Shown here: in pieces, positions 1-64,000 of the stretch | How the letters are laid out: the number at the start of each line of letters is the position of its first letter | How positions within the stretch are numbered: the first letter of the stretch is position 1 | Assembly: GCA_041481445.1 (NCBI GenBank) | Contig: JBGPBV010000007.1 | Span: 5,365 to 69,364 of the forward strand | Reading direction: 5' to 3' | From: Vicinamibacteria bacterium | GTDB taxonomy: Bacteria > Acidobacteriota > Vicinamibacteria > Fen-336 | DNA: 64,000 nucleotides | Notes under the pieces: generated by a model | Database searches by the model: none | What the model saw: the letters and a program-made list of their open reading frames with translations, nothing else | Told to the model about the DNA's origin: nothing | Translations under genes and position numbers: made by a program

Positions 1-1
1 C

Positions 2-199
2 ACCGGCCCCGCCGAGCGGCGGCTGATGATGATGGGGGCGTCGATCCTGGCCGTGGTGGCGGTGGTCGCGTTCTTGTGGCCGCGGATGCTGGCCTGGCCG
101 GTGGGCGCCCTCTGCCTGTGGTTCGCGGCCGCCCTGCTCCAGCGCGCGGCGCGGCTGCGTTCCAACCAGGCCCCCGAGCGTCCTCGCTCTTCGACCTGA
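2..199 (+). CDS. C-terminal fragment of an upstream gene, hydrophobic (membrane protein); stop TGA at 197-199
   Basis: Open frame from the window edge with a hydrophobic stretch (LAVVAVVAFLW...LCLWFAAALL) and high GC3. The gene is cut by the window start. Confidence 0.3.
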   Translation, partial: TGPAERRLMMMGASILAVVAVVAFLWPRMLAWPVGALCLWFAAALLQRAARLRSNQAPERPRSST

Positions 200-215
200 G
201 ACCCTCCGCGCCCGG

Positions 216-2048
216 TCAGCGCGAGGCGGTGATCCGTCGCAGCGCGGCCTGCGCGGCCTGGCGCACGTCGGAGTCGGAATCGTGCTCGGCGGCCACGAGC
301 GCGCTCACCGCGGCCGCGGCCGGTGGCCCGATGGCATCGAGGGCCATCGCGGCCTCCAGGCGCAGCTTCTCGCTCCGATCGGACAGGGCGGCGGCAAGGG
401 CCTCCGCGGCGGGGGCGGCGGCCGGGCCCAGCTTCCCGAGCGCGCGCGCGGCGCGCCAGCGGCCTTCGCCCTCGCCGTGCGCGAGGACCTCGCGGAGGCC
501 GGCCACGACCACAGGGTCGCCTCGCCCGATGTTGCCGAGCGCGCGCACGGCGACGGTGCGGACGCCCGTCACCGGATCCTTCAGGCGGAGGACCAGCGCC
601 GGCGCCGCCCCGGAGGCGGCGGGTCCGGCCACCCCCAGCGTCCAGGCCGCGAACGCGCGGATGTAGGGGTCCGGGTTGTCGAGCGTGTCGATCAGCCACG
701 GCACGTCCGCCGCCGCCCCCGCGCCACTGGCGGCGAGGGTGTCCGCCGCCGCCCACCTCACCGACTCGGAGGGATCGTGGAGGAGCGCGCGCAGTCGTTC
801 GTACGCCGCGCCGGGCGGGGGATGGCCGTCGGCGAGGGCGCCGAGCGCGCGCGCCGACTCCAGGCGCACGCTCGCCTCGCCGTCGGCCAGGCCGAGGGCG
901 AGCGCGGATACCCCGCCCGGAGTGGCGGGCCGCCGCCGGCCCAGCGCCCAGGCCGCCTCACGGCGTACGTCCGGCGACGGGTCCGCGACCAGCGCCACAA
1001 GGGCGGCCGCCGAGGCACGCTCCACTTCCGGCGGTGCGCCCGCCGCGGCGAGGGCGGCCCGGAAAGGGCCGATGGCGGTGGCCTCCGCGGGTACGATGGT
1101 CGCGGCGAGCACGGCCTCCGCCACCCGCGCGCTTCCGAGCGGCGTGAGGTGGAGACGGTCCATGAACGCCGACGGACCGAGCGCACGCAGGCCGGGCTGC
1201 ACGTCGATGACGGGCACGCCCTCCGCGCGCAGGAAGTCGTCGATCCGCGTCTCCGGGATGGGCGGCGGCGGAGAGGGCCCGACCTGGTCGGCGTCCGGAA
1301 GGACCATCACGGCCAGGCGCGCCCCGTCCTGCCGCACGTCGTCGGCCAGGGCGCGAAGCTCCGCGAACATCTTCTGGAACGCGGACGACACCTTGGCCGG
1401 CTCGGGCTGCCGGTAGAGCTCGTCGATGCTGCGGATCTCGCGGCCCTCGGCGTCGACCACACGCCGGACGAGGGCCGAGCGCTTGAAGAGCTCGACCAGG
1501 AGCGGCGGCGGCCGCGACAGGTTGTTGTGGAGGTCCTCGAGGTCGTTCAGGACCACGGCCAGCACGACGGCGTCGGGACGGTAGCGGCGCGCGATCCGCT
1601 CGTAGGCGTAGCGCTCCTGCCGCGTGGACCATCCGAGCAGGGCGACGTTGAACGCCTCGAGGCCGGGGCCGCGGGCGTCCGCCATCCGCTGCAGCGCTTG
1701 CGGCCAGGCCTCCTCGCGGGGGAAGCCGTAGCCCAGGGTCACGCTGTCGCCCAGGCAGACCAGCCGGAACGTGTGCGGCGGCTTCTCGATCGGATGGTGG
1801 CGGTCGCGCAGGCCGTCGGCGTTGACGTCCTGGACCGGCCATCCCACCGCCTCCGACTTCACGACGTAGAAGTCGCCGTTCCATTCCGTGTCCCAGTCCA
1901 GACCGCGGGTGTCCGCGAGGGGACGCGGCGCGGCCGGCTTCTCGAGCCAGCGGGCGACGGCCTCGGCGCCGCCCGCAACCACGACGGTCACGGCGAGGCT
2001 GAGCGAGAGGTTGACGAGCCACCCGCGCCACCCCCCGGCCCCTTTCAC
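216..2048 (-). CDS. Membrane-anchored SGNH/GDSL hydrolase fused to C-terminal HEAT (PBS-lyase-like) repeats
   Basis: N-terminal TM helix. GDS block LVCLGDSVTLGYG in an SGNH-like domain. C-terminal repeats of the DPSxxVRxxAAxALG type (DPSPDVRREAAWALG, DGEASVRLESARALG, DSDSDVRQAAQAAL). Confidence 0.55.
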   Translation of the reverse strand: MKGAGGWRGWLVNLSLSLAVTVVVAGGAEAVARWLEKPAAPRPLADTRGLDWDTEWNGDFYVVKSEAVGWPVQDVNADGLRDRHHPIEKPPHTFRLVCLGDSVTLGYGFPREEAWPQALQRMADARGPGLEAFNVALLGWSTRQERYAYERIARRYRPDAVVLAVVLNDLEDLHNNLSRPPPLLVELFKRSALVRRVVDAEGREIRSIDELYRQPEPAKVSSAFQKMFAELRALADDVRQDGARLAVMVLPDADQVGPSPPPPIPETRIDDFLRAEGVPVIDVQPGLRALGPSAFMDRLHLTPLGSARVAEAVLAATIVPAEATAIGPFRAALAAAGAPPEVERASAAALVALVADPSPDVRREAAWALGRRRPATPGGVSALALGLADGEASVRLESARALGALADGHPPPGAAYERLRALLHDPSESVRWAAADTLAASGAGAAADVPWLIDTLDNPDPYIRAFAAWTLGVAGPAASGAAPALVLRLKDPVTGVRTVAVRALGNIGRGDPVVVAGLREVLAHGEGEGRWRAARALGKLGPAAAPAAEALAAALSDRSEKLRLEAAMALDAIGPPAAAAVSALVAAEHDSDSDVRQAAQAALRRITASR

Positions 2049-2140
2049 CGCCGCTCCCTCCGCGCTGGCACGAGGCGATGATAGGGCGGTTCGCGCCGCG
2101 CGCAGTTGACGCCCGCGCCGGCTCGGCCTACGGTCGCGGC

Positions 2141-2923
2141 ATGCCGCGCTTCAAGCTGACCCTCGAGTACGTGGGCACCCGCTACCGCGGGTGGCAGGTC
2201 CAGAAGAACGCGCGGACGGTGGCGGGCGAGCTGCAGGGGGCCATCCGGGCCGCGGCCGGGCGCGAGCCGGGCGAGCTCTACGGCTCCGGCCGAACGGATG
2301 CCGGCGTCCACGCCCTGCACCAGGTCGCGCACGTCGACCTGGAGACGCGGATGCCTCCGCCGCAGCTCCTCTGGCGCATCAACGAGGAGCTGCCGGCCGA
2401 CATCAACCTGCTGGCCCTGGAGCCCGCGCCGCATCGCTTCCACGCCCGCCACGCCGCCGTAGCCCGCAGCTACCTCTACCAGATCGCCCGCCGGAGGACC
2501 GCGCTGGGCAAGCCGTTCGTCTGGTGGGTGAAGGACGCCCTCGACGCCGCGGCCATGGCGCGGGCGGCCCGCCGCTTCGAGGGCCTCCACGACTTCCAGT
2601 CCTTCACGGACCAGGCCGCGGAGGACGGCTCGACCAGGGTCAAGGTCGGCGCGGTCGAGGTGCGCGCGGAGGGCGCGCTGATCCTGATCCGCATCGTGGG
2701 CTCGCACTTCCTCTGGAAGATGGTCCGGCGCATGGTCGGCGTGCTGGCGGAGGTCGGCCGCGGCGCCCTCGACGAGACCGACGTCAGCCGCCTGCTGGGC
2801 GCGCCCGACGGCGCGGCGGCGGTGGCCCCCCTCACCGCGCCGCCGTCCGGCCTCTTCCTCGAGCGCGTCCTCTACGAGGGCGACCCGGAGCCGGGTCCGC
2901 TGCGGGCGGTGCTGGCGCTGTGA
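2141..2923 (+). CDS. truA: tRNA pseudouridine(38-40) synthase TruA
   Basis: MPRFKLTLEYVGTRYRGWQVQ is the canonical TruA N-terminus. ATG at 2141 inside the longer track ORF 2078..2923. Confidence 0.85.
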   Translation: MPRFKLTLEYVGTRYRGWQVQKNARTVAGELQGAIRAAAGREPGELYGSGRTDAGVHALHQVAHVDLETRMPPPQLLWRINEELPADINLLALEPAPHRFHARHAAVARSYLYQIARRRTALGKPFVWWVKDALDAAAMARAARRFEGLHDFQSFTDQAAEDGSTRVKVGAVEVRAEGALILIRIVGSHFLWKMVRRMVGVLAEVGRGALDETDVSRLLGAPDGAAAVAPLTAPPSGLFLERVLYEGDPEPGPLRAVLAL

Positions 2924-4002
2924 AAGGGCGGGCGGTCGCGCGCGTGCTCGCCGGCCTCGCTCTCCTCGCGGGGGCGGGCGCGGGCGATCTCCGCGCCGAG
3001 AGCTACGAGGACCTCGTGCGCGCCTCGGTGCGCGGCGACGTCATCGCGGCCGACCGCCTTGCCACCTGGCCGCGCTCCGACCTGCAGCTCCAGTTGAAGT
3101 GGCTGCGCGAGATGCGCGCCTGCGCGCAATGCGGCGAGCGCGCGCTCGCGGACCGGTTCCCGTTCCTGGGGGCCGTCCTCCTCCACACCGACCGCGCGTT
3201 CCGGGACGACGAGGCCGCACGCACCGAGTCACGGGACTTCCATCTCGACTTCGCGCTCGACCTGCTGGAGGCGGCGCCGCCGGCCGTCCGCCAGTTCGAG
3301 CCGGCCTGGTTCCTGGTCGTGGGCGATCATTTCCTGCAATTCATCGAGACGCCGGAAGCGCGCCGGTATTTCGCGGCCGGCCTCTCCCGATTCCCGGGCG
3401 ACGTGCGGCTCCGCATCGGAGAGGGGGCCGCCTTCGAGGCGGAGGCCCGGCTGACTCCGCTGCCCGACATCGTCTACTCGGGCGGATCGCCGACGCGAGT
3501 CCTGCTGGAAGATGCCAGCGCGCGCCGGAGCCTCTTCGTCCAGGCCGAGTCGGCCTTCCGGCGCGCCGCCGAGCTCGCCCCTGAATCCGCGGAGGCACGC
3601 CTGCGCCGCGGCCACGTCCTCATCGACCTCGGGAAGCAGGAGGAGGCCCGGCGCGAGCTGGCCTGGGTCCAGGACCACGTCCCCGCGGGCGACCTTCACT
3701 CCCTGGCCGCCCTCTTCCTCGGCCGGGCCGACGAGAAGGCGGGCCGCTGGGAAAGCGCGGCGACGCAGTTCCGCGAGGCGGCCCGCACCGGTCCGCCCGG
3801 GGCGCGCGCCGCCTACGTGGCGCTGGCCCATGCCCTCGACCGGCTGGGGCGCGCGCCGGAGGCGCAGGAGGTGGTGGACTCGCTGCTCGCCCGTCCCACC
3901 CGCGACGATCCGTTCGACGGCTACATCGTGGGACCGGCCGACGAGAAGGAGCGCCTCGTCGCGGAGATGCAGGCGGCCGCGCGTGCGAGCGCCGCCCCAT
4001 GA
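2920..4002 (+). CDS. Secreted TPR-like repeat protein (hypothetical)
   Basis: GTG 2920 overlaps the truA stop (GTGA). Signal-peptide-like N-terminus VKGRAVARVLAGLALLAGAGA, helical repeat content, ATGA overlap with the downstream VWA gene. The long 2191..4002 track ORF upstream of 2920 is frame noise over truA. Confidence 0.5.
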   Translation: MKGRAVARVLAGLALLAGAGAGDLRAESYEDLVRASVRGDVIAADRLATWPRSDLQLQLKWLREMRACAQCGERALADRFPFLGAVLLHTDRAFRDDEAARTESRDFHLDFALDLLEAAPPAVRQFEPAWFLVVGDHFLQFIETPEARRYFAAGLSRFPGDVRLRIGEGAAFEAEARLTPLPDIVYSGGSPTRVLLEDASARRSLFVQAESAFRRAAELAPESAEARLRRGHVLIDLGKQEEARRELAWVQDHVPAGDLHSLAALFLGRADEKAGRWESAATQFREAARTGPPGARAAYVALAHALDRLGRAPEAQEVVDSLLARPTRDDPFDGYIVGPADEKERLVAEMQAAARASAAP

Positions 4003-4904
4003 TCGGCACCGTCCTGCTCGCCGCCGTCACCGCCTCGCCGCCGCCCGTGTTCAGGGCCTCCGTCGAGAAGGTCTACGTGGACGCGTTCGTCAGCCGCGGC
4101 GGCCAGGCCGTCCGCGGCCTGCGCGAGAGCGACTTCGAGCTGCGCGACGACGGAGTGCCGCAGGCGGTGGAGCTGGTCGCCCTGGAACAGGCGCCCCTCA
4201 CCGTCGTCCTCGCCCTCGACACGAGCGGCAGCGTGGCCGGCCGCATGCTGGACGCCTTGCGCGCGGCCGCGCGCGCCCTGGTCGAGGGTCTCCCTGCCCG
4301 GGACCACGTCGGCCTGCTCACGTTCAGCCATCGCCTCGACCTGCGCGCGGGCCCGCAGGCCACGCGCGCGGAGATCCTGGGGGCGCTCGACCACCTGGAG
4401 GCGACGGGGGCGACGGCCCTGCACGACGCGATCTATGCCGCCATGCGCCTGTCCTCGCCCGAGGACCGCCGCTTGGTCGTGGTCTTCAGCGACGGCGCCG
4501 ACAACCGGAGCTGGCTCTCCGCGGACGACGTGCGCGAGGCCAGCCGCCGCACGGGCGCGGTCGTGTACGCGGTCTGCCGGGGCCCGCAGCCGGCGGCGGT
4601 CGTGGACGGCCCCCTCCGCGCCCCGCCGCCCGCGCGCGAGAGCGGCTCCGTGCGCGAGCTGCGGCTGCTGGCGGAGTCCACGGGCGGCCTGTTCCTCGAC
4701 GGCGCCGATCCCGCCGGCGTCCGCGCGCGCTTCCAGAGGGTGCTCGAGGACATGAGCACGCGCTACCTGCTGGCCTTCGTCCCGACCGGACGCCGCGCGG
4801 GCACGCACCGGCTGGAGGTGAAGGTGCGCGCCGGCAAGGGCACCGTGCGCTGCCGGCGCAGCTACGTCGTGGCCCCTCAGTTGCCGTCGGCGGGCACGAA
4901 ATAG
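3999..4904 (+). CDS. VWA (von Willebrand factor A) domain protein
   Basis: MIDAS-like DTSGS motif (LALDTSGSVAG) in a Rossmann-like VWA pattern. N-terminal anchor. Coupled to the upstream TPR gene. Confidence 0.7.
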   Translation: MIGTVLLAAVTASPPPVFRASVEKVYVDAFVSRGGQAVRGLRESDFELRDDGVPQAVELVALEQAPLTVVLALDTSGSVAGRMLDALRAAARALVEGLPARDHVGLLTFSHRLDLRAGPQATRAEILGALDHLEATGATALHDAIYAAMRLSSPEDRRLVVVFSDGADNRSWLSADDVREASRRTGAVVYAVCRGPQPAAVVDGPLRAPPPARESGSVRELRLLAESTGGLFLDGADPAGVRARFQRVLEDMSTRYLLAFVPTGRRAGTHRLEVKVRAGKGTVRCRRSYVVAPQLPSAGTK

Positions 4905-5368
4905 ACGAGCGCGCCCGCCCCGCGCGTCTCCCCCGGTGGTCCGGTGTTCGTGACGACGTACATGAGCTTCACGGTCTGTGGCGGCCGCACGTAGTAGGCG
5001 CCCGAGTTCTGGAAGAAGGCCGGGTTGGCCGCGAGATCGCCCTTGCGCATGTGGAAGAGCCGGACGTCGTCGACCATGAGGATGAGGTCCGTCCCCAGCG
5101 CCTCCGAGCCGATGCGGTAGTTCCAGCCGAGGATGTAGACGGCGCTGGGCGGCGTCCAGGTCTTCTCGCGGACGACCTTCTGCCCCTGGCCGATCGCCTC
5201 GCTCGGGATGTCCAGCCCCTCGACGGACAGCGGGCGGAGCCGCGAGCGGTCGGGCACGGCCGCGCGCACGACCAGGACGGCCAGGAGCAGCAGCGTCCCG
5301 ACCACGGCCAGGAATTCCGTGCGGTGGACCTGGATCGTCGGGCCACGCCAGCCGGAGGGCGAGCTCAT
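4877..5368 (-). CDS. Hypothetical membrane-anchored protein
   Basis: ORF with one N-terminal TM segment (FLAVVGTLLLLAVLVV) and high GC3. ATGA coupling to the upstream gene (5365). Confidence 0.4.
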   Translation of the reverse strand: MSSPSGWRGPTIQVHRTEFLAVVGTLLLLAVLVVRAAVPDRSRLRPLSVEGLDIPSEAIGQGQKVVREKTWTPPSAVYILGWNYRIGSEALGTDLILMVDDVRLFHMRKGDLAANPAFFQNSGAYYVRPPQTVKLMYVVTNTGPPGETRGAGALVYFVPADGN

Positions 5369-5952
5369 CCGTGGCTCGCCTGGCGGACGACCTCCGGACC
5401 GAGGATCTCCGCCAGACGCGTCTCCACGTGGTGCCGGACGTGGGCGAGCGCGGGGCCGGTCTCACCCGGCGCCAGCGCCGCTTCGATCCTCTCGGTCCAC
5501 GCGCGCAACACGACGCACCACGTCAGTACCCGGCTCGCGAAGGCGCCCAGGCTGGCGTTGGCCTTCGCCTCCGCGGGCGTGGCCACGGTGACGTAGGTCT
5601 TTCGCGAGCGATCTCGAAGGCCCTTGAGGATCTCCGCGACCTGCGCGTAGAGGGCGACGAGGTCGAGGTCGGGTGCTCGGTCGAGCAGGAGCGTCATCAC
5701 GCCCTCGCCGCCCTCGGTGCCAACGCCGTCACGGTACGTGACGATCTCGTGGAACTCTCGCTCGGCGGCCGCCAGGAAGGCCCGCTCGTCCGGGGTATCG
5801 CGCGCGGCCGAAGCCAGTTCTCTCACGCCGTCGCGCGCCAGGTCCACCGCCGCCGCCGCGAACCGAATGGACGCGACGATCGACGCCGGCGCGCCGGGCG
5901 TCTGGAGCCGGAGGAGCTCACGGCGCGCCTGTCGATGGGCCTCGTCGATCAT
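5365..5952 (-). CDS. Hypothetical protein (His/Glu-rich helical; possibly hemerythrin-like)
   Basis: In-frame ATG (MIDEAHRQ...) inside the spurious 593-aa track ORF. Coding-like codon usage. No confident family match. Confidence 0.35.
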   Translation of the reverse strand: MIDEAHRQARRELLRLQTPGAPASIVASIRFAAAAVDLARDGVRELASAARDTPDERAFLAAAEREFHEIVTYRDGVGTEGGEGVMTLLLDRAPDLDLVALYAQVAEILKGLRDRSRKTYVTVATPAEAKANASLGAFASRVLTWCVVLRAWTERIEAALAPGETGPALAHVRHHVETRLAEILGPEVVRQASHG

Positions 5953-6122
5953 GGAGAGGCGCGCGGTCGAGTTTGGTCTTCGGCCTGCGAATTGACGAAC
6001 CGCGCAACCCGAGACTATACGATCTCGCACCCCATGGTTACCGACACTCTCACGGAGGAGGCCTATGGCGCGATGCGCATCGACGGCAGCCCCGTCTCGG
6101 CCTTGACGTTGACTGCGTCCCG

Positions 6123-7961
6123 TCAGGGCCCGATGTAACTGGCCCGCCGCGACTCGAACTCGTCCCAGTAGAGCGTGCCGTTCGCGGTGGGCTTGACGTT
6201 GAGCGCGCCCATGCGCATGAAGTCGACCGAGCTGCGGCTGTTGGCCAGGCCGGTGAGCTGCGACTGGGACACGCCGTCGATCCACAGCTCGAAGGTCCCG
6301 TCGTTCGCGATCGCCGAGCTCGAGCGCTTCCAGTCCAGCTCGACGGAATGCGGGCCGTCGCTGATCGGGAAGAAGCCGGTGTCGGCCTGGCTGTCGTCGT
6401 CCAGCCGGCACCGACCCTCGATCGAGTAGGCGCCGCTGAGGCGCTTGAGCACGATGGCGGCCAGGCGGCGGGTGGGCGCCTCCTCGAAGACGATGAAGAG
6501 GCGCGTGCGGCGGGCCCCGCCCGTCTCGCCGGGGTCGTAGCTGTTGGTGTCGAAGTAGAACCGCGCGCGGTAGCGGTCCTCGTCGAGCGGGCTGTCGTCC
6601 TCGACGAACAGGCTGGCGGTGTCGTTGACCGTCCCCTTGAGGCCCACGGACGTCAACCGCATGGCCGCCAGCACCGACGGGACGAGGTCCCCGCCGCCGG
6701 TGGAGGAGGAGGACCAGGCCGACAGATCCGCGGACTCGAAGCCGTCCCTGAAGATCAGGTCGCGGGCGAACTCCCGGGCGAACACGCCGTACCCCGAGCC
6801 GTCCTGGCCGTTGCTGTTCCAGGCAACGACGAAGCGGCCATCCAGTTGTGACGTCACCGCCGGTAGACGCTGCTTGCCCGTGGTGTACGTGTTGACCTGG
6901 AACTCGTCGCCCTCGGGTGAACCGGTGGCATCGAGGGCGCGGGCGAAGATCCCGTATTGACTGCCGTCCTGCTGCGCGGACTCCCAGACGACCACGAAGC
7001 GGCCGTCGGCGGAGGCGGAGACGCGAGGCACCGCCTGGCCGCCGGTCGTGTACTGGTTCACCTGGAATTCCGGGCCGGGGGCGCCGCTCGGATCGTACTT
7101 CCGGGCGAACACGCCGGCGGTGCCGTTCTGACCATTGCTCTTCCACGCGACGAGAAAGCCTCCGTCGCCGCTCACGGCCACGCTCGGGCTGTCCTGGTTG
7201 CCGGTGGTGTAGGCGTTGGCCCGGAAGCTTCCTTGCGGCACACCCGCCGCGTTGAACCGGCGGCCGAACACTCCGCGTCCGCTCCCATCCCGCGCGCCAT
7301 CGCTCCAGACGACGACGAAGTCGCCCGTCGCGTTCATGCTGACGAAAGGGTAGGCTTGCGCGCCCGTCGTGTAGGTGTTGACGGCGAACTCAGCCCCCTG
7401 GGCGACGCCGGCCGCATCGTACCGTTGCGCGAAGAGGCCTTCGCTGGTTCCGTCCTGAAAGGCGCTCTGCCAGACCACGACGAAGTTGCCGGACCCGTCC
7501 ATGGCAACGGTCGGGTAGTTCTGGCTGTTCGTGGTGTAGGTGTTGACTCGGAACTCGGGGCCAGGGGTCCCGTCGGACTTGAACCGCCGGCCGAACACGC
7601 CGTATTTGCTCCCATCCTGCGTGTAGCTCGGCCACACGACGACCAGATCGCCGGCGGCGTCGGAGGCGACCGACGGAAAGGTCTGGAGGTCGGTCGTGAA
7701 GGTGTTGACGCGGAACTCTCCCGAGCCCAGCGGCGTCCCCGAGGGCGAGAACCGGCGGGCAAAGGCATCGAAGTCGATGCCGTTCGAACCCGACCACGTC
7801 ACCACGAAGTTGCCCGCCGAGTCGGATGCGATCGCGGACTCCCACTGGAAATTCGTCGTATAGGTGTTGACCTGGAATTCAGGTCCGAGTGGGACCTGTG
7901 CCCACGCCCTCGTGGCGAGGAGGGTCCCTACCCAGCAGAAGGCCCAGAGTCGTGTGCGCAT
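6123..7961 (-). CDS. Secreted repeat protein: signal peptide, 7 tandem ~52-aa repeats (beta-propeller-like), C-terminal ConA/LamG-like domain
   Basis: Signal peptide MRTRLWAFCWVGTLLATRAWAQ. Seven repeats of E-F-[QR]-V-N-T-Y-T-T-x-x-Q-x-x-P-x-V-A-x(4)-G-x-F-V-V-V-W-x-S-x-x-Q-D-G-S-x-x-G-V-F-G-R-R-F. A ~210-aa C-terminal beta-rich domain. Confidence 0.6.
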   Translation of the reverse strand: MRTRLWAFCWVGTLLATRAWAQVPLGPEFQVNTYTTNFQWESAIASDSAGNFVVTWSGSNGIDFDAFARRFSPSGTPLGSGEFRVNTFTTDLQTFPSVASDAAGDLVVVWPSYTQDGSKYGVFGRRFKSDGTPGPEFRVNTYTTNSQNYPTVAMDGSGNFVVVWQSAFQDGTSEGLFAQRYDAAGVAQGAEFAVNTYTTGAQAYPFVSMNATGDFVVVWSDGARDGSGRGVFGRRFNAAGVPQGSFRANAYTTGNQDSPSVAVSGDGGFLVAWKSNGQNGTAGVFARKYDPSGAPGPEFQVNQYTTGGQAVPRVSASADGRFVVVWESAQQDGSQYGIFARALDATGSPEGDEFQVNTYTTGKQRLPAVTSQLDGRFVVAWNSNGQDGSGYGVFAREFARDLIFRDGFESADLSAWSSSSTGGGDLVPSVLAAMRLTSVGLKGTVNDTASLFVEDDSPLDEDRYRARFYFDTNSYDPGETGGARRTRLFIVFEEAPTRRLAAIVLKRLSGAYSIEGRCRLDDDSQADTGFFPISDGPHSVELDWKRSSSAIANDGTFELWIDGVSQSQLTGLANSRSSVDFMRMGALNVKPTANGTLYWDEFESRRASYIGP

Positions 7962-8143
7962 TCGGGATCTCCGTTCAGCGCGTCGTGGCCGCGGAGGAGG
8001 GAGGGGGAGATTCTGGGGTGCGGTGTCGAAGCTGTCAATGACCGCCGCGCGTGCCGGGGCGCCCGGCCGCGCCGGTCAGGGTCCGATGTAGACAAGGGTC
8101 TGACAACTTGCGGCCGTTGTCGTTTCAGATGAATAAATTGAAG

Positions 8144-8217
8144 TGGGCCTGGAAGGACTCGAACCTTCGACTAGCCGGTTATGAGCCGGCCGTTCTAACC
8201 AACTGAACTACAGGCCC
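8144..8217 (-). tRNA. tRNA-Met (anticodon CAT), elongator-type; tRNA-Ile2 (lysidine) not excluded
   Basis: Reverse complement GGGCCTGTAGTTCAGTTGGTTAGAACGGCCGGCTCATAACCGGCTAGTCGAAGGTTCGAGTCCTTCCAGGCCCA folds as a cloverleaf. 7-bp acceptor stem, GTTC/GAAC D-stem, anticodon loop CTCATAA, T-loop TTCGAGT. No initiator features (1-72 pair present, no GGG/CCC anticodon stem). CCA not encoded. Confidence 0.8.
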
Positions 8218-8234
8218 GGAGACAGGGTATCAGA

Positions 8235-9050
8235 TCAGCGCAGGGTCACGGAGCGGAAGACCCCGCCCGAGGCCCACTCGCGGAACCAGCGGAAGAGCTG
8301 AAGGGCGGTGGGCGCGCGCCGGCCTCCGCGGGAGAGTACGGACGCCACCGCCTTGCCGAGCGGCTTTCCCGCCACGAGATCGGAGAGGAGGCCATGCGCG
8401 TGGCGGGAGAGATCCTGGCGCCAGATCGAGTAGTTGCGGCGGTAGAGGGCCACCCAGGTGTCCTTGCGCGCAAAGGAGGGATGGCCGTGGTCTCCGTCGC
8501 GCACGCTCTGCAGGTAGGCGTTGACGGGATAGCGGAAGGAGAGCAGGCGGAAGGCCTCGATGGGAGCCAGGCGCGCGCGCTCCCACTTGTCGGCAGGCAC
8601 CGCCGCGATCTCCGCCTCGCCCAGCGGCGCCACCTCCGGCGCGTCGAAGACCTCGGCCATCGCCAGCTCCAGGCGCGCCAGGTCGTGGCACACCTCCGGT
8701 CGCTTGGCGCCCTTCCAGCGGGCCACGAAGGCGGGCAGGTGGTCGCCCAGGCGGTTCAGGGTGTACGAGACCGAGGGGTGGGCGGCGACGTAGTCGCGCA
8801 CGAGGTCGCCGAACCCACGGTCGCCCAGGTAGTGCTTGAGGGCGGGATAGTCCGATTCCAGCGCCTCCTCCATCCGGAGCAGGTACATGCCCTGGTAGAT
8901 CTCGACGCGCGACACGGGGTCGAGCGACCGCGAGGGCAGGATCACGTCGTCGATCGTCGCGCGGCCCAGCGCGCGTCGGGCGCGCGGCGAGGCCACCGCC
9001 GCCTTCACGTCGCCGGGATGGACCACGACCTCCTGCATCCAGCGCTGCAT
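8235..9050 (-). CDS. DUF2063-family partner protein of the MNIO (HvfC/BufC-like)
   Basis: 271-aa protein starting MQRWMQEVV in the lower part of the 589-aa track ORF. 32 nt downstream of the DUF692 gene. Size and position are typical of DUF2063 partners in MNIO RiPP operons. Confidence 0.6.
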   Translation of the reverse strand: MQRWMQEVVVHPGDVKAAVASPRARRALGRATIDDVILPSRSLDPVSRVEIYQGMYLLRMEEALESDYPALKHYLGDRGFGDLVRDYVAAHPSVSYTLNRLGDHLPAFVARWKGAKRPEVCHDLARLELAMAEVFDAPEVAPLGEAEIAAVPADKWERARLAPIEAFRLLSFRYPVNAYLQSVRDGDHGHPSFARKDTWVALYRRNYSIWRQDLSRHAHGLLSDLVAGKPLGKAVASVLSRGGRRAPTALQLFRWFREWASGGVFRSVTLR

Positions 9051-9082
9051 GCGCGGGAGGGGGACCCCGGCGGCGGCCGGCC

Positions 9083-9928
9083 TCACCGGGCGGCGGCGAG
9101 CAGGGCCTGCTCGCGGAAGGCGCCCGCCTTGAGCGCCTCCGCGTGCACGACCTCGAACTCGGGGATGTTCTCGTCCCACTCGTAGAGGGTGGCCACGTTG
9201 CCGGTGCGCCGGCAGGAGCGGCGATAGAGGTCCCAGACCTCGTCGATGGCGTGATCGCTGTGGGTGTCGATGATGTGCGTGCCCTTGTGCGTGTGACCGG
9301 CCAGGTGGTACTGGACCACGCGGTCGGCGGGGACGTTGTCGACGTAGACCCGCGGGTCGAATCCGTGGTTGAAGGAGCTGACGTACACGTTGTTGACGTC
9401 GAGCAGCAGCCCGCAGTCCGCCTCCCGGGCCAGGCGCGAGAGGAACTCCCACTCCGGCATCGTCGAGTCCTTGAACTCGACGTACGAGGAGGGGTTCTCG
9501 AGGACGAGCGGCCGCTCCAGGATCTCGGAGACCTGCCGCACGCGGGCCGCGGTATGGCGCAGCGCCTCCTCCGTGTACGGCATGGGCAGGAGGTCGTGGA
9601 CGTTGCGCCCGGCCACTCCCGTCCAGCAGAGGTGGTCGGAGACCCAGTGCGCGCGCGTCCTTTCGGCCAGGGCCTTGAGCTTGCGGAGGTACTCGCGGTC
9701 GAGGGGATCCGTGCTGCCGATCGACATCGACACGCCGTGCAGCGCGACCGGGTAGCGCTCGGCCACGCCGTCCAGGACGTAGAGGGGCCGCCCGCCCGTG
9801 TCCATGAAGTTCTCGGAGAGGACCTCGAACCAGTCCACCTTCGGCCACTTTTCGAGGATGTGGGGGAAGTGGACGGTCCTCAGGCCGATGCCGATGCCGA
9901 GGTCGGGAAGGTTCCAGCGGTTGCCCAC
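9083..9928 (-). CDS. DUF692 / multinuclear non-heme iron oxidase (MNIO; MbnB/HvfB/BufB-like) TIM-barrel enzyme
   Basis: 281 aa with a xylose-isomerase-like TIM barrel and His/Asp/Glu metal-ligand pattern (HGVSMSIGS, HWVSDHLCW, VLENPSSY, LLLDVNNVYV, HLAGH, DTHSDHAID) characteristic of UPF0276/DUF692. Confidence 0.75.
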   Translation of the reverse strand: MGNRWNLPDLGIGIGLRTVHFPHILEKWPKVDWFEVLSENFMDTGGRPLYVLDGVAERYPVALHGVSMSIGSTDPLDREYLRKLKALAERTRAHWVSDHLCWTGVAGRNVHDLLPMPYTEEALRHTAARVRQVSEILERPLVLENPSSYVEFKDSTMPEWEFLSRLAREADCGLLLDVNNVYVSSFNHGFDPRVYVDNVPADRVVQYHLAGHTHKGTHIIDTHSDHAIDEVWDLYRRSCRRTGNVATLYEWDENIPEFEVVHAEALKAGAFREQALLAAAR

Positions 9929-10023
9929 GCGGTCTGCCCTGTATGAAGACGAATGAGGCCGGGGAAGGGGAAGAGGCCCGCAAAGGCCTCCTCCCCGTGC
10001 GCAATCAGATCAGACGATCGACG

Positions 10024-10470
10024 TTACCGGCCCTTGCAGCCGCTCTTGCCCTTGCAGGAGCTCTTGCCGGCCTTGTCCTTCGCCGCCTTCTCCATCACCC
10101 CCTTGGCGTGCTCGGCCGAGAGCGGGACCTTGCAGCCGCCCTTGCCCTCGCACGAGTTCTTGCCCGCGCAGCCGGCGTCGCCACCCTGGCAGCCGCCCAT
10201 GCCCTTGCACTTGTTCTGGGCCTTGCACTCGTGCTTGGCGGAGGTGGCGCAGCTCCCCTTGCCCGAACAGGCGTTCTTGGCGTCCGCGCCCTGGCCCTTA
10301 CACTTGTTGAAGCCCTTGCAGACGTGCGGTTCGGGCTTGTCCGCGGCCGGCGTCCCCGTCGTCTTGGCCGCCGCCGCCGGCTTCTTGGTGTCGTCCGCGA
10401 GCGCCCTGCTGCCCGCCATCATGCCCGCGGCCACCACGCCCATGACCTTCGTGAACTCTCTCCGGTCCAT
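10024..10470 (-). CDS. Cys-rich RiPP/metallophore precursor (HvfA/bufferin-like, 12 Cys), twin-arginine signal peptide
   Basis: MDRREFTKVMGVVAAGMMAGSRALA carries a Tat motif (RREFTK). Lys/Gly-rich core with 12 Cys spaced mostly C-x5-C in C-[KESA]-G-[KQM]-G-x units (CKGQGA, CSGKGSC, CKGMGGC, CEGKGGC, CKGKSGC). Strong SD AAGGAGA 7 nt upstream. First gene of the MNIO operon. Confidence 0.7.
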   Translation of the reverse strand: MDRREFTKVMGVVAAGMMAGSRALADDTKKPAAAAKTTGTPAADKPEPHVCKGFNKCKGQGADAKNACSGKGSCATSAKHECKAQNKCKGMGGCQGGDAGCAGKNSCEGKGGCKVPLSAEHAKGVMEKAAKDKAGKSSCKGKSGCKGR

Positions 10471-10554
10471 TCACTGTCTCCTTAAGTTTGTAGCCGTCCC
10501 TTGACGGTACATACCCCCGTTACCGCTTTCCGGCCCACCCTTTGCGGGAGTGTC

Positions 10555-10584
10555 GTTATGGTCCGAACCCCCGCCCGGTGTCAA
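10555..10584 (-). promoter_or_regulatory. Candidate sigma70-type promoter of the precursor-MNIO operon (-35 TTGACA, 18-nt spacer, weak -10 CATAAC)
   Basis: On the minus strand, TTGACA (10579-10584) then CATAAC (10555-10560), about 85 nt upstream of the precursor ATG. Sequence match only. Confidence 0.3.
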
Positions 10585-10671
10585 GGCGGGTCCTCCGGCG
10601 CCCCCCGTACGCGGGGAACAACGCCCGCGCCCGCCGCCGTATTCCCCGGGAATGCTAGAATTTGCTCCCGG

Positions 10672-11400
10672 ATGAACCCTCGCCTCGAACGACTGATCCA
10701 CCTCCAACGAGCGGACAGCGATCTGCGACGGACCCAGGAGGGGCTGGCCGAGATCCCCAAGCGCAAGGCGGAGCTGGAAGCGGAGCTCGCCGCCGGGCGC
10801 GCCCGTCTCGAGCGGGCGAAGGTCGAGCTGGACGAATCCCTCAAGGCCCGCCGGCGCCACGAGGGCTCGCTCCAGGACCTCGAAAGCAAGCGCTCGCGGT
10901 ACAAGAGCCAGCTCATGGAGGTGAAGACCAACAAGGAGTACACGGCCATGCTCCACGAGATCGAGGGGGTGGAGCGCGAGATCCGCGGCATCGAGGACCA
11001 GGTGCTCACGGAGATGGAGAAGGCGGAGACGCTGGCGGCCGAGATCAAGGCCGAGGAGGCCGCCTTCAAGGCCCGCGAGGAGCGGCATCGCGCGGCCGTC
11101 CGCGGCCTCGAGGAGCGCGCGCGGGTGCTGGAGGCGGACGCCGGACGTCTGGGGGCCGAGCGTGACCAGGTCGCGCAAGGCATCGACGAGGACACCCTCG
11201 ACCTCTTCCAGCGCGTGGCGCGCCTGCGCGGCTCCGCCATGGCCGAGGCCCGCGACAACATGTGCCAGGTCTGCCACGTGAAGCTGCGCCTGCAGATGTA
11301 CGTGGACCTCAAGCGCAACGAGGAGATCGTGCAGTGCCCGGCCTGCAACCGCATCCTCTATTACGAGCCGCCCGTCCCCGTGACCGTCCCCGAGCCCTGA
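10672..11400 (+). CDS. COG1579/DUF164 zinc-ribbon coiled-coil protein
   Basis: Long coiled-coil region followed by a C-terminal C4 ribbon (CQVCHVKL...CPACNRILY). ATG at 10672 inside the longer track ORF. Confidence 0.75.
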   Translation: MNPRLERLIHLQRADSDLRRTQEGLAEIPKRKAELEAELAAGRARLERAKVELDESLKARRRHEGSLQDLESKRSRYKSQLMEVKTNKEYTAMLHEIEGVEREIRGIEDQVLTEMEKAETLAAEIKAEEAAFKAREERHRAAVRGLEERARVLEADAGRLGAERDQVAQGIDEDTLDLFQRVARLRGSAMAEARDNMCQVCHVKLRLQMYVDLKRNEEIVQCPACNRILYYEPPVPVTVPEP

Positions 11401-11837
11401 CCCTGGTCGCGGCGCCCCTGAGCGAATCCCTCCACATCCACATCGACGGAGCCAGCCGCGGCAATCCGGGCGAGGCCGGCTTCGGCGTCTACGTGACCAC
11501 GCCCGACGGGACGCCCGTGGCCGAGCTCTACGGCTACCTCGGGCGGGCCAGCAACAACGTCGCCGAGTACCAGGCCCTCATCCACGCCCTGCGCTACGCC
11601 TCCGAGCAGGGCGCCTCACGCGTGAAGGTGTTCTCGGACTCCGAGCTGGTGGTGCGGCAGATCGGCGGGCAATACCGGGTCAAGCATCCGGACATGGTGC
11701 CGCTGCATTCGCTGGCCAGGGGCCTGCTCTCGCGATTCCGGGAGGCGAGCGTCTCCCACGTCCGCCGCGCGCAGAACAAGGACGCGGACCGCCTGGCGAA
11801 CCAGGCGCTGGACGAGAAGGCCTCCAAGCTCAAGTAG
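11262..11837 (+). CDS. rnhA: Ribonuclease HI (start uncertain; overlaps the 3' end of the zinc-ribbon gene)
   Basis: HIDGASRGNPGEAGFGVYV...AEYQALIHAL...VFSDSELVV is the RNase H fold with the DEDD catalytic residues. The conserved domain begins near nt 11400 but the only in-frame start is ATG 11262. Confidence 0.75.
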   Translation: MPGLPREAAPADVRGPQAQRGDRAVPGLQPHPLLRAARPRDRPRALTLVAAPLSESLHIHIDGASRGNPGEAGFGVYVTTPDGTPVAELYGYLGRASNNVAEYQALIHALRYASEQGASRVKVFSDSELVVRQIGGQYRVKHPDMVPLHSLARGLLSRFREASVSHVRRAQNKDADRLANQALDEKASKLK

Positions 11838-12540
11838 GCCTGGCGAACCCGACGAAGTTGACCATCCGCCCCGCCCGCTTCCCTTCCCGCCGGTACGAGT
11901 GGTACAGGTCGGCGCGGCACATCGTGCAGTCCGCGACGTGGTGGATGTGGTCGGGGGCGAGGCCGGCCTCCTCGAGCTGCCGGACGTTCGCCGCGCGCAC
12001 GTCGAGGTGGGGCCGCCCACGAGGTCCCGGACGGAAGAACGCGGCGCCGGCGGGGCCGAAGGCTTCCTGGAGCTCCGGCCCGACCTCGTAGCAGCACGGA
12101 CCGATCGACGGCCCGAGGGCGGCGACGAGGTCGGACGGCTTCGATCCGCGCGCGGCCAGGGCCGCGACCGCCTCGCGCGCCACGCCCGCGAGCGTCCCCC
12201 GCCAGCCCGCGTGCACGGCCGCGATCCGGCGCTGGACGGGATCCACGAGCAGGACCGGCTGGCAGTCCGCGGTCTCGATGCCGAGGATCAAGCCGGGCTC
12301 CTCGGCGACGGACGCGTCCGCCTCCGGATGTCCTTCCCACGGCGCCGCCCGCACGCGGCACCCATGCACCTGCCTGAGGAGCTGCAGCCGTCCCGCGCCG
12401 GCCAGGGCCTGTGCGACGCGGCGCCGCGTCTCGTCGCGATCCTCCCAGCCGGCGGGACCGAGCCTCTGCTCGAACCCGTGCACGAGTCCCGGTATCGCGT
12501 CCAGGGCGGGGACGGTGGCGGCGCGCAGGGTGCGGCTCAT
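11830..12540 (-). CDS. pgeF: Peptidoglycan editing factor PgeF (YfiH/DUF152 polyphenol-oxidase-like; purine nucleoside phosphorylase family)
   Basis: 236-aa C-terminal part of the 811-aa track ORF from MSRTLRA. Motifs HAGWRG and CCYEV with conserved His/Cys are typical of the YfiH family. Confidence 0.75.
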   Translation of the reverse strand: MSRTLRAATVPALDAIPGLVHGFEQRLGPAGWEDRDETRRRVAQALAGAGRLQLLRQVHGCRVRAAPWEGHPEADASVAEEPGLILGIETADCQPVLLVDPVQRRIAAVHAGWRGTLAGVAREAVAALAARGSKPSDLVAALGPSIGPCCYEVGPELQEAFGPAGAAFFRPGPRGRPHLDVRAANVRQLEEAGLAPDHIHHVADCTMCRADLYHSYRREGKRAGRMVNFVGFARPT

Positions 12541-12554
12541 CCGACCATCGTAAG

Positions 12555-14135
12555 TCAGGCCGCGCGCGGGCGGCGCGCGACCGCGCGAGCGATCACGCCG
12601 CCGAGGACGGCCAGCGCCACCCCCTCGAACACCACCAGGCAGGCGTGCATGGGCAGCACGTACCGGAACTCGAAGTGCACGATGGACTGGAAGGCCGCCT
12701 GGTAGACGGGCACGAGGAGGAGGAAGGCCGCGCGCCGCGGGGCCACCGCGAAGAGCGCGATCGCTCCCAGCAGGACGAGCGGCAGCGCGACGGCCGTGAG
12801 CACGAGCTGGACCGGACGCAGGACCGGACGCAGGGGTGATCCGAGGCGGCCCAGCGAGACGGCGTCCCGGCTGGTGATCCGCGGCCGCAGGCGGGCCAGG
12901 AGCTCGGGGCCGTACAGGTGGGCGGCGGAGCGTCCCTGTCCCGGCTCGTGCAGCGCGCGGAGGACCTCGTCCGCGACCGTGCCCCTGGGCGCCACCGCCG
13001 GGGCGTCCGCGCCCACGAAATCGAGCATCTGCCCCGCCCGTCGCAGGGCGACGCCCGTGAACCAGACGGGATGGGCGCGGATCACGGCCAGGCTGCGGCG
13101 GACGCGATCGCGGTCGCGACGGATCCCGTCCGGCGAGCCCCACCAATCGCCGTAGCGCGAGTCGCCGTAGAGCCGCGCCTCCTGGGCGGCCACGTCGATG
13201 TCGTCCGTGCGCGTGTCCCAGGCGTTGCCGCTGGCCTCGCCGAGTCCCTCCCACAGCACGACGCCGAGGTTGATGCTCACGGGCACGAACGCACGGTAGA
13301 GGACGAAGTTCCGGATCGTGATGGGCGCGATCGCCGCCACCGCGCCCGCCGTGATCGCGGCGGCGATGGCCAGCGGCCGCCGCCCGCGCCGCCGCCCGGC
13401 CAGGGCGGCCATGCCCATCGCCACCGCCGGACCCAGGAGCAGCAGGTTCGGCCGTAGCCACACGGCGAGCCCCAGGAGGACGCCCGCGGCCAGCGCGCGC
13501 AGGAGGGAGAGGCGCGGCCCGCGCCGCACGGCGGGGGCCAGCAGCACGAGCGCGCCCAGCACCGGCACCGCGCACACCACGTCCGGCGTGAGCAGGGCCG
13601 AGTAGTAGGCCAGGTGCGGCAGGACGCCCGCGACCAGGCCGGCGGCCACGGCCGCCCGGCGCGCGAGCAGCACGTCCGCGAGCAGGAAGACCAGAGCGGG
13701 CACGAGCGCGTTGAGGGCGTTCTGGAGGAGCTGCACCGCGAACAGGCCGCGGCCGGCAAGGCGGTAGAGCGCGGCCAGCAGGATCGAGTAGCCGGGTGGT
13801 CGCGACAGGAGCGCGGTATCGGAGGGATCGACGCCGGAGACGAAGAGGAGGCCGTCGCCGCGCAGGATGGAGGCCGCCCCCTCGTCGTAGCGCGACATCA
13901 TCCGCGAGCCGGGCTGCTCCTGGGATTCGAGGCCGGGGGCCAGGTCGACCGCGTAGAGCGAGCGCACCGCGAAGGCGACGAGGAACACGCCGGCCATCCA
14001 GGCCGCGCGGCGGTGCCGGCGGCGGGGGCCGAGCAGGCGGAAGAGGCGGCGGATCACGCGCGGCAAAGGTCGCACAGTCCGCGCGACCTTGCCAACGGCG
14101 CGAACGGCATGGTAAGACCAGTCGTTTGAGCACAC
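12555..14135 (-). CDS. GT-C fold glycosyltransferase, family 39/PMT_2-like (ArnT/PMT-like) polytopic membrane protein
   Basis: More than 10 predicted TM helices. YDE motif in the first extracytoplasmic loop (RMMSRYDEGAAS). True start is possibly internal (MAGVFLV, about nt 13997). Confidence 0.6.
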   Translation of the reverse strand: MCSNDWSYHAVRAVGKVARTVRPLPRVIRRLFRLLGPRRRHRRAAWMAGVFLVAFAVRSLYAVDLAPGLESQEQPGSRMMSRYDEGAASILRGDGLLFVSGVDPSDTALLSRPPGYSILLAALYRLAGRGLFAVQLLQNALNALVPALVFLLADVLLARRAAVAAGLVAGVLPHLAYYSALLTPDVVCAVPVLGALVLLAPAVRRGPRLSLLRALAAGVLLGLAVWLRPNLLLLGPAVAMGMAALAGRRRGRRPLAIAAAITAGAVAAIAPITIRNFVLYRAFVPVSINLGVVLWEGLGEASGNAWDTRTDDIDVAAQEARLYGDSRYGDWWGSPDGIRRDRDRVRRSLAVIRAHPVWFTGVALRRAGQMLDFVGADAPAVAPRGTVADEVLRALHEPGQGRSAAHLYGPELLARLRPRITSRDAVSLGRLGSPLRPVLRPVQLVLTAVALPLVLLGAIALFAVAPRRAAFLLLVPVYQAAFQSIVHFEFRYVLPMHACLVVFEGVALAVLGGVIARAVARRPRAA

Positions 14136-14194
14136 TCTCCGCCCCCGCGCCGGACGCCGTCGTGGCGCCTCTTCCCGAGCCGCGCGGGGACCGG

Positions 14195-16546
14195 ATGACC
14201 GCCGATTTCCTCCGCGCCGCCCGGGCCGCCGTCTTCGGGAGCACGCTGCTCCCCCTCGTCACCACCCTCTGCAGCGCCTGGCTCCTGTCCAGCCCCGACC
14301 ATCACGTGGGCCTGCGCGAGGTGATGGCGCACCTCGGGATGATCGCGGCCGTCAACGCCCTGGTCGCGGCCGCGCTCTGGCGATGGGGAAGGGCGCTCGA
14401 CGGCTGGGGGCGGGGCCAGGCGGCCTTCCTCGACACCCTGCCCGCGCGGCGGGTGGACGTGGCCATCGTGGCCGCGGCCGCGGTGAGCCTCTTCCTGGAG
14501 CTGGCGGTGATCCGCTGGCAGGGCTCGGTCTTCGAGCTGTTCGCGCTCTACAAGAACCTGGGCCTGCTCGCCTGCTTCGCGGGCCTCGGACTGGGCTACG
14601 CGCTGGCCGGGCGCGACCGTCTCCCCCTCTTCGCCACCCTGCCCCTCCTCGGCTGGCAGATGCTCGTGTTGACCTGCCTGCGCCACGGCCTGCCCGGTCC
14701 CGCCATCGAGACCAACGGCTACTCCTGGCGGGTGCAGAGCCTGCTGGCCACGCCGTTCCCGGAGCAGCGCAACATCGGCTTCGCCACCGCGCAGACCGCC
14801 GGCCAGTTCGTGGCCGCCTATGCGTTCCTCTCCGTGCTCTTCGTCCTCAGCGCGCTCGCCTTCCTGCCCGTGGGCCAGCTCTGCGGGCGCTTGATGGCGC
14901 GGCGCGAGCAGCTCCACGCCTACGCGCTCAACCTGGCGGGCAGCCTGGCCGGCGTCGTGCTGCTCCTCGTGGCCAGCGCGCTCTGGACACCGCCTCTCGT
15001 CTGGTTCGCCCCCCTCTTCGCCCTGCTCCTCGTCTTCCAGAGCTTCGACCGGAAGGTCCTGCTCGCGGGGGCGGGGGCGGCGCTGGCGGCCGCGGTCGTG
15101 CTGGCCTGGCCGGTCTCGTTCCAGTGGGAGCGCATCTACTCGCCCTACCAGGTGATCGAGCACGGCCCCGGCGAGCGTGGCTACACCACCATCCGCGCCG
15201 CCGGCCACTACTACCAGAGGGTCCACGACCTCTCGCCGGCCGCCCAGGCCAGCTCGGAGAGCCGCCGCCGGATCGCCTTCTACTACGAGCTGCCCTACCG
15301 CGTTCACGGCGCGCCCACCAAGGTGGCCATCCTCGGGGCCGGCACCGGCAACGACGTGGCCGCCGCCCTGCGCGCGGGGGCGGAGTACGTCGACGCGATC
15401 GAGATCGACCCCGTCATCCTCCGCCTGGGCCAGCTCTACCACCCCGAGAAGCCCTACGACGATTTCCGCGTGCGCCGGATCGTGAACGACGCGCGCACCT
15501 ACCTGCGAACGACGCCCGAGACCTACGACCTCATCGTCTACGGCCTCCTCGACTCGCACACGCTGCTCAGCCACGCCTCCAGCGTGCGGCTGGAGTCGTT
15601 CGTCTACACCGTGGAGGGCATCCGGGAGGCGCGGGCGCGCCTGAAGGAGGACGGCCTGCTCAGCCTCTCGTTCGCGGTGGTGTCGAAGGAGATCGGCCGC
15701 AAGATCTACCTCATGATGACGGAGGCCTTCGACGGGCGGCCCCCGCTGTGCCTGCGCGGGGCCTACGACGGCTCGGTCATCTTCCTCCAGCGCAAGAACG
15801 GCGGGGTCACCGTGCCCGAGAGCCTGACCCTGAACCGGCGCGAGGGCTTCTGGGCCATGGAGCGCTTCGAGGACGCGAGCGTGCGGGCCGACGTCTCCAC
15901 CGACGACTGGCCCTTCCTCTACATGGCGGAACGCGTCTACCCCCTCTCGTACGTCTTCATGGGGTTGCTCGTGATCGCCCTCTCCCTTCTCCTCGTCTCC
16001 AACTTCACGGGCGAGCGGCCCGCTTTCAGCCACGCCGTGTTCTTCTTCCTGGGCGCCGCCTTCATGCTCGTCGAGACCAAGGCCATCACGGAGCTCGGCC
16101 TCACCTTCGGCAACACCTGGCACGTCATCGGGATCTCGATCGCGGGCATCCTGGCCATGGCCTTCCTGGCCACGGTGGTGGTGAGCCGGTGGAGGATCCG
16201 GGCGGTGGCGGTGCCGTTCCTCCTGCTCCTGGCCAGCCTGGGCGCGGGATGGTGGGTGTCGCGCGCGGGAGGGTTCGCGCCCACGGCGGCGGGGAAGCTC
16301 GCGGCCGTCGGCCTGCTGAGCCTGCCGATCTTCTTCTCCGGGATCCTGTTCGCGCGCTTCCTGGACACGGGCGTGGGCATCGCGGGGGCGATGGCGGTGA
16401 ACCTGCTCGGGGCGATGGTGGGCGGCCTGCTCGAGTACAACGCGATGTACTTCGGGTTCCGGTTCCTCTACGGCCTGGCCGCCGCCCTCTACGCCTGCGC
16501 GTTCCTGCTCGCCGGGAGGGCCTCCGTCCGCTTGCGCGCCCAGTGA
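14195..16546 (+). CDS. Membrane-embedded spermidine-synthase-like (class I SAM-dependent aminopropyl-/methyltransferase fold) protein with N- and C-terminal polytopic domains
   Basis: Central GAGTGND motif (VAILGAGTGNDVAAAL) plus a spermidine-synthase-like core, flanked by about 8 N-terminal and about 6 C-terminal TM helices. ATG 14195 within the 13796..16546 track ORF. Confidence 0.6.
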   Translation: MTADFLRAARAAVFGSTLLPLVTTLCSAWLLSSPDHHVGLREVMAHLGMIAAVNALVAAALWRWGRALDGWGRGQAAFLDTLPARRVDVAIVAAAAVSLFLELAVIRWQGSVFELFALYKNLGLLACFAGLGLGYALAGRDRLPLFATLPLLGWQMLVLTCLRHGLPGPAIETNGYSWRVQSLLATPFPEQRNIGFATAQTAGQFVAAYAFLSVLFVLSALAFLPVGQLCGRLMARREQLHAYALNLAGSLAGVVLLLVASALWTPPLVWFAPLFALLLVFQSFDRKVLLAGAGAALAAAVVLAWPVSFQWERIYSPYQVIEHGPGERGYTTIRAAGHYYQRVHDLSPAAQASSESRRRIAFYYELPYRVHGAPTKVAILGAGTGNDVAAALRAGAEYVDAIEIDPVILRLGQLYHPEKPYDDFRVRRIVNDARTYLRTTPETYDLIVYGLLDSHTLLSHASSVRLESFVYTVEGIREARARLKEDGLLSLSFAVVSKEIGRKIYLMMTEAFDGRPPLCLRGAYDGSVIFLQRKNGGVTVPESLTLNRREGFWAMERFEDASVRADVSTDDWPFLYMAERVYPLSYVFMGLLVIALSLLLVSNFTGERPAFSHAVFFFLGAAFMLVETKAITELGLTFGNTWHVIGISIAGILAMAFLATVVVSRWRIRAVAVPFLLLLASLGAGWWVSRAGGFAPTAAGKLAAVGLLSLPIFFSGILFARFLDTGVGIAGAMAVNLLGAMVGGLLEYNAMYFGFRFLYGLAAALYACAFLLAGRASVRLRAQ

Positions 16547-18303
16547 CCGGGCGGGCCCTCGCGCGACGCCTCGCTTCCCCTCCCCCCTGCGTGTGGGTCG
16601 CGCTCGCCCTCGCCGCCTACGCCGCCCTCGCCGTCGCTTCCGAGCGGGGCAAGTCCGCCGTCTTCGACGAGGTCATCCACCTCCCGCCGGGCTGGGCCGC
16701 CCTGAAGCTCGGCGACCACCGGATGAACCCGCTGCACCCGCCGCTGGCCCGGATCATCGCGGCGGCGCCTCTCCTGTTCATGGACGTCAGGGTCGATCCG
16801 GACGACCTGGCCTGGCGCACCGCGCGGCCGTGGGAGTGGGGCAAGCGGTTCCTGTATCGCTGGAACGACGGCGATCGCCTGCTGTTCTGGGGCCGGCTGC
16901 CCATCGTGGCCCTGGCCATGGTCCTGGCCGTCACCGTCTTCTGGTGGGCCCGCCGTCTCTGGGGCCTGCCCGCCGGCTTCCTCGCGCTCGTACTGTGCGT
17001 GCTCAGCCCCGACGTCCTCGCCCACGGCCATCTCGTCACGAACGACCTGCCCGTCGTGCTGTTCGTGTTCCTGTCCGTCGTCCTCTTCGAGCGGCTGGTC
17101 GAGCGGGTCACCGTCGTGCGGGCGATCGCGGTCGCCCTGGCCGTCGGCGCGGCGTTCGCGACGAAGTTCTCCGCCTTCGCCATCCCGCCCATCCTGGCCG
17201 CGCTCGCGCTCGTGGTGGCCTGGCGTCCCGAGCCGCTGGCGGTCGCGATCGGCACGCCGCGCGCGGTCTCGGGCCGCGCGCGGAAGCTGGGCCTGCTCGC
17301 GGTCGTGCTGGTGGCGATCGGGGCCCTGGCCCTCGCCGTCGTCTGGGCCGCCTACGGATTCCGCTCCGCGCTGACTCCGGATCCCGCCGTCGATGCCTTC
17401 ATGCACGGCAGCGACGCGCCCCCGGCCAGCCCCGTGCTCCGCGTCGGCGCCTCCCTCACGCGCGGCCGGCTCCTGCCCGAGGCCTGGGTCTGGGGGTTCC
17501 TGAACTGCTTCAAGTCGTTCGCGAGCCGCCCGTCGTTCCTGCTCGGGCACTGCTCGGACACGGGCTGGTGGTACTACTTCCCGGTCGCGATCGCGCTCAA
17601 GGCACCGCTGCCGCTGCTCGTCCTCGTCGGCGCCGCCGCCGTTCTGGCCTGGACGCGCCCGGCGGGGGGGCGCGCGCAATGGTTCGTGTGGCTGCCTCCC
17701 GCGATGTTCCTCGCCCTGACCATGACGCAGAACATCAACATCGGACACCGGCACGTGCTGGGGATCTATCCCTTCTTGTTCGTGGCCGCTTCGCGCGTCG
17801 CGTCGCTCGCCTGGTCCTCGCGCCGGTCGTGGCCCCGAGCGGCGGTGGTGGCCCTGTCCGTCCTGTACGCGGCCAGCGTGCTCAGGGTGCATCCGAACTA
17901 CCTCGCCTACTTCAACGAAGCCGCGGGCGGGCCGTCGCAGGGCTGGCGATGGCTCGTGGACTCGAACGTCGACTGGGGCCAGGACCTGCCCGGCCTCAAG
18001 AAGTACATGGACGCGAGCGGGATCGCGCGGGTGACCCTGTGCTACTTCGGGACGGCCGATCCCGGCTACTACGGGATCGCGTCGGACCGCCTGCCCGGGT
18101 ACCAGCCGCCGCCGCCCTCGAGCCTCACCCGGACGATCCGCAAGGGCGACGTCGTCGCGATCAGCGCCACTCACCTCCAGGGCCTGTACCTCGACCCGGA
18201 GATGCAGCCGCTGATGGCGCAATTTCGAGCGAGGGCCCCCGTGGCGACGATCGGATACTCGATCTTCGTGTATCGCGCCGACTTCGACTGGACGCTGCCC
18301 TAG
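16543..18303 (+). CDS. GT-C fold glycosyltransferase, family 39/ArnT-like (second copy)
   Basis: GTG 16543 overlaps the upstream stop (GTGA). FDE motif (SAVFDEVIHLPPGW). More than 10 TM helices. Large C-terminal periplasmic domain. It is the downstream part of the 1306-aa track ORF, whose 5' part is frame noise. Confidence 0.6.
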   Translation: MTGRALARRLASPPPCVWVALALAAYAALAVASERGKSAVFDEVIHLPPGWAALKLGDHRMNPLHPPLARIIAAAPLLFMDVRVDPDDLAWRTARPWEWGKRFLYRWNDGDRLLFWGRLPIVALAMVLAVTVFWWARRLWGLPAGFLALVLCVLSPDVLAHGHLVTNDLPVVLFVFLSVVLFERLVERVTVVRAIAVALAVGAAFATKFSAFAIPPILAALALVVAWRPEPLAVAIGTPRAVSGRARKLGLLAVVLVAIGALALAVVWAAYGFRSALTPDPAVDAFMHGSDAPPASPVLRVGASLTRGRLLPEAWVWGFLNCFKSFASRPSFLLGHCSDTGWWYYFPVAIALKAPLPLLVLVGAAAVLAWTRPAGGRAQWFVWLPPAMFLALTMTQNINIGHRHVLGIYPFLFVAASRVASLAWSSRRSWPRAAVVALSVLYAASVLRVHPNYLAYFNEAAGGPSQGWRWLVDSNVDWGQDLPGLKKYMDASGIARVTLCYFGTADPGYYGIASDRLPGYQPPPPSSLTRTIRKGDVVAISATHLQGLYLDPEMQPLMAQFRARAPVATIGYSIFVYRADFDWTLP

Positions 18304-19835
18304 AAGAACCTCCACCAGCAGGCGATCGCGATCGTCACCGGGGCCAGCGTGGCGGCGAGGACGGCCGCGGAGACCGCGCTGGGCGCGCCCTGGTCGGCCT
18401 CGCCGGACGGCCGCGCGAGGGCGGCCACGAGCAGGACGGGCATGATCGGGATCCAGATCCGGCCCACCTCGCCGCGCGTCTGCCCGGACAGGAGGAGGAG
18501 GGCCAGCGCCGCGGCCGCCCCCAGGCGGAAGGCCTCGTCGGGCTGGAGGCGGGCGCGGGCGAGCAGGCGCCGGCCCGACCACGCGATCGCGAGGACGAGC
18601 GAGGCGGCGATCGGCGGCCCGAGGAAGAGGCCGAGATCGAGGGGATCGAACACCAGCCAGAGGGCGTAGTCCCGCGGCTCGGTGAAGAACTCGCGATGGA
18701 TGCGGAGGGCCTCCGCCGCGGACGCGAGCGGATGGTGGCCGACCAGGGCCGGGGCGAGGAACGCCGCCGCCGTGACCGCCGCCGCCAGCGCGCCGCGCGC
18801 GACCCCGCGCACGAGGGAACGGCCGGCCGCCCAGGAGGCGCAGAGCACGGCCGTCCCCCCGACGATCAGGAACGCCGGGGCCCCGTAGGACAGCGCGACC
18901 GCCATCCCGCCGGCCAGGCCGGCCAGCGCCGACCAGGCCACGGCCCGCCCGCGGCTCTCGCCGGTGAGCGCACGGGCGAGCGCGGCCGCGGAGAGCGCGA
19001 CGGGCAGGGCGAGGGCCTGGTCGAGCTGCGGCAGCATGAGGACGGGGCCGGGCAGGAGGCTCCAGAGGATGCCGACGCGCGCGGACGCGAGCGGCCCGAG
19101 GCCGACTCCGCGCGCCAGCGCCGCCACCGGCCAGGCGGTCAGGGCGCACGCGGCCAGGATCAGGAGGCCACCGAGCACGCCTCCGGCGCGGGCGGCCGCG
19201 CTGTGCTCCGGCCGCGGCCGGCGCGGGTTCGAGTCGGGCAGGCCAGACACCGACAACACCGTGCGCGTGAGCGCGGGGGAGCTCTCGCACAGCGCGATGA
19301 GGCCGCGATAGACCAGTACGGGACCGGGCGGGTGCGTGGCCGCGTGCTTGGCCCCCTTCCGGAAGGTCGGGAGCAGCACGTCGTGGTTGCGGAGGAACTC
19401 GATCGGGTCCTCCGCCTCCGGGGCGATCGCGACCGTGTAGTACGAAGTCGCCGTGCGGTAGGCGACACGGCCGAACAGCGTGGGCAGGGCGCCGTCGGGC
19501 TCCATCGCGATCAAGGCCAGCGGCAGGGCGAGGCCGAGGAGCGACCCCGCGGTGAGGAGCGCCCGTCGCGCCGCCTCGCCCGCGGCGCGCGCCCGCGCGG
19601 ACCCCGAGGCGGCCAGGAGCGCGACCGCCGCCAGCACGGCCAGGAGGGCGGGCCAGAGAGGGCCGGTGGTGCCCACGTCGCGAAGCGGCCACTGCCACTC
19701 CGGCGGGTAGGGCGCGGGCCCGCGCAACCAGGGCAGGCGGTCGCCCCACGCGGCCGCCAGGAACGTGACGGTGGCGGCGACCCAGAGCGCGCGCTCGCGG
19801 CGAGACGGCTCGCCCAGGGGCGCTCCCGTCAGCAT
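18300..19835 (-). CDS. Polytopic membrane protein (hypothetical; possibly glycosyltransferase/flippase-like)
   Basis: 511-aa C-terminal part of the 952-aa track ORF, from MLTGAPLG. Many TM helices. Confidence 0.45.
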   Translation of the reverse strand: MLTGAPLGEPSRRERALWVAATVTFLAAAWGDRLPWLRGPAPYPPEWQWPLRDVGTTGPLWPALLAVLAAVALLAASGSARARAAGEAARRALLTAGSLLGLALPLALIAMEPDGALPTLFGRVAYRTATSYYTVAIAPEAEDPIEFLRNHDVLLPTFRKGAKHAATHPPGPVLVYRGLIALCESSPALTRTVLSVSGLPDSNPRRPRPEHSAAARAGGVLGGLLILAACALTAWPVAALARGVGLGPLASARVGILWSLLPGPVLMLPQLDQALALPVALSAAALARALTGESRGRAVAWSALAGLAGGMAVALSYGAPAFLIVGGTAVLCASWAAGRSLVRGVARGALAAAVTAAAFLAPALVGHHPLASAAEALRIHREFFTEPRDYALWLVFDPLDLGLFLGPPIAASLVLAIAWSGRRLLARARLQPDEAFRLGAAAALALLLLSGQTRGEVGRIWIPIMPVLLVAALARPSGEADQGAPSAVSAAVLAATLAPVTIAIACWWRFF

Positions 19836-19904
19836 CGCGGGAGTATAACGTCGGGCTCCCGCGGGCGCCGTGCCCCGCGGGCGCCGTGCTAAGATGTCCG
19901 GTCC

Positions 19905-21005
19905 ATGTCTGCCCGCCGGGCCCTCCTGACCAGCCTCCTCCTGCCGTTGGCCGCCTGCGGCGGCGGCTCGCCGTCCGGTCCGGCGCCCGTCCCGTCGAGC
20001 GGCGGCTCCCAGTCCGTGACCGTCGTCGTGTTCTACGACGAGAACGGAAACGGCACCATCGACAGCGGAGAGGTCGCGCGCGTGCCGGACGTCGAGGTGA
20101 GCCTGGGCGGACGCAGCGCGCGCAGCGCCGCCGGCACCGGCCGGGCCGTCATTGACGGCGTGGCCACGGGCACGTTCACGCCGGCCGTGAACGCGGGCAC
20201 GCTCCCTCCGTTCTACGGGGTGGGGCGCCTCTCCACCGTCCAGGTGCCCGTCTCCGGCGAGGTGGCGATGCCGCTCGTCCTCCCCATCGGGTCGAACCGC
20301 CCCAACACGTACATGGCCTTCGGCGACAGCATCACCGAGGGCAACAACTATCCTGGCGACCCCTCGTATCGCGGACCGCTCGGCGACAAGCTGCGCCAGC
20401 ACTTCGGGCGAGCGACCGTCCTCAACGAAGGCGTGGGCTCCACGAAGAGCAATCAGGGCGCGGCGCGCGTGGACGGGCCGCTCAACGCCGACCGGCCCGC
20501 GTACACGCTGATCCTCTACGGCACCAACGACTGGGGCCAGTCGGAGTGCAACAGCGTGGCCAAGCTGGCCACGACCTGCTTCACGATCGACAGCCTGCGC
20601 GACATCATCCTGTCCGCGAAGGGCTCGTCCAGCCTGCCCGTCCTCGCCACCATCCCGCCCTGCAACGAGGGCTACGACTTCCGCGCCCCGCCGCAGCGCA
20701 ACGATTGGGTCTCGGCGGTGGACGTCCAGATCCGCGACCTCGCCCGCCAGCAGGGAGTGCCCCTGGCCGACGTCGAGAAGGCCTTCCTGGCCGCCGGCAA
20801 CGACTCGCGCTTGTTCGTGGACCACATCCATCCGAGCGCGCAGGGCGAGGAGCTCATCGCGACCGCGTTCTTCCAGGCGGTTTCCCGCGCCGCGGGCGCC
20901 GGCGGCGCGTTCACGGGGCCGGTGATCGACCTCGACGCACCGCAGGTGCTGTCGCGCCCGGCGAGGCCGGGGCGCTCGGCGGGGACGGAGATCCGCCGCC
21001 GCTGA
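19905..21005 (+). CDS. Lipoprotein with N-terminal SdrD-B/CarboxypepD_reg-like domain and C-terminal SGNH/GDSL hydrolase domain
   Basis: Lipobox LLLPLAACGG. VVVFYDENGNGTIDSGE beta-sandwich motif. GDSITEG (Ser block) and DxxH (VDHIHPS). Confidence 0.65.
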   Translation: MSARRALLTSLLLPLAACGGGSPSGPAPVPSSGGSQSVTVVVFYDENGNGTIDSGEVARVPDVEVSLGGRSARSAAGTGRAVIDGVATGTFTPAVNAGTLPPFYGVGRLSTVQVPVSGEVAMPLVLPIGSNRPNTYMAFGDSITEGNNYPGDPSYRGPLGDKLRQHFGRATVLNEGVGSTKSNQGAARVDGPLNADRPAYTLILYGTNDWGQSECNSVAKLATTCFTIDSLRDIILSAKGSSSLPVLATIPPCNEGYDFRAPPQRNDWVSAVDVQIRDLARQQGVPLADVEKAFLAAGNDSRLFVDHIHPSAQGEELIATAFFQAVSRAAGAGGAFTGPVIDLDAPQVLSRPARPGRSAGTEIRRR

Positions 21006-22152
21006 TCGTCGGCGCCCATCCCTCCTCCTCGACCGCGGCCGGCTCCATCGAGAGCCGCCGCACCGGCCCGACGAGGCTCTCCCCCGCCAGCCGGTGCGCG
21101 ATCTCGTTGGGATGGTGGTCGACGGGGTGGACCCAGAGCGATTCCGCGGGGCGCCCATGGAGCGCCGACAGGAAGTCGTGCCGCGGGATGCCGGCGGAGA
21201 GGCAGAAGCGCGCGATCGTCTCCGACACGTCCGCGAACGGGTAGCGCCCTTCCAGGCCCACCAGAAGGGGCCAGGACGCGATGAGGAAGCGGCCGCCGCG
21301 GGCCTGGGTCCTCCGGTTCATCTTCCGCAGGAGGGCCTGGGTCCGCTCCCATCCCTCGCGGTTGGGCTCGCCGTACATGTCGTGGTACCAGCGCGTGGTG
21401 TCCCGGCCGATGCGCCAGGTGTCGAGGCGGTCGCGCACGAACGCGAGGAGGCGCGGGGTCCAGGGCCCGAGCCGGCGGTCCTCCTCCTCGCGGAACATGC
21501 GGCCGCGGTCGAGGATCCAGTCGTTGAGGTAGGCCTGGCGCGCCTGGAAGACGGGCGCCTTCACCGCGTCGTTGAGGACCATCCCGTAGACCACGACGTC
21601 GGGATCGAAAGCGAGCACGGTCTCGAACAGGTCGAACAGCTCCGGGAAGTCGTACCCGCGCCGGCCGCAGTTGAGGACCTCCCAGCGCCCGGCCTCGCCC
21701 GCGGTGTTGAGCAGGCGATGGAGGACGCGCGGGTAGGCGTCCTCCTCCTTCACGCCCATGCCCTCGGTGAAGGAGTCTCCGATCACGAGCACGCGCGTCA
21801 CGCCCTTGACGTGCGGGCCGATGGGGGACGAGCGGAACTGCTGCTCGCTGTAGCGGCGCTCCACCGCGTAGGGCGTGTGCGTCACCGCGTCCTCGAGGCG
21901 GGCCAGGCCCAGGGCGCGGTAGCGCTCGACGGTCGCGGGATCGCGCAGGTCGACGTCGAAATAGCCGCGCGGGTTGCTCGGATAGCAGTCGAGGAGCACC
22001 GTCCGCCCGCGGTTGGCGATCCGGTTCGTGTGCTGGAAGCCGGCGGGCGCGTAGCCGGTGACACGGAACACTCCCTCCAGGACGAGCAGCGTGAAGAGTG
22101 TGGACGCGGTGATCAGGGCCACGCGCCCGGCCGCCGTCCGGACGGAAGGCAT
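20911..22152 (-). CDS. Membrane-anchored SGNH/GDSL-like hydrolase
   Basis: N-terminal TM anchor, GDSFTEG block, D..H (PVDHHPN). The 3' end overlaps the convergent gene by about 95 nt, so the low-complexity tail is uncertain. Confidence 0.55.
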   Translation of the reverse strand: MPSVRTAAGRVALITASTLFTLLVLEGVFRVTGYAPAGFQHTNRIANRGRTVLLDCYPSNPRGYFDVDLRDPATVERYRALGLARLEDAVTHTPYAVERRYSEQQFRSSPIGPHVKGVTRVLVIGDSFTEGMGVKEEDAYPRVLHRLLNTAGEAGRWEVLNCGRRGYDFPELFDLFETVLAFDPDVVVYGMVLNDAVKAPVFQARQAYLNDWILDRGRMFREEEDRRLGPWTPRLLAFVRDRLDTWRIGRDTTRWYHDMYGEPNREGWERTQALLRKMNRRTQARGGRFLIASWPLLVGLEGRYPFADVSETIARFCLSAGIPRHDFLSALHGRPAESLWVHPVDHHPNEIAHRLAGESLVGPVRRLSMEPAAVEEEGWAPTISGGGSPSPPSAPASPGATAPAVRRGRSPAP

Positions 22153-22166
22153 GGGGCGGCAATGAT

Positions 22167-23549
22167 ATGCTGCCCGGCGCGGTCACCGGTCGATTGAACG
22201 CGCGGAACATTGTGTTTCTAGCCGTCAGAGCTCGGCCGGTGTCGCTGGGAGCGTTCCTGACGCTCGTCGCGGCCGGGGCTGCGGACGCCCAGACCCCCGC
22301 CCCCACGCCGTTGCCGCAGGACCAGCTCACGCTCCAGGCAAGGTCCAACGTGGTGCAGGGCTCGGGGGCCCGCGCGCTGGGCATGGGCGGCGCCTTCCTG
22401 GCCCGCGCCGACGACGCCACCGCCGCCTCCTGGAACCCCGCCGGCCTGAGCTACCTCCGGTTGCCGGAGGTGTCCTTCGTGTACTCCGGCGGCAACTTCG
22501 ACAGCCAGGAGACGAACAGCGTCACCATGGATTTCGAGAAGGACCACCGGCACGGCCGCGGTCCCGAGTTCCTGGCCGCGACCTATCCGCTCCAGATCGG
22601 CCCCGTGTCCGGCTCCGCGCAGCTGAGCTACCAGCGCCTGATCTCGTTCACGAGCGACCGCACCATCGACGAGAGCTTCTTCCCGGCGCCTCCGGACGAG
22701 CCCTTCACGCGCCAGTCCACGATCACGTCTCGCGGGGGCTACGACGTGCTGGCGCTGGGCAGCGGCTGGCAGCTCACGCGCACCCTGAGGGCGGGGGTCA
22801 CCCTCAACCGGTGGTTCAACGGCTACGACCAGACCTACGACCGGCCGGTCGAGCTCGGCATCAGCCATCAGGAGTTCCACTACTCGCTGCGCGGCTGGAA
22901 CGCCAACCTCGGGCTCATCTGGACGCCGACGGAGACCCTCAACATCGGTCTCGTGTACAAGACCGGTTTCACCGCCGAGCTGGACATCGCGAAGCTCCGG
23001 ATGGATCCGTTCCCCGTCGGTGACCAGGTGGTGGTGCGCGAGCGGCAGGCGAGCAGCGACGACCTGGGCCTCCGCCCCACCCTCGAGTTCCCGGCCGCGA
23101 TCGGAGTGGGAGCGTCCGTCCGTCCCTTCAGCGCGCTCACCCTCTCCGTCGACTACACGCGGACGCGATGGTCGAAGGGCGTGATCCGCAACTTCTTCGA
23201 CCTGCCGAAGACGGGCAGCGTCAACGTCTTCGACGTCCTGCCCTACCCGACGCTCGATCCCGCCCTCCCCCAGGCCGACACCGCGCAGATCCGGGCCGGC
23301 GTCGAGTACGTCTTCATCCGCGGGCCCGTGAAGTGGCCGCTGCGGGTCGGCTACTTCAACGACAAGCAGTACTACGAAGCCTTCAACGGGCCGCCGCAAT
23401 TCGACGCCTTCACGGCGGGCACGGGTCTCATCGCCGGACCCGTGCTCTTCGACGTGGCCTACATCCTCGAGACCGACCGCTATCCCGCGGTCAGCATCAG
23501 CTCCCACCGCCTCATCGGGTCCGTCATCCTCCGCCTCCCGCGCCGCTGA
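22167..23549 (+). CDS. Outer-membrane beta-barrel protein, FadL/TodX- or PorV-like (hydrophobic-compound transport family)
   Basis: Signal peptide. GMGGAFLARADDATAASWNPAGL N-terminal hatch-like motif. Alternating beta-strand pattern. Aromatic C-terminus. Confidence 0.55.
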   Translation: MLPGAVTGRLNARNIVFLAVRARPVSLGAFLTLVAAGAADAQTPAPTPLPQDQLTLQARSNVVQGSGARALGMGGAFLARADDATAASWNPAGLSYLRLPEVSFVYSGGNFDSQETNSVTMDFEKDHRHGRGPEFLAATYPLQIGPVSGSAQLSYQRLISFTSDRTIDESFFPAPPDEPFTRQSTITSRGGYDVLALGSGWQLTRTLRAGVTLNRWFNGYDQTYDRPVELGISHQEFHYSLRGWNANLGLIWTPTETLNIGLVYKTGFTAELDIAKLRMDPFPVGDQVVVRERQASSDDLGLRPTLEFPAAIGVGASVRPFSALTLSVDYTRTRWSKGVIRNFFDLPKTGSVNVFDVLPYPTLDPALPQADTAQIRAGVEYVFIRGPVKWPLRVGYFNDKQYYEAFNGPPQFDAFTAGTGLIAGPVLFDVAYILETDRYPAVSISSHRLIGSVILRLPRR

Positions 23550-23600
23550 AGGCCGGGGACCCGCCGCCCGCGGCCGGCGCCTCACGTTAGACTCGACGCT

Positions 23601-23978
23601 GTGGATACCGACGACGACGTCCTGGCGGAGGCGGTCGAGGTCCTGCCCATCGCGGAGGTGGCCCCTCTCCTGGCCGGCGGCGGGCGCGGGCCCTTCAGCG
23701 AAGGCGAGCTGGCCTACGCGCGGGACAAGTCGGATCCGGAGCGGCGCCTGGCCGCCCGCCTGGCCGCCAAGCGCGCGGCCCTGCGCGTGCTCGGGGGCAC
23801 CCTGGTGGAGGCGGACGTCGAAGTGGTGCGCGCTCCCGGGGGCGCCCCGCGCCTCCGCCTCTCCGCGCGCGCCGAGGAGCAGCTCCGCAAGGCGGGCGCG
23901 GGAGGGGCCCTGGTCAGCCTGACCCACGGCCGCGAGCACGCCGCGGCCGCGGTCCTCCTCGTGCGCGGGCGAGCGTGA
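23601..23978 (+). CDS. acpS: Holo-[acyl-carrier-protein] synthase (4'-phosphopantetheinyl transferase)
   Basis: 125 aa, ...GALVSLTHGREHAAAAVLLV is an AcpS-like C-terminal motif. Size typical for AcpS. Confidence 0.7.
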   Translation: MDTDDDVLAEAVEVLPIAEVAPLLAGGGRGPFSEGELAYARDKSDPERRLAARLAAKRAALRVLGGTLVEADVEVVRAPGGAPRLRLSARAEEQLRKAGAGGALVSLTHGREHAAAAVLLVRGRA

Positions 23979-24970
23979 GGGTCCTCCGCGCCGTCGTCCG
24001 CGCGGCCGTGCTCATGGGGGTGGTCGCGGTGGCCGCCTGCCTCTACCTCGCCTTCGCGCCGTTCGGCGACGCCGCCCCCCATCCCTTCAACCAGAACCGC
24101 AACGCGGTCTGGCTCGAGCACCGCTGGCTCGAGAAGGCGCACTCCGTGGAGGAGATGGAGCAGATGTTCCGCTTCCTCGACCACCACGGCATCGTGTACG
24201 CGTATCCGCACCTCATCCCGTTCGACGGGGCGGGCCGGCTGCCCCTGCACAACCGCGAGCAGATGCGTGCGCTCCTGTCCACCGCCCGCCGCGTCGCCCC
24301 CGGCATGAAGGTCCTGCCCTGGGTCGGGGGCCTGCGCGTCGGCTACAAGCGCAGCAAGCCGGGGACGCTCAACCTGGAGGACCTGGGGCAGCGGCAGCGC
24401 ATCGTCGCGGAATGCCGCGGGCTCATGGACGAGGGCTTCGACGGCATCCACGTCAACGTGGAGCCGGTGGCCAACGGCGACGACGACTTCCTCGCCCTCC
24501 TGCGTGCGCTGCGCACCGCCATCGGGGGCGGCATCCTCTCCCTCTCCGCCACCCGGCCGGGCCCCATGGCCCCCGCCTTTGCGCCGAACTTCTTCTGGAC
24601 GGCCGACTACTATGCGCGCATCGCCGATTCCGCCGACCAGGTCGTGCTCATGACCTACGACACCGCCCTCCCCACGCCCGGTCTCTACCGCCGCTACGTC
24701 GCCTACGCGGCGGAGGCGGTCAACGCCACCCTGGCCCGGACCAGCCGCACCCGGGTGCTGGTGGGGATCCCGACCTACAAGGACACCGGCCTCATGCACC
24801 GCAAGGGGGTCGAGACCACGGAGAACGCCCTGCTCGGCGTGGTGGCCGGCCTCCGCGGCCGCACGGGCGGCGGCACCTTCGAGGGCGTGGCCCTCTACGC
24901 GGAATGGACGACCGACCCCGGGGACTGGGAGGTCTACGAGCGGGTGTGGCGCGGCCACACCGTCCCCTGA
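23975..24970 (+). CDS. Membrane-anchored hypothetical protein, possible glycoside-hydrolase-like TIM barrel (GHL/GH18-like)
   Basis: GTG start overlapping the acpS stop. N-terminal TM. Motifs DGIHVNVEP and VVLMTYD resemble GH-like TIM barrels. Weak assignment. Confidence 0.35.
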
Positions 24971-24991
24971 GCCGTCGCGCGGCGGCGGAGC

Positions 24992-25672
24992 TCAGGCGGC
25001 GACGGAGCGGTCCTCCACCACCAGCCCGTCCTGGATCCGGACCACGCGCGCGGCCAGCTTGGCCACATTCGCGTCGTGGGTGATGAGGACGATCGTCTGT
25101 CCGGCCGCGTGCAGCTCGCGGAAGAGATCGACGATCGCGTGGCCGGAGGCGGAGTCGAGGTTGCCGGTCGGCTCGTCGGCCAGGATGATGGCGGGGTCGT
25201 TGACGAGGGCGCGCGCGATGGCCACGCGCTGCATCTGGCCTCCGGAGAGCTCGGTCGGCTTGTGGTCCATCCGGTCCTCGAGGCCGACCCGGCGCAGCAT
25301 GGCTTCCGCCCGCTCCTTCCGCTCGCGCGTCCCCACCCCCCCGAACAGCAGGGGCAGCTCCACGTTCTCGCGCGCGGAGGCGTAGGGCAGCAGGTTGAAG
25401 TTCTGGAACACGAACCCGATGCGCTTGTTGCGGATCTCGGCCAGCCGGTTGCGGTCGAGGTTGCCGACCGCCTCCCCGGAGAGGAGGTACTCGCCCGAGG
25501 TCGGGGTGTCGAGGCAGCCCAGGATGTTCATGAGGGTCGACTTGCCGGACCCGGAAGGGCCGACCACCGCCACGTACTCGTTGGCCGCGATGTCGAGGTC
25601 CACCCCGCGCAGCGCCTCGACCTTCTGCGCGCCCATCGAGTAGACCTTGCGGATGTCACGCATGGCAATCAT
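24992..25672 (-). CDS. ABC transporter ATP-binding protein (MacB/LolD/DevA-like)
   Basis: Walker [11 protein letters not shown]-loop, signature [15 protein letters not shown], Walker B ILADEPT, H-loop ITHD. Start ATG at 25672 with GAGGA SD, inside the longer track ORF. Confidence 0.9.
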
Positions 25673-25787
25673 CTTTGGCGTCCTCGCTCCGCGCCTCGCG
25701 TCCTGTGCGTCGCCGCGCCGGGAGTGAATCCCGGCGCGGCGGCAGCGGAGACGCTCCGCTGCGGAAAACGCCCACGACGTCTTCGCA

Positions 25788-27041
25788 TCATTCATACCTC
25801 AGCGATTCCGCGGGGTTGACGCGGGCGGCGCGCCGGGCGGGGAAGTAGCCGGCCAGCGTGCCCACCGTGCCCAGGATGAGCGAGGTGGCGGCGGCGATGG
25901 CGGGCGAGAAGGTGGGCCGGCCCAGGAACTCGAAGGCCTGGTCCTTCAAGGGCAGGGCGGCCACGATCTGCATCAGGATCACGCCCACCGCCGTCCCCAG
26001 GGTCCCGCCCAGGATCGTCATGGTGAGGGCCTCCAGCACGAACGGCGACATCACCTGCCGCACCTTCGCCCCCAGCGCCATCTTCACGCCGATCTCGCGC
26101 GTCCGCTCCTTCACCACCGCGTACATGATGTTGGCCACCCCCATGCCGCCCACGAGCAGGGTCAGGCCGCCGATGATGCCCAGGAACATCTGGATGCCCA
26201 GCGCGATGTTGCCGGTGATGCGCTGGTTCTCCCTCGTGTCCCAGATCCCGAGGGCGCGCTCGTCGTCGGGGTCGAAGCGGTACTTGCGGGCCAGGACGCG
26301 GTAGATCTGGGCCTTGGCCTGGTCGGCCATGCCCTCGCTGGCCGGCTTGTACACCATGTTGCCGATCTTGGCGTCGGTGAACATGGCCTTGAAGGTGGGG
26401 GCGGGGATCGAGGCCTGGCTCTTGTCCGGCCCGCTGTACATCCCCATCATGACCTTGGGCTGCATGACGCCCACGACCAGGAACGTGGACTGGTTGATCT
26501 GGACGGTCTTGCCGACGGCGTCGTCCTTGGCGAACAGGTCGGTGGCCAGCTCGTCCCCCAGCACGACCACTCGCCGCTTGAGCGCGCTGTCGAGGTCGTC
26601 CAGGAAGCGGCCCCCCGCCTGCGGGTTGATGTTGCGCATCTCGCCGAACGAGGGGTCCACGCCGCGGACGCGCACGTTGACGGTCTTGGTGCCGTGGGCG
26701 ACGGGGACCCGCTTCGAGTACTCGCGGCTGAGCGCGGTGATCTCGGGGATGCGGGCGACCAGCAGCTCCGCGTCCTCGTCCGTGAACGAGATGGTGCGGC
26801 CGGAGGGGAGCCCGGCGTAGGCCCGGGTGGTGGCGCCCGGCCAGAGCACGCCGATGCCTTCCCCCATCCCGCGCGAGTTGCGGTGGAACGAGCGCTTCAT
26901 GCCCTCCCCGAAGGAGAGCAGCAGCACGATCGAGAGCGTGCCCCAGGCGATGGCCATGACGGTCAGGCCGATGCGCTTCCGGTTGCGGGCGGCGTCCACC
27001 CGGAAGAGGCGCCAGACGAGGAGGAGCTCGGCGGTGCTCAT
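25788..27041 (-). CDS. ABC transporter permease, FtsX/MacB-type (4 TM + large periplasmic domain)
   Basis: MacB-like topology and a C-terminal FtsX domain. Confidence 0.8.
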   Translation of the reverse strand: MSTAELLLVWRLFRVDAARNRKRIGLTVMAIAWGTLSIVLLLSFGEGMKRSFHRNSRGMGEGIGVLWPGATTRAYAGLPSGRTISFTDEDAELLVARIPEITALSREYSKRVPVAHGTKTVNVRVRGVDPSFGEMRNINPQAGGRFLDDLDSALKRRVVVLGDELATDLFAKDDAVGKTVQINQSTFLVVGVMQPKVMMGMYSGPDKSQASIPAPTFKAMFTDAKIGNMVYKPASEGMADQAKAQIYRVLARKYRFDPDDERALGIWDTRENQRITGNIALGIQMFLGIIGGLTLLVGGMGVANIMYAVVKERTREIGVKMALGAKVRQVMSPFVLEALTMTILGGTLGTAVGVILMQIVAALPLKDQAFEFLGRPTFSPAIAAATSLILGTVGTLAGYFPARRAARVNPAESLRYE

Positions 27042-27048
27042 CGCGTCC

Positions 27049-28278
27049 TCAGGCCAGCTTCAGGGCCACGACGGGGTCGAGCAGCGAGGCCCGTCGGGCG
27101 GGGAAATAGCCGGCGGCGAGGCCGATGACGCCCAGGAGGACGGCGGTGGTGAGGATCACCACGGCGGAGGCCTCCGGCGTGCCCACGTACTCGTCGAGCT
27201 GGTGCGGGAAGATCGCGATGACGCCCAGCGTGATCAGGAAGCCGAGCACGCCCCCCACCGCGGTCAGGGTCATCGTCTCGACCAGGAACTGGCCGAGGAT
27301 GAACCGCGGCTTGGCCCCGACCGCGAGCTTGACCCCGATCTCGCGCGTCCGCTCTTCCACCACCACGTACATGATGTTCGACACGCCGATCCCGCCCACG
27401 ATGAGGGTGAAGGACCCGATGACGCCCAGGAAGGCGCGGAAGACCCCGAAGAACACGCGGAAGAACTTCTCGCCCTCGGTGGTGTCCCACATGCCGATGG
27501 CTTCCTTGTCCTTGGGGTCGAACTTGAGACGGTGGCCGAGGATCTCGTAGACCCGGCGCGTCACGTCGGGCACCATGGCCGCGTCGTGGGCCTGGAAGAT
27601 GAAGTTGTCCACGTAGCGCTCGGTGAACAGGCCGCGGTAGGTGGACTCCGGCACGAAGGCCTTGTCCTTGTCCCGCCCGCTGTAGCTCGAGTCCTGCGCC
27701 TTCTCCTGCATGACGCCGATCACGAGGAACGGCGTGTTGTCGATCATGACCGTCTTGCCCACCGCCTCCTGGTCGTGGAAGAGGTCCTGCTTGAGCTTGT
27801 CGCCCAGGAAGACGACGCGGCGGCGCCGGTCCACGTCCACGTCGTTGAGGTAGCGCCCGCCGGCGGCGGGGATGATGTTGCGCATCACCGCGAAGATCGG
27901 GCTGTTGGCGGACATGTCGGGGGAGAGGCGCGCCCGCTCGCGGCGGAAGGTGCTCTTGTCCCGTGAGTACTCGCCGGAAAAGTCGGCCTCCGGGATCTCC
28001 CGTCGCAGGGCGGCCAGGTCCTCCTCGCTCACCCGTAGCCGCCGTCCCTTGCCCAGCCCCTGGAACGGGATCGAGGTCCGCGAGGGCCAGGCGATCACGA
28101 TGTTCTCGCCCAGCCCGTGCTGGTTCTTGGCGATGCGCTTCTGGAGGGCCTCCCCGAAGGAGACGAGGAGGGCGACGGACACCGTGCCCCAGGTGATGCC
28201 GAACAGCGTCAGGAGCGTCCGCATCTTTTGCTGCCGGACGTCCTGGAGCATCTGTCGGAGGAACGAGAGCGAGCTCAT
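27049..28278 (-). CDS. ABC transporter permease, FtsX/MacB-type (second paralog)
   Basis: Same architecture as the adjacent permease, so the exporter has a heterodimeric permease. Confidence 0.8.
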   Translation of the reverse strand: MSSLSFLRQMLQDVRQQKMRTLLTLFGITWGTVSVALLVSFGEALQKRIAKNQHGLGENIVIAWPSRTSIPFQGLGKGRRLRVSEEDLAALRREIPEADFSGEYSRDKSTFRRERARLSPDMSANSPIFAVMRNIIPAAGGRYLNDVDVDRRRRVVFLGDKLKQDLFHDQEAVGKTVMIDNTPFLVIGVMQEKAQDSSYSGRDKDKAFVPESTYRGLFTERYVDNFIFQAHDAAMVPDVTRRVYEILGHRLKFDPKDKEAIGMWDTTEGEKFFRVFFGVFRAFLGVIGSFTLIVGGIGVSNIMYVVVEERTREIGVKLAVGAKPRFILGQFLVETMTLTAVGGVLGFLITLGVIAIFPHQLDEYVGTPEASAVVILTTAVLLGVIGLAAGYFPARRASLLDPVVALKLA

Positions 28279-28309
28279 GGGGTGATCGTGGTGGTCGTGG
28301 TGGCCGCGG

Positions 28310-29401
28310 TTACTCGATCTTCTTCGGAGGCCGCTCGACCACCTGGTCCTTGGCCTTGAGGCCGTCCGCGACCTCGATGTTGATCCCGTCGGAGAGGCCG
28401 ACCTTGATCTCCTTCTTGACCGGCTCGCCCTCGCCCGCCGGCGGGACCTCGATGGTGGCCTTGCCCTCCGCGAACGTCACCAGGCGCTCGGGGATCAGCA
28501 GCACGTCCTTCTTCTCGCGCACCACGATGTCGGCGTTGGCGGAATAGCCCGCGCGCAGGACGACCCCCGAGCCCGGCTTGAGCTCCACCTCGACGTCGAA
28601 GAGAGTGGCCCCTTCCGCGGTCTTGGACTTGGGCGCGATCTTGTAGACGGTGCCCTCCACGGCGGCGTCGGGCATGGCGCCGATCTTGATGCGCGCGGGC
28701 ATGCCCTCCTTGAGCTTGCCCACGTCGATCTCGTCCACGGTGCCCTTGAAGACGAGCTGGGTCATGTCGGCGAGGGTGGTGAGGGCGGTGCCCGCCTGGT
28801 ACGAGGTCAGCGGCACCACCGGATCGCCCTCGTTGACGAGCAGCTCGAGCACGGTCCCGGAGACGGGGGCGCGGATGATGGACTCCACGTTGAGCTGCTC
28901 GGACTTCACGCGGCCCTTCTCGACCAGGGCCAGGCGCTCCTGGGCCAGGCTGAGGCGGATCTGCGCGTCCTGGATCTCCTTGTCCGCGGTGTCGGACTCC
29001 TGGTTCGAGACGATGCCCTGCTTGCTCAGCGCGGCCGTGCGGTCGGACCGCTTCTTGGCCTGGTCGAAGACGTTGCGTGCGATCTCGACTTCGCGCCGCG
29101 CCTCCGTCAGCTCCATGGGCGTGGGGTCGGGCAGGATCTCGAAGAGGGGGTCGCCGGTGGCGACGTGGTCGCCGACCTCACGGAACGAGCGCTTCACGAT
29201 GCCCGAGATCTTGCTCTTGACCGCGATCTCGCGCTTGGGGCGGATGGCGCCCACGGCCAGCGCCTTCTCGACCACGGGTCCGCGGGCGACTTCGACCAGC
29301 TTGTAGGGTTTGTCCTTCTCGGACCTGGACCGGCTGTACAGGGCCCCCGCCGCTCCCGCCGCCAGCACGACCACGCCGACTCCGATGACACCTTTGCGCA
29401 T
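28310..29401 (-). CDS. Periplasmic adaptor / membrane-fusion protein (HlyD/MacA/DevB family)
   Basis: N-terminal anchor, coiled-coil hairpin, lipoyl and beta-barrel domains. ATG at 29401 (MRKGVIGV) with GGGAG SD. The track ORF extends to 29464. Confidence 0.8.
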   Translation of the reverse strand: MRKGVIGVGVVVLAAGAAGALYSRSRSEKDKPYKLVEVARGPVVEKALAVGAIRPKREIAVKSKISGIVKRSFREVGDHVATGDPLFEILPDPTPMELTEARREVEIARNVFDQAKKRSDRTAALSKQGIVSNQESDTADKEIQDAQIRLSLAQERLALVEKGRVKSEQLNVESIIRAPVSGTVLELLVNEGDPVVPLTSYQAGTALTTLADMTQLVFKGTVDEIDVGKLKEGMPARIKIGAMPDAAVEGTVYKIAPKSKTAEGATLFDVEVELKPGSGVVLRAGYSANADIVVREKKDVLLIPERLVTFAEGKATIEVPPAGEGEPVKKEIKVGLSDGINIEVADGLKAKDQVVERPPKKIE

Positions 29402-29549
29402 CCGCGACACTCCCTTCCTCCCAGGACACCCTATAAGACGGGGCCCGACCCTCAGTGGGTTCAAAGAAATTCGGACCAGCCGAGGGATTCCTGCGGGTGG
29501 GACCGGAAGAGGGCGTTTACGGCAGGCGGGCGTTCAGGGAATTGGACGG

Positions 29550-30371
29550 CTATTTCCAGGTCAGCCGGTTCCGGTACACGTCCTGCACCTTCGAGGTCAC
29601 GACGGCCTCGACGGCCCAGTCGCTCACGTCCTCGCGCCAGACACCCGGCAGCTCCTCGAGGAGCGCGCGCTCCTGAGGCGCGACCTGCCGGGCCTTGGGG
29701 GGCAGGGGGCGCGTGGACGACTTCCCGTCCACGATCATCGAAACCTTCATCTCGCCGACGTCGATCGGCTTGCGTCCCTGGTTCCTGAGGAAGACCTTCA
29801 CCGAGTACGGCTCCCCCGGCTTCACCTCCGCGGGCTCCACGACCAGCTCGATCGTGGCCTCGACCTTCGGGGCGCGCTTCACGCCGACACCGGCGGTCTC
29901 GAACCCGCTCAGGTCGCGGCCCACCGTGCGCAGGCTCTCCGTCACCGTGGTGCCCAGGACGAAGCCGCGGACGGCGCCGGTCGGAGCCGTCGCCGCCTTG
30001 CCGGCGGGAGGCGCCACCGGAGGGGCGGGCGGAGCCGCCGGGTTGGTGGCTCCACGGGCGGCGCGCGCTCCGGTGCGGCGGGCGGGGAGCGTCGAAGACG
30101 GCGGGGCGGGGACGGCCTCGGCCACCGCCGGGCGGGCCGCCTCCGGGCTGGGTGCCGCGCTCGGCTCCGCCTCCGGAGAGGCCGCGAGCGGCGAAGGCGT
30201 GAGCGGCCCGAAGTTCGGCGGAGGCGTCGCCACCGCCGCCGTCTTCGGCCCAAGCTGGGTGCGCCACCACCAGGACGTGAGCGCCCCCGCCGCGAAGCTC
30301 ACGACGACCAGGAGCAGGAGAAGGATGGGACGCGCCGAGCCGGACTGCGAAGGGCGCGTGGTCGTGCTCAC
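29550..30371 (-). CDS. Hypothetical membrane-anchored protein with Pro/Ala-rich linker and C-terminal beta domain
   Basis: TM anchor (ILLLLLVVVSFAAGAL), about 100-aa P/A-rich low-complexity linker, globular C-terminus. Confidence 0.45.
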   Translation of the reverse strand: MSTTTRPSQSGSARPILLLLLVVVSFAAGALTSWWWRTQLGPKTAAVATPPPNFGPLTPSPLAASPEAEPSAAPSPEAARPAVAEAVPAPPSSTLPARRTGARAARGATNPAAPPAPPVAPPAGKAATAPTGAVRGFVLGTTVTESLRTVGRDLSGFETAGVGVKRAPKVEATIELVVEPAEVKPGEPYSVKVFLRNQGRKPIDVGEMKVSMIVDGKSSTRPLPPKARQVAPQERALLEELPGVWREDVSDWAVEAVVTSKVQDVYRNRLTWK

Positions 30372-30416
30372 AGGTCCCCCTCCGGGCGCCGTCGCCCCAG
30401 GACGAAGTGCCTGATT

Positions 30417-30842
30417 CTAGCGCACGACCTTGAGGGTGGCGCGGTACTCGGAGGCGGCAGGGGTGGCACCGCCGCGGGGGGCGGGATCGAGGCGGACGAG
30501 CGCGATGCGATAGCGGTCGTGCTTGACTTCGCGGGGGTAGCGACCCGACGTGTGCAGATCGTAGGCGGCGGACGCCGACTTTGCCACCACCTCGACCGCG
30601 ACCGTCGCGTCACCCTCCCAGATGCACTGGACGTCCGTCGGGCAGCGGGAGTCGTCGCGCACGGCGCGCAGGGTCAGGCGGAGCCCGGTCCCTTCGATGG
30701 CGGCGGCCTGGCCGACGGAGAGCGTGAACTCCCGGCCCAGCGGCACCGCCGGCGACGAGGCCGAGGCGACCTCGTCCTTGCAGGCGGCGGCGGTCAGGCC
30801 GATCGCGATCGTGGCCGCCAGCCCCCAGCGCGCCGCGCTCAC
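30417..30842 (-). CDS. Small putative lipoprotein with conserved Cys pair (CPTDVQC)
   Basis: GTG 30842 overlaps the rSAM stop (GTGA). Signal VSAARWGLAATIAIGLTAAAC with a lipobox-like AAAC. An alternative ATG lies at 30890. Confidence 0.4.
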   Translation of the reverse strand: MSAARWGLAATIAIGLTAAACKDEVASASSPAVPLGREFTLSVGQAAAIEGTGLRLTLRAVRDDSRCPTDVQCIWEGDATVAVEVVAKSASAAYDLHTSGRYPREVKHDRYRIALVRLDPAPRGGATPAASEYRATLKVVR

Positions 30843-32641
30843 GACGCCGCCACCCGGAGGTAGTGCGGCGAGGTGCCCAGGGCCTTCCATTTCTCGGGCA
30901 GCCGGTAGGACGGGTTCGGCGTCTCCACGCACACGCCGCAACGGATGCATCCCTGGATCTCCGGGCAGTGCGGCGAGAGCTTCTCCTGCTGGCTCTTGTC
31001 GAGCTCGCGCAGGTAGTAGCCCTTGCTCACGCCGTTGTCCACGATGTCCCACGGGAGCACCTCCTCCCGGCCGCGGCCGCGGAAGAGGTAGAAGCCCGGA
31101 TCCAGGCCGGCCGCCTTCATCCCGCGCTTGAGGTCGACGTCCTCGACCGCGGCGTGCTCCAGGGCGGCGGCCACGCGCCGGTCGGCCAGGGCCAGGATGG
31201 ACTGCGAGACGCCGGTGCGCGCGCTCTTGATGACGGCATCCACGTTGGCCATCTTCCCGAAGGCCTTGCGCAGGTACTGGAGCTTGCGGTCGGTCTCCTT
31301 CGGGTCCTCCATGGGGAGCCACTGGTAGGGCGTGCCCGGCTTGGGCACGAACGGGTTCACGGAAGGATGGATGCGGCCGACGCGGCCCCGCGCGCGCCCG
31401 ACCGCGATCATGCGGTCGCGGATCTGCTCGGTGAGGGTCACGATCCCCTCGACGTCCGCGTGCTCCTCCCAGGGCAGGCCGACCATGTAGTAGAGCTTCA
31501 GGTTCTGGATCCCGTTCTCGAAGATCCAGGTCGCGCGGTCGAGGATGTCCGTGTTCGTGAACTGCTTGTTGAGGATCCGGCGCATGCGGTCGGTCCCGCA
31601 CTCCGGGGCCAGCGTGAGCCCGTGCACGCCGGTGTCGGCCAGCTTGAGCACGAACTCCGGCGTGAGGTCGTCGAGGCGCAGGGAGGCCACCGACACCTCG
31701 TAGTCCAGAGCGGCGAGGTCGTCCACGATGGCCTCGATCTCGGGGTGGTCGCAGACCGCCGTGGAGACGAGGCCGATCTTGCCCGTGTGCCGTCTCACCT
31801 CCCGCGCGCGCCCCACGATCTCCGCGCGCGAGAATCCGCGCACGGGCAGGTAGTTGTACCCGGCCCAGCAGAACCGGCACATGCACGGGCACCCGCGCGA
31901 GATCTCCACCATGAACTTCATGGACATCTCGGTGTGCGGGGTCAGGATGACCGACTGCGGCAGGGCCATCTTCCCCGGCCAGCCGCGCTGGCGGATGACC
32001 CGGCCCGGCCCGTCGTAGCCGGCCACGGTGCCGTCGGCGTGGTAGCGCACCTCGTGCCGGCTGGGCACGTAGAAGCCGTCCTTCTCGTGGAGGCTCTCGA
32101 TCCCGCGCCGCGCGTCGGGCGCCCCGGCCAGGGCCTCGACCAGCCGCGGCACCAGCGCCTCGCCCTCCCCCACCGCGACGAGGTCGGCGAAGGGCGCGAG
32201 CGGCTCCGGGTTGAGGAACACCGCCGCCCCCCCGAGGACGACGATCGGGTCGCCCGGACCGCGGTCGGCCGCGCGCAGGGGAATCCCGGCCAGGCGCAGC
32301 ATGCGCAGGACGTACACGTAGTCGTTCTCGAACGACACCGAGAAGGCGAGCACGTGGAAGCTCCGGAGGCCGGAGCCGGTCTCGACCGTCGTCAGCGGAT
32401 GGCCGGACCGCTCCAGGTCCTCCCGGTCCACGTCGTCGGGGAGGAAGGCCCGCTCGCACAGCACGTCCGGGTGCGCGTTGAGCATCTGGTAGACGCTGTG
32501 GAACCCGAGGTTCGACATCCCGACGAAGTACAGGTTCGGGTAGCACAGGGCGATGCGGAAGCGGCCCGCCTGCTTGACGTCCTGCAGGGGGAGCTCTGCC
32601 TCACGATGACCGCGGTGACGCTCGTGCAACAGGCGCGACAT
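30839..32641 (-). CDS. B12-binding-domain radical SAM protein (TIGR03960-like uncharacterized rSAM family)
   Basis: N-terminal B12-binding-like domain (ALCYPNLYFVGMSNLGFHSVY). Radical SAM CxxxCxxC (CPCMCRFCWAGY). C-terminal Cys cluster (CPEIQGCIRCGVC). Confidence 0.75.
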   Translation of the reverse strand: MSRLLHERHRGHREAELPLQDVKQAGRFRIALCYPNLYFVGMSNLGFHSVYQMLNAHPDVLCERAFLPDDVDREDLERSGHPLTTVETGSGLRSFHVLAFSVSFENDYVYVLRMLRLAGIPLRAADRGPGDPIVVLGGAAVFLNPEPLAPFADLVAVGEGEALVPRLVEALAGAPDARRGIESLHEKDGFYVPSRHEVRYHADGTVAGYDGPGRVIRQRGWPGKMALPQSVILTPHTEMSMKFMVEISRGCPCMCRFCWAGYNYLPVRGFSRAEIVGRAREVRRHTGKIGLVSTAVCDHPEIEAIVDDLAALDYEVSVASLRLDDLTPEFVLKLADTGVHGLTLAPECGTDRMRRILNKQFTNTDILDRATWIFENGIQNLKLYYMVGLPWEEHADVEGIVTLTEQIRDRMIAVGRARGRVGRIHPSVNPFVPKPGTPYQWLPMEDPKETDRKLQYLRKAFGKMANVDAVIKSARTGVSQSILALADRRVAAALEHAAVEDVDLKRGMKAAGLDPGFYLFRGRGREEVLPWDIVDNGVSKGYYLRELDKSQQEKLSPHCPEIQGCIRCGVCVETPNPSYRLPEKWKALGTSPHYLRVAAS

Positions 32642-32696
32642 GGGCAGCAGGCGATTTTACCGCACTTCGGCCGGGCGGGCGCCGCCGGGGCCTAGG

Positions 32697-33896
32697 ATGG
32701 AAGGGATGGGGGCCAATCGCGGGCGTCGCGCCTATGACTGGGCGCCGTGGGCGGGGGTGGCGCGGACGGCGGAGGCGGAGCCCCCGGACGTCGCCGCCGA
32801 CCCCGGCGCGCAGACCGCGGCCGCGGAGCGCCGCGGCCGCCGCGTACGCTCGCCGGCACTGACCGGCCTCTTCGTGCTGGCCTGCATCTACACGCTGTCG
32901 ATCGCCCGCCCGTTCCTGGTGCCGCTCGCCGTGGGGCTGATCGTCTACTTCCTCCTGCGGCCGCCGGTGCGGACGCTGAAGGCGGCCCACGTGCCGGAGC
33001 CGCTGGGGGCGGCCCTCGTCCTGCTCGCGCTGTTCGCGGTGCTGGGCGCCGGCCTGTACGCGCTGTCCTGGCCGGCCGCGGCCTGGGCCGCGCGGGCGCC
33101 GGAGAGCGTTCACCGCGTGGAAGAGAGGCTGCGCCCGGTGGCCCGGCGGCTCCGACGCCTCAGCCACACTGCCGAAGAGATGGGGCGGATCACCGAGGCC
33201 ACCGCCCCCGCCTCGCCCACCCCGGAAGTGAAGATCAAGGAGCCGACCTTCGGCGCCCTGTTCGTGGGCGGCGTCCAGTCGTTCCTGGCCGGCACCGTCG
33301 TCGTCCTCACCCTCGTGTATTTCATGCTCGCGGAGGGTGACGGCCTGCTGCGCAAGGTCATCCGCGCCTATCCCCGCCTCAAGGACCGCCAGCGGGCGGT
33401 GGCCATCGCGCACGAGATGGAGCAGCAGATCTCGGGCTACCTGTTCTTCTCGACGGTGATGAACGTGCTCTTCGGCGTCGTCGTGGCCCTCGTCATGTGG
33501 CTGCTGGGCATGCCCAACCCGATGCTCTGGGGAGTCGTGGCCGGCGTCACGAAGTTCATCCCGTACCTGGGCGGGCTCGTCTGCACGGTGGTGCTGGCCC
33601 TGGCCTCGATCGTCACCTTCGACGACTTGTGGTGGGCCCTGCTGGTGCCGGCGGTGTTCCTGGCCATCGACACCGTGCACGGCAACGTCCTGCTGCCCCT
33701 CCTGATAGGGAAGCGCTTCACCCTCGATCCCACCGTCCTCTTCGTGGGCCTCTTCTTCTGGTGGTTCGTGTGGGGAACGGCGGGAGCGCTCCTGGCCGTC
33801 CCCATGATGTCCGCCCTGCGGATCTTCTGCGATCACGTGGACGGGCTTCAGCGCGTGGGCCGGCTCCTGGGCGGGTCCGACCAGCCCGCCGCCTGA
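32697..33896 (+). CDS. AI-2E family transporter (PerM/UPF0118 permease)
   Basis: About 8 TM helices with the characteristic C-terminal region (KFIPYLGG...). ATG 32697 within the track ORF. Confidence 0.75.
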   Translation: MEGMGANRGRRAYDWAPWAGVARTAEAEPPDVAADPGAQTAAAERRGRRVRSPALTGLFVLACIYTLSIARPFLVPLAVGLIVYFLLRPPVRTLKAAHVPEPLGAALVLLALFAVLGAGLYALSWPAAAWAARAPESVHRVEERLRPVARRLRRLSHTAEEMGRITEATAPASPTPEVKIKEPTFGALFVGGVQSFLAGTVVVLTLVYFMLAEGDGLLRKVIRAYPRLKDRQRAVAIAHEMEQQISGYLFFSTVMNVLFGVVVALVMWLLGMPNPMLWGVVAGVTKFIPYLGGLVCTVVLALASIVTFDDLWWALLVPAVFLAIDTVHGNVLLPLLIGKRFTLDPTVLFVGLFFWWFVWGTAGALLAVPMMSALRIFCDHVDGLQRVGRLLGGSDQPAA

Positions 33897-33897
33897 G

Positions 33898-35097
33898 CTA
33901 CTCCGCCCCTCCGCCCCCCTGCTTGCGCAGGAACGCGGGGACGTCGAGGTCGAGGCGTCCGCCCCCGGAGGCCGCCTTCGTGGTCGGGGTCTTGCGGTAG
34001 AACCCGCCCGCCTCCGTCGGCGCCATCGACGCCGACTGCGCGGAGGGGCCGACGTAGTTGGCGAGATCGACGGGAGTCGGCGCCACCTTGCGCGAGCCCT
34101 TGTTGAAGCCGGTGGCGATCACGGTGACCTTGACCGCGTCCCCCATCGACTCGTCGGTCACGATGCCGTAGATCACGTTGGCCTCGGGGTCGGCGACCTT
34201 GGTGATCAGGCTGGTGGCCTCGGAGGCCTCGGCCAGGCTGAGGTCGATCCCGCCCGTGATGTTCACGATGATCCCGCGCGCCCCCTCGATCGAGCTGTCC
34301 TCGAGCAACGGGTTGGAGACGGCGCGCTGGGCCGCCTCCACCGCGCGGTTCTCTCCCTCCCCGATCCCGGTGCCCATCACCGCATGGCCCATCCCCTTCA
34401 TCACCGCGCGCACGTCCGCGAAGTCGAGGTTGATCTGGCCGGGGACGGTGATGATGTCCGAGATGCCCTGCACGGCCTGGCGCAGGACGTCGTCGGCCAC
34501 GCGGAAGGCCTCGGAGACGGGGGTGTGCCGCGCGACCGTCTGCAGGAGCCGGTCGTTGGGGATCGCGATCACGCTGTCCACGCACTCGCGGAGCTGGGCC
34601 AGGCCTTCCATGGCCTGGGCCATGCGCCGCTTGCCCTCCAGGCTGAAGGGCAGCGTCACCACCGCCACCGTCAGCACGCTGCCGTTCTCGCCTCCGAGCT
34701 GGCTGGCAATGGAGGCGACCACGGGGGCGGCGCCCGTGCCCGTCCCCCCGCCGAGGCCGGTGGTGATGAACACCATGTCCGACCCCTCGAGGGCGTCGCA
34801 CACCTTCTCGGTGTCCTCCACCGCGGCCTGCCGCCCCACGTCGGGGTTGGCGCCCGCGCCCAGGCCCTTGGTGAGCTTGCCCCCGATCTGGATCTTGACC
34901 GGGGCGCGGTTGGAGCGCAGGGCCTGGAGGTCGGTGTTGATGGCGATGAACTCCACGCCCTGCAGGCCCGAGGCGATCATGCGGCTGATGGCGTTGCCGC
35001 CGCCGCCGCCCACGCCGACCACCTTGATGTGGGCGCCGCGCGTCTCGTCGTCCGCGAAGGTGATGCGGCCGGGACCGTCGTTCATTTCGTTCGGCAT
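33898..35097 (-). CDS. ftsZ: Cell division GTPase FtsZ
   Basis: GGGTGTG tubulin signature ([19 protein letters not shown]), T7 loop NLDFADV, conserved C-terminal peptide [19 protein letters not shown] upstream. Confidence 0.97.
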
Positions 35098-35104
35098 GAT
35101 TCTC

Positions 35105-35305
35105 CTAAATCCCCTCCGAGCAGCCGGTCATGAACCCGCAGCGCAGGCAGATGCGCTTGCAATGGGACGCGATCACGGAGGACCCGCACATCTCGCAGCG
35201 AGGCTCGCCCTCGCGGGGCAGGAACACGCCCGGACGGACGGCCTCCCGCACGCGCTGGTGCGGCACCGGGACCGGCGGAAAGACGACGCCCTCCTTGACG
35301 TCCAT
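35105..35305 (-). CDS. Small Cys-rich (zinc-ribbon-like) protein encoded between ftsA and ftsZ
   Basis: 66 codons with about 90% GC3 (genome-typical coding bias). Cys pattern CEMC...HCKRIC..CLRC..GC. The stop codon TAG lies inside the ftsZ Shine-Dalgarno (TAGGAGA). Confidence 0.45.
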
Positions 35306-35477
35306 CGCGCCTCCTTTTTTGGCAGGGGGGGCACTCGCGGTGTGCCCGAATGGGCGCTTCGCGTCCCCCCCTGCAACCCCCCTCGCGCGACCGCCGCCGC
35401 CTTCGGCGGCGCCGGCGCGCTCTACGTGTCCTCCTGCCCTCCTGATGTCCTCCTGCCCTCGCGCCCTGCCTTCTGCT

Positions 35478-36725
35478 CTAGAAGAAGTCCGACAGCCAAC
35501 CCATGAGACGTCCCGTGACCTTTCCGAACGTGCCCGTCGCCGCCGGGCGCATCAGGCCGACCCCTCGGCGCTCACGGTTGTGGAAGCCCCAGAGGACGAG
35601 GCCCACCGCCGTCGAGTAGACGGGGCTGGCCACCACGTCGACCAGCCCCCCGATGCCGGACGGGGTTCCACGCCGCACGGGCATGTCGAAGATCTGCTCG
35701 GCGATCTCCGGCATGCCCTCGAGGATGGCGCCCCCGCCCGTCAGCACCACGCCGCTGTTCAGGCTGCGATCGAACCCGGCCCGTCGGATCTCGGTGAGGG
35801 CGAGCTGGCAGATCTCCTCCGCGCGCGCCTGGAGGACGTCGCCCAGCACCTGGCGCGCCATGATCCGGGGCTTCCGCCCGCCCACGGAGGGGACCTCGAT
35901 GGAGTCGTCCTCCGGGATCATCGAGACCAGCGCGCACCCGTGCTTCTTCTTGATCTTCTCCGCCTCGTTGACGGGGGTCCGGAGGGCCACCGCCACGTCG
36001 TTCGTGAAATGCTCGCCCCCGACCTGTAACACGGCGGTGTGCCAGAGCGAGCCCTTTTCGAAGATGGCCAGGTCGGTCGTCCCGCCCCCGATGTCGACCA
36101 GGGCCACCCCCAGCTCCTTCTCGTCGGGGGTCAGGCAGGCCTCGGCGGCGCTCAACTGGGTGAGGACGGTGTCCGTGACCTCCAGGCCGGCGCGGTTGAC
36201 GCAGGTGACGGTGTTCTGGGCGGCGGTGGAGGCGCAGGTGATGACGTGGACGTTGACCTCCAGCCGGGTGCCCGTCATCCCGCTGGGATCGCCGATGCCG
36301 TCCTGGTCGTCCACCACGAACTCCTGGGGCAGGACGTGCAGGATCTCGCGGTCGAGGGGGATGGAGACGGCCTTGGCCGCCTCGATCACGCGCGCGACGT
36401 CGTCGCGCTCGATCGTGCGGTTCTTGCTGGAGACGGCGATGACGCCACGCGAGTTGAACCCGCGGATGTGGGTGCCGGCCAGTCCGACGTAGGCGGACCC
36501 GATCTCGACCCCCGCCATCAGCTCCGCCTCCTCCACCACCCGCTTGATGGAGTCGACGGTGGCCTCGAGGTTGATCACGACGCCCTTGCGCAGGCCCTTG
36601 CTCTCCGCCTGGCCGATGCCGATGATGTCGAGCCGGCCCTCGTCGGTGATCTCGGCCACGATCGCGCAGACCTTGTGCGTGCCGACGTCGAGCCCCACGA
36701 CGTAGCGTTCTTTCTTCTTTGCCAC
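35478..36725 (-). CDS. ftsA: Cell division protein FtsA
   Basis: Actin-like ATPase motifs (VVGLDVGTHKV, DIGGGTTD, GVVLTGGGA) and a C-terminal amphipathic tail. Confidence 0.95.
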   Translation of the reverse strand: MAKKKERYVVGLDVGTHKVCAIVAEITDEGRLDIIGIGQAESKGLRKGVVINLEATVDSIKRVVEEAELMAGVEIGSAYVGLAGTHIRGFNSRGVIAVSSKNRTIERDDVARVIEAAKAVSIPLDREILHVLPQEFVVDDQDGIGDPSGMTGTRLEVNVHVITCASTAAQNTVTCVNRAGLEVTDTVLTQLSAAEACLTPDEKELGVALVDIGGGTTDLAIFEKGSLWHTAVLQVGGEHFTNDVAVALRTPVNEAEKIKKKHGCALVSMIPEDDSIEVPSVGGRKPRIMARQVLGDVLQARAEEICQLALTEIRRAGFDRSLNSGVVLTGGGAILEGMPEIAEQIFDMPVRRGTPSGIGGLVDVVASPVYSTAVGLVLWGFHNRERRGVGLMRPAATGTFGKVTGRLMGWLSDFF

Positions 36726-36733
36726 TTGGGTTC

Positions 36734-37783
36734 CTATCCCCCTTCCTGTCCGGTGTGGATCGGCTCCATGCGGGGCCCCGTCGGCATCTCGTGCGTGTCC
36801 GGCAGCGCGGCCGGCTCCGGGGTGGGCGGTCCCCCCGGCTTGGAGGTCGCCACCGGCTCCGGCGGCTCCTTGGCGTAGATGCGGTCGCGGAAGCGCAGGT
36901 CGAAGTACTCCGCCCGCGGGCAGCGCTCCCGCAGCTCCTGGCGCAGCCCGAGGAACGTGACCAGGCGGCTCCGGTAGGGCGGCGCCCCCATCCGTACGAC
37001 CTCGCCCGCCCCTCGCAGCACGACCCGCAGGTCCCCCGAGGGCTCGACCTCGACCTCCGAGATCTCCGCGGCCAGGTCGCCCACGTCCTGCAGGAGCGCG
37101 CCCGCCCGCGCCGCCCGGTCCCGGCGGGCCTCCGCGTCGAGCTTGGCCAGGCCGCGCACGATGGGCAGGTCGAAGGCGGCGGTGCGCGGGCCGTAGATGT
37201 CGACGAGGGCGCCGTCGCCGTCCATGAGGTAGAGGCGGTCCATCTCGGCCAGGGCCAGCGGGACGCGCTCGTGGATCTCCACGCGCAGGGTGTCGGGCAG
37301 GGTGCGCGACACGGTCGCGTCGGCCACCCAGGGCGACGCGCGCAGCCGGGCCTTGAGGGCGTCGATGTCGAGCCCGAGGATGTTCTCGCCCACGGCCGGG
37401 CCGAGCAGCTCGCGCACCTCGCCCTCGGACAGGAAGTGCCCGCCGCGCACCTCGACCTTGCCCACGCGCAGCCTCTCGCTCGCCATGACCCGCGAGTACC
37501 CGGTCCAGAGCGCGCTGACCCCGATCAGCAGCGCCGCCCCGAGCTGGAGGGCGAGCACGGTGCGATGCGTCCAGCCCCGCCGCCGCGGCCGCACCCGCGC
37601 CCGGCGCGCGGGGCGCAGGAACGGCGCGTCGTCCACGGGGTCCAGGGCCGGGTCGAGGGTGAGGTCGGGCGACGGAGGCACGATGAGACGCCGTTGCGCG
37701 GGCTCGGGGGGCAGCGGATTGCGAATGGTCAAGGATTCGCCCCCGCTTGTCGGGACTTGAGGAGCTCGTCGCCGGCGGTCCAC
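36734..37783 (-). CDS. ftsQ: Cell division protein FtsQ/DivIB (POTRA domain); N-terminus overlaps the murC 3' end
   Basis: Basic cytoplasmic tail, single TM, POTRA-like region ([17 protein letters not shown]) and a beta domain, in the conserved position between murC and ftsA. Confidence 0.8.
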
Positions 37784-39114
37784 ACGCTGCCCGCGCCGAG
37801 GGTGAGCACCACGTCGCCCTCGCGCACCTCGCGGGCCAGGCGGTCGGCCGCCGCCCGCAGGTCGCCCGCGTAGACGACCTGGCGGTGGCCGCGGCGCGCG
37901 ATTGCCTCCGCCAGCGCCTGCGAGGTCACCCCCGCCACCGCCTCCTCGCCCGCCGGGTAGATGTCGGCCAGGAGGAGCACGTCGGCCAGGTGGAAGGCGC
38001 GGCAGAACTCGTCCCAGAGATGGTGGGTCCGCGTGTAGCGGTGCGGCTGGAACAACACCACCGTGCGCCGGCTTCCCGCGCGGCCACGCAGCGTCTCCAG
38101 GGTGGCGCGGATCTCCGTCGGGTGGTGGCCGTAGTCGTCGACCACGAGCACGCCGCCCGCCTCCCCGCGGACCTGGAAGCGCCGGTCGACGCCGGTGAAG
38201 CCGGCCAGGCCCTGGCGGACGTTCTCGAAGGACACCGCCAGCTCGAGCCCGACCGCGACCGCGGCCAGGGAGTTGAGCACGTTGTGGGCTCCGGGCACCG
38301 CCAGCTCGATCTCGCCCAGCGGCTTCTCGCCGCTGGTGGCGAGGTAGGTGGCCTCGCCGGGCCCGAGGCGCACGTCGCGCGCGGAGACCTGGGCCTGCGG
38401 GCTGAGGCCGTAGGTGACGATGCGGCGCTCCACCCGCGGCAGGATGTCCTGGATCGGCCCGTCGTCGAGGCAGAGCACGGCCGCGCCGTAGAAGGGCACC
38501 TTGTTGACGAAGCCGAGGAAGGCCTCCTGCACGTCCGCGAGGTCCCGGTAGGTGTCGAGGTGCTCGCGGTCGATGTTGGTGACCACGGCCACGGTGGGGG
38601 TGAGCTTGAGGAACGAGCGGTCCGACTCGTCCGCCTCCGCCACCATGAAGTCGCCCTTGCCCAGCCGCGCCCCCGAGCCCAGCACGCCCAGCCGCCCGCC
38701 CACCACCACCGTCGGATCCAGCCCGCCCTTGTCGAGGACCATCGCCACCATCGAGGTCGTGGTCGTCTTGCCGTGGCTACCCGCCACCGCCACGCCGTAC
38801 TTGAGGCGCATGAGCTCGGCCAGCATCTCCGCGCGCGGGATGACGGGGATGCCCAGCCGGCGCGCCTCCATCACCTCGGGGTTGGTCGGACGCACCGCGG
38901 TCGAGATCACGACGACATGGGCGCCGGCGACGTTGGCGGCGGCGTGCCCCTCGGCGATCCTCGCGCCCTGCCCGGCCAGCCGGTCGGTCACGGGCGACCG
39001 CCGCTGGTCGGACCCGGAGACGACGTAGCCCAGGTTGAGCAGCACCTCCGCGATGCCGCTCATGCCGCTGCCGCCGATGCCGACGAAATGGATGTGGCGG
39101 ATGTGCCCGAACAT
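37729..39114 (-). CDS. murC: UDP-N-acetylmuramate--L-alanine ligase MurC
   Basis: [32 protein letters not shown] motif. It is the 3' segment of the 1157-aa track ORF. Confidence 0.95.
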
Positions 39115-40184
39115 CACGCCACCTTCCCTTCGAGCAGGTCGGCCACGCGGGCGGCGGCGTCGGGGCGGGCCAGCTTCCGCGCCGCCTCCTCCATCGCGGT
39201 GAGCCGGGCGGGGTCGCCGAGCAGCTCGGTGAGGACGGCGGTCAGGCGCTCGGGCGTGAGGTCCTTCTCCTCGATCATGCGCGCCGCCCCCGCCTCCTCC
39301 AGGGCGCGGGCGTTGCTCGTCTGGTGGTCGTCCGCGGCCTGCGCGAAGGGGACGAGCACCGAGGCCTTGCCGGCCGCCGCCAGCTCGGCGGCGGTGGTGG
39401 CGCCGCTGCGGCACAGGACGAGGTCGGCCTGGGCGAAGCGCGTCTCCATGTCGTCGAGGAAGGGCAGCACCTCCGCCTTGCGTCCGGCCGCGTTGTAGGC
39501 CTCCGCCACCTCGTCGCGGGAGGCGGGTCCGGTCTGGTGGACGATCTTGAGCCGGTCCGGCCCCGGCAGCAGGCGGGCGGCCGCGGTCAGCGTGCGGTTG
39601 ATGATCCGCGCGCCCTGGCTGCCCCCGAAGGTGAGCAGGGTCAGCGGCGGCACGTGCCACTTGGGCACCAGCTTCGCGAAGCCGCCGCGGACGGGGTTGC
39701 CCGTCACCACGCCCTTCTTCCCGAAGAAGCGGCGCGCCTCTTCGTACGAGCAGGCGGCATGGCGCACGAACGGCTTGAGGACGCGGTTGGTGAAGCCGGG
39801 CTTGGCGTTGGGCTCGAGCAGCACCGTCGGGATGCGCAGGAGGGCGGCCACGAGGACGGTCGGCCCGCCCGCGTAGCCGCCGACGCCGAGCACGGCCAGG
39901 GGCCGCAGGCGCCGCACGAGCAGGACGGCCTTGACCATGGCCCACGGCAGCGCGAGGAGGCCCTTGACCATCCGTACGGGCCCGACGCCGTTGAGAGGGA
40001 GGATGGGCAGCAGCTCCAGGTCGTAGCCCGCTTGCGGGACCAGGCGGGACTCGAGTCCCCGCGGCGTCCCCACGAAGACCACGCGCGTCTGGGCGTCGCG
40101 GGCCTTGAGCTCGTCCGCGACCGCGATGCCGGGGAAGAGATGCCCTCCCGTGCCGCCGGCCGCGATGAGGATGGTTCGTGCCAT
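39114..40184 (-). CDS. murG: UDP-GlcNAc:undecaprenyl-PP-MurNAc-pentapeptide GlcNAc transferase MurG
   Basis: [10 protein letters not shown]-terminus and GT28 C-terminal domain. Confidence 0.95.
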
Positions 40185-40187
40185 GGC

Positions 40188-41279
40188 TCAGTCCGCATGC
40201 TGGGTGATGTTGAGCAGGAAGCCGACGCTCACCAGGGTGAACAGCAGCGACGACCCGCCGGCGCTGATGAACGGCAGGGGTATGCCCTTGGTGGGCAGGA
40301 GCCCGAGCACGACGCTCACGTTGATCAGGGCCTGGAGGACGATGGACAAGGTGAGGCCGGCCGCGAGGTAGGTCCCGAACGCGTCCGGCGCCTTCCAGGC
40401 CGCGCGCACTCCGCGCCAGAGCAGGAGGACGAAGGCCAGGAGGACGGCCCCCGCCCCCAGGAGGCCCAGCTCCTCGCCGATCACGGCGTAGATGAAGTCG
40501 CTGTACGGGTAGGGCAGGTAGAAGAGCTTCTGGCGGCCCTCCATGAGGCCCACGCCGGTGAGCCCGCCCGTGCCCACCGCGATCAGGCTCTGGATGATCT
40601 GGTACCCGGAGCCGCGCGCGTCCGACCACGGGTTGAGGTAGGCCTCGATCCGGTCCCGGCGGTAGGCGGCCATCATGATCGCCTGGTAGAGCAGGGGCAG
40701 GCCGAGCAGGGCGAGGGCGGCGAAGTAGCGCAGGCGGACGCCGGCCAGGAACAGCATCACGCAGCCGATGAGGATGATGGTGGCGGCGCTGCCGAGGTCG
40801 GGCTGGATGAAGACGAGGAAGGCGAACCAGCCCAGCAGCAGCAGCACCGGGAAGAGCGAGGGCAGGAACTCGTTGACGTTCTCGCCGCGGCGCTCGAGGT
40901 GGTAGGCCAGGAACAGGATGGTGGCCAGCTTGGCCATCTCCGCCGGCTGCAGCGAGAGCTGGCCCAGCCGGATCCAGCGGTGGGTGTCGTTGACGGCGGG
41001 GAGGAACAGGACGGCGATGAGCAGGACGAGCGCGCCCATCACCGCCGAGTACACGACGGCCGGGTGCCGCAGCTTCCGGTAGTCCATGCGCATGGCGGAG
41101 ACCAGGCAGACCAGACCGACGCAGGCCCAGACCACCTGGCGGATCAGGAAGTGATAGGCGTTGCCGTAGCGCTCCTGGGCCAGGCCGCTCGAGGCGCTCC
41201 ACACCATGACCAGGCCGATGCCGAGCAGGGCCACGGTCACGGCGAAGAGGGAGGCGTCGGAGGAGAGCTTCTTCGCCAT
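40188..41279 (-). CDS. ftsW: SEDS-family peptidoglycan glycosyltransferase FtsW
   Basis: 10-TM SEDS protein with the conserved [11 protein letters not shown] region. Confidence 0.93.
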
Positions 41280-41302
41280 CTAGCGTCCTCGCGGGGGGGC
41301 CA

Positions 41303-42670
41303 TCATGGCTGTTTCTTCCGCTCGATCAGGCGGCGCACCTCGTCCTTGAAGGCGCGGCCACGGGCGGCGTAGTCCTCGAACATGTCGAAGGAGGAGCAGG
41401 CGGGAGCCAGGAGCACGACGTCTCCGCGCGCGGCCAGGCCGCGCGCGCGCTCGACCGCCTCCCGCATCGAGCCGCAGGGCACGACGGGGACCACGCCCCC
41501 GAGGGCGGCCACGATGCGGGGGGTGGCCTCGCCGATGGCGAGCACCGCCTTGCCCCGCGCGCGCAAGGCCGGCCCGAGGTCCGCGAAGTCGCCGCCCTTG
41601 TAGCGGCCGCCCAGGATCGGGAGCACCGGACCGTCGAAGGCCTCCAGGCTCCGGCGCGCGGCCTCCACGTTGGTGGCCTTGGAGTCGTTGAAGAAGACCA
41701 CGCCGTCGACCTCGGCCACGCGCTCGAGGACGTGCTCGACTCCCGCGTAGGAGCGGACCGCGCGCCCGATGGCGTCGGGCGGCGCGCCCATCAGGCGGGC
41801 GGCCGCCGCCGCCGCCAGCAGGTCGGACGCGAGGTGGGCGCCGGGAAGCCGGACCTCCGCGCGCTCGAACAGCGCCTCGTCCAGGCCGTCCGTCCGCAGG
41901 CGCGCCGTCGCGGCGTCGAAGAACGCGCCCTGGGTCGCGCCCGCCACGGGATGGAATGCGACCTGCCGCGCGCGCCCCCGCCGGGCGAGGGCGAGCACGG
42001 CCGGATCGTCGGCGTTGACCACCGCCCAGTCCCCCTCGTCCTGGTTCGCGAAGATGCGCGCCTTGGCCTGCGCGTACTCCTCGTAGCTCGCGTGGCGGTC
42101 GAGGTGGTCGGCGGAGAGGTTGAGGAAGACGGCCACGTGGGGCCGGAAGGTCTCGGTGCCCTCGAGCTGGAAGCTCGAGACCTCCAGCACGAACACCGTC
42201 CGGTCGGTCGAGCCGTCGACGATCCCGGTCAGGGCCTGGCCGATGTTCCCGCCCACCCGCACGTCACCGCCCTTCTCGCGCAGCATGGCGCCCATGGCGG
42301 CGGTGGTGGTCGACTTGCCCTTGGTGCCCGTCACCGCCGCCACCGTGCCCTTCAGGAGGCGAAAGCCCAGCTCCAGCTCCGCGAGCACGGGGACTCCGGC
42401 CACCCGCGCCGCCTGCAGCTCCGGGATGGTGGAGGGGACGCCCGGAGACACCACGATCATCGAGGCGCCCGTGAACGTCTCCGTGCGATGCCCGCCCGTC
42501 TCCAGGCGCACGCCCTCCTTCTCCAGGTCTAGGACCTCCGCCGGGAGCTCCCCCGGCCCTTTCCGGTCGGTGGCCACGACCCGCGCCCCCCGCCGCGCGC
42601 AGAGCCGCGCCGCCGCGACACCCGAGCGCGCGAGGCCGACCACCACGACGTCTTTCCCCTCCAGCTCCAT
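41303..42670 (-). CDS. murD: UDP-N-acetylmuramoyl-L-alanine--D-glutamate ligase MurD
   Basis: N-terminal Rossmann GLARSG, Mur ligase central GTKGKSTT, position in the dcw cluster. Confidence 0.93.
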
Positions 42671-42709
42671 GGGCTCCTCACGGCGACCGGAACATCCTCA
42701 TCGGCGCTC

Positions 42710-43801
42710 TCACCTCAGCTTCACCGTCGTGAGGCTCAGCAAGGCGAAGATGAAGGCGACGATCCAGAAGCGGACGACGACCTGCGTCTCCTTCCAGCCG
42801 ATGAGCTCGAAGTGGTGGTGCAGGGGAGCCATTCGGAAGACGCGCTTGCCGCGCAGCTTGAACGACACGACCTGCACGATCACGGACAGCGCCTCGATCA
42901 CGAACATCGCGCCGATGCTGAAGAACAGCACCTCCTGTTTGGTGAGGATGGCCACGGTGCCGAGCGCGCCGCCGAGGGCCAGCGAGCCCACGTCGCCCAT
43001 GAAGATGTGGGCGGGATAGCAGTTCCACCAGAGGAACCCCGTCGAGGCCCCCACCATCGCCCCCATGAAGATCGTGACCTCGCCCACGCGCGGGATGAAC
43101 AGCAGGTCGAGGTAGCGCGAGAACACCGCGTGGCCGGTCACGTAGGTGAGCACGGTGAAGGCGGCGGCGGCGATGAGGGTGGTGCCGATGGCGAGGCCGT
43201 CGAGGCCGTCGGTCAGGTTCACCGCGTTGGAGGCGAAGGCCACGAACAGCACCGCGAACGGGATGTAGAGCAGGCCCAGGTCGGGCAGGAGGGTCTTGAA
43301 GAAGGGCAGGGTGATGTGGGTCGAGTAGGTGGCGGGGTCCACCCGCGCGAACCCGTAGACGTAGACCCCGATCGCGAAGCCGATGGCGAGCTGGAGGTAG
43401 AGCTTGCTCCAGCCGCGCAGGCCGAGGCTCTGCTTCTTGACGACCTTCAGGTAGTCGTCGGCGAAGCCGATGGCGCCGAAGGCCACCGTCGACAGGACGG
43501 CGATCCAGACGTTGCGGTTGGTCAGGTTCGCCCACAGGAGGGTGGGGATCACGATGCCGGCCAGGATGAGCAGGCCCCCCATGGTGGGAGTGCCCTTCTT
43601 GGCCTGATGGGCCTGCGGCCCCTCCTCGCGGATGTACTGCCCGACCTGCAATCGCCGCAGCCGCTCGATCATCCAGGGGCCGAGGATGAGCACGAGGAAG
43701 AGCGCGGTGAGGCTGGCCACGGCCGTGCGGAACGTGATGTACCGGACCACGTTGAACCCGGACACCTGCGTGTGGAGCGGGTACAGGAGGTGGTAGAGCA
43801 T
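42710..43801 (-). CDS. mraY: Phospho-N-acetylmuramoyl-pentapeptide transferase MraY
   Basis: DD motif (GFADDYLK), NAVNLTDGLDGLA, HHH motif (PLHHHFE). Confidence 0.96.
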   Translation of the reverse strand: MLYHLLYPLHTQVSGFNVVRYITFRTAVASLTALFLVLILGPWMIERLRRLQVGQYIREEGPQAHQAKKGTPTMGGLLILAGIVIPTLLWANLTNRNVWIAVLSTVAFGAIGFADDYLKVVKKQSLGLRGWSKLYLQLAIGFAIGVYVYGFARVDPATYSTHITLPFFKTLLPDLGLLYIPFAVLFVAFASNAVNLTDGLDGLAIGTTLIAAAAFTVLTYVTGHAVFSRYLDLLFIPRVGEVTIFMGAMVGASTGFLWWNCYPAHIFMGDVGSLALGGALGTVAILTKQEVLFFSIGAMFVIEALSVIVQVVSFKLRGKRVFRMAPLHHHFELIGWKETQVVVRFWIVAFIFALLSLTTVKLR

Positions 43802-45219
43802 CAGCGCCCATCCGTTTCGCCGAAGCGCGCCACCAGCGCCTCCACCACCTTCTCCATGTGCGCCCCGTGCGAGCCCTTGACGAGGACGGCGTCACCCGGC
43901 GCCACCAGCGTGGCGACCTCGGCCGCCGCCGCCGCCGAGTCCGGGAACTCGCGCAGGGCGGACACGGCGAAGCCGGCGCCGCGCGCGCCCTGCACGAACT
44001 CGCGCCCGAGCGCGCCCACCCCGACCACCGCGTCCGCGCGGCCGGCCAGCTTCGCGCCCGTCTCACGGTGCAGCTCCGGCCCCGTGGGCCCCAGCTCGAG
44101 CATGTCGCCCAGGATCACGACCCGCCGGCCCGGCGCGGCCAAGCCGAGCGCGGCCACCGCCGCCTCCACCGCGATCGGGTTCGAGTTGTAGCTGTCGTCG
44201 AGCAGCGTGATGCCCTGGCCCAGCCGGCGCACCTCTCCGCGGCTGCGGGCCGCCTTCATCTGCGTGGCCGCCTCCACGATGGTCTCCGCGGGCACGCCGA
44301 GGGTGTGGGCGGCGGCGGCGGCGGCCAGGAAGTTCATCAGGAAGTGGGGCCCGGGCAGGGGCAGGGCCACGTCGTGGGCCCGCCCGTCCAGGCGCAGGTC
44401 GAAGCGCATGCCGTGGATCGTCCCCCGCCAGCTCTCCGCGGAGACGTCGCACCGGCGGTCGCGCCCGAACCAGACCGTGCGGCCCTTGCGCTCCTCCCCG
44501 ATCCTCCGGACGCGCGGGTCCTCCCAGTTGAGGACGGCCACGCCGTCGGCGTCGAGCCCCTCCAGGATCTCCGCCTTGGCCGCCGCGATCGCGTCCACGG
44601 AATCGAAGAACTCGAGGTGCACGGGTGCGACCATCGTGATGACGGCGACGTCGGGACGCGCGATGGAGGAGAGCTCGCGCAGCTCACCCGCGGCGGACAT
44701 GCCGAGCTCCAGGACGGAGAAGCGGTGCTCGGGCCGGAGGCGCAGCAGGGTCAGGGGGAGGCCGTACTGGTTGTTCAGGTTCCCTTCCGTCTTGAGGACC
44801 GGGCCCTGGGTGGCCAAGAGCGCCGCCGTCATCTCCTTGGTGGTCGTCTTGCCCGCGGAGCCGGTGACGGCGACGACGGGGATGGCGGCCTGGAGGCGCA
44901 CGTAACGGCCGAGGTCCTTGAGGGCCTGCGTGGTCTCGCCCACGTGGACGAGCGGGAAGCCCTCCGGCGCCGGGACGTCGCGATGGACGATCGCCGCCGC
45001 CGCGCCCTTCTCGATCGCGGGGGCCAGGAAGTCGTGGCCGTCGAAGCGCGGCCCCTTCACGGCCACGAAGAGCTGCCCGCGCGCGATGGTGCGCGAGTCG
45101 ATGGAGACCCCGGAGACGCCCGTGGCCGGGGGGCGCCCGGCCAGGCGGCCGCCGGTGGCCCCGGCGATGGCGTCCAAGGTGAGCGTGGCGTCGAGGGGGG
45201 TCACGGGGGCTCCCTTCAT
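43801..45219 (-). CDS. murF: UDP-MurNAc-tripeptide--D-Ala-D-Ala ligase MurF
   Basis: Mur ligase motifs (VTGSAGKTTTKEM) and C-terminal domain. Confidence 0.93.
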   Translation of the reverse strand: MKGAPVTPLDATLTLDAIAGATGGRLAGRPPATGVSGVSIDSRTIARGQLFVAVKGPRFDGHDFLAPAIEKGAAAAIVHRDVPAPEGFPLVHVGETTQALKDLGRYVRLQAAIPVVAVTGSAGKTTTKEMTAALLATQGPVLKTEGNLNNQYGLPLTLLRLRPEHRFSVLELGMSAAGELRELSSIARPDVAVITMVAPVHLEFFDSVDAIAAAKAEILEGLDADGVAVLNWEDPRVRRIGEERKGRTVWFGRDRRCDVSAESWRGTIHGMRFDLRLDGRAHDVALPLPGPHFLMNFLAAAAAAHTLGVPAETIVEAATQMKAARSRGEVRRLGQGITLLDDSYNSNPIAVEAAVAALGLAAPGRRVVILGDMLELGPTGPELHRETGAKLAGRADAVVGVGALGREFVQGARGAGFAVSALREFPDSAAAAAEVATLVAPGDAVLVKGSHGAHMEKVVEALVARFGETDGR

Positions 45220-46691
45220 GACTTGCCCGACCGGAGGGCGAGCCGGGACAGGATGTCCCGGGCCACCTGCCGGTCGTCGAAGGGGACCGTGCGGTCCCGC
45301 AGGACCTGGTAGGTCTCGTGGCCCTTGCCGGCGATCACGACCGCGTCGCCCGGCTGCGCCATCTCCAGCGCCCGCGCGATCGCCTCGCGGCGGTCCACGA
45401 TGGCGTGGCGCTCGGCCTTGCGGCCGCCGTTCATCCCCCTCTGTATCTCTTCGAGAATAGCCTCCGGGGGCTCGGAGCGGGGGTTGTCGGAAGTGACGAT
45501 CACGATGTCGCTCAGGCGCGAGGCGACCGCGCCCATGAGCGGCCGCTTGGTGCGGTCGCGGTCGCCGCCGCAGCCGAACACGGTGATGACCCGCGACGGC
45601 CCCAGCTCGCGCACCGTCTCCAGCAGGTTCTTGAGCGCGTCGTCGGTGTGGGCGTAGTCCACGATGACGGTGAAGCCGGCCGCCCCCGGCACGCGCTCCA
45701 GCCGGCCGGGCACGCCGGTCACGGTGGCCAGACCGGCCCGCGCCACCTCGGGGGCCACGCCCAGCGCCACCGACGCCGCGAAGCCGGCCAGCAGGTTCTG
45801 GACGTTGAAGCGCCCGACCAGCGCCGTCTTGACGTCCTGCGCGCCGGAGGGCCCGACGATGCGGAAGCGCGTGCCCTCCAGGCCCAGGCGGATGTCCTCC
45901 GCCCGGAAGTCCGCGGGCCGCTCGAGGCCGTAGGTCCAGACGGGCGCGCGGGCGGCGGAGACGAGGTCTCCCGCGCGGTCGTCGTCGGCGTTGATGACGG
46001 CGCGGCCGTCCGGCCGCAGGAGGTCCGAGAACAGCTTCCGCTTGGCCTGGAAGTACGAGTCCATGTCGCCGTGGAAGTCGAGGTGGTCGCGGGTGAGGTT
46101 GGTGAACACGGCCACGCGGAACTCACAGCCGGCCACGCGCTGGAGCTCCAGGGAATGCGACGAGACCTCGAGCACGGCGTGCGAGCAGCCCTCGTCCACC
46201 ATCTCGCGCAGGAGGGCCTGCAGGTCGGAGGACTCGGGCGTGGTGCGCGTGGCGTCGGCCAGGCGGTCGCCGATCCGGTACTGGACGGTGCCGAGCAGGC
46301 CCACCCGGTGGCCGGCCGCGCGCAGGGCGGCGTCGATCAGGTACGTGGTCGTGGTCTTGCCGTTGGTGCCGGTCACGCCGACCAGCTCGAGAGAGCGCCC
46401 CGGCTGTCCGAGCACCTCCGCCGAGAGCAGGGCCAGGGCCTCGCGGGCGTCCGGCACCCTCAGCCAGGGGCCCCCCGGCTCGGCCTCGCGCTCGGACGCC
46501 ACCGCCGCCGCCCCCTTCTTGCGGGCGGCCTCCACGAACTGGTGGCCGTCCGCGGCCAGCCCCTTGATGGCGACGAACAGCGCCCCCGGTCCCGCCTTGC
46601 GCGAGTCGTGGGTCACGGTCGTGATCGCGGTGGCGGGATCGCCGGCCAGGACCGACCCCGGCAGGCGAAGGGCGAGATCGGCGAGCCTCAT
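45216..46691 (-). CDS. murE: UDP-MurNAc-L-Ala-D-Glu--2,6-diaminopimelate ligase MurE
   Basis: VTGTNGKTTTTYL. DNPR motif (VTSDNPRSE) indicates meso-DAP specificity. 3' part of the 1152-aa track ORF. Confidence 0.93.
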   Translation of the reverse strand: MRLADLALRLPGSVLAGDPATAITTVTHDSRKAGPGALFVAIKGLAADGHQFVEAARKKGAAAVASEREAEPGGPWLRVPDAREALALLSAEVLGQPGRSLELVGVTGTNGKTTTTYLIDAALRAAGHRVGLLGTVQYRIGDRLADATRTTPESSDLQALLREMVDEGCSHAVLEVSSHSLELQRVAGCEFRVAVFTNLTRDHLDFHGDMDSYFQAKRKLFSDLLRPDGRAVINADDDRAGDLVSAARAPVWTYGLERPADFRAEDIRLGLEGTRFRIVGPSGAQDVKTALVGRFNVQNLLAGFAASVALGVAPEVARAGLATVTGVPGRLERVPGAAGFTVIVDYAHTDDALKNLLETVRELGPSRVITVFGCGGDRDRTKRPLMGAVASRLSDIVIVTSDNPRSEPPEAILEEIQRGMNGGRKAERHAIVDRREAIARALEMAQPGDAVVIAGKGHETYQVLRDRTVPFDDRQVARDILSRLALRSGKS

Positions 46692-48751
46692 CGGGCCGCC
46701 GCCCCCAGGGACGCGCTCGCCGTCACCGGAGAGGGCGCGGTCGTGGCCGCTCCTCCGAGATGGAGCACGCAGGTCATGCCCGCCTCGATCTCCGTCCCCG
46801 GCTCCGGCGATTGCGTGACCACGCGGCCGGATCCCTTCAGCTCCACGATGAGGCCGAGGCGGGCGGCGGTGGTCGCCCCTTCCCGCGCCGACCAGCCGCG
46901 CAGGTCGGGCATGCGGTCCGGATACCCGGCCGGGCCGCCGCCGGAGGTGGTGGACCCTGCGCTCGTGTCCGCGGCGGCCGCCGGACGGTAGGCCGCCGGA
47001 TGCGCCGTCTCCGGCCGGAACCCGGTGGCGCGCAGGACGCGGCCGGGGTCGTCGGGAGGCACGGCCAGCCGGCGCAGCGCGGGCTCGGCGATGCGCGCGA
47101 ACAGCGGGGCGGCCACGTCGCCGCCCTCGTTGGCGGGCCCGCGCGGGGTGTCGAGCGACACGAGCACGACGATGGCCGGGCGCGAGGCGGGCACGAACCC
47201 CACGAACGAGGCCACGTGATCGACCATCGAGTAGTGGCCGGACGCATCGACCTTCTGGGCGGTGCCCGTCTTGCCGGCCACGGCGTACCCGGGGAAGGCG
47301 GCGCGGTGGCCCGTCCCCCGCAGGACCACCCCGCGCAGGATGTCGGTCAGGGTGTCCGCGGTGGCGGCGTCCACCACCCGCCGCACCGCGGTCGGGCGGG
47401 CCTCGCGCACCACCCGTCCCTCGCTGTCCTCGATCTCGCGCACGATGATCGGCTTCATGAGGTACCCGCCGTTGGCCACCGCCGCCACCGCCGCCGTCAT
47501 CTGCAGGGCGGTCACGCCGATCTCCTGGCCGAAAGCGAGGGTGGGCAGGCTCAGGGCGCTCCAGCGGTTGGGCGGGCGCAGGAGGCCGCCGGACTCCCCC
47601 GGCAGCTCCACGCCGGTGGCGGCTCCGAAGCCGAACTGCCGCATGTAGCGGTTGAAGTTGTCGCGCCCCAGCCGCTGGGCGATGCGGGCCACGCCCACGT
47701 CGCTCGACTTGGCGATGACGTCGCGGAAGGTGAGCTGGTCGAAGACCTTGTGATCGTTGATGCGGATGCCCGCCACCTCGAGCGCGCCGTGGCCGCAGTC
47801 GATCACCTCGTCGGGATCGACCACTTTCTCCTCGAGGCCGGCGGCGGCGGTGATGATCTTGAACATGCTGCCCGGCTCGTAGGCGTCGGCGACCGCGCGG
47901 TTGCGCCAGCGCGAGCTCGGATAGGCGCCGAAGCGGTTCGGGTTGAAGGTGGGGCGGTTGGCCAGGGCCAGGATCTCGCCCGTGCGCGGGTCCATGACCA
48001 CCGCCACTCCCGACTGCGCCCCCGTGTCCTGCACCGCCTTCTCCAGCTCCCGCTCGGCCACGTGCTGGATGGCGTCGTCGATGGTGAGCACGACGGTGTG
48101 GCCCTCGGTGGACGGCTTCTCGGTGTGGCCGAGCGCGCGCCGGCGGGCGTCCGTGCGGATCACCACCTTGGCCGCGCGGCCGCGCATCACGTCCTCGAAC
48201 GCGTACTCGATCCCGCTCATGCCCGTGTTGTCGAGGCCCACGTAGCCGATGACGTGCGCGGCCAGCTCGCGCTGCGGGTAGTAGCGGCGGTTCTCGGTCA
48301 GGAAGCCGACGCCCTCGAGCTGGAGGGCGCGCACCGCGCGTGCGGTGCCGGGGTCCACCTTTCGCCGCACCCACACGAAGGCGCGCGTCTTCTCGAGCTG
48401 GGCGTGCAGCTCCTTGCGCGCGGAGGCGTCGAGCCCGAGGGCGCGGGCGAGGGCGGCGGCGGTGCCCGCCGCGTCCTCGATGTCCTGGGGCACCGCGTAG
48501 ATGCTCTCCGCGTCCACGCTCACGGCCAGGGGATGGCCGCTCCGGTCCACGATCGCCCCCCGGCGCGGGTCGAGGTTGATCGTGCGCTCGCTCTGGCGCG
48601 CGGCCTGGCGCTCGTAGGAGGCGCGGTCCATGAGCTGGATCTGGACCAGGCGCATCACCACCACCAGCGCCCACAGGCAGGCGGAGAGGGCCACCAGCAT
48701 GAGGCGCAGCCGCACCATGCGCTCGCGGGCGGACAAGGGGGCCGGGGTCAT
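46688..48751 (-). CDS. ftsI: Peptidoglycan D,D-transpeptidase FtsI (class B PBP3) with C-terminal PASTA domain
   Basis: N-terminal anchor and dimerization domain. Active site SMFK, SSD, KTGT(A). C-terminal ~65-aa PASTA-like module (MPDLRGWSAREGATTAARLGLIVELKGSGRVVTQSPEPGTEIEAGMTCVLHL). Confidence 0.9.
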   Translation of the reverse strand: MTPAPLSARERMVRLRLMLVALSACLWALVVVMRLVQIQLMDRASYERQAARQSERTINLDPRRGAIVDRSGHPLAVSVDAESIYAVPQDIEDAAGTAAALARALGLDASARKELHAQLEKTRAFVWVRRKVDPGTARAVRALQLEGVGFLTENRRYYPQRELAAHVIGYVGLDNTGMSGIEYAFEDVMRGRAAKVVIRTDARRRALGHTEKPSTEGHTVVLTIDDAIQHVAERELEKAVQDTGAQSGVAVVMDPRTGEILALANRPTFNPNRFGAYPSSRWRNRAVADAYEPGSMFKIITAAAGLEEKVVDPDEVIDCGHGALEVAGIRINDHKVFDQLTFRDVIAKSSDVGVARIAQRLGRDNFNRYMRQFGFGAATGVELPGESGGLLRPPNRWSALSLPTLAFGQEIGVTALQMTAAVAAVANGGYLMKPIIVREIEDSEGRVVREARPTAVRRVVDAATADTLTDILRGVVLRGTGHRAAFPGYAVAGKTGTAQKVDASGHYSMVDHVASFVGFVPASRPAIVVLVSLDTPRGPANEGGDVAAPLFARIAEPALRRLAVPPDDPGRVLRATGFRPETAHPAAYRPAAAADTSAGSTTSGGGPAGYPDRMPDLRGWSAREGATTAARLGLIVELKGSGRVVTQSPEPGTEIEAGMTCVLHLGGAATTAPSPVTASASLGAAAR

Positions 48752-49146
48752 CAATTCCGCTCTCCGGGCACCGGCGATCCCGCCGGGCCGCCCAGCTCCT
48801 TCGCCATCTGCGCCCCCGGTGCGGCCGGACGCGGCTGCTCGATCACGATCACGCGGCCGGCCGGCGGCGACTGCAGGCCCAGCTCGCGGGTGGCGATCGC
48901 CTCCACCCGGTGCAGGTTCTCCAGGCTCGCCTTCTCGAGGCGCAGCTTCCGGTTCTCCTCGAGCAGCCGCTCGCGCTCGCGCGACATCCGGTCCTGGGCG
49001 CGCGAGGTCTCGCGGATCTTGAGGTGGGGCCAGGCGTAGAGCACGAGGCCGCCCACCAGCGTCATCACCAGCAGGAGCAGCCACCACAGGTCGCGGCTGG
49101 CGCGGGGATCGACCTCGCGCACGACCTGGGAGTTGTCGATCTTCAC
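48751..49146 (-). CDS. ftsL: Cell division protein FtsL
   Basis: 131 aa, single TM ([19 protein letters not shown]) followed by a coiled coil. GTG start. ATGA coupling to ftsI. Confidence 0.75.
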
Positions 49147-50062
49147 GGCTGGACCCGCTCGATCGCTCTCAGGCGCGCGCTGCGCGACCGTGGGTTGCGG
49201 CGCGTCTCCTCCTCCGCCGGGCGGAGCGGCTTCTTCGTGAGCAGCCGGAAGCCGCGCGTGGCCAGGGCGCGGAAGGTCTGCTTGGCCTCGCGGTCCTCGA
49301 GGCTGTGGAACGCGATCACGGCCAGGCGTCCGCCGGCGGCGAGCACGCCCGCGATCCCCTCCAACGCGTCCGCCAGCCCCTCCAGCTCGCGGTTGACCTG
49401 GATGCGCAGGGCCTGGAAGGTCCGGGTCGCGGGGTCGAGGCCGGGACGGCGCGAGCGGCCGGCGGAGCGACGCACGATGTCCGCGAGCTCGGTGGTGGTG
49501 GTGATCCGCCGCTGGCGGCGCGCCTCCACGATCGCGCGCGCGATCCGGCGGGAGGCGTGCTCGTCGCCCCAGCGGTAGATGAGATCGGCCAGCTCGCGCT
49601 CGGGCAGGCGGTTCACGAGGTCGGCGGCGGTGAACCCCTGGGTGGGGTCCATGCGCATGTCGAGGGGCCCCTCCGCGCCGAAGCTGAAACCGCGCGAGGG
49701 CTCGTCGAGCTGCATCGAGCTCACGCCCATGTCCAGGAGGACGCCGTCGGGGCTCTCCCCCGCCATCCGGTCGGGGACCTCGCGGAAGTCCGCGTGCTCG
49801 AAGCGCACGCGCTCCCCGAAAGCGGCGAGCCTCTCGCGCGCGTGGGCGATCGCGTCCGGGTCGCGGTCGAAGGCGACGAGGCGCCCGTCGGGGGCGCTGC
49901 GGCGCAGGATCTCCGCGGCGTGGCCGCCGAGGCCCACCGTGCCGTCGACGTACAGCCCCCCCCGTCTCACCGCGAGCAGCTCCATCGCCTCCGCGAGCAG
50001 GACCGGCTCGTGCCGCCGGAGGCTTCCACCGCCGTCGCGCGCGGGACCCTCGCTCTCGCCCA
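49143..50062 (-). CDS. rsmH: 16S rRNA (cytosine1402-N4)-methyltransferase RsmH (MraW)
   Basis: [13 protein letters not shown]...[15 protein letters not shown]-binding start and conserved C-terminal region. GTG start around 50062; the track ORF upstream of that is frame noise over mraZ. Confidence 0.9.
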
Positions 50063-50065
50063 CAT

Positions 50066-50509
50066 CTAGATCCCGAACCCGGAGAGCACCCGCCCGTCCT
50101 CGTCCGTGAACGGCTCCTTCTTGAACAGGCGCTCGGTGAGGCGCTTCTGGTTCCAGACCGCAAGGTGGTTCTGCAGGCCGAGCACGCTCACGTCGCCGGC
50201 CATGGCCGCGCTCTCGCGCAGGAGCTGGGGGAGCACGACGCGGCCCTGCTTGTCCATCGTCACCGTCTGGCCGAAGAAGTTCACGCGGTCGAGGAAGCGC
50301 AGCTTCGAGGGATTGGTCGACGGCACCTCGGCCAGGCGGCGCTCGATCTCGAGCCACACCGCCATCGGATACACGCGCACGTATTCGCCGGTGACGCTGG
50401 TGACGAACAGCTCCGCGCCGTACTGCTGCTCGATGAGCAGACGGAAGCCGTTCGGGACCTTGAGACGTCCCTTGTCGTCGACGCGCGCCGGATGGTTGCC
50501 GCGCAGCAC
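50066..50509 (-). CDS. mraZ: Transcriptional regulator MraZ (canonical copy, first gene of dcw operon)
   Basis: Two MraZ/SpoVT-AbrB-like repeats (DDKGRLKVP and DKQGRVVLP). GTG start (track shows MLRGNHP). Confidence 0.9.
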
Positions 50510-50610
50510 GTTCGCTCGCTCCGCCGGGGCCCGCTCGCCCGCGAAGGGGAGTCCCCTCCGGGGCGAGGTCAGCGACCTCGCTCAGTCGCGGCGCTCACGC
50601 CCTCTTTGGG

Positions 50611-50648
50611 ACACGTGACGCCACTTTTTTCCACAAAATTCCACTCCC
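50611..50648 (-). promoter_or_regulatory. MraZ operator: direct GTGG repeats at 10-bp periodicity (GTGGAATTTT GTGGAAAAAA GTGGCGTCAC GTG)
   Basis: On the minus strand, immediately downstream of the predicted -10, CCAC appears on the plus strand at 50621, 50631 and 50641. This is the expected form of an MraZ box (tandem GTGG/TGGG repeats). Confidence 0.55.
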
Positions 50649-50649
50649 G

Positions 50650-50678
50650 AGTCTAGAGGTGACCCGGAGGGCTGTCAA
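50650..50678 (-). promoter_or_regulatory. Pmra-like sigma70 promoter: -35 TTGACA, 17-nt spacer, -10 TAGACT
   Basis: Minus-strand sequence TTGACAgccctccgggtcacctcTAGACT lies about 140 nt upstream of mraZ, just downstream of the paralog stop. Confidence 0.55.
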
Positions 50679-50688
50679 GGGGGAAAAG

Positions 50689-51189
50689 TCACATCCGCTT
50701 GGGTTTTTCCTGTGGATGACCGTGCTCGGACGGCCCCGTGGGAGCGGGAGCGGGGGGAAGCGGCCATTGGACGTCGAGGGTAGCGTCCTCGAGGACCTTC
50801 TCGGACTCGGCCACGAAGGCCTCCCAGCGCTCGGGGGCCCAGACCTCGAACCGGTTCAGGACGCCGATGACCAGGGCCTCGCGGTCGAGCTGCGCGCCGA
50901 GGCGCAACGGCGCGGGCAGGAGGATGCGGCCCTGCACGTCGAGCTCGCAATCGACGGCGCGGCTGGTGAGCAGCCGCGTGAGCGCCTTGGCCGGCTTGCT
51001 GAACGCGGGCAGGGCGCGGAGCTGGCTCTCGAGGCGCGACCACTCGGACGGCGGGTAGGCGGCCAGGCACTGATCGAGCACGGTGACGACGAGCCGCGGC
51101 GCGCGATCGGCGAGCGCGCGGCGGAACGCCGCGGGCACCGGGAGGCGTCCCTTGGGATCGATCCGGTGGCGATAAGTCCCTTTGAACAC
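50689..51189 (-). CDS. MraZ paralog (second, divergent MraZ-family regulator)
   Basis: VFKGTYRHRIDPKGRLPVPAAFRR matches the MraZ N-terminal consensus (MFRGxxxHxIDxKGR). A second DxxGR repeat is present (DVQGRILLP). Likely GTG start at 51189; the track ORF extends to ATG 51234 through the GTGG repeats. Confidence 0.65.
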   Translation of the reverse strand: MFKGTYRHRIDPKGRLPVPAAFRRALADRAPRLVVTVLDQCLAAYPPSEWSRLESQLRALPAFSKPAKALTRLLTSRAVDCELDVQGRILLPAPLRLGAQLDREALVIGVLNRFEVWAPERWEAFVAESEKVLEDATLDVQWPLPPAPAPTGPSEHGHPQEKPKRM

Positions 51190-51234
51190 AGCGAGCTGGA
51201 AGTATTCCACACTTTCTTCCACTTTTCCACACAT
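51190..51234 (-). promoter_or_regulatory. Second GTGG-repeat array (TGTGGAAAA GTGGAAGAAA GTGTGGAATA) immediately upstream of the mraZ paralog
   Basis: Three GTGG motifs at about 10-bp spacing, the same repeat type as the operator upstream of canonical mraZ. Confidence 0.45.
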
Positions 51235-51237
51235 GTC

Positions 51238-51282
51238 CTCGGCCCGGCCCGCCGTGGCACCAGAGCGGCGGGCCGGGCCGAG
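51238..51282. repeat. Perfect 17-bp GC-rich inverted repeat (CTCGGCCCGGCCCGCCG - 11 nt - CGGCGGGCCGGGCCGAG) in the mraZ-paralog/folC divergent intergenic region
   Basis: Read directly. The arms are exact reverse complements. Confidence 0.7.
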
Positions 51283-51307
51283 CGTCCGTTATCATCCTGA
51301 CCCCTTC

Positions 51308-52606
51308 ATGCCGTCCCCTCGTCGCTCGTCGGCTTACCTGGCCTCGCGCATCAAGCTCGGCATGAAGTTCGGGCTGGAGACGATGCGGGCCCTCGTGGCC
51401 GCGCTCGGACATCCCGAGCGCGAGTTCGCGACGATCCTGGTCGCGGGCACCAACGGCAAGGGCTCGGTGGTCGCCTACACCGACGCCGTCCTGCGCGCAA
51501 GCGGCCTGCGCGTCGGCCGCTACACCTCGCCCCACCTCGTGGACGTCAACGAGCGCATCGTGGTCGCCGGGCGTCCCATCACCGACCGCGCCCTCGACCT
51601 GGTGGTGGACGCGGTCCGCGAGGCCGCCGAGGAGCGAGGACGTTCGGGGGCGCTGCCCGCCTCCCCGACCTTCTTCGAGGTCCTGACCGCGGCCGCCCTC
51701 GTCCACTTCGCGCGCGAGAAGGTCGAGGTGGCCGTCCTCGAGATCGGGATGGGCGGGCGCCTCGACGCCACCAACGTGGCCGACCCGCTGTGCTCGGCCA
51801 TCGTGACCGTCGACCGCGACCACGAGGCCTATCTCGGAAGGACCCTGGGGGCGATCGCGCGCGAGAAGGCGGGCGTCCTGCGAAGGGCTCGGTCCACCGT
51901 GCTCGGGCCGATGGCGGAAGAAGCCCGGGCGGCCATCGAGGAAGAGGCGGCACGGCTGGACGCGCGCCTCCTGGACGTGACGCGCGAGACGACGCTGGCC
52001 CCGGACGCGAAGGAGGCCGTCACGCTCCATACCCCGTCCCGCGCCTACCGCGGCCTCCGCCCGCTGCGCGGCGCGCACCAGCGCGCCAACCTGGCCGTCG
52101 CCGTCCGCCTCCTCGAGGCGGCACGCGAGGCGGGGGTCGCCGTCGATCTCGGACGGGTGGCGGAGGGCGTGGCGCGCACGCGCTGGCCGGGCCGGCTGCA
52201 GCGCCTCCCCGGGCGGCCGCCGATCCTGGTGGACGGCGCGCACAACCCGGCGGCGGCGCGCGCGCTGGCCGAGGAGCTGCGACGCGAGCGCCCGTTCGTC
52301 CTCGTCTTCGCGGCCATGGCGGACAAGGACATCGCGGAGATGGGACGCATCCTCTTCCCGCTGGCCCAGGCCGTCGTGCTCACACGGCTGGGCGTCGACC
52401 GCGCGGCGCCGCCGGAGGAGATCGCGCGGCGCGTGGGGCCGGCGGCCGCCCGCGCGCACCGCGCGCCCGCCTGGCCGGCCGCCCTGGCCCGGGCCCGGCG
52501 CCTGACCGGCCCGCGCGGCCTGGTGGTGGCGGCGGGGAGCCTCTACCTGGCGGGCGAGGTGCTGCGGTCGGTGGGCGCGCGCCGCGGCAGCAGGCCGCGG
52601 AAGTAG
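51308..52606 (+). CDS. folC: Bifunctional folylpolyglutamate synthase / dihydrofolate synthase FolC
   Basis: VAGTNGKGS P-loop and Mur-ligase-family fold. N-terminal IKLGMKFGLETMRALVAALGHP is typical of FolC. ATG 51308 within the longer track ORF. Confidence 0.85.
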   Translation: MPSPRRSSAYLASRIKLGMKFGLETMRALVAALGHPEREFATILVAGTNGKGSVVAYTDAVLRASGLRVGRYTSPHLVDVNERIVVAGRPITDRALDLVVDAVREAAEERGRSGALPASPTFFEVLTAAALVHFAREKVEVAVLEIGMGGRLDATNVADPLCSAIVTVDRDHEAYLGRTLGAIAREKAGVLRRARSTVLGPMAEEARAAIEEEAARLDARLLDVTRETTLAPDAKEAVTLHTPSRAYRGLRPLRGAHQRANLAVAVRLLEAAREAGVAVDLGRVAEGVARTRWPGRLQRLPGRPPILVDGAHNPAAARALAEELRRERPFVLVFAAMADKDIAEMGRILFPLAQAVVLTRLGVDRAAPPEEIARRVGPAAARAHRAPAWPAALARARRLTGPRGLVVAAGSLYLAGEVLRSVGARRGSRPRK

Positions 52607-53100
52607 CCCAGCGCCTCCGGCGTGTCCCACTGCGCGGGACCGACGAAGCGGCGCAGCAGCGCGCCGTCGCGGCCCACGACGAACGTCTCCGGATAGCCGG
52701 TCGTCCGATACTCGGCGGCGGCGTGCGCCTCCGGGTCGCGCAGGATGGGGAAGCTCACGCCGACCTTGGCCACGAAGTCCTGCACCGGCTTGTCGTCGCG
52801 GTCCACCGCGACCCCGAGGACGACCAGGCCCTCGGGTCCGAGCGCGCGGTGCAGGCGCTCCAGGGAGGGCATCTCCTCGACGCAGGGGGGACACCAGGTC
52901 GCCCAGAAGTTGACGAGCACCACCCGGCCGCGCAGGGCGCCCAGGTCCGTGGTCCCCCCGGAGAGCGCGCGCAGGCGGAAGTCGGGCACCGCCGCCCCCG
53001 GCTTGAGCCCGTAGCCCTTCCGCTCCTGGAGCGAGATGAAGCCGAAGGCGGCCCCGCCCACGATGGCGATGACCGCCGCGAACTTCACGATCTCCTTCAT
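52543..53100 (-). CDS. TlpA-family thiol:disulfide oxidoreductase (periplasmic thioredoxin-like, WCPPC active site)
   Basis: N-terminal anchor and NFWATWCPPCVEEMP active site. Confidence 0.8.
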   Translation of the reverse strand: MKEIVKFAAVIAIVGGAAFGFISLQERKGYGLKPGAAVPDFRLRALSGGTTDLGALRGRVVLVNFWATWCPPCVEEMPSLERLHRALGPEGLVVLGVAVDRDDKPVQDFVAKVGVSFPILRDPEAHAAAEYRTTGYPETFVVGRDGALLRRFVGPAQWDTPEALGYFRGLLPRRAPTDRSTSPAR

Positions 53101-53110
53101 GCCCGCGTCC

Positions 53111-53686
53111 TCACATGTGCCCGGGGCCGGGCGCCTCCAGGTATTTCTCCAGGAGCGGCTTCTCCCCGCCGGTGCCCCAGTTGATGCGCTCGGTCCACAC
53201 CGCCATCACCCGGCCCTCGGGATCGAGGAGGTAGGCCTCGGGGTCCTGCGGCGTGCCGTAGGGGCCGGCCAGGCGCGCGCCCCCCGGGTCCGACACGATC
53301 GCGAAGGTCAGGTTGTTGCGCGTGATGAACTCGGCGACCGGGCCCTTCTCCTTGTCCAGGGCGACGGCCACCGTGCGCAGCCCGCGGCGGAAGTAGCGGC
53401 GATGCATCCGCTCGAGGTAACGGAAGTAGGCGTCGCTTCCCGGCCAGCGCGAGTCGAAGAAGATGAGGACGGTCGGCCCTCCATGCTCGAGGATCAAGGG
53501 CGTCGGCCGCCCCTCGGGGATGGAGGGCAGAGTGAGGTTCGGGGCCATCTGGCCGACGTGGACTCGGGTCGCGCGGGGCGCGCGCGAGTAGAGGTACCCG
53601 ACCACGATCGCGGCCGCGACGGCGGCCCCGAGCAGGACGGCGCCGGCCACCGCCAGCGGCCCGCGCGCCTCTTTCCACGACGCCAC
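53111..53686 (-). CDS. TlpA/redoxin-like paralog lacking the CxxC active site (FFDSRWPGS)
   Basis: Same fold and length as the neighbour, but the catalytic cysteines are replaced (SRWPGS). Confidence 0.6.
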   Translation of the reverse strand: MASWKEARGPLAVAGAVLLGAAVAAAIVVGYLYSRAPRATRVHVGQMAPNLTLPSIPEGRPTPLILEHGGPTVLIFFDSRWPGSDAYFRYLERMHRRYFRRGLRTVAVALDKEKGPVAEFITRNNLTFAIVSDPGGARLAGPYGTPQDPEAYLLDPEGRVMAVWTERINWGTGGEKPLLEKYLEAPGPGHM

Positions 53687-53723
53687 GCGATCGATTCTAG
53701 ACGCGCTTCGCTACAATCCGGTC

Positions 53724-54890
53724 ATGGCTCGATTGTCGGACGAAGTGCGCGGCCTCCACGGCGACCTGGTCGCTCTCCGCCGCGAGCTGCACCAGCACCC
53801 CGAGCTCGCCTACGCGGAGACGCGCACCGCCGCCCGCGTGGCCGAGATCCTCCGCGGGAGCGGCCTGGAGGTGCGAACGGGCGTGGGCGGCACCGGAGTG
53901 ATCGCCAGCCTCGGCAAGGGCGGTGGACCCGCCGTCCTGCTGCGCGCGGACATGGACGCCCTCCCCATCCAGGAGGACAGCGCCGCCCCCTACGCCTCGC
54001 GCGTGCCCGGCGTCATGCACGCCTGCGGGCACGACGGGCACGTGGCGATGGCGGTGACGGCGGCGCGGGCCCTCCTCGCCCGCGGCGTGGCGGGGAGGGT
54101 GCGCGTCCTGTTCCAGCCCGCGGAGGAGGGCGAGGGGGGCGCGCAGGCGGTGATCCGCGACGGCGGGCTCGAGGGGGTCGACGTCGTGCTGGGCGTGCAC
54201 CTCTGGAACGAGCTGCCGGTGGGCACCATCGGGGTGAAGGCGGGACCGCTCATGGCCGCGGCGGACCGCCTCCGCATCGTCGTGCACGGCCGCGGGGGCC
54301 ACGGCGGCAAGCCGCACCGCGCCGCGGACCCGATCGTGGCCGCGGCCCAGGTGGTGACGGCGCTGCAGACGGTGGTGGCGCGCGAGGTCTCGCCGGTGGA
54401 GCCGGCGGTGGTGACCATCGGCGCCATCCACGGCGGCCAGGCCTTCAACGTCATCCCGGACGAGGTCGTGCTCACGGGGACCATCCGCACCTTCGACGCC
54501 GTTCTGCGCCGGTCGATGCCGGAGCGCATCGCGCGCGTGGCCGGCGGCGTGGCCCGCGCCCTCCAGTGCCGGGCGGAGGTCGAGGTCAAGGCCGGCAACC
54601 CGCCCGTGATCAACCACCCGGACGTGGCCGAGATCGCGCGGCGGGCCGCCCTCCGCGTGGTGGACGAGGAGCACGTCCGGCCTCCGGAGCCGACCATGGG
54701 GGGCGAGGACATGGCCGTCTACTTCGAGAAGGTGCCCGGCTGCTTCGTGTTCGTGGGCTCCGCCAACGCCGCCCGCGGCCTGGACCAGCCGCACCACAGC
54801 CCGCGCTTCGACTTCGACGAGGAGGCGCTGCCCATCGGCTGCGAGTTCCTGCTCGCCGCGGCCGAGGAGGCGATCCGCGCGCGGGGCTAG
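53724..54890 (+). CDS. M20D-family amidohydrolase (N-acyl-L-amino acid amidohydrolase / hippurate hydrolase-like)
   Basis: HACGHDGH metal-binding motif, conserved His/Glu ligand positions, 388 aa. Confidence 0.8.
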   Translation: MARLSDEVRGLHGDLVALRRELHQHPELAYAETRTAARVAEILRGSGLEVRTGVGGTGVIASLGKGGGPAVLLRADMDALPIQEDSAAPYASRVPGVMHACGHDGHVAMAVTAARALLARGVAGRVRVLFQPAEEGEGGAQAVIRDGGLEGVDVVLGVHLWNELPVGTIGVKAGPLMAAADRLRIVVHGRGGHGGKPHRAADPIVAAAQVVTALQTVVAREVSPVEPAVVTIGAIHGGQAFNVIPDEVVLTGTIRTFDAVLRRSMPERIARVAGGVARALQCRAEVEVKAGNPPVINHPDVAEIARRAALRVVDEEHVRPPEPTMGGEDMAVYFEKVPGCFVFVGSANAARGLDQPHHSPRFDFDEEALPIGCEFLLAAAEEAIRARG

Positions 54891-54891
54891 C

Positions 54892-55209
54892 TCAGGGCGT
54901 GCCGCGCGACTCGATGAAGTTGAGGATCGCGAACACCACGAGGGCCACGAACACCGCGATCCCCAGGTAGAGGTACGCGCGGCGGTCCTTGCCCTTCACG
55001 CCGTCCCGGAGGTCGCGCGCCTGGCGCTCGGCCACGCGGTCCGGCGGCTCCACGACCAGCTCCGGCGGGGGGCGCAGGGCGGCGGAGGCGGCGCCGGCCA
55101 GGGCGGCCTGCGGCACCAGGCGATCGACCTCCACCGGGGCGATCGCGGTCGGGTCGCGCGGCAACTCCCGGTGGCGACGCTTGGCGCGATGGCGGTGACG
55201 GCGGCTCAT
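54892..55209 (-). CDS. Small hypothetical tail-anchored membrane protein with Arg/His-rich N-terminus
   Basis: ORF with C-terminal TM (YLYLGIAVFVALVVFAIL). Overlaps the 3' end of the next gene. Weak. Confidence 0.25.
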   Translation of the reverse strand: MSRRHRHRAKRRHRELPRDPTAIAPVEVDRLVPQAALAGAASAALRPPPELVVEPPDRVAERQARDLRDGVKGKDRRAYLYLGIAVFVALVVFAILNFIESRGTP

Positions 55210-55253
55210 GTCGTGGCCCCCGCGGGCGGCCCAATCGTACCCAGGCCCGGCGC

Positions 55254-56342
55254 TTATGCAACCCAGGCCCGCCGGGCCACGGTGGCGCGGTCGATGCGCG
55301 GCCAGACCAGTTCGTGGCCGATCCCGGGACGGGTCGGGACGGCGATCTGCCCCTCGGGAGACACCACGACGGGCGGGTCCACCAGGTCCTCCTCGAAGTA
55401 GCGCGCGCTGGCCGACGTGTCTCCGGGCAGGCAGAACCCGGGCAGGGTCTGCAGATGGACGTTGGCCAGCCGGCCGATCCCGGACTCCAGCATCCCGCCG
55501 CACCAGACGGGGACACCCCGCGCGCGGCACAGGTCGTGGACGGCCAGGCTGGCCCCGAACCCGCCCAGCCGGCCCGCCTTGATGTTGATGATCCGGCAGG
55601 CCCCGAGGTCGATCGCGTGGCGGGCGTCGTCCACAGAGCGGATCGACTCGTCCAGGCAGATCGGCGTGCGCAGGTCACGCGCCAGCGTGGCATGGTCGAC
55701 GATGTCGCTCCAGCCCAGCGGCTGCTCGATCATCATGAGGCCGAACTCGTCGAGCTCGCGCAGATGGGGGGCGTCGTCGAGCGTGTACGCGCTGTTGGCG
55801 TCCACCATCAGGGGCACGCCGCCGAAGCGCGCGCGTAGCGCCCGCACCAGCCCGCAGTCGTGCCCGGGCTTGATCTTGATCTTGAGGCGCCGGTAGCCGG
55901 CCGCGAGCTCCGTCTCCACCTTGCCGAGCAGGGCCGCCTCGTCCTCCTGAAGGCCGACGGAGACGCCGGCGTCGATCGCGGTCCGGTCCCCGCCGAGGAC
56001 GCGATGCAGCGGGACACCCTCGCGGCGGGCCCACAGCTCCCAGACCGCCATCTCGAGCGCCGCCTTCGCCATCTCGTGCCCGCGCACGCGGACGAGGCCG
56101 GGCAGGACCCGGCGCGGATGATCGATGTCGAGCTCGAGCAGCAGGGGCACCAGGAACTCGTCGAGGATGTGCCACACGGTGCCGTTGGTCTCGGGCAGGT
56201 AGAAGGGGTCGCGGTCGGCCACGCACTCGCCGTAGCCCGTCACACCCTCCGCGGAGACGGACACGAGCAGGAACTCCTTCCGTGTCGTCCTTCCGAACGA
56301 GGTCTCGAACGGATGGCGCAGGGGCAGGGCCAGCTCGCGCAC
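55254..56342 (-). CDS. Enolase-superfamily enzyme, o-succinylbenzoate synthase / N-succinylamino-acid racemase (MR/MLE) family
   Basis: KxK motif (RLKIKIKPG), Asp/Glu/Asp metal-ligand spacing, second catalytic Lys (INIKAGRLGG). Confidence 0.8.
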   Translation of the reverse strand: MRELALPLRHPFETSFGRTTRKEFLLVSVSAEGVTGYGECVADRDPFYLPETNGTVWHILDEFLVPLLLELDIDHPRRVLPGLVRVRGHEMAKAALEMAVWELWARREGVPLHRVLGGDRTAIDAGVSVGLQEDEAALLGKVETELAAGYRRLKIKIKPGHDCGLVRALRARFGGVPLMVDANSAYTLDDAPHLRELDEFGLMMIEQPLGWSDIVDHATLARDLRTPICLDESIRSVDDARHAIDLGACRIINIKAGRLGGFGASLAVHDLCRARGVPVWCGGMLESGIGRLANVHLQTLPGFCLPGDTSASARYFEEDLVDPPVVVSPEGQIAVPTRPGIGHELVWPRIDRATVARRAWVA

Positions 56343-56373
56343 CTCGACACGCTCGATCCTCAGCGCCCGGTCC

Positions 56374-58251
56374 TCACGAGAACCTGTGCTTGCGCATCCA
56401 CAGCTCGAGGGTCAGGAGCAGCCAGAGCTGATGGCCGTGGTCGGCGCGGCGGGCCAGGTGATCGTCGTAGAGCGCGCGCACGCGCCCGACGTCGAGGCGA
56501 TCGGCGAGGCGCGGCCGGTCGAGCAGGGTCTCTTCCACCATCGGGCGCAGCTCGCCGCGGAACCACGACCCCAGCGGCACCCCGAAGCCGTGCTTCTTGC
56601 GGTCGACGATCTCGCGCGGCAAGAGCTCGGCCACCGCCTCCTTGAGCACGACCTTGCCCTTCCGGCCCCGGCGCTTGAAGCGGTCGGGCAGGCGCGCCGC
56701 GTACTCGGCCAGGGCGCGGTCGAGGAGCGGGCTGCGCGTCTCCAGCCCGTGCGCCATCGACATGCGGTCCATCTTGGGGAGCAGGTCGTCGAGCAGGTAG
56801 GTCCGCGCGTTGAGGTACAGCAGGCGCGAGAGGAGCGAGCGGCCGTGGCCTTTGGCCAGGGCCTCGCGATAGGAGGCGAGGACGTCTCCGTTGGCATGGC
56901 CCCGCAGGAGCGACGGGATGTCGCGCGGGTCGAAGAACGTGCTCCAGCCCGCGATCCGGTCCACTTCGGGACGGCCGCCCTTGTCCGCGAACCGGCGCAG
57001 CCGCGTCAGGGGGCCGTGATGGGCGGCGCCCTTGGGGAGCGCGCGGGCCACCCCGCCCATCATCGTGCGCAACGGCCCGGGGATCTTGTCGGCCAGGAGC
57101 GCGGCCCAGAACTTGTCGTAGCCCGCGAACACCTCGTCCCCGCCGTCCCCGTTGAGGGCGACGGTGACCTCCCGCCGCGCCTCGCGCGACACGAGGTAGG
57201 TGGGCAGGGCCGAGGAGTCGCCGAACGGCTCGTCGTGATGGTGGAGCAGCGTCTCCATCAGCTCCGCGGCGTGGGGCGCGACCACCGACTCGTGATGGTC
57301 GCTGCCGATGTGCCGCGCCACCCGCGCCGCGTGCTTTCGCTCGTCGAAATAGGCGTCCCCCTCGAAGCCGACCGCGAACGTCTTCACGCGCCCGGGCACC
57401 AGGCGCGCCATGAGGGCGGCCACCGCGCTCGAATCGAGGCCGCCCGAGAGCAGCACGCCCAGGGGGACGTCGGAGACGAGGCGCTTGCGCACGGCCGCTC
57501 TCAGCAGATCGAGCACGCGCTCGGCCGCCTCCCTTGGCCCGACCGCGGCCTCCTCGCCCTCCGGGGGGAAGGCCAGGTCCCAGTAGCGCCGGGGCGCGCC
57601 CACGCCGTGGGCGTCCGCGATCATCAGGGACGCGGGCGGGAGCTTGCGGATGCCGCGGAACAGCGTGTGCGGGGTCGGCACGTAGCCGAAGGCGAGGTAT
57701 TCGCCGAGGCGCTCCTCCGCCATCTCCGCGGGCGCGCCCGCGGCGAGCAGGGCCTTGATCTCGGAGCCGAAGACCAGCCGCCGCTCGTCCGACCAGTAGT
57801 AGAGCGGCTTCTTGCCGAAGGGGTCGCGGGCGAGCAGGAGACGGCGGCGGCCCGCGTCCCAGATGGCGAGCGCGAACATGCCGTCGAGGGCGGGGATGAT
57901 CTCGTCGCCCTTCTCCTCGTATCCATGGGCGATCGCCTCGGTGTCGCCGTGGGTACGGAAGGTGTGCCGGGGCGCCAGCTCGGCGCGCAGCTCCTGGAAG
58001 TTGTAGATCTCGCCGTTGAGCATCACCTGCACGCGTCCGTCCTCGCCGCCCAGCGGCTGGTTGGCCGCCTCGCTCAGGTCGATGATCGAGAGCCGGCGAT
58101 GGACGAGGCCGAGGGCGGGCGTGCCCGCGTGGTCCTCGAACGTGCCCTGGGCGTCGGGACCGCGATGGCACAGCGTGGCCCCCATGCGCTGGAGCAGCTC
58201 GACGTCGGCAGGCGCGCCGTCGAACCGGAGGACGCCGGCAATGCCGCACAT
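56374..58251 (-). CDS. asnB: Asparagine synthetase (glutamine-hydrolysing)
   Basis: N-terminal MCGIAG Ntn-glutaminase nucleophile and PP-loop SGGLDSS. Confidence 0.9.
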   Translation of the reverse strand: MCGIAGVLRFDGAPADVELLQRMGATLCHRGPDAQGTFEDHAGTPALGLVHRRLSIIDLSEAANQPLGGEDGRVQVMLNGEIYNFQELRAELAPRHTFRTHGDTEAIAHGYEEKGDEIIPALDGMFALAIWDAGRRRLLLARDPFGKKPLYYWSDERRLVFGSEIKALLAAGAPAEMAEERLGEYLAFGYVPTPHTLFRGIRKLPPASLMIADAHGVGAPRRYWDLAFPPEGEEAAVGPREAAERVLDLLRAAVRKRLVSDVPLGVLLSGGLDSSAVAALMARLVPGRVKTFAVGFEGDAYFDERKHAARVARHIGSDHHESVVAPHAAELMETLLHHHDEPFGDSSALPTYLVSREARREVTVALNGDGGDEVFAGYDKFWAALLADKIPGPLRTMMGGVARALPKGAAHHGPLTRLRRFADKGGRPEVDRIAGWSTFFDPRDIPSLLRGHANGDVLASYREALAKGHGRSLLSRLLYLNARTYLLDDLLPKMDRMSMAHGLETRSPLLDRALAEYAARLPDRFKRRGRKGKVVLKEAVAELLPREIVDRKKHGFGVPLGSWFRGELRPMVEETLLDRPRLADRLDVGRVRALYDDHLARRADHGHQLWLLLTLELWMRKHRFS

Positions 58252-58267
58252 GAGCGAAAGGCCCGGC

Positions 58268-58738
58268 TTACCGGCGCGCTTCCGGCCGGGTCTTCGCCGC
58301 CGTCGTGCAGTCGCGGCAGTATCCGAAGATCTGGTGCCGATGGCCGTCGATGACGAAGCCGATGTCGGCGGCGATCTCGTCCTGGATCCGCTCGATCTCG
58401 GCGCTGGAGAACTCGAAGATCTCCCCGCACGACTTGCAGATGAAGTGGTCGTGGTGCTCGCGCTTGTACTCGCGCTCGAAGCGCGTCTGGCCCTGCAGGA
58501 CGAGCTCGGTGGCGAGGCCGGCGGCCTGGAGGAGCTTGAGCGTGCGATAGACGGTGGTGCGCCCGATGTCGGAGCGGCGCTTCTGGACGAGCTGGAGCAG
58601 GTCGTCCACCGAGAGGTGGCGCTCCGAGCGCAGGAACGTATCCAGGATCGCCTCGCGCTGCTCGCTGCGCTTGAGGCGGTTCTTCACGAGATAGGCGGCG
58701 AAGACCTCCTTCTCTTCGCGCCCGACTTCGTTCGCCAC
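58268..58738 (-). CDS. fur: Fur-family transcriptional regulator (Fur/Zur/PerR-type)
   Basis: Winged-helix N-terminal domain, HHDH metal site (REHHDHFICKSCG), CxxC...CxxC structural Zn site. Confidence 0.8.
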   Translation of the reverse strand: MANEVGREEKEVFAAYLVKNRLKRSEQREAILDTFLRSERHLSVDDLLQLVQKRRSDIGRTTVYRTLKLLQAAGLATELVLQGQTRFEREYKREHHDHFICKSCGEIFEFSSAEIERIQDEIAADIGFVIDGHRHQIFGYCRDCTTAAKTRPEARR

Positions 58739-58890
58739 CGTACGGGCAGACTAACGCCCGGCCCGGGGAGGTGTCAAACCGTTTCCGGCCAGCATCTTCC
58801 GGCCGCGCCCGCCGGGTGCTACCGACCCCTGTGATCCAGGCCCGACCGTCTTTGACTCGGGCTCGGAACAGGTCTACCGTGAGTCGGCCC

Positions 58891-60300
58891 ATGTTGTCTC
58901 GCCTCAAGCTCGCCGCCCTGATCACGGTCGTGGGCATCGCCGCCCTGCTACCGCTCTACGGCGACCCTCGCAACGCCCCCGTGACGCACGCGGAATGGGC
59001 GCGCATGCTGCTGCGCGGCCTCGGCATGGAGGAGGCGATCCGGCAGACTTCGACCGCCGCCCAGGCCTTCGCGATCCTGTCCTGGAAGAGCAGCCTCACC
59101 TTCCGCGCCGACCGCTATCTCACGGGCGACGACGTGCGCGTGGACGGCGAGGGGGAGCAGCGCCAGGTGGTGGCCACGGGAGAGGTCGGAGAGGTCAGCT
59201 ACGCGGTGGCGGTGGTGCGCGCCGGCAACTACAGCTTCCGCGTGCACGTGGCGGGCGACCCCGAGCGCCCGGTCTCGGCCGAGCTCGCACGCGTCGGCGA
59301 GGTCACGCCGCTCGGCGCCTTCACGGTCCGGCCGGCGGTGGCCATGACCTGGGTCGACGCCGGCACCGCCCACCTCGATCCCGGGGCCTACACCGCGTCC
59401 GTGCTGCTGCCGCGCGGCGCCACCCTCGAGAACGTCGAGGTGGCCCCGCCCTGCGTGGTGCCGATCGAGCCCCCGAACGGCTGGAAGGCGCCGGAAGTCC
59501 TGACGTCGGAGGACGCCGCGGTCACGATGGTGCAGGCGCTCGACCGGCTGTCCGAGCTCCCGCCCGCGGACACGCCGCTGGAGATCGACGCCTCGCAGTT
59601 CCAGACGGAGTGGAGCGGCACGCCGGTGGCGACCAGCCCCGGCGGCCTGCAGTCCGCGGTCCAGGGGGGGACGGCGGGCACGCGCGCGATCGTCGTCGTG
59701 GACCTGCCGGACCCGGGTCAGTACACGATCTCGGCGTTCGGCCTCACCGGCGGCGGCCAGAGCTGGACGGCGGATGCCTGCCTGAAGTCGGTCGTCTGCG
59801 CGAAGAAAGACCCGCGCGCGGACCTCGCAGAGTGGCGGCCGGTCCTTTCCGGGCCGTTCGCGGCCGGCCGGCATTCGTTCTCCGTCCTCCTCGCTCCCGG
59901 CGCGATCATCGAGCGCGTGCGAGCAGAGAGGAAGAAGAACACGCCCGCGGACTACGTCGCGACCCTGCGGCGGATCGGCTTCGACGTGGGACCCTCGGGC
60001 CCGATGGAGCGCAACCGCGCCGTAGACGCGATGAAGTTCCTCGACCACAAGGCGGCGCCCCTGAAGGAAACGCTGTGCGGCGACGTCGTGCTGCCGACGA
60101 TACCGCCGGGCTCGCGGCCGGGGACCACCGTCGCCGAGATCCCCGGATCCGGTGGCGCAACGACGCCGCTGAATCCCGGCACCGGGCCGCCCTCCATCGG
60201 GGGCAGCGGACCGGGAGGCGGAGTGGGGACCATACCGCCGACGCTGCCGCCGCAGGACGTCTCCACGCCGGTGCAGCCGCTGGCGAGTCCCCGGCCCTAG
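58891..60300 (+). CDS. Hypothetical secreted protein with Gly/Pro-rich C-terminal tail
   Basis: ATG 58891 within the track ORF. Signal/anchor LKLAALITVVGIAALL. No family assignable. Confidence 0.4.
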   Translation: MLSRLKLAALITVVGIAALLPLYGDPRNAPVTHAEWARMLLRGLGMEEAIRQTSTAAQAFAILSWKSSLTFRADRYLTGDDVRVDGEGEQRQVVATGEVGEVSYAVAVVRAGNYSFRVHVAGDPERPVSAELARVGEVTPLGAFTVRPAVAMTWVDAGTAHLDPGAYTASVLLPRGATLENVEVAPPCVVPIEPPNGWKAPEVLTSEDAAVTMVQALDRLSELPPADTPLEIDASQFQTEWSGTPVATSPGGLQSAVQGGTAGTRAIVVVDLPDPGQYTISAFGLTGGGQSWTADACLKSVVCAKKDPRADLAEWRPVLSGPFAAGRHSFSVLLAPGAIIERVRAERKKNTPADYVATLRRIGFDVGPSGPMERNRAVDAMKFLDHKAAPLKETLCGDVVLPTIPPGSRPGTTVAEIPGSGGATTPLNPGTGPPSIGGSGPGGGVGTIPPTLPPQDVSTPVQPLASPRP

Positions 60301-60324
60301 AAGCCGGGCGCGCGCCGCCCGCGG

Positions 60325-61158
60325 CTACTGATCCACCACGCAGAACAGCCCGGACGCCGACGACTTGCCCTCCACGCCACGCTCGTCGATCGACGAGACG
60401 CGCCACTGGTACGTGCCCGGCCAGCGCGTGGGGACGTCGAGGAACGCCACTTCGACCTCACGCGTGAGCAGGACGTCGTCGCCGGACAGCGTCAGCACCT
60501 GGACGTGGTACCGCCGGCCGACGCCGGCGCTCGTCCACGTCAGGCGCGCGGGCTTTCCCTTCTCGACGTAGGACGGGTCCTTCCCCGGCCGCAGTCCTCC
60601 AGGAGCAGCCGGCAAGGCACCGAGCTGCGGCTCTCCGCTCGCCGCCACGAGCAGGCCCTGTCCCGGGTCCACCACCACCGTGCCCGACCTCGTCTTGACG
60701 CTGAAGCGGCCGTCGAGCGAGGAGACGCGCGTGAGCAGGGCGGCGTCGTCGCGGCGGACGACCACGCTGCCGCGCCCGCGCACCTCGGCCTCCGGAGTGA
60801 CGACCTTCAGGATGTCGGCGCGGGTGGCGCGCTGCTCGACGCGGCCCTTCTCGAGGGCGGCGGAGAGCACCGTGCTCGGGGTGAGGCCGACGATGCTGTC
60901 GCTGCCGATGAGGATCCGCATCCACGGGAGGAGGATCCAGGCCAGCCCGTCTCCCGCCGTGCGCACCGACTCTCCCGGGGCCAGGCGGAACTCGCTGCCC
61001 GCGGCCTTCCAGGAGTCGCCCTTGCCGCGCTCCACCGTCCCTTCGACGACGCGCACGGGGGCGACGGGCACGGCCGGCGGAGGCGGGAGATGCCGCTTCA
61101 CCTCGACCTTCTGCCCGGCCAGGAGGGGGAGGGCCAGCAGGAGAACGCCCAGCGGCAC
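60325..61158 (-). CDS. Hypothetical secreted protein (FecR-like/beta-rich)
   Basis: GTG at about 61158 gives a signal peptide VPLGVLLLALPLLAG. It is the 3' part of the 381-aa track ORF, whose 5' part overlaps wzc in another frame. Confidence 0.4.
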   Translation of the reverse strand: MPLGVLLLALPLLAGQKVEVKRHLPPPPAVPVAPVRVVEGTVERGKGDSWKAAGSEFRLAPGESVRTAGDGLAWILLPWMRILIGSDSIVGLTPSTVLSAALEKGRVEQRATRADILKVVTPEAEVRGRGSVVVRRDDAALLTRVSSLDGRFSVKTRSGTVVVDPGQGLLVAASGEPQLGALPAAPGGLRPGKDPSYVEKGKPARLTWTSAGVGRRYHVQVLTLSGDDVLLTREVEVAFLDVPTRWPGTYQWRVSSIDERGVEGKSSASGLFCVVDQ

Positions 61159-61160
61159 GC

Positions 61161-63263
61161 TCAGCGGTTCCCGACCGCCACGTCTTCCGCCGGCCTCGCC
61201 TCCGTCGGCTTCTTGTTCGCGGCCTGGGAGGGCGTGTCCGTCTCGTGCGGGTAGTAGTAGTAGTAGTAGCCCTTGGCCCGCACGTTGACGGAGTTGAGCA
61301 CCACTCCGAGCACGTTGTCCGTCACCTTGCGCAGCGCGGTCAGGTGGCGCCGGATCAGCTTCTTGTCCGCGGTGTTGTACTGGACGACGAACGTGGTCAT
61401 GTCGGAGTACCGGGCCAGGAGCTGGGCGTCCGTCACCGAGGCCAGCGGCGGCGAGTCGATGAGGATCCACGAGAAGTGGGCGCGCAGGCGGGCCAGGAAA
61501 TCCCCCATCGTGGGCCGGGTGAGGATGGCGGGGGGATTGGGGGGAAGCGGCCCCGTCGCCAGCGCGTACAGGTTGGGCACCTTCGTGGGGCGCACCAGCG
61601 CGTCGAGGTCCTCGTGGTTCACGAAGAAGTTCGTGACCCCCGGCTCGCGCGTGAGCCCCAGGCGGCTGTGGAGCTGGCCGCGGCGCAGGTCGAAGTCCAC
61701 GAGGACGGTCTTCTCCCCCGAGGACGCGAGCAGCTTGCCGAGGTTCACGAGGGTGGTGGTCTTGCCTTCCTGGGGCACCGTGCCCGTGACCAGCACGATC
61801 TGCCCGCCCTCGTCCTTGCGCCCGAAGATGAGCGCGGTGCGGAGGTTCTGGTAGGCCTCGGTGACGAAGTGCACGTTGGCCTCGTCGTACTGCGGCACCG
61901 CGGCCAGGAGGTCGATGTGCAGGAAGCGCTCGATCTCCTCCGGGTCCTTGATGGTGTTGTCCAGGTAGTCGCGGCCCAGGACGAGACCGACTCCGAGCAT
62001 CAGGCCCAGGAAGACGGCCGCGGCGGCCACTTTCCGCTTGTTGGGGCGGATCGGGTAGGCGGGCGGAGTGGCCCGCTCGACCACGCTCACGTTGTTGTTC
62101 CGGATGGAGGAGGCGATGTCGGTCTCGTTGAGCTTCTGGAGGAGGACGTCGTAGAGGCCCTTGGCCGATTCCGCCTCCTTCTTGAGGGCGTCCAGCTCCG
62201 CCGCCTTGCGGCTCTGGGAGGCGGCCTGCGCCTTCTCGCTGTCGATGGCCCCGTGCAGCTCGGTCTCGCGCTTCTGGATCTGCTCGTACTCCGCGTGCAT
62301 GGCGGCCACGATCTGCGTCCCCTGCTTGTCCTTCGCCTTCTGCGCCTGGTCGATCTGCAGCCGTACCTTCTGGACCTCGGGATGGCCTTCCTTGAACTCC
62401 TGGCGCAGGCGCGCGAGCTCATTGCTGGCCTGGGCGATCTGCGCGTTGAGGGTCATGATGATGGGATCGGCCGCGAACTGGGGCACGGCGTCGAGCGACC
62501 GGCCGGCGTCCTTGAGCTGGCTGATCTGCTTGAGGGCGGCCTCCAGCGCGATGCGGCGGGCCTGGGCCTCGATGAGGTCGGCGGTCAGCTTGGAGATGGA
62601 GCTGGTCACGGCGGAGGTGCTGCCCTCGGGCACGAAGAGGTCCTGGGTCTGGTAGCTCTTGAAGAGGCGGTCCTGGGCCTCGCGCATGTTCTTCTGGGTC
62701 GCCCCCAGCCGCTCCTGGAGCCACTCGTAGGCCTTGCGGGCCGCCTCCACCCGCGTGGAGATCACTTCCTCGATGTAGACGTCGGCCAGGCTGTTGGCCC
62801 AGAGGGCCGCTTCCTGCGGGTAGCGGTGGGTGACGTGGATGAGGACGAGCCGGCTCTCCGGCACCGGCTCCACCGCCACGTGCGACATGAACGCCGCCCC
62901 CGCGTCGCGGGCCTCGGCGGTCGCCGGGTGATCGTCGAGCTTGAGGCGGGCCAGGACCTTCTCTCCCAGCGCGGCCGACTGCAGCACGCGGAACTGCGTG
63001 TTGTAGAAGTCGGTGTTCTGCCAGTAGCTGCCGGCCATCGCGTCCTGCACGCTCAGGAAGGTCGGCGTGGGCGGGTCGATCTGCACCATGACCGAGGCGC
63101 GGTACTCCGGCGTCTGCGCGAAGGCGAGCAGGAGCCCGAGGGCCAGGCCGAGCGTGGACGAGGAGGCGAGCAGGATGCGGCTCTTCCAGAGGAGGTTGCC
63201 GTAGTAACGGAAGTCGATCGCGTTGTCGGCCGGGGCGGGGGCCGAGGGGACGTGGCTGCCCAC
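61161..63263 (-). CDS. wzc: Polysaccharide co-polymerase / BY-kinase (Wzc/GumC/EpsB-like) with C-terminal tyrosine autokinase domain and Tyr cluster
   Basis: Wzz-like periplasmic coiled-coil domain between two TM helices. Walker A (TGTVPQEGKTTTLVN), Walker A' (VLVDFDLRRG), Walker B (ILIDSPP). C-terminal GYYYYYY tyrosine cluster. Confidence 0.85.
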   Translation of the reverse strand: MGSHVPSAPAPADNAIDFRYYGNLLWKSRILLASSSTLGLALGLLLAFAQTPEYRASVMVQIDPPTPTFLSVQDAMAGSYWQNTDFYNTQFRVLQSAALGEKVLARLKLDDHPATAEARDAGAAFMSHVAVEPVPESRLVLIHVTHRYPQEAALWANSLADVYIEEVISTRVEAARKAYEWLQERLGATQKNMREAQDRLFKSYQTQDLFVPEGSTSAVTSSISKLTADLIEAQARRIALEAALKQISQLKDAGRSLDAVPQFAADPIIMTLNAQIAQASNELARLRQEFKEGHPEVQKVRLQIDQAQKAKDKQGTQIVAAMHAEYEQIQKRETELHGAIDSEKAQAASQSRKAAELDALKKEAESAKGLYDVLLQKLNETDIASSIRNNNVSVVERATPPAYPIRPNKRKVAAAAVFLGLMLGVGLVLGRDYLDNTIKDPEEIERFLHIDLLAAVPQYDEANVHFVTEAYQNLRTALIFGRKDEGGQIVLVTGTVPQEGKTTTLVNLGKLLASSGEKTVLVDFDLRRGQLHSRLGLTREPGVTNFFVNHEDLDALVRPTKVPNLYALATGPLPPNPPAILTRPTMGDFLARLRAHFSWILIDSPPLASVTDAQLLARYSDMTTFVVQYNTADKKLIRRHLTALRKVTDNVLGVVLNSVNVRAKGYYYYYYPHETDTPSQAANKKPTEARPAEDVAVGNR

Positions 63264-63265
63264 GG

Positions 63266-64000
63266 CTAGAAGAGCCGTCGGGACACGGTGATCACGTCGT
63301 TGGGGCTGACCGGGGGATCGGCCGCGCTCCCCTTGCGCACGGCCTTGAGGTCGACCTTCGTGATCGTCACCGTCCCCGTCGCAGGGTCGATCCGCCGCAC
63401 CTTGACATCGCTGCTCCCGAAGCGGGTCAACCCTCCCGCCGTGGAGATCGCTCCCGTGACGGTCAGGTCCCCTTCGATCGGATACCGCCCGGGACGCGTG
63501 ACCTCGCCTTCCACGGTAACATACTGGCGCGCCGGGGCCGTAATCACGTCCCCGTTGCGGAGCGGCATCTCCAGGCCCACGTAGTCCTGGCCGCTGAAGG
63601 TGCCCCCCAGACGCAGGCGCAGCGCCTTGCCTCCGCCCTCGAACACGCCGTCCGTGCGCGTGATGACGACCTCGCCGGAGGCGCGGGGCGTGAACCCGCC
63701 CGACTCCACCAGCACGTCGATCAGACGGCTCCCCCCGCGCAGCACCTTCCGCCCCGGCGTGTTGACCTCGCCCAGCACCACCACGAACTGGCTCTGGTAC
63801 TCCTTGACGTGGACCTCCACGTGCGGGTTCACGAGGAAGTCCTTCTCCAGGAGCGTCGTCATCTTGCGCTGGATCTCGGCCACGGTCAGGCCGGCCACCG
63901 GCACCTCGTTGAGCAGGGGGAAGGTGATGGTGCCCGTCGTCTGCACGGTGGCCAGTCGCGAGAGGTCCGCGTTGCCGAGCACGGCGATGTCGAGCACGTC
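63266..64000 (-). CDS. wza: Polysaccharide export protein Wza/GumB-like (SLBB domains), 5' end beyond window
   Basis: Soluble-ligand-binding beta-grasp repeats (GDVITV, GEV..PG.Y). The frame is still open at the window end. Confidence 0.7.
   Translation of the reverse strand, partial: DVLDIAVLGNADLSRLATVQTTGTITFPLLNEVPVAGLTVAEIQRKMTTLLEKDFLVNPHVEVHVKEYQSQFVVVLGEVNTPGRKVLRGGSRLIDVLVESGGFTPRASGEVVITRTDGVFEGGGKALRLRLGGTFSGQDYVGLEMPLRNGDVITAPARQYVTVEGEVTRPGRYPIEGDLTVTGAISTAGGLTRFGSSDVKVRRIDPATGTVTITKVDLKAVRKGSAADPPVSPNDVITVSRRLF

Follow-up and report, generated by a model that had tools for sequence, protein, structure and literature searches.

CylK, a Friedel-Crafts alkylase, is a structural parallel to the propeller described below. 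Its propeller is seven-bladed; an RTX-like Ca2+-binding domain at the N-terminus packs onto the top face, and its active site (Arg105/Tyr473) lies at the domain interface and depends on that Ca-binding domain (PMC8916777). Of characterised proteins, Cip1 and X122 most resemble the jelly roll that follows the propeller, and published tests found neither activity nor binding for them (PMC10916295). Among curated models, only one shows sequence-level similarity to our target, NCBIfam NF053835, named 'PDIAV motif-containing lipoprotein'.

The target is a protein of 612 residues encoded in a 64,000-nucleotide stretch of a Vicinamibacteria bacterium contig (the window, meaning the whole stretch analysed). 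We propose, with a probability of roughly 55%, that it is a non-catalytic, Sec-exported, two-domain extracellular binding protein, in which a propeller of an undescribed family is joined to a jelly roll that resembles a carbohydrate-binding module (CBM) or serves as an anchor.

Table 1. Features of the gene and its product, in window coordinates.
Feature	Coordinates	Strand	Remarks
Promoter-like, sigma-70-like site TTGACA-17-CAGAAT (putative)	8010-8038	-	about 50 nt upstream of start codon
Shine-Dalgarno-like GGAG	7969-7972	-	7 nt before ATG, read from sequence
Coding sequence, 612 aa plus stop	6123-7961	-	ATG start; third-position GC (GC3) 0.89; stop codon 6123-6125
Predicted signal peptide, aa 1-21, MRTRLWAFCWVGTLLATRAWA	7899-7961	-	predicted cleavage before Q22, from sequence features
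Repeat 1 (aa 27-80)	7722-7883	-	most degenerate copy, without the QDGS loop motif
Repeat 2 (aa 81-134)	7560-7721	-	
Repeat 3 (aa 135-189)	7395-7559	-	
Repeat 4 (aa 190-243)	7233-7394	-	
Repeat 5 (aa 244-296)	7074-7232	-	
Repeat 6 (aa 297-351)	6909-7073	-	
Repeat 7 (aa 352-400)	6762-6908	-	final strand (aa 391-400) continues directly into the C-terminal domain in the AF2 model
Concanavalin-A-like jelly-roll module, as modelled (aa 401-612, ~212 aa)	6126-6761	-	ends in the conserved tail FESRRxSYIGP

The gene and its sevenfold repeat

The open reading frame is real, and a protein identical to the window's (P0001) is found in NCBI assembly GCA_041499675.1. Upstream, the sigma-70-like site agrees with the consensus at 10 of 12 positions, and one such site stands against 0.2 expected from shuffles; it is a consensus match only, and its role as a promoter is putative. 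The N-terminus (MRTRLWAFCWVGTLLATRAWA followed by QVPLG) is laid out like a Sec signal, with n, h and c regions and A-W-A at positions -3 to -1, AxAQxPLGPEF is kept in the family consensus around the end of this segment, and AF2 places a low-confidence helix at aa 2-16. By inspection of the residues, these features agree with the signal peptide that a first, sequence-only reading had called clear, and predict one of Sec type. A lipoprotein was considered and ruled out, as there is no lipobox: the N-terminus ends in TRAWA before Q, and the only cysteine (C9) sits inside the hydrophobic core without the context [LVI][ASTVI][GAS]C.

Seven [VA]NxYTT anchors, at aa 31, 85, 139, 194, 248, 301 and 356, mark seven repeats, and a blade HMM recovers exactly seven copies with E-values of 1e-28 to 1e-32 each. 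The sequence-only reading had described seven tandem repeats of about 52 residues; the count stands, whereas the anchor spacing of 53-55 residues sets the period at about 54. The repeats, with the consensus xEFxVNxYTTxxQxxPxVAxDxxGxFVVVWxSxxQDGSxxGVFGRRFDxxGxPxG, share a mean pairwise identity of 47% (range 38-54%) against 7.5 +/- 0.8% for shuffled sequences. Tandem Repeats Finder detected no DNA-level tandem repeat matching those of the protein; the repetition exists at the protein level only and is thus not a recent amplification. The positions first described as invariant, NTYTT..Q and FVVVW..S..QDGS, remain strongly conserved in 66 homologues (462 blades), with the tryptophan kept in 100%, the glycine before FVVVW in 98%, the asparagine and the glutamine in 96% each, and the aspartate and glycine of QDGS in 92%.

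The suspicion that such a repeat would form a seven-bladed beta-propeller is supported by structural modelling and by family-wide counts. The full-length AF2 model (mean pLDDT 88.3, pTM 0.69) places 28 strands, four per repeat, within aa 22-400 at a pLDDT of about 90. Foldseek matches this region over ~390-430 columns to seven-bladed propellers, namely CylK, PL42 (7esl), GH145 (5mul), PL24 (6byp) and the CV39L lectin, at 10-15% identity. Blade runs in 265 family proteins come in multiples of seven (7 blades in 421 runs, 14 in 37, 21 in 8, 28 in 5, 35 in 1 and 42 in 1), which supports seven blades independently of AF2. As modelled, aa 22-400 form a closed seven-bladed beta-propeller of four-stranded antiparallel blades.

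That the top Foldseek matches of the propeller are enzymes raises the question of whether the propeller is itself catalytic, either as a hydrolase or lyase like GH145, PL42 or PL24, or as an alkylating enzyme or lyase of the CylK or Vgb kind. Some relatives also show weak partial matches to GH43 blades; these fall below the cutoff, however, and GH43 propellers have five blades. Among the 66 homologues we found no blade-specific conserved polar residue, which argues against a conserved asymmetric active site. Columns conserved at 80% or more are the positions of the shared blade consensus, apart from linker glycines and one register shift, and identity is 52.0% for the same blade in different proteins versus 49.2% for different blades. 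The propeller starts directly after the signal peptide, so that the N-terminal RTX-like Ca-binding domain of CylK is absent, as are its interface Arg and Tyr. The low identity to the Foldseek matches and the occurrence of up to six or more copies of the module in giant adhesin-like proteins also weigh against catalysis, and we regard a catalytic propeller as very improbable.

The sequence-only reading had further suggested that each blade carries a conserved site, for example for carbohydrate. We find no support for this, and it is one possibility among others. The N/T/T/Q and QDGS residues are conserved equally in all blades, over tens of thousands of proteins; judged from the motif, a fold-stabilising or metal-binding role would fit at least as well. 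In each blade, roughly half of the residues make up a nearly fixed scaffold and the remainder are variable. Positions 12, 14, 15, 31, 33, 39 and 40 are hypervariable and flank loops 1 and 3, and may simply be unconstrained surface. Identity between blades within a protein (50.9%) barely exceeds that between proteins (49.2%), giving no evidence of concerted evolution.

The propeller module is present in 43,605 cluster representatives (50% identity) at E<=1e-3, and in 12,813 at E<=1e-30. Relatives carry it fused to dockerin, SLH, T9SS Por_Secre_tail, cadherin/Big_9, HYR/TSP3 and CarboxypepD_reg modules. Searching the target against Pfam-A with hmmscan at E<=10 returned only Big_6 and Slp noise, and in seven larger relatives Pfam left the propeller region uncovered. 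Pfam profiles for WD40, Kelch, NHL, PQQ, YVTN/lactonase, BNR/Asp-box, FG-GAP, SBBP, DUF5122/delta-60, RCC1 and TolB/PD40 gave no target match at gathering score. Querying PDB sequences with the protein and with profiles of the family, of one blade and of the C-terminal domain produced chance-level matches only (eIF3b propeller, E 0.3-0.8), and literature searches on the repeat motif strings and on 'PDIAV' found nothing relevant. With no Pfam family and a sub-threshold NCBIfam match only, we could not place the repeat in any named family, and neither could the sequence-only reading; the repeat represents a very large, ancient extracellular family described by neither Pfam nor NCBIfam. The JGI name 'phosphoheptose isomerase', attached to some homologues, lacks any supporting domain, and we treat it as spurious.

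The C-terminal jelly-roll module

The C-terminal domain, first described as a concanavalin/LamG-type beta-sandwich, is modelled with 15 strands at a pLDDT of 89.5 and a pTM of 0.88. Its best fold match is the PL20 glucuronan lyase 2zzj (E 1.6e-10, TM 0.71), and further matches include TtX122, PL36 and PL7 alginate lyases, calreticulin, the Hc-N domain of botulinum neurotoxin (BoNT) and the lectin domain of a Vibrio sialidase. The PDB yields 231 matches at E<=1e-3, and the top 50 are all jelly rolls of the Concanavalin-A-like class. Model and fold matches thus bear out the earlier description: aa 401-612 are predicted to form a two-sheet Concanavalin-A-like (LamG/ConA) jelly roll of about 200 residues. 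Its orientation relative to the propeller is uncertain in the full-length model, whose pTM is lower.

A search at E<=1e-3 finds the module in 1,223 proteins. It occurs in Chloroflexota, Acidobacteriota, Gemmatimonadota and Binatia, and almost always lies at the extreme C-terminus of its hosts, in some behind Pro/Thr linkers, and is preceded by M10 protease, beta-helix, GH16-like, NHL/SdiA propeller, Calx-beta, CAP, PKD, YD or ELWxxDGT modules; tandems of two copies also occur. The module is therefore a promiscuous terminal domain on many unrelated secreted passengers.

The fold matches lead to an alternative in which the protein is a carbohydrate-active enzyme, with the jelly roll a divergent lyase of uronic-acid polymers of the PL20/PF14099 type and the propeller providing substrate binding or processivity. 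Jelly-roll lyases such as PL7 carry sets of Arg, His and Tyr, and in the module the conserved motifs ExRYRARFYFD, PHxIE and YFDxFESRR, spread over three long strands, provide Arg, His and Tyr along with Glu. This set is compatible with a lyase site, an observation that runs against a binding reading. Distant homologues align with positions 1-207 of the 210 in PF14099 at 21.5-27.7 bits, and 8 of 34 members match weakly; all these scores lie below the 29.9-bit cutoff, however, and the window's own domain has no match, a pattern consistent with remote homology to PF14099/PL20 rather than membership. The position of the module behind unrelated catalytic passengers (M10 protease, beta-helix, GH16-like), with Pro/Thr linkers, is the behaviour of a CBM or an anchor and not of a catalytic core. 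In addition, the related folds Cip1 and X122 have no detectable lyase activity (PMC10916295). We consider the lyase explanation unlikely.

A different explanation takes its cue from the nearly constant terminal position of the module: the jelly roll could be a sorting or attachment domain, analogous in function to the T9SS C-terminal domain, dockerin or SLH, that directs diverse passengers to machinery for secretion, processing or surface display, with ...SRRxSYIGP as the recognised tag. The terminal I-G-P is fully or almost invariant, even though the model has low confidence at these residues, and dockerin, SLH or Por_Secre_tail take the same place in other propeller-family proteins. Nevertheless, some 210 residues are large for a sorting tag, the module is followed by neither a transmembrane segment nor a basic tail, and no conserved partner gene lies nearby. 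The phyla concerned have very different envelopes, the two-copy tandems fit poorly, and the fold is that of lectins and lyases. A sorting role appears decidedly unlikely to us.

A proposed binding protein and its setting

We infer that the protein binds rather than catalyses, and our preferred reading runs as follows. The gene product would be a soluble, Sec-exported, two-domain protein, whose extracellular setting is supported by its signal peptide and by the fusion of its relatives to dockerin, SLH, T9SS and cadherin modules. In an antiparallel meander, the conserved NxYTT..Q and QDGS loops would both project from one face of the propeller with the most variable positions beside them, an arrangement derived from strand topology rather than from a mapped surface. 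This face would be the binding surface, and the propeller a non-catalytic recognition or scaffold module. The jelly roll, either CBM-like or anchoring, may bind a glycan or a cell-envelope polymer through a conserved basic strand face comprising R66, R68 and R70 (domain numbering) together with H141, R208 and R209.

The genomic neighbourhood adds no functional partner. The sequence-only reading placed the gene next to an accessory-like region, for which we find no support: the window is ordinary chromosome with a dcw cluster, and no integrase was found. GC content at the locus is about 4-6 points below that of the flanks. A genomic island at the adjacent tRNA-Met gene was considered and rejected, given this mildly lower GC and the lack of both an integrase and a directly repeated tRNA 3' end. 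We likewise rejected a connection in function with the MNIO/bufferin RiPP operon upstream, since the tRNA-Met gene and a distinct promoter-like site lie between the two, and since the neighbours of paralogues and homologues are unrelated genes. No gene neighbourhood is conserved across the homologues. On related contigs, paralogues form tandem arrays of six or more genes head to tail, including one 21-kb NCBI paralogue contig. Such an array may belong to the same genome as the window, given the shared metagenome sample 3300052990 and the metagenome-assembled genome GCA_041499675.1.

These tandem arrays, together with the giant multi-propeller surface proteins, allow a more far-reaching and rather doubtful idea: that the superfamily of more than 40,000 clusters is a diversifying-recognition system in which a rigid seven-fold scaffold presents a hypervariable face, with the jelly roll as a new family of envelope or glycan anchors. 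If true, it would be the propeller counterpart of variable binding scaffolds, by which soil bacteria such as Vicinamibacteria could recognise changing polymers, cells or phages. For the window's gene itself, the outcome is better annotation and not a new mechanism. Both folds are familiar, and it is the sequence families that are uncatalogued: a repeat of ~43,600 clusters and a jelly-roll module of >1,200 proteins have neither a Pfam model nor a name. Defining both would annotate many 'hypothetical' secreted and giant surface proteins from soil and aquatic metagenomes, in Acidobacteriota, Gemmatimonadota, Planctomycetota, Chloroflexota and other groups, and the 612-residue protein is a compact representative for experimentalists. 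Should the variable face bind, the family would be relevant to microbial adhesion, to polymer recognition and, as a consensus-like propeller scaffold, to protein engineering.

Comparison with known systems

The closest structural neighbours of the two domains are mostly enzymes (CylK, PL42, GH145, PL24, GH43; PL20, PL7, PL36), which speaks against a binding reading. The GH43 two-domain enzymes share with the target the order of a propeller followed by a jelly-roll sandwich, and rank first by Foldseek E-value when the full-length model is searched. Their propeller, however, is five-bladed where that of the target has seven, and rmsd over the whole chain exceeds 20 A. For the GH43 family PF04616 (cutoff 32.2 bits), the target has no match. 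Scores among relatives are mostly 20-32 bits and, in one case (P0083), 45.9 bits when summed; in none of them is any single stretch significant. GH43 members also carry a catalytic Asp/Glu/Asp triad. With seven blades, no PF04616 match and no conserved blade-specific acidic residues, the target does not belong to GH43.

At the sequence level, NF053835 matches the target at aa 88-356 (E 7.5e-6, 25.6 bits) and its relatives at 38-59.5 bits over several blades. The PDIAV of its name is probably the PxVA strand of the repeat. These scores are far below the 90-bit equivalog cutoff, and the target, which has no lipobox and a different C-terminal domain, is not a member.

For the jelly roll, PL20 endo-beta-1,4-glucuronan lyase (2zzj; PF14099, Polysacc_lyase) has the same beta-jelly-roll fold at 14% identity. 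Unlike the stand-alone catalytic PL20 domain, that of the target is a promiscuous terminal appendage. The Arg/His patch described for Cip1 and CAZy X122 resembles the conserved Arg/His-containing face of the target's module; as neither was found to bind in published tests, this fold does not by itself warrant the assumption of binding.

Among propellers, the CV39L/PLL lectin (6gxs) is, like the target, secreted, closed and seven-bladed, of similar size (TMt 0.69) and built of highly similar tandem blades; with only 12% identity and no sequence-level match, the likeness is one of fold alone. CylK (7ron, 7roo, 7fh6) is the best propeller-only match, with an E-value of ~1e-14 and an rmsd of 4.4 A over ~427 columns at 14-15% identity. 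Profile comparison of CylK with the target yields no sequence match, and the target does not have the architecture of the alkyl-halide-utilising CylK/BrtB enzymes. The Ca2+ sites of CylK lie in the loops that join its blades, and they offer a possible parallel for the conserved polar loops of the target.

The gene and its setting

We propose, at a probability of roughly 55%, that this 612-residue protein is secreted and serves recognition, not catalysis, combining a seven-bladed propeller with a promiscuous jelly roll that binds glycan or envelope polymer. As we infer its role, the propeller, a member of an undescribed and very widespread extracellular repeat family, would present one variable, functional face, and the promiscuous module joined to it would bind the ligand, a glycan or an envelope polymer. 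The open reading frame is intact, and its GC3 of 0.89, in a window of ~72% GC, marks it as the true coding frame; long ORFs overlapping it on the opposite strand and in other frames were dismissed as the usual high-GC artefacts. NCBI assembly GCA_041499675.1 contains an identical protein (P0001). The N-terminus, MRTRLWAFCWVGTLLATRAWA followed by QVPLG, is laid out like a Sec signal peptide, with a basic part, a hydrophobic part and A-x-A, and AxAQxPLGPEF is kept in the family consensus. Read from the sequence in this way, the Sec signal peptide is putative; a lipobox is absent.

Features in and around the gene, in window coordinates
Feature	Position	Strand	Details
Propeller and jelly-roll gene	6123-7961	-	612 codons, ATG start
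C-terminal tail ...FESRRxSYIGP	6126-6155	-	aa 603-612, at the very C-terminus
GGAG	7 nt before the ATG	-	Shine-Dalgarno-like, read from sequence
TTGACA-17-CAGAAT	8038-8010	-	sigma-70-like consensus match upstream of the gene
Small downstream ORF	5365-5952	-	195 aa; overlaps the next
Small downstream ORF	4877-5368	-	163 aa
tRNA-Met (CAT)	8143-8217	-	between RiPP cluster and gene
Bufferin-type RiPP cluster	8235-10470	-	upstream of the gene
HvfC/DUF2063 partner	8235-9086	-	RiPP cluster member
MNIO maturase	9083-9928	-	NF050167 MNIO_BufB, 366.6 bits (cutoff 310)
RiPP precursor	10024-10470	-	148 aa; Cys/Gly/Lys-rich, CKG-rich repeats, twin-arginine-like signal
FtsZ	33901-35097		exact match on a 176-kb contig
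MurG	39117-40184		exact match on an 83-kb contig
dcw cell-division cluster	~33-51 kb		
MraZ paralogue, first	50066-50509	-	71-80 bits, below cutoff
MraZ paralogue, second	50689-51234	-	128.8 bits against TIGR00242

The window is ordinary chromosome, probably of a soil acidobacterium of the class Vicinamibacteria, since the named members of the 90%-identity cluster that takes in its FtsZ come from that class. The sequence-only reading had placed the gene beside an accessory-like region, which finds no support here; the window contains neither a direct repeat of the tRNA-Met 3' end nor an integrase, and therefore gives no sign of an integrated element, and GC around the gene is only a few points below that of its flanks. 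The RiPP precursor exceeds the BufA2 model in both length and repetitiveness, and scores only 24.8 bits against it (cutoff 60). We treat this cluster as unrelated to the gene, given the tRNA and promoter-like site between them and that RiPP-type genes were never seen beside homologues at the loci examined; nor did the window share any neighbours with the paralogue and homologue loci examined. Neither small downstream ORF matches Pfam or NCBIfam, and the shorter has an N-terminal hydrophobic segment. Two further observations concern the window at large. Two MraZ paralogues stand side by side upstream of the dcw cluster. The exact MurG lies on an 83-kb NCBI contig; in GCA_041499675.1, a 176-kb contig carries the exact FtsZ and the propeller protein. 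The organism is therefore represented by two or more near-identical assemblies, and the window may belong to one other than GCA_041499675.1.

A uniform seven-bladed propeller

Seven [VA]NxYTT anchors (residues 31, 85, 139, 194, 248, 301 and 356) mark seven tandem repeats, or blades. A profile HMM of the blade recovers exactly seven copies (E 1e-28 to 1e-32 each), whose mean pairwise identity is 47% (38-54%) as against 7.5 +/- 0.8% in shuffled sequence. The number claimed from sequence therefore stands, and the claimed length of 52 residues gives way to a period of ~54 (anchor spacing 53-55). No DNA-level repeat was found beneath the seven protein repeats. An AlphaFold2 model built with an alignment of 66 full-length homologues (mean pLDDT 88.3) has 28 beta-strands over residues 22-400, four per repeat. 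In Foldseek searches of the PDB it matches known seven-bladed propellers over ~390-430 columns, among them CylK (7roo, 7ron, 7fh6; E ~1e-14, rmsd 4.4 Å, 14-15% identity), which is seven-bladed (PMC8916777), PL42 rhamnose-glucuronate lyase (7esl), GH145 (5mul), PL24 ulvan lyase (6byp), Dfer_1899 (5hx0) and the CV39L lectin (6gxs; TM 0.69, normalised to our protein). Closure of the ring, and which strand lies innermost, are putative. Independently of AlphaFold, we scanned 265 family proteins with the blade HMM and joined consecutive blades into runs: 421 runs had 7 blades, 37 had 14, eight had 21, five had 28, and one each had 35 and 42, with runs shorter than seven nearly confined to the most diverged giant proteins. 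Since run lengths are overwhelmingly seven or its multiples, the seven-blade propeller is the structural and evolutionary unit. Strands, structural matches and runs thus agree on the seven-bladed propeller anticipated from sequence.

The consensus of 462 blades is xEFxVNxYTTxxQxxPxVAxDxxGxFVVVWxSxxQDGSxxGVFGRRFDxxGxPxG. Conservation is highest at W (100%), the G before FVVVW (98%), N and Q (96% each), the late G (95%), F3 (93%), D and G of QDGS (92%) and T9 (91%), and positions 12, 14, 15, 31, 33, 39 and 40 are near-random (3.5-3.85 bits). A blade's place in the propeller makes little difference: corresponding blades are 52.0% identical between proteins, against 49.2% for non-corresponding blades compared across proteins and 50.9% for those within one protein. 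The repeat is old, saturated and held to one scaffold; it is no recent amplification and shows no concerted evolution. Columns conserved in at least 80% of the 66 homologues are all shared blade-consensus positions, apart from linker glycines and a register shift in blade 1. There are thus no blade-specific residues, and therefore no conserved asymmetric polar constellation such as an enzyme active site needs; that the propeller, for all its structural likeness to PL42 and PL24 lyases, is itself an enzyme seems very improbable.

DSSP assigns the strands of each blade to (G)xEFxV, QxxPxVAx, FVVVWxS and GVFGRRF in the AlphaFold2 model. A meander brings loop 1 (VNxYTTxx) and loop 3 (xQDGSx) out on one face, and the hypervariable positions lie at strand ends adjoining these loops, which therefore suggests a face with a fixed polar framework and variable residues. 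For a recognition protein, this mixed face would be the natural candidate binding surface. Stabilisation of the fold, or metal coordination, would account for the fixed N/T/T/Q/D residues just as well; the loops that connect the blades of CylK carry Ca2+ (PMC8916777), a possible parallel for metal sites here.

An exhaustive phmmer search of 1.84 billion cluster representatives with the propeller alone (aa 28-397) matched 43,605 proteins at E<=1e-3, of which 30,082 still pass at 1e-10 and 12,813 at 1e-30, with lengths of up to ~7,900 residues and up to 33 matched stretches. Family proteins P0241-P0385 include giants in which this repeat builds up to six or more entire propellers. In several JGI records family members go under the name 'phosphoheptose isomerase', apparently a mis-annotation that has spread between records. 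Relatives join the propeller to dockerin, SLH, T9SS Por_Secre_tail, cadherin/Big_9, HYR/TSP3, CarboxypepD_reg and plastocyanin-like modules, hallmarks of extracellular and surface proteins. The full layout seen here, a protein of ~615 aa with the propeller and this C-terminal domain, recurs commonly and also stands in tandem arrays: at least six head-to-tail paralogues at 3075-14709 of locus L081 (15-kb contig Ga0534153_0004210, JGI 3300052990) and at least two at 386-4229 of locus L087, all 50-65% identical to our protein. These arrays are a lineage-specific expansion in the metagenome that also yielded the MAG carrying our protein, and that MAG holds two dispersed paralogues (P0075 and P0080).

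The C-terminal jelly roll

Modelled alone, the C-terminal domain (aa 401-612) forms a 15-strand sandwich (pLDDT 89.5, pTM 0.88), and the earlier assignment to a concanavalin/LamG-type sandwich is right at fold level. The PL20 endo-glucuronan lyase 2zzj (E 1.6e-10, TM 0.71) heads the domain's PDB matches, followed by Teredinibacter X122 domains and PL36 and PL7 alginate lyases, and further by the calreticulin lectin domain, the clostridial neurotoxin lectin-like Hc-N and the Vibrio sialidase lectin domain. The domain itself has no Pfam match; distant homologues align with positions 1-207 of 210 of PF14099 (Polysacc_lyase) at 21.5-27.7 bits (cutoff 29.9), so that remote homology is likely and membership not established. 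Conserved motifs are DGFESGxLSxWS, ExRYRARFYFDPN, PHxIELDW, LWIDG and a terminal YFDxFESRRxSYIGP. In strand RYRARFYFD, R66, R68, R70, Y72 and D74 (domain numbering) alternate with Y67, A69, F71 and F73 on the other side, and this conserved basic face would suit an anionic ligand.

A profile search with the module found 1,223 proteins at E<=1e-3, nearly always with the module as last domain after many unrelated passengers: an M10 metalloprotease (Binatia and 'Deltaproteobacteria' MAGs), right-handed beta-helices, a GH16-like protein (Anaerolinea thermolimosa), an NHL/SdiA-type propeller, Calx-beta repeats (a Gemmatimonadota MAG), and CAP/SCP, PKD, YD-repeat, LamG_3 and ELWxxDGT-repeat modules. 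Several of these proteins have a Pro/Thr-rich linker ahead of the module, which also occurs as two-copy tandems. Such behaviour is typical of modules that bind carbohydrate or serve as anchors, and not of catalytic cores; an active lyase of PL20 type in the jelly roll, as its closest structural match might suggest, we regard as unlikely. A caveat applies to the binding reading as well: X122 and Cip1 domains are structurally similar, with a comparable conserved Arg/His patch, and tests of them revealed no lyase activity and no binding to polysaccharides (PMC10916295).

Across 34 diverse homologues the terminal tail keeps its I and G without exception and its P almost always, though model confidence is low there, and FESRRxSYIGP may be a functional motif. 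The module could then be a sorting or attachment domain recognised through this tail, and its terminal position would fit; with a fold shared by lectins and lyases, we consider this distinctly improbable and retain the binding module as our preferred reading.

Relation to known families

Pfam-A (2025) contains no family that claims the protein at E<=10, and across seven larger relatives its models miss the propeller region, picking out only other modules and sub-threshold GH43 and CopC fragments. The sole NCBIfam (2026) match is a weak one to NF053835, 'PDIAV motif-containing lipoprotein' (25.6 bits; 38-59.5 bits in relatives; cutoff 90). The repeat is accordingly without an assignable named family, as first supposed. 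Profile searches of PDB sequences returned nothing significant for the family, and literature searches on the repeat motifs or 'PDIAV' found nothing. NF053835 is probably a sister family with the same kind of blade; our protein is neither a member nor a lipoprotein.

What is new here is that the propeller and C-terminal sequence families are undescribed in the tested libraries despite tens of thousands of members, together with an unusually uniform propeller scaffold and its tandem paralogue expansion. We see no evidence for a new mechanism; the protein suits new family definitions and a first biochemical characterisation. Both folds, and the general kind of protein they form, a secreted propeller plus sandwich, are already well known.

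What the first reader, a model, noticed from the sequence alone, without database searches (positions are those of the whole stretch)
10024..10470. Precursor with a twin-arginine signal, 148 aa, 12 Cys in a C-x5-C lattice of C-x-G-K-G-x units
The N-terminus carries a canonical Tat motif (RREFTK, then an h-region and an AxA site). Described bufferin and HvfA precursors are reported with Sec signals; Tat export implies the peptide may be modified or folded (possibly metal-loaded) in the cytoplasm before export. The core is very Lys/Gly-rich and its 12 Cys are spaced almost regularly: 5,10,5,7,5,5,6,5,5,25,5. The repeat unit C-[KESA]-G-[KQM]-G-x recalls EGKCG-type HvfA repeats and 6/12-Cys bufferins but is not identical to either. 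At 148 aa it is long for a RiPP precursor. A strong SD (AAGGAGA) sits 7 nt upstream of the ATG.
Basis: seen in the sequence. Interest (0 to 1): 0.8.

Follow-up and report, generated by a model that had tools for sequence, protein, structure and literature searches.

The report
Bufferin copper-peptide precursor with Tat signal
This is a real gene for a cysteine-rich copper-binding peptide precursor of the known "bufferin" kind, but it and most of its environmental relatives carry a twin-arginine (Tat) export signal, whereas every bufferin/MNIO paper I could search mentions only the Sec route.

Summary
On the minus strand, 10470->10024 encodes 148 aa with 12 Cys at the stated spacings, behind an AAGGAGA ribosome-binding site.

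It heads a three-gene bufferin operon: precursor, MNIO maturase (BufB model 366.6 bits, cutoff 310) and a DUF2063 partner. The precursor is not a new class. It is a divergent BufA2 / BUF_6/12Cys bufferin: 109 of 113 relatives hit NCBIfam BufA2 and two RR-type relatives pass its cutoff. The window protein scores only 24.8 of 60 bits because its first 6-Cys unit is cut down to 4 Cys.

The N-terminus MDRREFTK-VMGVVAAGMMAGS-RALA|D fits a Tat signal. RR is invariant in 33 aligned relatives. Among 157 RR-type relatives, F is kept in 92% and K/R in 88%. A search with the signal-free core found 808 representatives. Of the best 150, about 77 have RR-type signals (some with a lipobox) and about 49 have Lys-type, Sec-like signals.

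On a tree of the neighbouring maturases the two signal types form interleaved clades. No bufferin or MNIO paper I could search mentions Tat.

Tat export itself is predicted, not shown. I had no dedicated predictor, and the generic Tat HMMs missed this protein. I rate it a new variant of a known kind, of moderate interest.

The parts
10477..10483 (-). Shine-Dalgarno AAGGAGA, 6 nt before the ATG
   Evidence: Read directly from the sequence.
10024..10470 (-). bufA-like precursor gene: 148 aa plus stop. A divergent BufA2 / BUF_6/12Cys bufferin.
   Evidence: Translation. 113 homologue clusters. NF050166 BufA2 scores 24.8 bits, below its cutoff of 60. 109 of 113 relatives hit the same model.
10396..10470 (-). 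Predicted twin-arginine signal peptide, residues 1-25. The n-region MDRREFTK holds the RREFTK motif at 10447-10464. The h-region is VMGVVAAGMMAGS. The c-region is RALA, with an A-x-A site before D26.
   Evidence: R3 and R4 are invariant, F6 is kept in 94% and K8 in 85% of 33 aligned relatives. It has the same layout as the E. coli CueO signal MQRRDFLK...SRAVFA|A. RR-type relatives have shorter, more Gly-rich h-regions and more often a basic c-region than Lys-type relatives.
10327..10395 (-). Variable Ala/Pro/Lys-rich linker, residues 26-48
   Evidence: Mean column identity is 0.26, against 0.72 for the signal and 0.78 for the Cys units.
10243..10326 (-). Cys unit 1, residues 49-76 (HVCKGFNKCKGQGADAKNACSGKGSCAT). 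This is a shortened unit with 4 Cys (51, 57, 68, 74).
   Evidence: Alignment A1 shows a 10-column gap relative to those relatives that have 6 Cys in this unit.
10123..10233 (-). Cys unit 2, residues 80-116 (HECKAQNKCKGMGGCQGGDAGCAGKNSCEGKGGCKVP). This is a complete 6-Cys BufA2-type unit (82, 88, 94, 101, 107, 113).
   Evidence: C88, C107, C113 and P116 are invariant. C82, C94 and C101 are kept in at least 90% of sequences. The best NF050166 stretch maps to residues 66-92.
10027..10122 (-). C-terminal extension, residues 117-148. It has a predicted helix at 119-135 and the tail SSCKGKSGCKGR with 2 further Cys (139, 145).
   Evidence: The tail is present only in the closest relatives. The helix appears in both AlphaFold runs, at low to moderate confidence.
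9967..9996 (-). GC-rich hairpin (13-bp stem, 4-nt loop) between the precursor gene and the maturase gene. No U-run follows it.
   Evidence: Fold and coordinates. A stem of at least 8 bp lies within 90 nt after the precursor stop in about 90% of 97 related loci. The median z-score is -2.6, and several of these stems are followed by T-runs.
9083..9928 (-). bufB: MNIO (DUF692) bufferin maturase, 281 aa
   Evidence: NF050167 MNIO_BufB scores 366.6 bits (cutoff 310). PF05114 has E = 6.4e-110. The HvfB model scores 260.7 bits, below its cutoff of 360.
8235..9086 (-). bufC: DUF2063 partner protein, 283 aa. Its GTG start overlaps the bufB stop (GTGA).
   Evidence: PF09836 scores 63.7 bits (cutoff 27.2). 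Start codon and overlap. The public gene calls agree on 283 aa.

Best explanation
The gene encodes the precursor of a bufferin, a ribosomally made, post-translationally modified periplasmic copper-binding small protein of the BufA2 / BUF_6/12Cys family. It heads a bufA-bufB-bufC operon.

Inferred mechanism:
1. The precursor is translated in the cytoplasm.
2. The MNIO enzyme BufB, together with the DUF2063 partner BufC, oxidises the inner Cys of each unit to 5-thiooxazoles. By homology with Buf2 these are probably C57 and C68 in unit 1 and C88, C94, C101 and C107 in unit 2. The outer pairs C51/C74 and C82/C113 would be left to form disulfides.
3. The modified, very hydrophilic protein is exported post-translationally by the twin-arginine translocase, directed by the MDRREFTK signal.
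4. The signal is cut after ALA25, and the mature protein buffers Cu in the periplasm.

The most likely benefit of the Tat route is timing. Tat is strictly post-translational, so a substrate with many Cys has time to be fully modified before it leaves the enzymes.

A hairpin between bufA and bufB probably raises precursor transcript levels relative to enzyme transcript levels.

Shown here: gene structure, family membership of all three genes, conservation of the RR-type signal, and its alternation with Lys-type signals in sister clades.

Inferred only: the chemistry, the copper function, the actual use of Tat and the role of the hairpin.
For: Operon:
- The precursor, MNIO (BufB model above its cutoff) and DUF2063 genes lie on one strand, with a bufB/bufC start-stop overlap.
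- The same A-B-C order is found in every RR-type locus inspected.

Family:
- 109 of 113 relatives hit NF050166 BufA2.
- The RR-type relatives P0114 and P0100 exceed the curated cutoff.

Tat signal:
- RR is invariant in the 33 aligned relatives and at least 90% conserved across all 113.
- Among 157 RR-type relatives the consensus is [DN]-R-R-[ED]-F-[TSN]-K, with F at 144/157 and K/R at 138/157.
- The layout matches the established Tat substrate CueO.
- The signal matches RR.[FGAVML][LITMVF], the TatP pattern as I recall it from my own knowledge.
- RR-type signals have shorter uncharged stretches (16 against 21-25 residues) and a higher Gly fraction (0.22 against 0.13).
- RR-type signals more often have a basic residue after the h-region: 107/146 against 15/34, Fisher p=0.002.
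- RR is not a GC-driven replacement of K by R. The same protein uses 25 Lys and only 4 Arg.

Breadth:
- A search with the signal-free core gave 808 representatives. Of the best 150, about 77 are RR-type, about 49 are Lys-type and the rest are fragments or fusions.
- More than 522 loci were found in species-representative genomes of Acidobacteriota, Planctomycetota and Steroidobacteraceae/Woeseiaceae.

Chemistry and function are by homology: in Buf2 the four central Cys become thiooxazoles, the outer pair forms a disulfide, and the protein protects against copper (PMC11626156).

Precedent: Cys-rich periplasmic copper storage proteins of the Csp1 type carry Tat signals (PMC7558416).
Against: - I had no dedicated Tat predictor.
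- The generic Tat HMMs did not hit this protein. TIGR01409 gave nothing at E<=1, and Pfam gave no hit at E<=10, including on the N-terminal 35 aa alone. Only 3 of 113 relatives hit TIGR01409 at E<=0.01.
- The residue after F is polar (T/S/N), not the consensus Leu.
- I did not look for the Tat machinery in this genome.
- AlphaFold gave no confident fold for the core (pLDDT about 40), so 'folded before export' has no structural support.
- Sec-type and lipoprotein-type sister clades exist with homologous cores and maturases, so Tat cannot be a chemical necessity.
- The comparative statistics use related sequences and are not phylogenetically independent.
- The window protein itself falls below the BufA2 cutoff (24.8 against 60 bits).
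Confidence: 0.65

Rival explanations
1. It is a bufferin precursor, but it is exported by Sec like the characterised bufferins. The RR motif would then be non-functional for Tat, or the signal would be promiscuous between the two routes.
For: The characterised bufferins use Sec signals (PMC11626156). Close sister clades with homologous h-regions have Lys-type n-regions. The generic Tat HMMs do not recognise this protein. The h-region hydrophobicity of RR-type and Lys-type relatives differs only modestly (2.1 against 2.2-2.3).
Against: RR, the F two residues later and the K four residues later are kept across more than 150 diverged sequences, while neighbouring positions and the linker vary freely. 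Lys-type relatives lose the F and K as well as the RR. The shorter, Gly-rich h-region and the basic c-region are the known Sec-avoidance features.
Confidence: 0.2
2. The conserved N-terminus is first of all a RiPP leader recognised by BufC or BufB. Its twin-arginine look would then be secondary to that recognition role.
For: The signal region is as conserved (0.72) as the Cys units (0.78-0.79), which is unusual for signal peptides. The AG-xx-AG core of the h-region is kept in both RR-type and Lys-type relatives. The authors of PMC11626156 leave open that a leader may overlap the signal peptide.
Against: For BufA1 the signal peptide was dispensable for modification (PMC11626156). This reading does not explain why RR-x-F-x-K specifically is conserved. 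It is also compatible with Tat export rather than an alternative to it.
Confidence: 0.1
3. It is an unmodified, metallothionein-like, Cys-rich periplasmic metal-binding protein that merely sits next to an MNIO gene.
For: The composition is Cys/Gly/Lys-rich and no confident fold was predicted. The literature notes that a sizeable share of Buf precursors are encoded away from MNIO genes.
Against: The precursor-MNIO-DUF2063 order is conserved across phyla. The protein is homologous to BufA2, whose Cys are experimentally modified. There was no Pfam hit to any family at E<=1.
Confidence: 0.03

Closest known systems
Bufferin 2 (BufA2, CCNA_03001) of Caulobacter vibrioides and the BUF_6/12Cys / NCBIfam NF050166 family
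   Same: The Cys-Gly-Lys-rich core is homologous and built from 6-Cys units. The bufA-bufB-bufC operon has no DoxX gene. The maturase passes the BufB model, and the precursor has an N-terminal export signal in place of a classical leader.
   Different: The signal is twin-arginine type, not Sec type. The first unit is reduced to 4 Cys and an extra 2-Cys tail is added (4+6+2). The window protein is below the family's curated cutoff (24.8 against 60 bits). The hosts are uncultured Acidobacteriota-like bacteria, and all public copies I looked up are named 'hypothetical protein'.
HvfA / oxazolin (Buf_EGKCG) precursors of Haemophilus influenzae and other Pseudomonadota
   Same: They are signal-peptide-bearing, Cys/Gly/Lys-rich copper-binding MNIO substrates with a DUF2063 partner (PMC12452194).
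   Different: The window protein has no repeated EGKCG motif and no 17-residue repeats. The maturase scores 260.7 bits on the HvfB model (cutoff 360) but passes BufB. The partner scores 41 bits on HvfC (cutoff 142).
Csp1-type copper storage proteins
   Same: They are Cys-rich periplasmic Cu(I)-binding proteins that carry a cleavable Tat signal (PMC7558416).
   Different: Csp1 proteins are four-helix bundles that bind Cu through unmodified Cys thiolates. They have no maturase, and there is no sequence similarity: the PDB profile search gave no hit.
E. coli CueO (multicopper oxidase), an established Tat substrate
   Same: The signal layout is nearly the same: MQRRDFLK...SRAVFA|A against MDRREFTK...SRALA|D. 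Both are periplasmic copper-defence proteins.
   Different: The mature proteins are unrelated. CueO needs Tat because it folds in the cytoplasm; why the bufferin would need Tat is unknown.
Lipidated MNIO RiPPs that use the lipoprotein pathway (DybA, chryseobasin-like; PMC13056109)
   Same: Here too an MNIO-modified precursor borrows a general export signal. Relatives of the window protein also occur with lipoboxes, both with and without RR.
   Different: They belong to a different MNIO subfamily (ChrH) with different chemistry. They use Sec/SPII signals, and no Tat signal is described for them.

Membership tests
BufA2 / BUF_6/12Cys bufferin precursors (NCBIfam NF050166) | Score at or above the curated cutoff of the family model (60 bits) | tested here: not met
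   The window protein scores 24.8 bits at E=1.9e-5. 109 of 113 relatives match at E<=0.01. The RR-type relatives P0114 (72 bits) and P0100 (63.7 bits) pass. The protein is therefore a homologue but a divergent one.
BufA2 / BUF_6/12Cys bufferin precursors (NCBIfam NF050166) | Six or twelve conserved Cys arranged in one or two 6-Cys units | tested here: inconclusive
   Unit 2 has the full 6 Cys. Unit 1 has only 4, because of a 10-column deletion. Two extra Cys lie in a C-terminal tail. The total of 12 is reached as 4+6+2.
BufA2 / BUF_6/12Cys bufferin precursors (NCBIfam NF050166) | Gene order precursor - MNIO - DUF2063 on one strand | tested here: met
   Window positions 10470-10024, 9928-9083 and 9086-8235, all on the minus strand. 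The same order holds in L001-L009.
BufA2 / BUF_6/12Cys bufferin precursors (NCBIfam NF050166) | Central Cys converted to 5-thiooxazoles; the product binds copper and protects against copper stress | not testable with these tools
   Known for Buf1 and Buf2 of C. vibrioides (PMC11626156). Here it is inferred by homology only.
BufB, MNIO-family bufferin maturase (NF050167) | Score at or above the curated cutoff (310 bits) | tested here: met
   366.6 bits, with profile positions 1-261 of 262 covered. PF05114 scores 367 bits.
DUF2063 / BufC-HvfC partner proteins | N-terminal DUF2063 domain (PF09836) in the gene directly after the MNIO gene | tested here: met
   63.7 bits against a cutoff of 27.2. 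The HvfC equivalog NF050145 scores only 41.1 bits against 142, so it is not an HvfC equivalog.
Twin-arginine (Tat) signal peptides | n-region motif (S/T)-R-R-x-F-L-K close to the N-terminus | tested here: met
   D-R-R-E-F-T-K at residues 2-8. RR, F and K match the consensus, and Thr replaces Leu. RR is invariant, F is kept in 92% and K/R in 88% of 157 RR-type relatives.
Twin-arginine (Tat) signal peptides | Moderately hydrophobic, Gly/Ala-rich h-region, a basic residue in the c-region (Sec avoidance) and an A-x-A cleavage site | tested here: met
   The h-region is VMGVVAAGMMAGS (13 uncharged residues), followed by R22 and then A-L-A|D. Within the family, RR-type signals are shorter, richer in Gly and more often basic after the h-region than Lys-type signals. 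The sequences compared are not independent.
Twin-arginine (Tat) signal peptides | Recognition by a trained model (TIGR01409, Pfam Tat-signal models, SignalP 6, TatP) | tested here: not met
   TIGR01409 gave nothing at E<=1 and Pfam gave no hit at E<=10 for this protein. Three of 113 relatives hit TIGR01409 at E<=0.01. SignalP 6 and TatP were not available.
Twin-arginine (Tat) signal peptides | Export depends on TatABC and on the RR pair; tat genes are present in the genome | not tested
   The dependence itself needs an experiment. I also did not search the window for tat genes, and only 64 kb of the genome was available.
HvfA / Buf_EGKCG oxazolin precursors | Repeated EGKCG motifs in 17-residue repeats, with an HvfB-type maturase | tested here: not met
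   No EGKCG motif is present; the nearest stretch is CEGKGGC at residues 107-113. The maturase scores 260.7 bits on the HvfB model, below the cutoff of 360.

The most novel reading that the evidence does not exclude
The Tat route may let the bufferin leave the cytoplasm already heterocyclised, folded and loaded with Cu(I). The operon would then work as a stoichiometric copper export from cytoplasm to periplasm. BufC would bind the unusually conserved signal peptide and act like a Tat proofreading chaperone, holding the precursor back until all Cys are modified.
Probability: 0.1. Interest if true: 0.8.

Novelty: new variant of a known kind. Interest (0 to 1): 0.55.

Why it matters
Bufferins were introduced in 2024 as the first RiPPs known to use Sec signals for export in the native producer, and later surveys describe MNIO precursors as Sec-dependent.

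Here a large, unannotated environmental branch of the same family carries twin-arginine signals. It spans Acidobacteriota, Planctomycetota and Steroidobacterales, and RR-type signals make up more than half of the closest 150 representatives. Some are combined with a lipobox. Sec-type clades are interleaved among them on the maturase tree.

This offers a natural experiment on how the export route interacts with cytoplasmic peptide modification: time available for modification, pore size, folding and metal loading.

It could also be a ready-made Tat leader for exporting modified peptides, something engineers have speculated about for lanthipeptides, reporting that preliminary attempts failed (PMC5686179).

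It also means that surveys which select only Sec-signal precursors may undercount or mislabel this branch.

Tried and rejected
- AlphaFold2 was run twice, with 33 and with 113 aligned sequences. Mean pLDDT was 51 and 45, and the core scored about 40. I drew no fold inference and ran no fold search.
- A profile search against PDB sequences gave no hit at E<=1.
- Pfam gave no hit for the protein. DUF7640 (PF24646) is hit weakly by 16 relatives, and I did not interpret this.
- The generic Tat HMMs gave no hit for the window protein.
- A sigma-70 promoter and intrinsic-terminator scan of 7900-10800 found no promoter upstream of the precursor and no canonical terminator.
- Crude gene calling by GC3 was useless at 72% GC, because both strands pass the filter. 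I therefore did not annotate the whole window and did not look for tat genes.
- The supplement of PMC12452194 held no sequence resembling MDRREF and no mention of Tat. No supplement is held for PMC11626156, so I could not read the C. vibrioides BufA2 sequence.
- I considered that RR might be a GC-driven K-to-R replacement and rejected it. The protein has 25 Lys and 4 Arg.
- I considered that the ORF might be spurious and rejected it (homologues, GC3, SD).
- I considered an EGKCG/HvfA assignment and rejected it.

Full report
1. THE OBSERVATION

The gene lies on the minus strand. The ATG is at 10470 and the stop at 10026-10024, and it encodes 148 aa:
MDRREFTKVMGVVAAGMMAGSRALADDTKKPAAAAKTTGTPAADKPEPHVCKGFNKCKGQGADAKNACSGKGSCATSAKHECKAQNKCKGMGGCQGGDAGCAGKNSCEGKGGCKVPLSAEHAKGVMEKAAKDKAGKSSCKGKSGCKGR

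The 12 Cys are at positions 51, 57, 68, 74, 82, 88, 94, 101, 107, 113, 139 and 145. AAGGAGA sits 6 nt upstream of the ATG, not 7. GC3 of the ORF is 0.97 in a window of 72% GC.

2. SURROUNDINGS

Two genes follow on the same strand.
- The first (9928-9083) is an MNIO / DUF692 enzyme. It passes NCBI's curated model for the bufferin maturase BufB (366.6 bits, cutoff 310) but not the models for HvfB (260.7 against 360), MbnB, ApyH or ChrH. It is a full-length PF05114 match.
- The second (9086-8235) starts with a GTG that overlaps the bufB stop (GTGA). It carries the DUF2063 domain (63.7 bits, cutoff 27.2).

This is the bufA-bufB-bufC layout of bufferin gene clusters, here without a DoxX gene. The sequence is identical to a stretch of a metagenome-assembled genome, GCA_041499675.1. 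The same three genes in the same order occur in every RR-type relative whose neighbourhood I fetched.

A 13-bp GC-rich hairpin (9967-9996) lies between the precursor and bufB. A stem of at least 8 bp within 90 nt after the precursor stop is present in about 90% of 97 related loci (median z -2.6), and in several it is followed by a T-run. I read it as an attenuator or transcript stabiliser that favours the precursor message. That is inference.

3. WHICH FAMILY

The protein has no Pfam hit. Its only NCBIfam hit is weak: BufA2, 24.8 bits, cutoff 60.

It does have 113 homologue clusters. Of these, 109 hit the BufA2 model at E<=0.01. The RR-type relatives P0114 (72 bits) and P0100 (63.7 bits) pass the curated cutoff.

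The alignment shows that the family consensus is two 6-Cys units:
- H-x-C-K-G-x-N-x-C-K-G-x-G-G-C-x-x-G-D-x-G-C-A-G-K-N-S-C-K-G-K-G-G-C

The window protein has lost the middle of unit 1, leaving 4 Cys. It keeps unit 2 intact with 6 Cys. It also has a 2-Cys tail (SSCKGKSGCKGR) shared only with its closest relatives.

It is therefore a divergent BufA2 / BUF_6/12Cys bufferin. It is neither a new class nor an EGKCG/HvfA-type protein. Its length is inside the published range of 51-367 aa for Buf2 (PMC12452194).

By homology with Buf2, where the four central Cys become 5-thiooxazoles and the outer pair forms a disulfide (PMC11626156), I expect the following. This is inferred:
- C88, C94, C101 and C107 are modified, and probably also C57 and C68.
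- C51/C74 and C82/C113 form disulfides.

4. THE SIGNAL

MDRREFTK / VMGVVAAGMMAGS / RALA|D has the twin-arginine n-region (consensus S/T-R-R-x-F-L-K, with Thr here for Leu). It also has a short Gly/Ala-rich h-region, a basic residue in the c-region and an A-x-A site. The layout is almost that of E. coli CueO, [28 protein letters not shown]|A, which I read from the MG1655 genome. That CueO is a Tat substrate is established knowledge.

The strongest evidence is comparative.
- In 33 aligned relatives, R3 and R4 are invariant, F6 is kept in 94% and K8 in 85%. D2, E5 and T7 vary.
- Over 157 RR-type sequences the consensus is [DN]-R-R-[ED]-F-[TSN]-K, with F in 144 and K/R in 138.
- The signal region as a whole (mean column identity 0.72) is as conserved as the Cys units (0.78-0.79). 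The linker behind it is not (0.26).
- RR is not a by-product of high GC. The same protein has 25 Lys and only 4 Arg.

Within the family, RR-type signals compare with Lys-type signals as follows:

| Feature | RR-type | Lys-type |
|---|---|---|
| Uncharged stretch (residues) | about 16 | 21-25 |
| Gly fraction of the h-region | 0.22 | 0.13 |
| Basic residue right after the h-region | 107/146 | 15/34 |

All three differences go in the direction known for Tat against Sec signals. The sequences are related, so the p-values overstate the case.

Against the Tat reading, the generic Tat HMMs did not hit this protein, and only 3 of 113 relatives hit TIGR01409. I had no SignalP or TatP.

5. HOW WIDESPREAD

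To avoid bias from the signal itself, I searched 1.84 billion representatives with the signal-free core only (residues 49-148). This gave 808 proteins at E<=0.001 and 110 at E<=1e-10.

I sorted the N-termini of the best 150 by pattern and then corrected the result by eye:
- about 77 have RR-x-F type n-regions, of which roughly 35-40 also carry a lipobox Cys (Tat-lipoprotein-like)
- about 49 have Lys-type n-regions, of which 18 have a lipobox
- 18 are fragments
- a few are fusion proteins

In species-representative genomes, more than 522 loci encode relatives.
- RR-type signals dominate in Vicinamibacteria, Bryobacterales/Terriglobia, Steroidobacteraceae/Woeseiaceae and Pirellulales.
- Lys-type signals dominate in many Thermoanaerobaculia/Sulfomarinibacteraceae.
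- Lys-type lipoprotein signals dominate in other Planctomycetota.

On a neighbour-joining tree of the adjacent maturases, the signal type is uniform within clades. However, Tat-type and Sec-type clades are interleaved, which implies several switches (no support values). All public copies I looked up are named 'hypothetical protein'.

6. WHAT THE LITERATURE SAYS

The founding bufferin paper and the 2025 survey describe Sec signals only. The words Tat and twin-arginine occur zero times in their main texts, and a search of the survey's supplement files for 'Tat' returned only unrelated words. The same is true of four further papers:
- the Antarctic-soil paper that first saw BUF_6/12Cys precursors
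- the Fontimonas thiooxazole preprint
- the Microbulbifer paper
- the 2026 lipoprotein-pathway paper

No paper in the library combines MNIO with twin-arginine in a relevant way. The survey selected precursors by 'predicted Sec signal peptide' using SignalP 6, so this branch may have been lumped in or missed.

Two precedents are relevant. Csp1-type Cys-rich copper storage proteins carry Tat signals (PMC7558416). A lanthipeptide-display study speculated that Tat could prolong the contact of a RiPP precursor with its cytoplasmic enzymes (PMC5686179).

7. MECHANISM

The most likely sequence is:
- cytoplasmic modification by BufB and BufC
- post-translational export by Tat
- cleavage after Ala25
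- periplasmic copper buffering

I think the benefit of Tat is timing: it gives a many-Cys substrate a guaranteed window for modification before export. I do not think the modified product is unable to pass Sec, because sister clades manage with Sec-type signals.

AlphaFold gave no confident fold, so I cannot argue from folding. The mature part is small and very hydrophilic. From my own knowledge, such substrates can pass Tat even when unstructured.

The conservation of the h-region motif AG-xx-AG in both signal types is unexplained. It may mean that the signal doubles as a recognition element for BufC. For BufA1 the signal was dispensable for modification under overexpression.

8. VERDICT

This is a real feature. 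All three genes belong to a known kind of system (bufferin). The variant aspect is the twin-arginine signal, which is conserved, widespread in uncultured lineages and, as far as I could find, undescribed.

Tat export remains a prediction. I put about 0.9 on the bufferin assignment and about 0.7 on Tat use.

Noticed in passing
window 8143-8217 (-): A tRNA-Met (anticodon CAT) gene lies 17 nt downstream of the bufC stop, on the same strand.
   Followed up: partly
window 9967-9996 (-); related loci L004-L090: A GC-rich hairpin directly after the precursor gene is conserved as a structure, not as a sequence, in about 90% of 97 related loci. In some it has a T-run like an intrinsic terminator. In loci with very short intergenic gaps, the 90-nt test window runs into the maturase gene.
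   Followed up: partly
proteins P0156, P0192, P0196, P0205: Four proteins of 357-410 aa have an N-terminal DoxX domain (PF07681, 59-72 bits) and a C-terminal BufA2-like Cys domain. This is a DoxX-bufferin fusion, and it is not among the fusions listed in the part of PMC12452194 that I read. P0188 joins a BufA2-like core to a DUF2063 domain in one ORF; this could be a gene-calling artefact.
   Followed up: partly
window 10396-10470 (-) and alignment A1: The signal peptide is as conserved as the Cys units (0.72 against 0.78). A15, G16, A19 and G20 are nearly invariant, and this AG-xx-AG motif is also kept in the Lys-type (Sec-like) relatives. No explanation has been tested.
   Followed up: partly
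L010 3896-6399 (Planctomycetota MAG): Two BufA2-like lipoprotein-type precursors (119 and 132 aa) flank the MNIO-DUF2063 pair instead of a single precursor in front of it. L049, L067, L077, L081 and L083 also encode two precursors.
   Followed up: no
window 1-4667: From the coordinates, the NCBI contig JBGQKR010000001.1 would end about 4.6 kb inside the window. The window therefore seems to come from a longer or different assembly of the same organism.
   Followed up: no
window 6123-7961 (-): The next gene downstream encodes a 612-aa secreted-looking protein with many repeats of the type 'F.VNTYTTG.Q..P.V' and no recorded Pfam hit.
   Followed up: no

What the first reader, a model, noticed from the sequence alone, without database searches (positions are those of the whole stretch)
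35105..35305. Unannotated-type small Cys-rich ORF between ftsA and ftsZ, with its stop codon inside the ftsZ Shine-Dalgarno
The ftsA-ftsZ intergenic region is unusually long (380 nt). It contains a 66-codon same-strand ORF with about 90% GC in third positions, which is the genome's coding signature and an argument against a chance ORF. The peptide has six Cys arranged CxxC...CxxxC..CxxC, as in a zinc ribbon or rubredoxin-like knuckle. Its TAG stop is part of the TAGGAGA ribosome-binding site 8 nt before the ftsZ ATG, which would translationally couple it to ftsZ. A small metal-binding protein co-translated with FtsZ would be a candidate new division regulator.
Basis: seen in the sequence. Interest (0 to 1): 0.65.

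Follow-up and report, generated by a model that had tools for sequence, protein, structure and literature searches.

The report
Conserved zinc-ribbon microprotein gene between ftsA and ftsZ
The 66-codon ORF between ftsA and ftsZ is a real, strongly conserved gene for a small cysteine-rich zinc-ribbon protein, found in that position in nearly all relatives of this soil acidobacterium (class Vicinamibacteria) and usually translated in tandem with FtsZ, so it is a credible but untested accessory factor of cell division.

Summary
On the minus strand, a 66-codon ORF (35105-35305) lies in the 380-nt ftsA-ftsZ gap. Its GC3 is 92.5%, it has its own AAGGAGG ribosome-binding site, and its TAG stop lies inside the TAGGAGA that precedes the ftsZ ATG.

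It is a real gene. There are 346 homologous clusters at 90% identity. All 54 loci fetched through the small protein show ftsA-small-ftsZ or the part their contig holds. Of 66 loci fetched through FtsZ alone, 62 carry it. dN/dS is 0.067 for the C-terminal 30 codons, with synonymous sites saturated.

The C-terminal domain (C-x2-C-G-x6-HCKR-x-C-x2[11 protein letters not shown]) is predicted to be a zinc ribbon. It is a remote homologue of the HVO_2523 zinc-finger microproteins. Its six-Cys spacing matches the zinc/redox tail of class II ribonucleotide reductase.

Tight stop-to-start coupling (25 nt or less) holds in 42 of 53 loci. Four lineages nested among carriers lack the gene, so it is dispensable there.

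The function is inferred, not shown. The best reading is a non-essential accessory protein made with FtsZ that acts on FtsZ or FtsA. Public records already call the gene, as "hypothetical protein" or wrongly as "ribosomal protein S27AE". No paper found describes it.

The parts
35105..35305 (-). Small ORF, 66 aa plus TAG: [66 protein letters not shown]
   Evidence: GC3 0.925. (346 homologous clusters). (dN/dS 0.067 for the C-terminal 30 codons, 0.46 for the N-terminal half). (the identical protein is in public collections).
35108..35197 (-). Codons 37-66: zinc-ribbon domain with C37, C40, C53 and C56 as the inferred Zn ligands, plus the invariant H48-C49-K50-R51 and T60-G61-C62-S63-E64-G65 segments
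   Evidence: invariant columns. (synonymous codons vary at invariant residues). (pLDDT 79-91, strands 43-47, 50-53, 59-61). (only zinc ribbons among fold matches). (hhalign 98.8% to HVO_2523-like proteins).
35267..35293 (-). Codons 5-13: N-terminal motif E-G-x-x-F-P-P-V-P in a segment predicted to be disordered
   Evidence: E5, G6, P11, P13 invariant in A1. (pLDDT about 50-55). (motif kept even in fast-evolving C4-only relatives). (replaced by another sequence in clade L044-L052).
35310..35316 (-). Ribosome-binding site AAGGAGG of the small ORF, 4 nt before its ATG
   Evidence: An SD-like sequence lies before the small ORF in 44 of 54 loci, usually overlapping the ftsA stop codon.
35101..35107 (-). 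TAGGAGA: stop codon of the small ORF fused to the ftsZ ribosome-binding site; the ftsZ ATG is at 35097
   Evidence: The same design (TGAGGAGCATG, TAGGAGGnnnnATG, TGATG) recurs in relatives, with a gap of 25 nt or less in 42 of 53 loci.
33898..35097 (-). ftsZ (399 aa), last gene of the dcw cluster
   Evidence: Tubulin and FtsZ_C Pfam domains on the orthologue in L001.
35478..36725 (-). ftsA (415 aa)
   Evidence: FtsA and SHS2_FTSA Pfam domains on the orthologue in L001.
35306..35477 (-). 172-nt ftsA-to-small-ORF spacer: a lineage-specific insertion. It holds two 15-nt direct repeats, GAGGGCAGGAGGACA (35460-35446 and 35441-35427), and two GC-rich hairpins (about 35420-35385 and 35373-35322).
   Evidence: MFE -80.9 kcal/mol, z -2.3. 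(absent from L005, partly shared with L004). (median spacer 12 nt over 54 loci). (not repeated elsewhere in the window or in other loci).

Best explanation
The ORF is a genuine gene for a 66-aa cytoplasmic microprotein. It has a disordered N-terminal arm carrying a short conserved motif (EGxxFPPxP). Its C-terminal 30 residues form a zinc ribbon, with C37, C40, C53 and C56 as the inferred Zn ligands. The ribbon displays a second, nearly invariant site made of H48-C49-K50-R51 and T60-G61-C62-S63-E64-G65. The domain is a remote homologue of the HVO_2523-type zinc-finger microproteins.

In Vicinamibacteria the gene has become fixed between ftsA and ftsZ at the end of the dcw operon. There the ftsA stop, the small ORF and the ftsZ start are chained by overlapping stop and ribosome-binding-site sequences. 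Ribosomes that finish the small ORF are therefore delivered to the ftsZ start, and the protein is made in step with FtsZ.

The most likely role is a non-essential accessory of the Z ring that binds FtsZ or FtsA through the invariant face of the ribbon. The H48/C49/C62 site would act as a second-metal or thiol-redox switch.

Shown: it is a coding gene under purifying selection, its position is conserved, the coupling architecture exists, it is homologous to the HVO_2523-like domain, and it has been lost repeatedly. Inferred: zinc binding, real translational coupling, and any contact with FtsZ or FtsA.
For: Coding and selection:
- GC3 is 0.925.
- There are 346 clusters at 90% identity.
- dN/dS is 0.067 with dS about 1.4 over 52 distinct sequences of the C-terminal 30 codons. 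All four Gly codons and five Arg codons are used at invariant residues.

Position:
- All 54 loci fetched through the small protein show ftsA-small-ftsZ or the part their contig holds (53, plus L055).
- 62 of 66 loci fetched through FtsZ alone carry the gene.
- It is the penultimate gene of a complete mraZ-to-ftsZ dcw cluster.

Conservation: in clade L044-L052, FtsA and FtsZ are only about 70% identical to the window's, yet the last 30 residues of the small protein are 90% identical.

Coupling: the median ftsA-stop-to-start gap is 12 nt and 44 of 54 loci have an SD-like sequence there. The small-stop-to-ftsZ-start gap is 25 nt or less in 42 of 53 loci.

Fold: AF2 pLDDT is 79-91 over residues 31-60 with three strands. 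The fold matches are zinc ribbons such as TFS4, Rpb9, Csl4 and ribosomal proteins.

Homology: hhalign gives 98.8% probability and E 9e-17 against HVO_2523-like proteins. All 32 family members tested hit NF041914.

The second site behaves as one unit. In the fast-evolving relatives, H48, C49, C62 and their neighbours are lost together, while the four ribbon Cys and the N-terminal motif stay.

Precedent: the C4 zinc ribbon of haloarchaeal CdpC binds FtsZ1 directly (bioRxiv 10.64898/2026.07.16.738847).

Weak lead: FtsZ N250 is S or T in 3 of the 4 lineages that lost the gene, against 2 of 112 carriers.
Against: - No interaction, localisation or expression data exist, so the division role rests on gene position only.
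- Four lineages nested among carriers have ftsA directly followed by ftsZ. A sizeable subfamily has lost the H/C/C site and evolves fast. The protein is therefore dispensable in places.
- HVO_2523-like relatives sit in unrelated contexts: after a gamma-carbonic-anhydrase-like gene, next to a PolA-like gene, and near thioredoxin-like and PRPP synthetase genes. The domain is not in itself a division domain.
- Coupling is lost in 11 of 53 loci.
- The FtsZ N250 correlation gives Fisher p of about 1.6e-4 before correction for about 520 columns, and it ignores phylogeny.
- The metal is unknown. The spacings CX3CX2C and CX2CX5C would also suit an Fe-S cluster (my own knowledge, not tested).
Confidence: 0.55

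Rival explanations
1. The protein is a redox or metal-handling module that merely travels with the dcw operon. Like the six-Cys tail of class II ribonucleotide reductase, the ribbon holds one Zn with four Cys. C49 and C62, helped by H48, would form a thiol-disulfide shuttle or a second metal or Fe-S site, serving some process other than Z-ring control.
For: - The spacing matches the NrdJd tail of S. nassauensis in 5 of 6 positions (Cys 920, 923, 933, 936, 939, 945 of 947 against 37, 40, 49, 53, 56, 62). In that tail, four Cys are proposed to hold Zn and 933/945 are the proposed redox pair (PMC5704485).
- 24 of 32 family members hit the last 30 positions of the NrdJ model NF005122, with best E 0.0037.
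- The H-C-K and C-S-[DE] residues are conserved across the whole HVO_2523-like superfamily, whatever the gene context.
- H48, C49 and C62 are lost together in the degenerate subfamily.
Against: - All matches to the NrdJ model are far below threshold (10-13 bits against a cutoff of 859).
- There is no RNR gene, nor a thioredoxin gene adjacent to the ORF. I only surveyed the dcw cluster and its neighbours, not the whole window.
- A position locked between ftsA and ftsZ in 62 of 66 unbiased loci, with chained translation, is hard to explain for an unrelated function.
- This rival is not exclusive: a redox-sensitive Z-ring accessory would satisfy both readings.
Confidence: 0.2
2. The ORF is chiefly a translational device. 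Its translation from a strong ribosome-binding site opens the mRNA and hands ribosomes to the ftsZ start, setting the FtsZ:FtsA ratio. The peptide itself would have little or no function.
For: - The stop overlaps the ftsZ ribosome-binding site, with gaps of -4 to 8 nt in most loci. In many loci the GGAG lies only 1-2 nt from the ATG, too close for independent initiation, which implies termination-reinitiation.
- The ftsA stop likewise overlaps the ribosome-binding site of the small ORF.
Against: - dN/dS is 0.067 with saturated synonymous sites, and 22 residues are invariant. A pure spacer ORF would not be constrained in this way.
- The domain has homologues elsewhere that are not upstream of ftsZ.
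- Clade L044-L052 keeps the protein 90% identical in its last 30 residues although ftsZ there is about 73 nt away with its own GGGAGG.
- There is no significant mRNA structure around the ftsZ ribosome-binding site (z +0.28).
- Four lineages manage with ftsA directly coupled to ftsZ.
Confidence: 0.1
3. The protein is a nucleic-acid-binding zinc ribbon that regulates transcription or translation of dcw genes, as many small zinc ribbons do (TFS or TFIIB type, ribosomal proteins).
For: - The best fold matches are zinc ribbons of transcription factors, RNA polymerase subunits, the exosome subunit Csl4 and ribosomal proteins.
- K50, R51 and R/K/H55 are conserved basic residues.
- There are weak hits to S27ae and L32.
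Against: - All these matches are generic, with Foldseek E of 0.13 or more and HMM scores below threshold.
- By my count from the sequence, the domain has a net charge of only about +1.
- There is no helix-turn-helix or other nucleic-acid-binding element.
- Abundance tied to FtsZ by coupling suits a stoichiometric partner better than a regulator that is needed in few copies.
Confidence: 0.1
4. It is a chance ORF in a GC-rich intergenic region, not a gene.
For: High-GC genomes carry many long spurious ORFs. Several antisense shadow ORFs overlap this very region.
Against: Codon-position GC signature, its own ribosome-binding site, 346 homologous clusters, conserved position and dN/dS of 0.067.
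Confidence: 0.01

Closest known systems
HVO_2523 family zinc-finger microproteins (NCBIfam NF041914; Pfam PF28087 as listed), named after a Haloferax volcanii protein
   Same: They share the signature C-x2-C-G-x6-H-C-K-x2-C-x2-C-G-x4-C-S-[DE] at the C-terminus of a very small protein. Profile-profile probability is 98.8%. All 32 family members tested hit NF041914.
   Different: Scores are far below the family cutoff (17 bits against 60). The tail is CSEGI rather than RDCSDP. This protein has an added conserved N-terminal arm (EGxxFPPxP) and a fixed position between ftsA and ftsZ, whereas HVO_2523-like genes sit in unrelated contexts. The function of HVO_2523 is itself unknown: its deletion gives pleiotropic glycerol-growth, biofilm and swarming phenotypes (PMC6562870).
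[quoted passage not shown]
   Same: Both have six Cys in about 26 residues at the very C-terminus. Five of six are in the same register, two CxxC pairs are proposed to hold Zn, and two further Cys are proposed as a redox pair (PMC5704485). There are weak HMM matches to the last 30 model positions.
   Different: The third Cys is shifted by one residue. The 150-220-aa remainder of that domain is missing, and no RNR gene is nearby. Similarity is below threshold, so homology is not established.
CdpC (HVO_0399), the FtsZ1 membrane anchor of haloarchaea
   Same: A C4 zinc ribbon binds FtsZ directly, and Zn-ligand mutations abolish binding (bioRxiv 10.64898/2026.07.16.738847). This is the best precedent for 'zinc ribbon acts on FtsZ'.
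   Different: CdpC is archaeal, much larger, has two ribbons plus an amphipathic helix and a long linker, and is not encoded next to ftsZ. I did not detect or test any sequence relation, so it is an analogy only.
Small bacterial FtsZ modulators (MciZ, SulA, ZapA-D, SepF, SidA/DidA)
   Same: They are small accessory proteins, often dispensable and specific to a lineage, that tune Z-ring assembly. Some are encoded in or near the dcw cluster.
   Different: The ORF matched no Pfam family and only sub-threshold zinc-ribbon models in NCBIfam, none of them a division-protein family. As far as I know, none of these modulators is a zinc ribbon and none is inserted between ftsA and ftsZ (my own knowledge). 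No paper describing such a gene turned up.

Membership tests
HVO_2523 family zinc finger protein (NF041914 / PF28087) | Score at or above the curated cutoff of the family model (60 bits) | tested here: not met
   17.1 bits, E 0.0038 for the window protein. The best of 32 family members reaches E 6e-4. No precomputed PF28087 hit is on record for the family member P0055 or its relatives.
HVO_2523 family zinc finger protein (NF041914 / PF28087) | Signature C-x2-C-G ... H-C-K-x2-C-x2-C-G-x4-C-S-[DE] at the C-terminus | tested here: met
   All of these residues are invariant in A1 and invariant or nearly so in A2. hhalign A1 against A2 gives 98.8% probability and E 9e-17 over 38 columns. A2 was drawn from hits to the A1 profile, so this test is partly circular.
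HVO_2523 family zinc finger protein (NF041914 / PF28087) | Zinc binding | not testable with these tools
   Only inferred from the CxxC knuckles and the AF2 ribbon.
Zinc ribbon fold | Two CxxC knuckles flanking a three-stranded antiparallel sheet | tested here: met
   The AF2 model has strands 43-47, 50-53 and 59-61, with C37/C40 before strand 1 and C53/C56 between strands 2 and 3. pLDDT is 79-91. Foldseek top hits are all zinc ribbons, but the best E is only 0.13.
NrdJ cysteine-rich domain, C-terminal six-Cys array | Six conserved Cys with the spacing CX2C-X9-C-X2-C-X2-C-X5-C at the chain end | tested here: inconclusive
   Here the spacing is CX2C-X8-C-X3-C-X2-C-X5-C, with five of six in register. 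HMM matches to NF005122 positions 931-960 have E 0.0037-0.09.
NrdJ cysteine-rich domain, C-terminal six-Cys array | Part of a 150-220-aa domain fused to, or encoded beside, a class II RNR | tested here: not met
   The protein is 66 aa and its neighbours are ftsA and ftsZ. No RNR gene is among the genes of 13.8-50.5 kb that I scanned.
Known FtsZ-binding accessory proteins (ZapA-D, SepF, MciZ, SulA, ZipA, CdpC) | Sequence membership in one of their families | tested here: not met
   No Pfam family at E up to 10. NCBIfam gives only sub-threshold zinc-ribbon matches. There is no relative among solved structures.
Known FtsZ-binding accessory proteins (ZapA-D, SepF, MciZ, SulA, ZipA, CdpC) | Direct binding to FtsZ or FtsA and localisation at mid-cell | not testable with these tools
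Ribosomal protein S27ae (label given by JGI/IMG) | Score at or above the cutoff of NF001669 (54 bits) | tested here: not met
   13.1 bits, E 0.073. The label is a mis-annotation caused by generic zinc-ribbon similarity.
Translationally coupled leader or spacer ORF without a functional product | Conserved stop/start overlap but an unconstrained amino-acid sequence | tested here: not met
   The overlap is present, but the amino-acid sequence is strongly constrained, with dN/dS 0.067.

The most novel reading that the evidence does not exclude
A new kind of bacterial Z-ring accessory: a zinc-ribbon microprotein made together with FtsZ by termination-reinitiation. It would bind FtsZ or FtsA through an invariant His/Cys/Cys site that senses thiol redox state or metal supply, gating cytokinesis in a major lineage of soil bacteria. 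This would also give the widespread HVO_2523-like six-Cys mini-domain, and by extension the NrdJ tail, a first general mechanism as a portable redox or metal switch.
Probability: 0.2. Interest if true: 0.75.

Novelty: new variant of a known kind. Interest (0 to 1): 0.55.

Why it matters
ftsA-ftsZ is one of the most conserved gene pairs in bacteria. Here a third gene is wedged between them, chained to both by overlapping stop and start signals, in nearly all sampled members of a whole class of abundant soil Acidobacteriota. In one distant clade its zinc-ribbon domain is better conserved than FtsZ (90% against about 70% identity).

If the protein acts on the Z ring, it would be the first bacterial zinc-ribbon FtsZ or FtsA partner that I know of. 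It would parallel the newly reported archaeal CdpC, and it would be a natural case of stoichiometry set by translational coupling.

It would also give a functional handle on the HVO_2523-like six-Cys domain, which is widespread but has no known mechanism. The natural losses and the degenerate C4-only copies provide ready-made comparison sets.

If it has nothing to do with division, the finding is still a clean example of a conserved microprotein family that lacks any curated model and is mislabelled in a public database.

Tried and rejected
- Pfam scan of the ORF found no family at E up to 10.
- A profile search of PDB sequences gave only a chance L32 match, E 0.076.
- tblastn of the 34-aa domain against the phage and plasmid collections found nothing. 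The short Cys-rich query may have been filtered.
- Rfam on 34900-35700 gave only a sub-threshold M23 hit on the opposite strand. No sigma-70-like promoter and no minus-strand terminator were found.
- I considered that the 172-nt spacer might be a dispersed REP- or MITE-like element. It is not repeated in the window or in other loci, so it is a local insertion shared only with L004.
- I considered that mRNA structure might sequester the ftsZ ribosome-binding site. The fold is no better than shuffles, z +0.28.
- I prepared a fused small-FtsZ-FtsA AF2 model with a paired alignment but did not submit it.
- P0132 and P0141, apparent FtsA-small and small-FtsZ fusions, are garbled by frameshifts. I rejected them as evidence of natural fusion.
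- A scan for FtsZ or FtsA columns that deviate in the lineages without the gene found an excess (5-9 against a mean of 1.1 in FtsZ). Those lineages sit on long basal branches, so only the triple hit at N250 is kept, as a lead.

Full report
**1. The observation**

All the genes concerned are on the minus strand. ftsQ is 36734-37783, ftsA is 35478-36725 and ftsZ is 33898-35097. A 66-codon ORF runs from the ATG at 35305 to the TAG at 35107-35105. The ftsA-ftsZ gap is 380 nt.

GC by codon position in the ORF is 0.66/0.51/0.925, the same pattern as ftsZ (0.67/0.49/0.97) and ftsA (0.68/0.44/0.95). The 172 nt upstream of the ORF have no such periodicity, and the other two frames of the ORF show the shifted pattern.

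The ORF has its own ribosome-binding site, AAGGAGG at 35316-35310. Its TAG opens the sequence TAGGAGAATCATG, whose ATG starts ftsZ.

The peptide is [66 protein letters not shown].

The window carries a complete dcw cluster: mraZ 50066-50509, ftsI, murE, murF, mraY, murD, ftsW, murG, murC, ftsQ, ftsA, the small ORF and ftsZ.

**2. It is a real gene**

- A search of the 5.8-billion-protein collection returned 346 clusters at E up to 0.01. Nearly all listed members are 62-85 aa, and where named they are from Vicinamibacteria or Acidobacteriota.
- The identical protein is already in public collections, labelled 'hypothetical protein' or, by JGI, 'ribosomal protein S27AE'. The latter label fails its own model cutoff (13 bits against 54).
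- An alignment of 32 diverse members (A1) has 22 invariant columns: E5, G6, P11, P13, C37, E38, C40, G41, H48, C49, K50, R51, C53, C56, G57, F58, M59, G61, C62, S63, E64 and G65.
- At these invariant residues the codons vary freely. Gly41 and Gly57 use all four codons, Arg51 uses five and Leu54 uses five.
- Nei-Gojobori dN/dS over 52 distinct sequences is 0.067 for the last 30 codons, with dS about 1.4 (saturated). It is 0.46 for the N-terminal half.
- The constraint is therefore on the protein, not on the DNA or RNA.

**3. Position and coupling**

Every locus fetched through the small protein that holds enough flanking DNA shows ftsA-small-ftsZ. This covers 50 GTDB species genomes, all Vicinamibacteria or Acidobacteriota MAGs, and 4 metagenome contigs; two of those contigs end before ftsZ.

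For an unbiased test I fetched 80 metagenome loci through FtsZ alone (80-96% identity). Of the 66 with enough upstream DNA, 62 carry the ORF directly upstream of ftsZ.

The usual layout is tight:

- The gap from the ftsA stop to the small-ORF start has a median of 12 nt. The ribosome-binding site overlaps the ftsA stop, for example TTCTTCTGAGGGAGGGGAGATG.
- The gap from the small-ORF stop to the ftsZ start is 25 nt or less in 42 of 53 loci, typically TGAGGAGCATG, TAGGAGGnnnnATG or TGATG.
- In many loci the GGAG is only 1-2 nt from the ATG. That is too close for independent initiation and implies termination-reinitiation. This last step is an inference.

The exceptions are L004, L035 and clade L044-L052. 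In that clade ftsZ is about 73 nt away with its own GGGAGG.

The window's 172-nt ftsA-small spacer is an outlier. L005, whose small protein is 94% identical, has a 9-nt spacer there. The window and L004 share part of an inserted GC-rich hairpin element that is not repeated elsewhere. The 'unusually long' gap is therefore the ORF plus a local insertion.

**4. What the protein is**

The ORF matches no Pfam family and has no relative among solved structures.

AF2 with A1 gives a disordered N-terminal half (pLDDT about 50-55) and a confident C-terminal domain (pLDDT 79-91). The domain has three strands arranged as a zinc ribbon, with C37/C40 and C53/C56 as the two knuckles. Foldseek finds only zinc ribbons (TFS4, Rpb9, Csl4, ribosomal proteins), at weak E-values.

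An exhaustive profile search of 1.84 billion representatives found 132 hits. About 25 clusters are family members. Beyond them lies a broad set of 39-110-aa proteins ending in C[DE]LCG-x7-HCK[LI]xCxxCG[FY]xRDCSDP. These match NCBIfam NF041914 (HVO_2523 family), with E down to 2e-8 but still below its cutoff, and they carry Pfam PF28087 in precomputed annotation.

Profile-profile comparison of the two sets gives 98.8% probability and E 9e-17. All 32 A1 members hit NF041914 below threshold. The domain is thus a remote homologue of the HVO_2523-type zinc finger.

The function of that family is unknown. In Haloferax, the deletion gives pleiotropic phenotypes (PMC6562870). Its members sit in unrelated contexts.

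A second resemblance is to class II ribonucleotide reductase. Twenty-four of 32 members hit the last 30 positions of the model NF005122. The S. nassauensis enzyme has Cys 920, 923, 933, 936, 939 and 945 of 947. Cys 920, 923, 936 and 939 are proposed to hold Zn, and 933/945 are the proposed redox pair (PMC5704485). Five of the six Cys are in the same register as here. This is a lead, not established homology.

**5. Two modules**

The divergent representatives reveal a fast-evolving subfamily (P0130, P0131, P0133, P0136, P0143, P0150, P0152, P0160, P0162, P0188; P0145 keeps C49 but has lost H48 and C62). It keeps the N-terminal EGxxFPPxP motif and the four ribbon Cys. It has lost H48, C49 and C62, and with them K50-R51 and the TG-SEGI tail.

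One of them, P0150 in L059, still lies just after an ftsA that is 89% identical to the window's, 135 nt before ftsZ.

So H48-C49-K50-R51 and T60-I66 behave as one functional site mounted on the ribbon. That site could bind a second metal, act as a redox pair or form a binding face. Where it is present it is almost frozen: in clade L044-L052, FtsA and FtsZ are about 70% identical to the window's, yet the last 30 residues of the small protein are 90% identical. That clade has a different N-terminal half.

**6. Dispensability**

Four FtsZ-fetched loci (L112, L130, L131, L135) have ftsA directly followed by ftsZ, with gaps of 52, 17, 10 and 63 nt and no ORF.

On a neighbour-joining tree of the FtsZ core they are nested among carriers. 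L135 is sister to the carrier L034 at distance 0.022. L112 is sister to L121, whose copy is degenerate. The gene-bearing clade L044-L052 is the outgroup. I read this as three or more independent losses.

The protein is therefore an accessory, not a core divisome part.

In the lineages without the gene, FtsZ N250 (in GEGENRA, 22 residues after the T7-loop NLDFAD) is S or T in 3 of 4, against 2 of 112 carriers. Fisher p is about 1.6e-4 before correction for about 520 columns, and the test ignores phylogeny. It is only a lead.

**7. Mechanism**

The best-supported reading is a cytoplasmic zinc-ribbon microprotein made in step with FtsZ through chained translation. It would act as a stoichiometric, non-essential partner of FtsZ or FtsA, with the invariant H/C/C site as the working surface, possibly sensitive to redox state or metal supply.

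The only direct precedent for a zinc ribbon binding FtsZ is archaeal CdpC (bioRxiv 10.64898/2026.07.16.738847). That is an analogy, not a shown homology.

The rivals are:

- A redox or metal module unrelated to division. This rival is compatible with the main reading in part.
- A pure translational spacer. The amino-acid constraint argues against it, and so does retention of the protein in the clade that has lost tight coupling.
- A nucleic-acid-binding regulator. Only generic fold matches support it.
- A chance ORF. This is excluded.

**8. Novelty**

No paper in the searchable library describes a gene between ftsA and ftsZ of this kind. The family has no curated model.

I rate it a new variant of a known kind. 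It is an HVO_2523-like zinc-finger microprotein with an added N-terminal arm and a fixed, translationally chained place in the dcw operon. Its function remains untested.

Noticed in passing
window 35306-35477 (minus strand): The ftsA-small spacer holds two 15-nt direct repeats, GAGGGCAGGAGGACA (35460-35446 and 35441-35427), each containing AGGAGG. It also holds two GC-rich hairpins (MFE -80.9 kcal/mol, z -2.3). It is absent from L005, partly shared with L004, and not repeated elsewhere in the window.
   Followed up: yes
L004:3199-3328: This close relative (small protein 92% identical) has a second insertion of about 125 nt, G-rich and hairpin-forming, between the small ORF and ftsZ. It breaks the coupling seen in the window. 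The ftsA-small-ftsZ junctions seem prone to such insertions.
   Followed up: partly
FtsZ residue 250 (window codon at 34348-34350, minus strand); loci L112, L130, L131: FtsZ Asn250 is S or T in 3 of the 4 lineages that lost the small gene, but in only 2 of 112 carriers in the main clade. The C-terminal peptide residues L384 and L390 also carry conservative changes in 3 of the 4. The sample is small and not corrected for phylogeny.
   Followed up: partly
L054:1-659; protein P0201: An HVO_2523-like six-Cys domain lies immediately after, and overlaps the stop of, a gamma-carbonic-anhydrase-like hexapeptide-repeat gene. In P0201 it appears fused to the C-terminus of such a protein. This hints that the wider domain family has another recurrent partner.
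   Followed up: no
L056:3-720: A lower-GC (54%) relative of the domain, P0144 (CELCGEPVRVQHCKRICTHCGFQTGCAE), overlaps the end of a gene that looks like a family-A DNA polymerase. This may be a phage or mobile-element context.
   Followed up: no
window 35105-35305; cluster of P0001/P0252: JGI/IMG labels several identical or near-identical copies 'ribosomal protein S27AE', and one relative 'HrpA-like RNA helicase'. These are mis-annotations from generic zinc-ribbon similarity (13 bits against a cutoff of 54).
   Followed up: yes
window 46688-49087 (minus strand): The FtsI/PBP3-type transpeptidase of this dcw cluster carries a C-terminal PASTA domain (residues 725-772, E 1.2e-9). I know that domain mainly from Gram-positive PBP2x and PknB-type proteins.
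   Followed up: no
window 37780-39117 and 36734-37783; L059:382-1281: In the window, murC is followed directly by ftsQ, with no murB or ddl between them. The relative L059 has murB before ftsQ. Gene content at this end of the dcw cluster varies within the group.
   Followed up: no
small protein residues 49-62: C49-x3-C53-x2-C56 has the spacing of the radical-SAM cluster motif, and C53-x2-C56-x5-C62 that of WhiB-like Fe-S proteins (my own knowledge). Binding of an Fe-S cluster rather than a second zinc cannot be excluded from sequence.
   Followed up: no
proteins P0132 (380 aa) and P0141 (96 aa): These look like FtsA-small and small-FtsZ fusion proteins in the databases, but the FtsA and FtsZ parts are garbled. 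They are most likely frameshift or assembly artefacts rather than natural fusions.
   Followed up: partly
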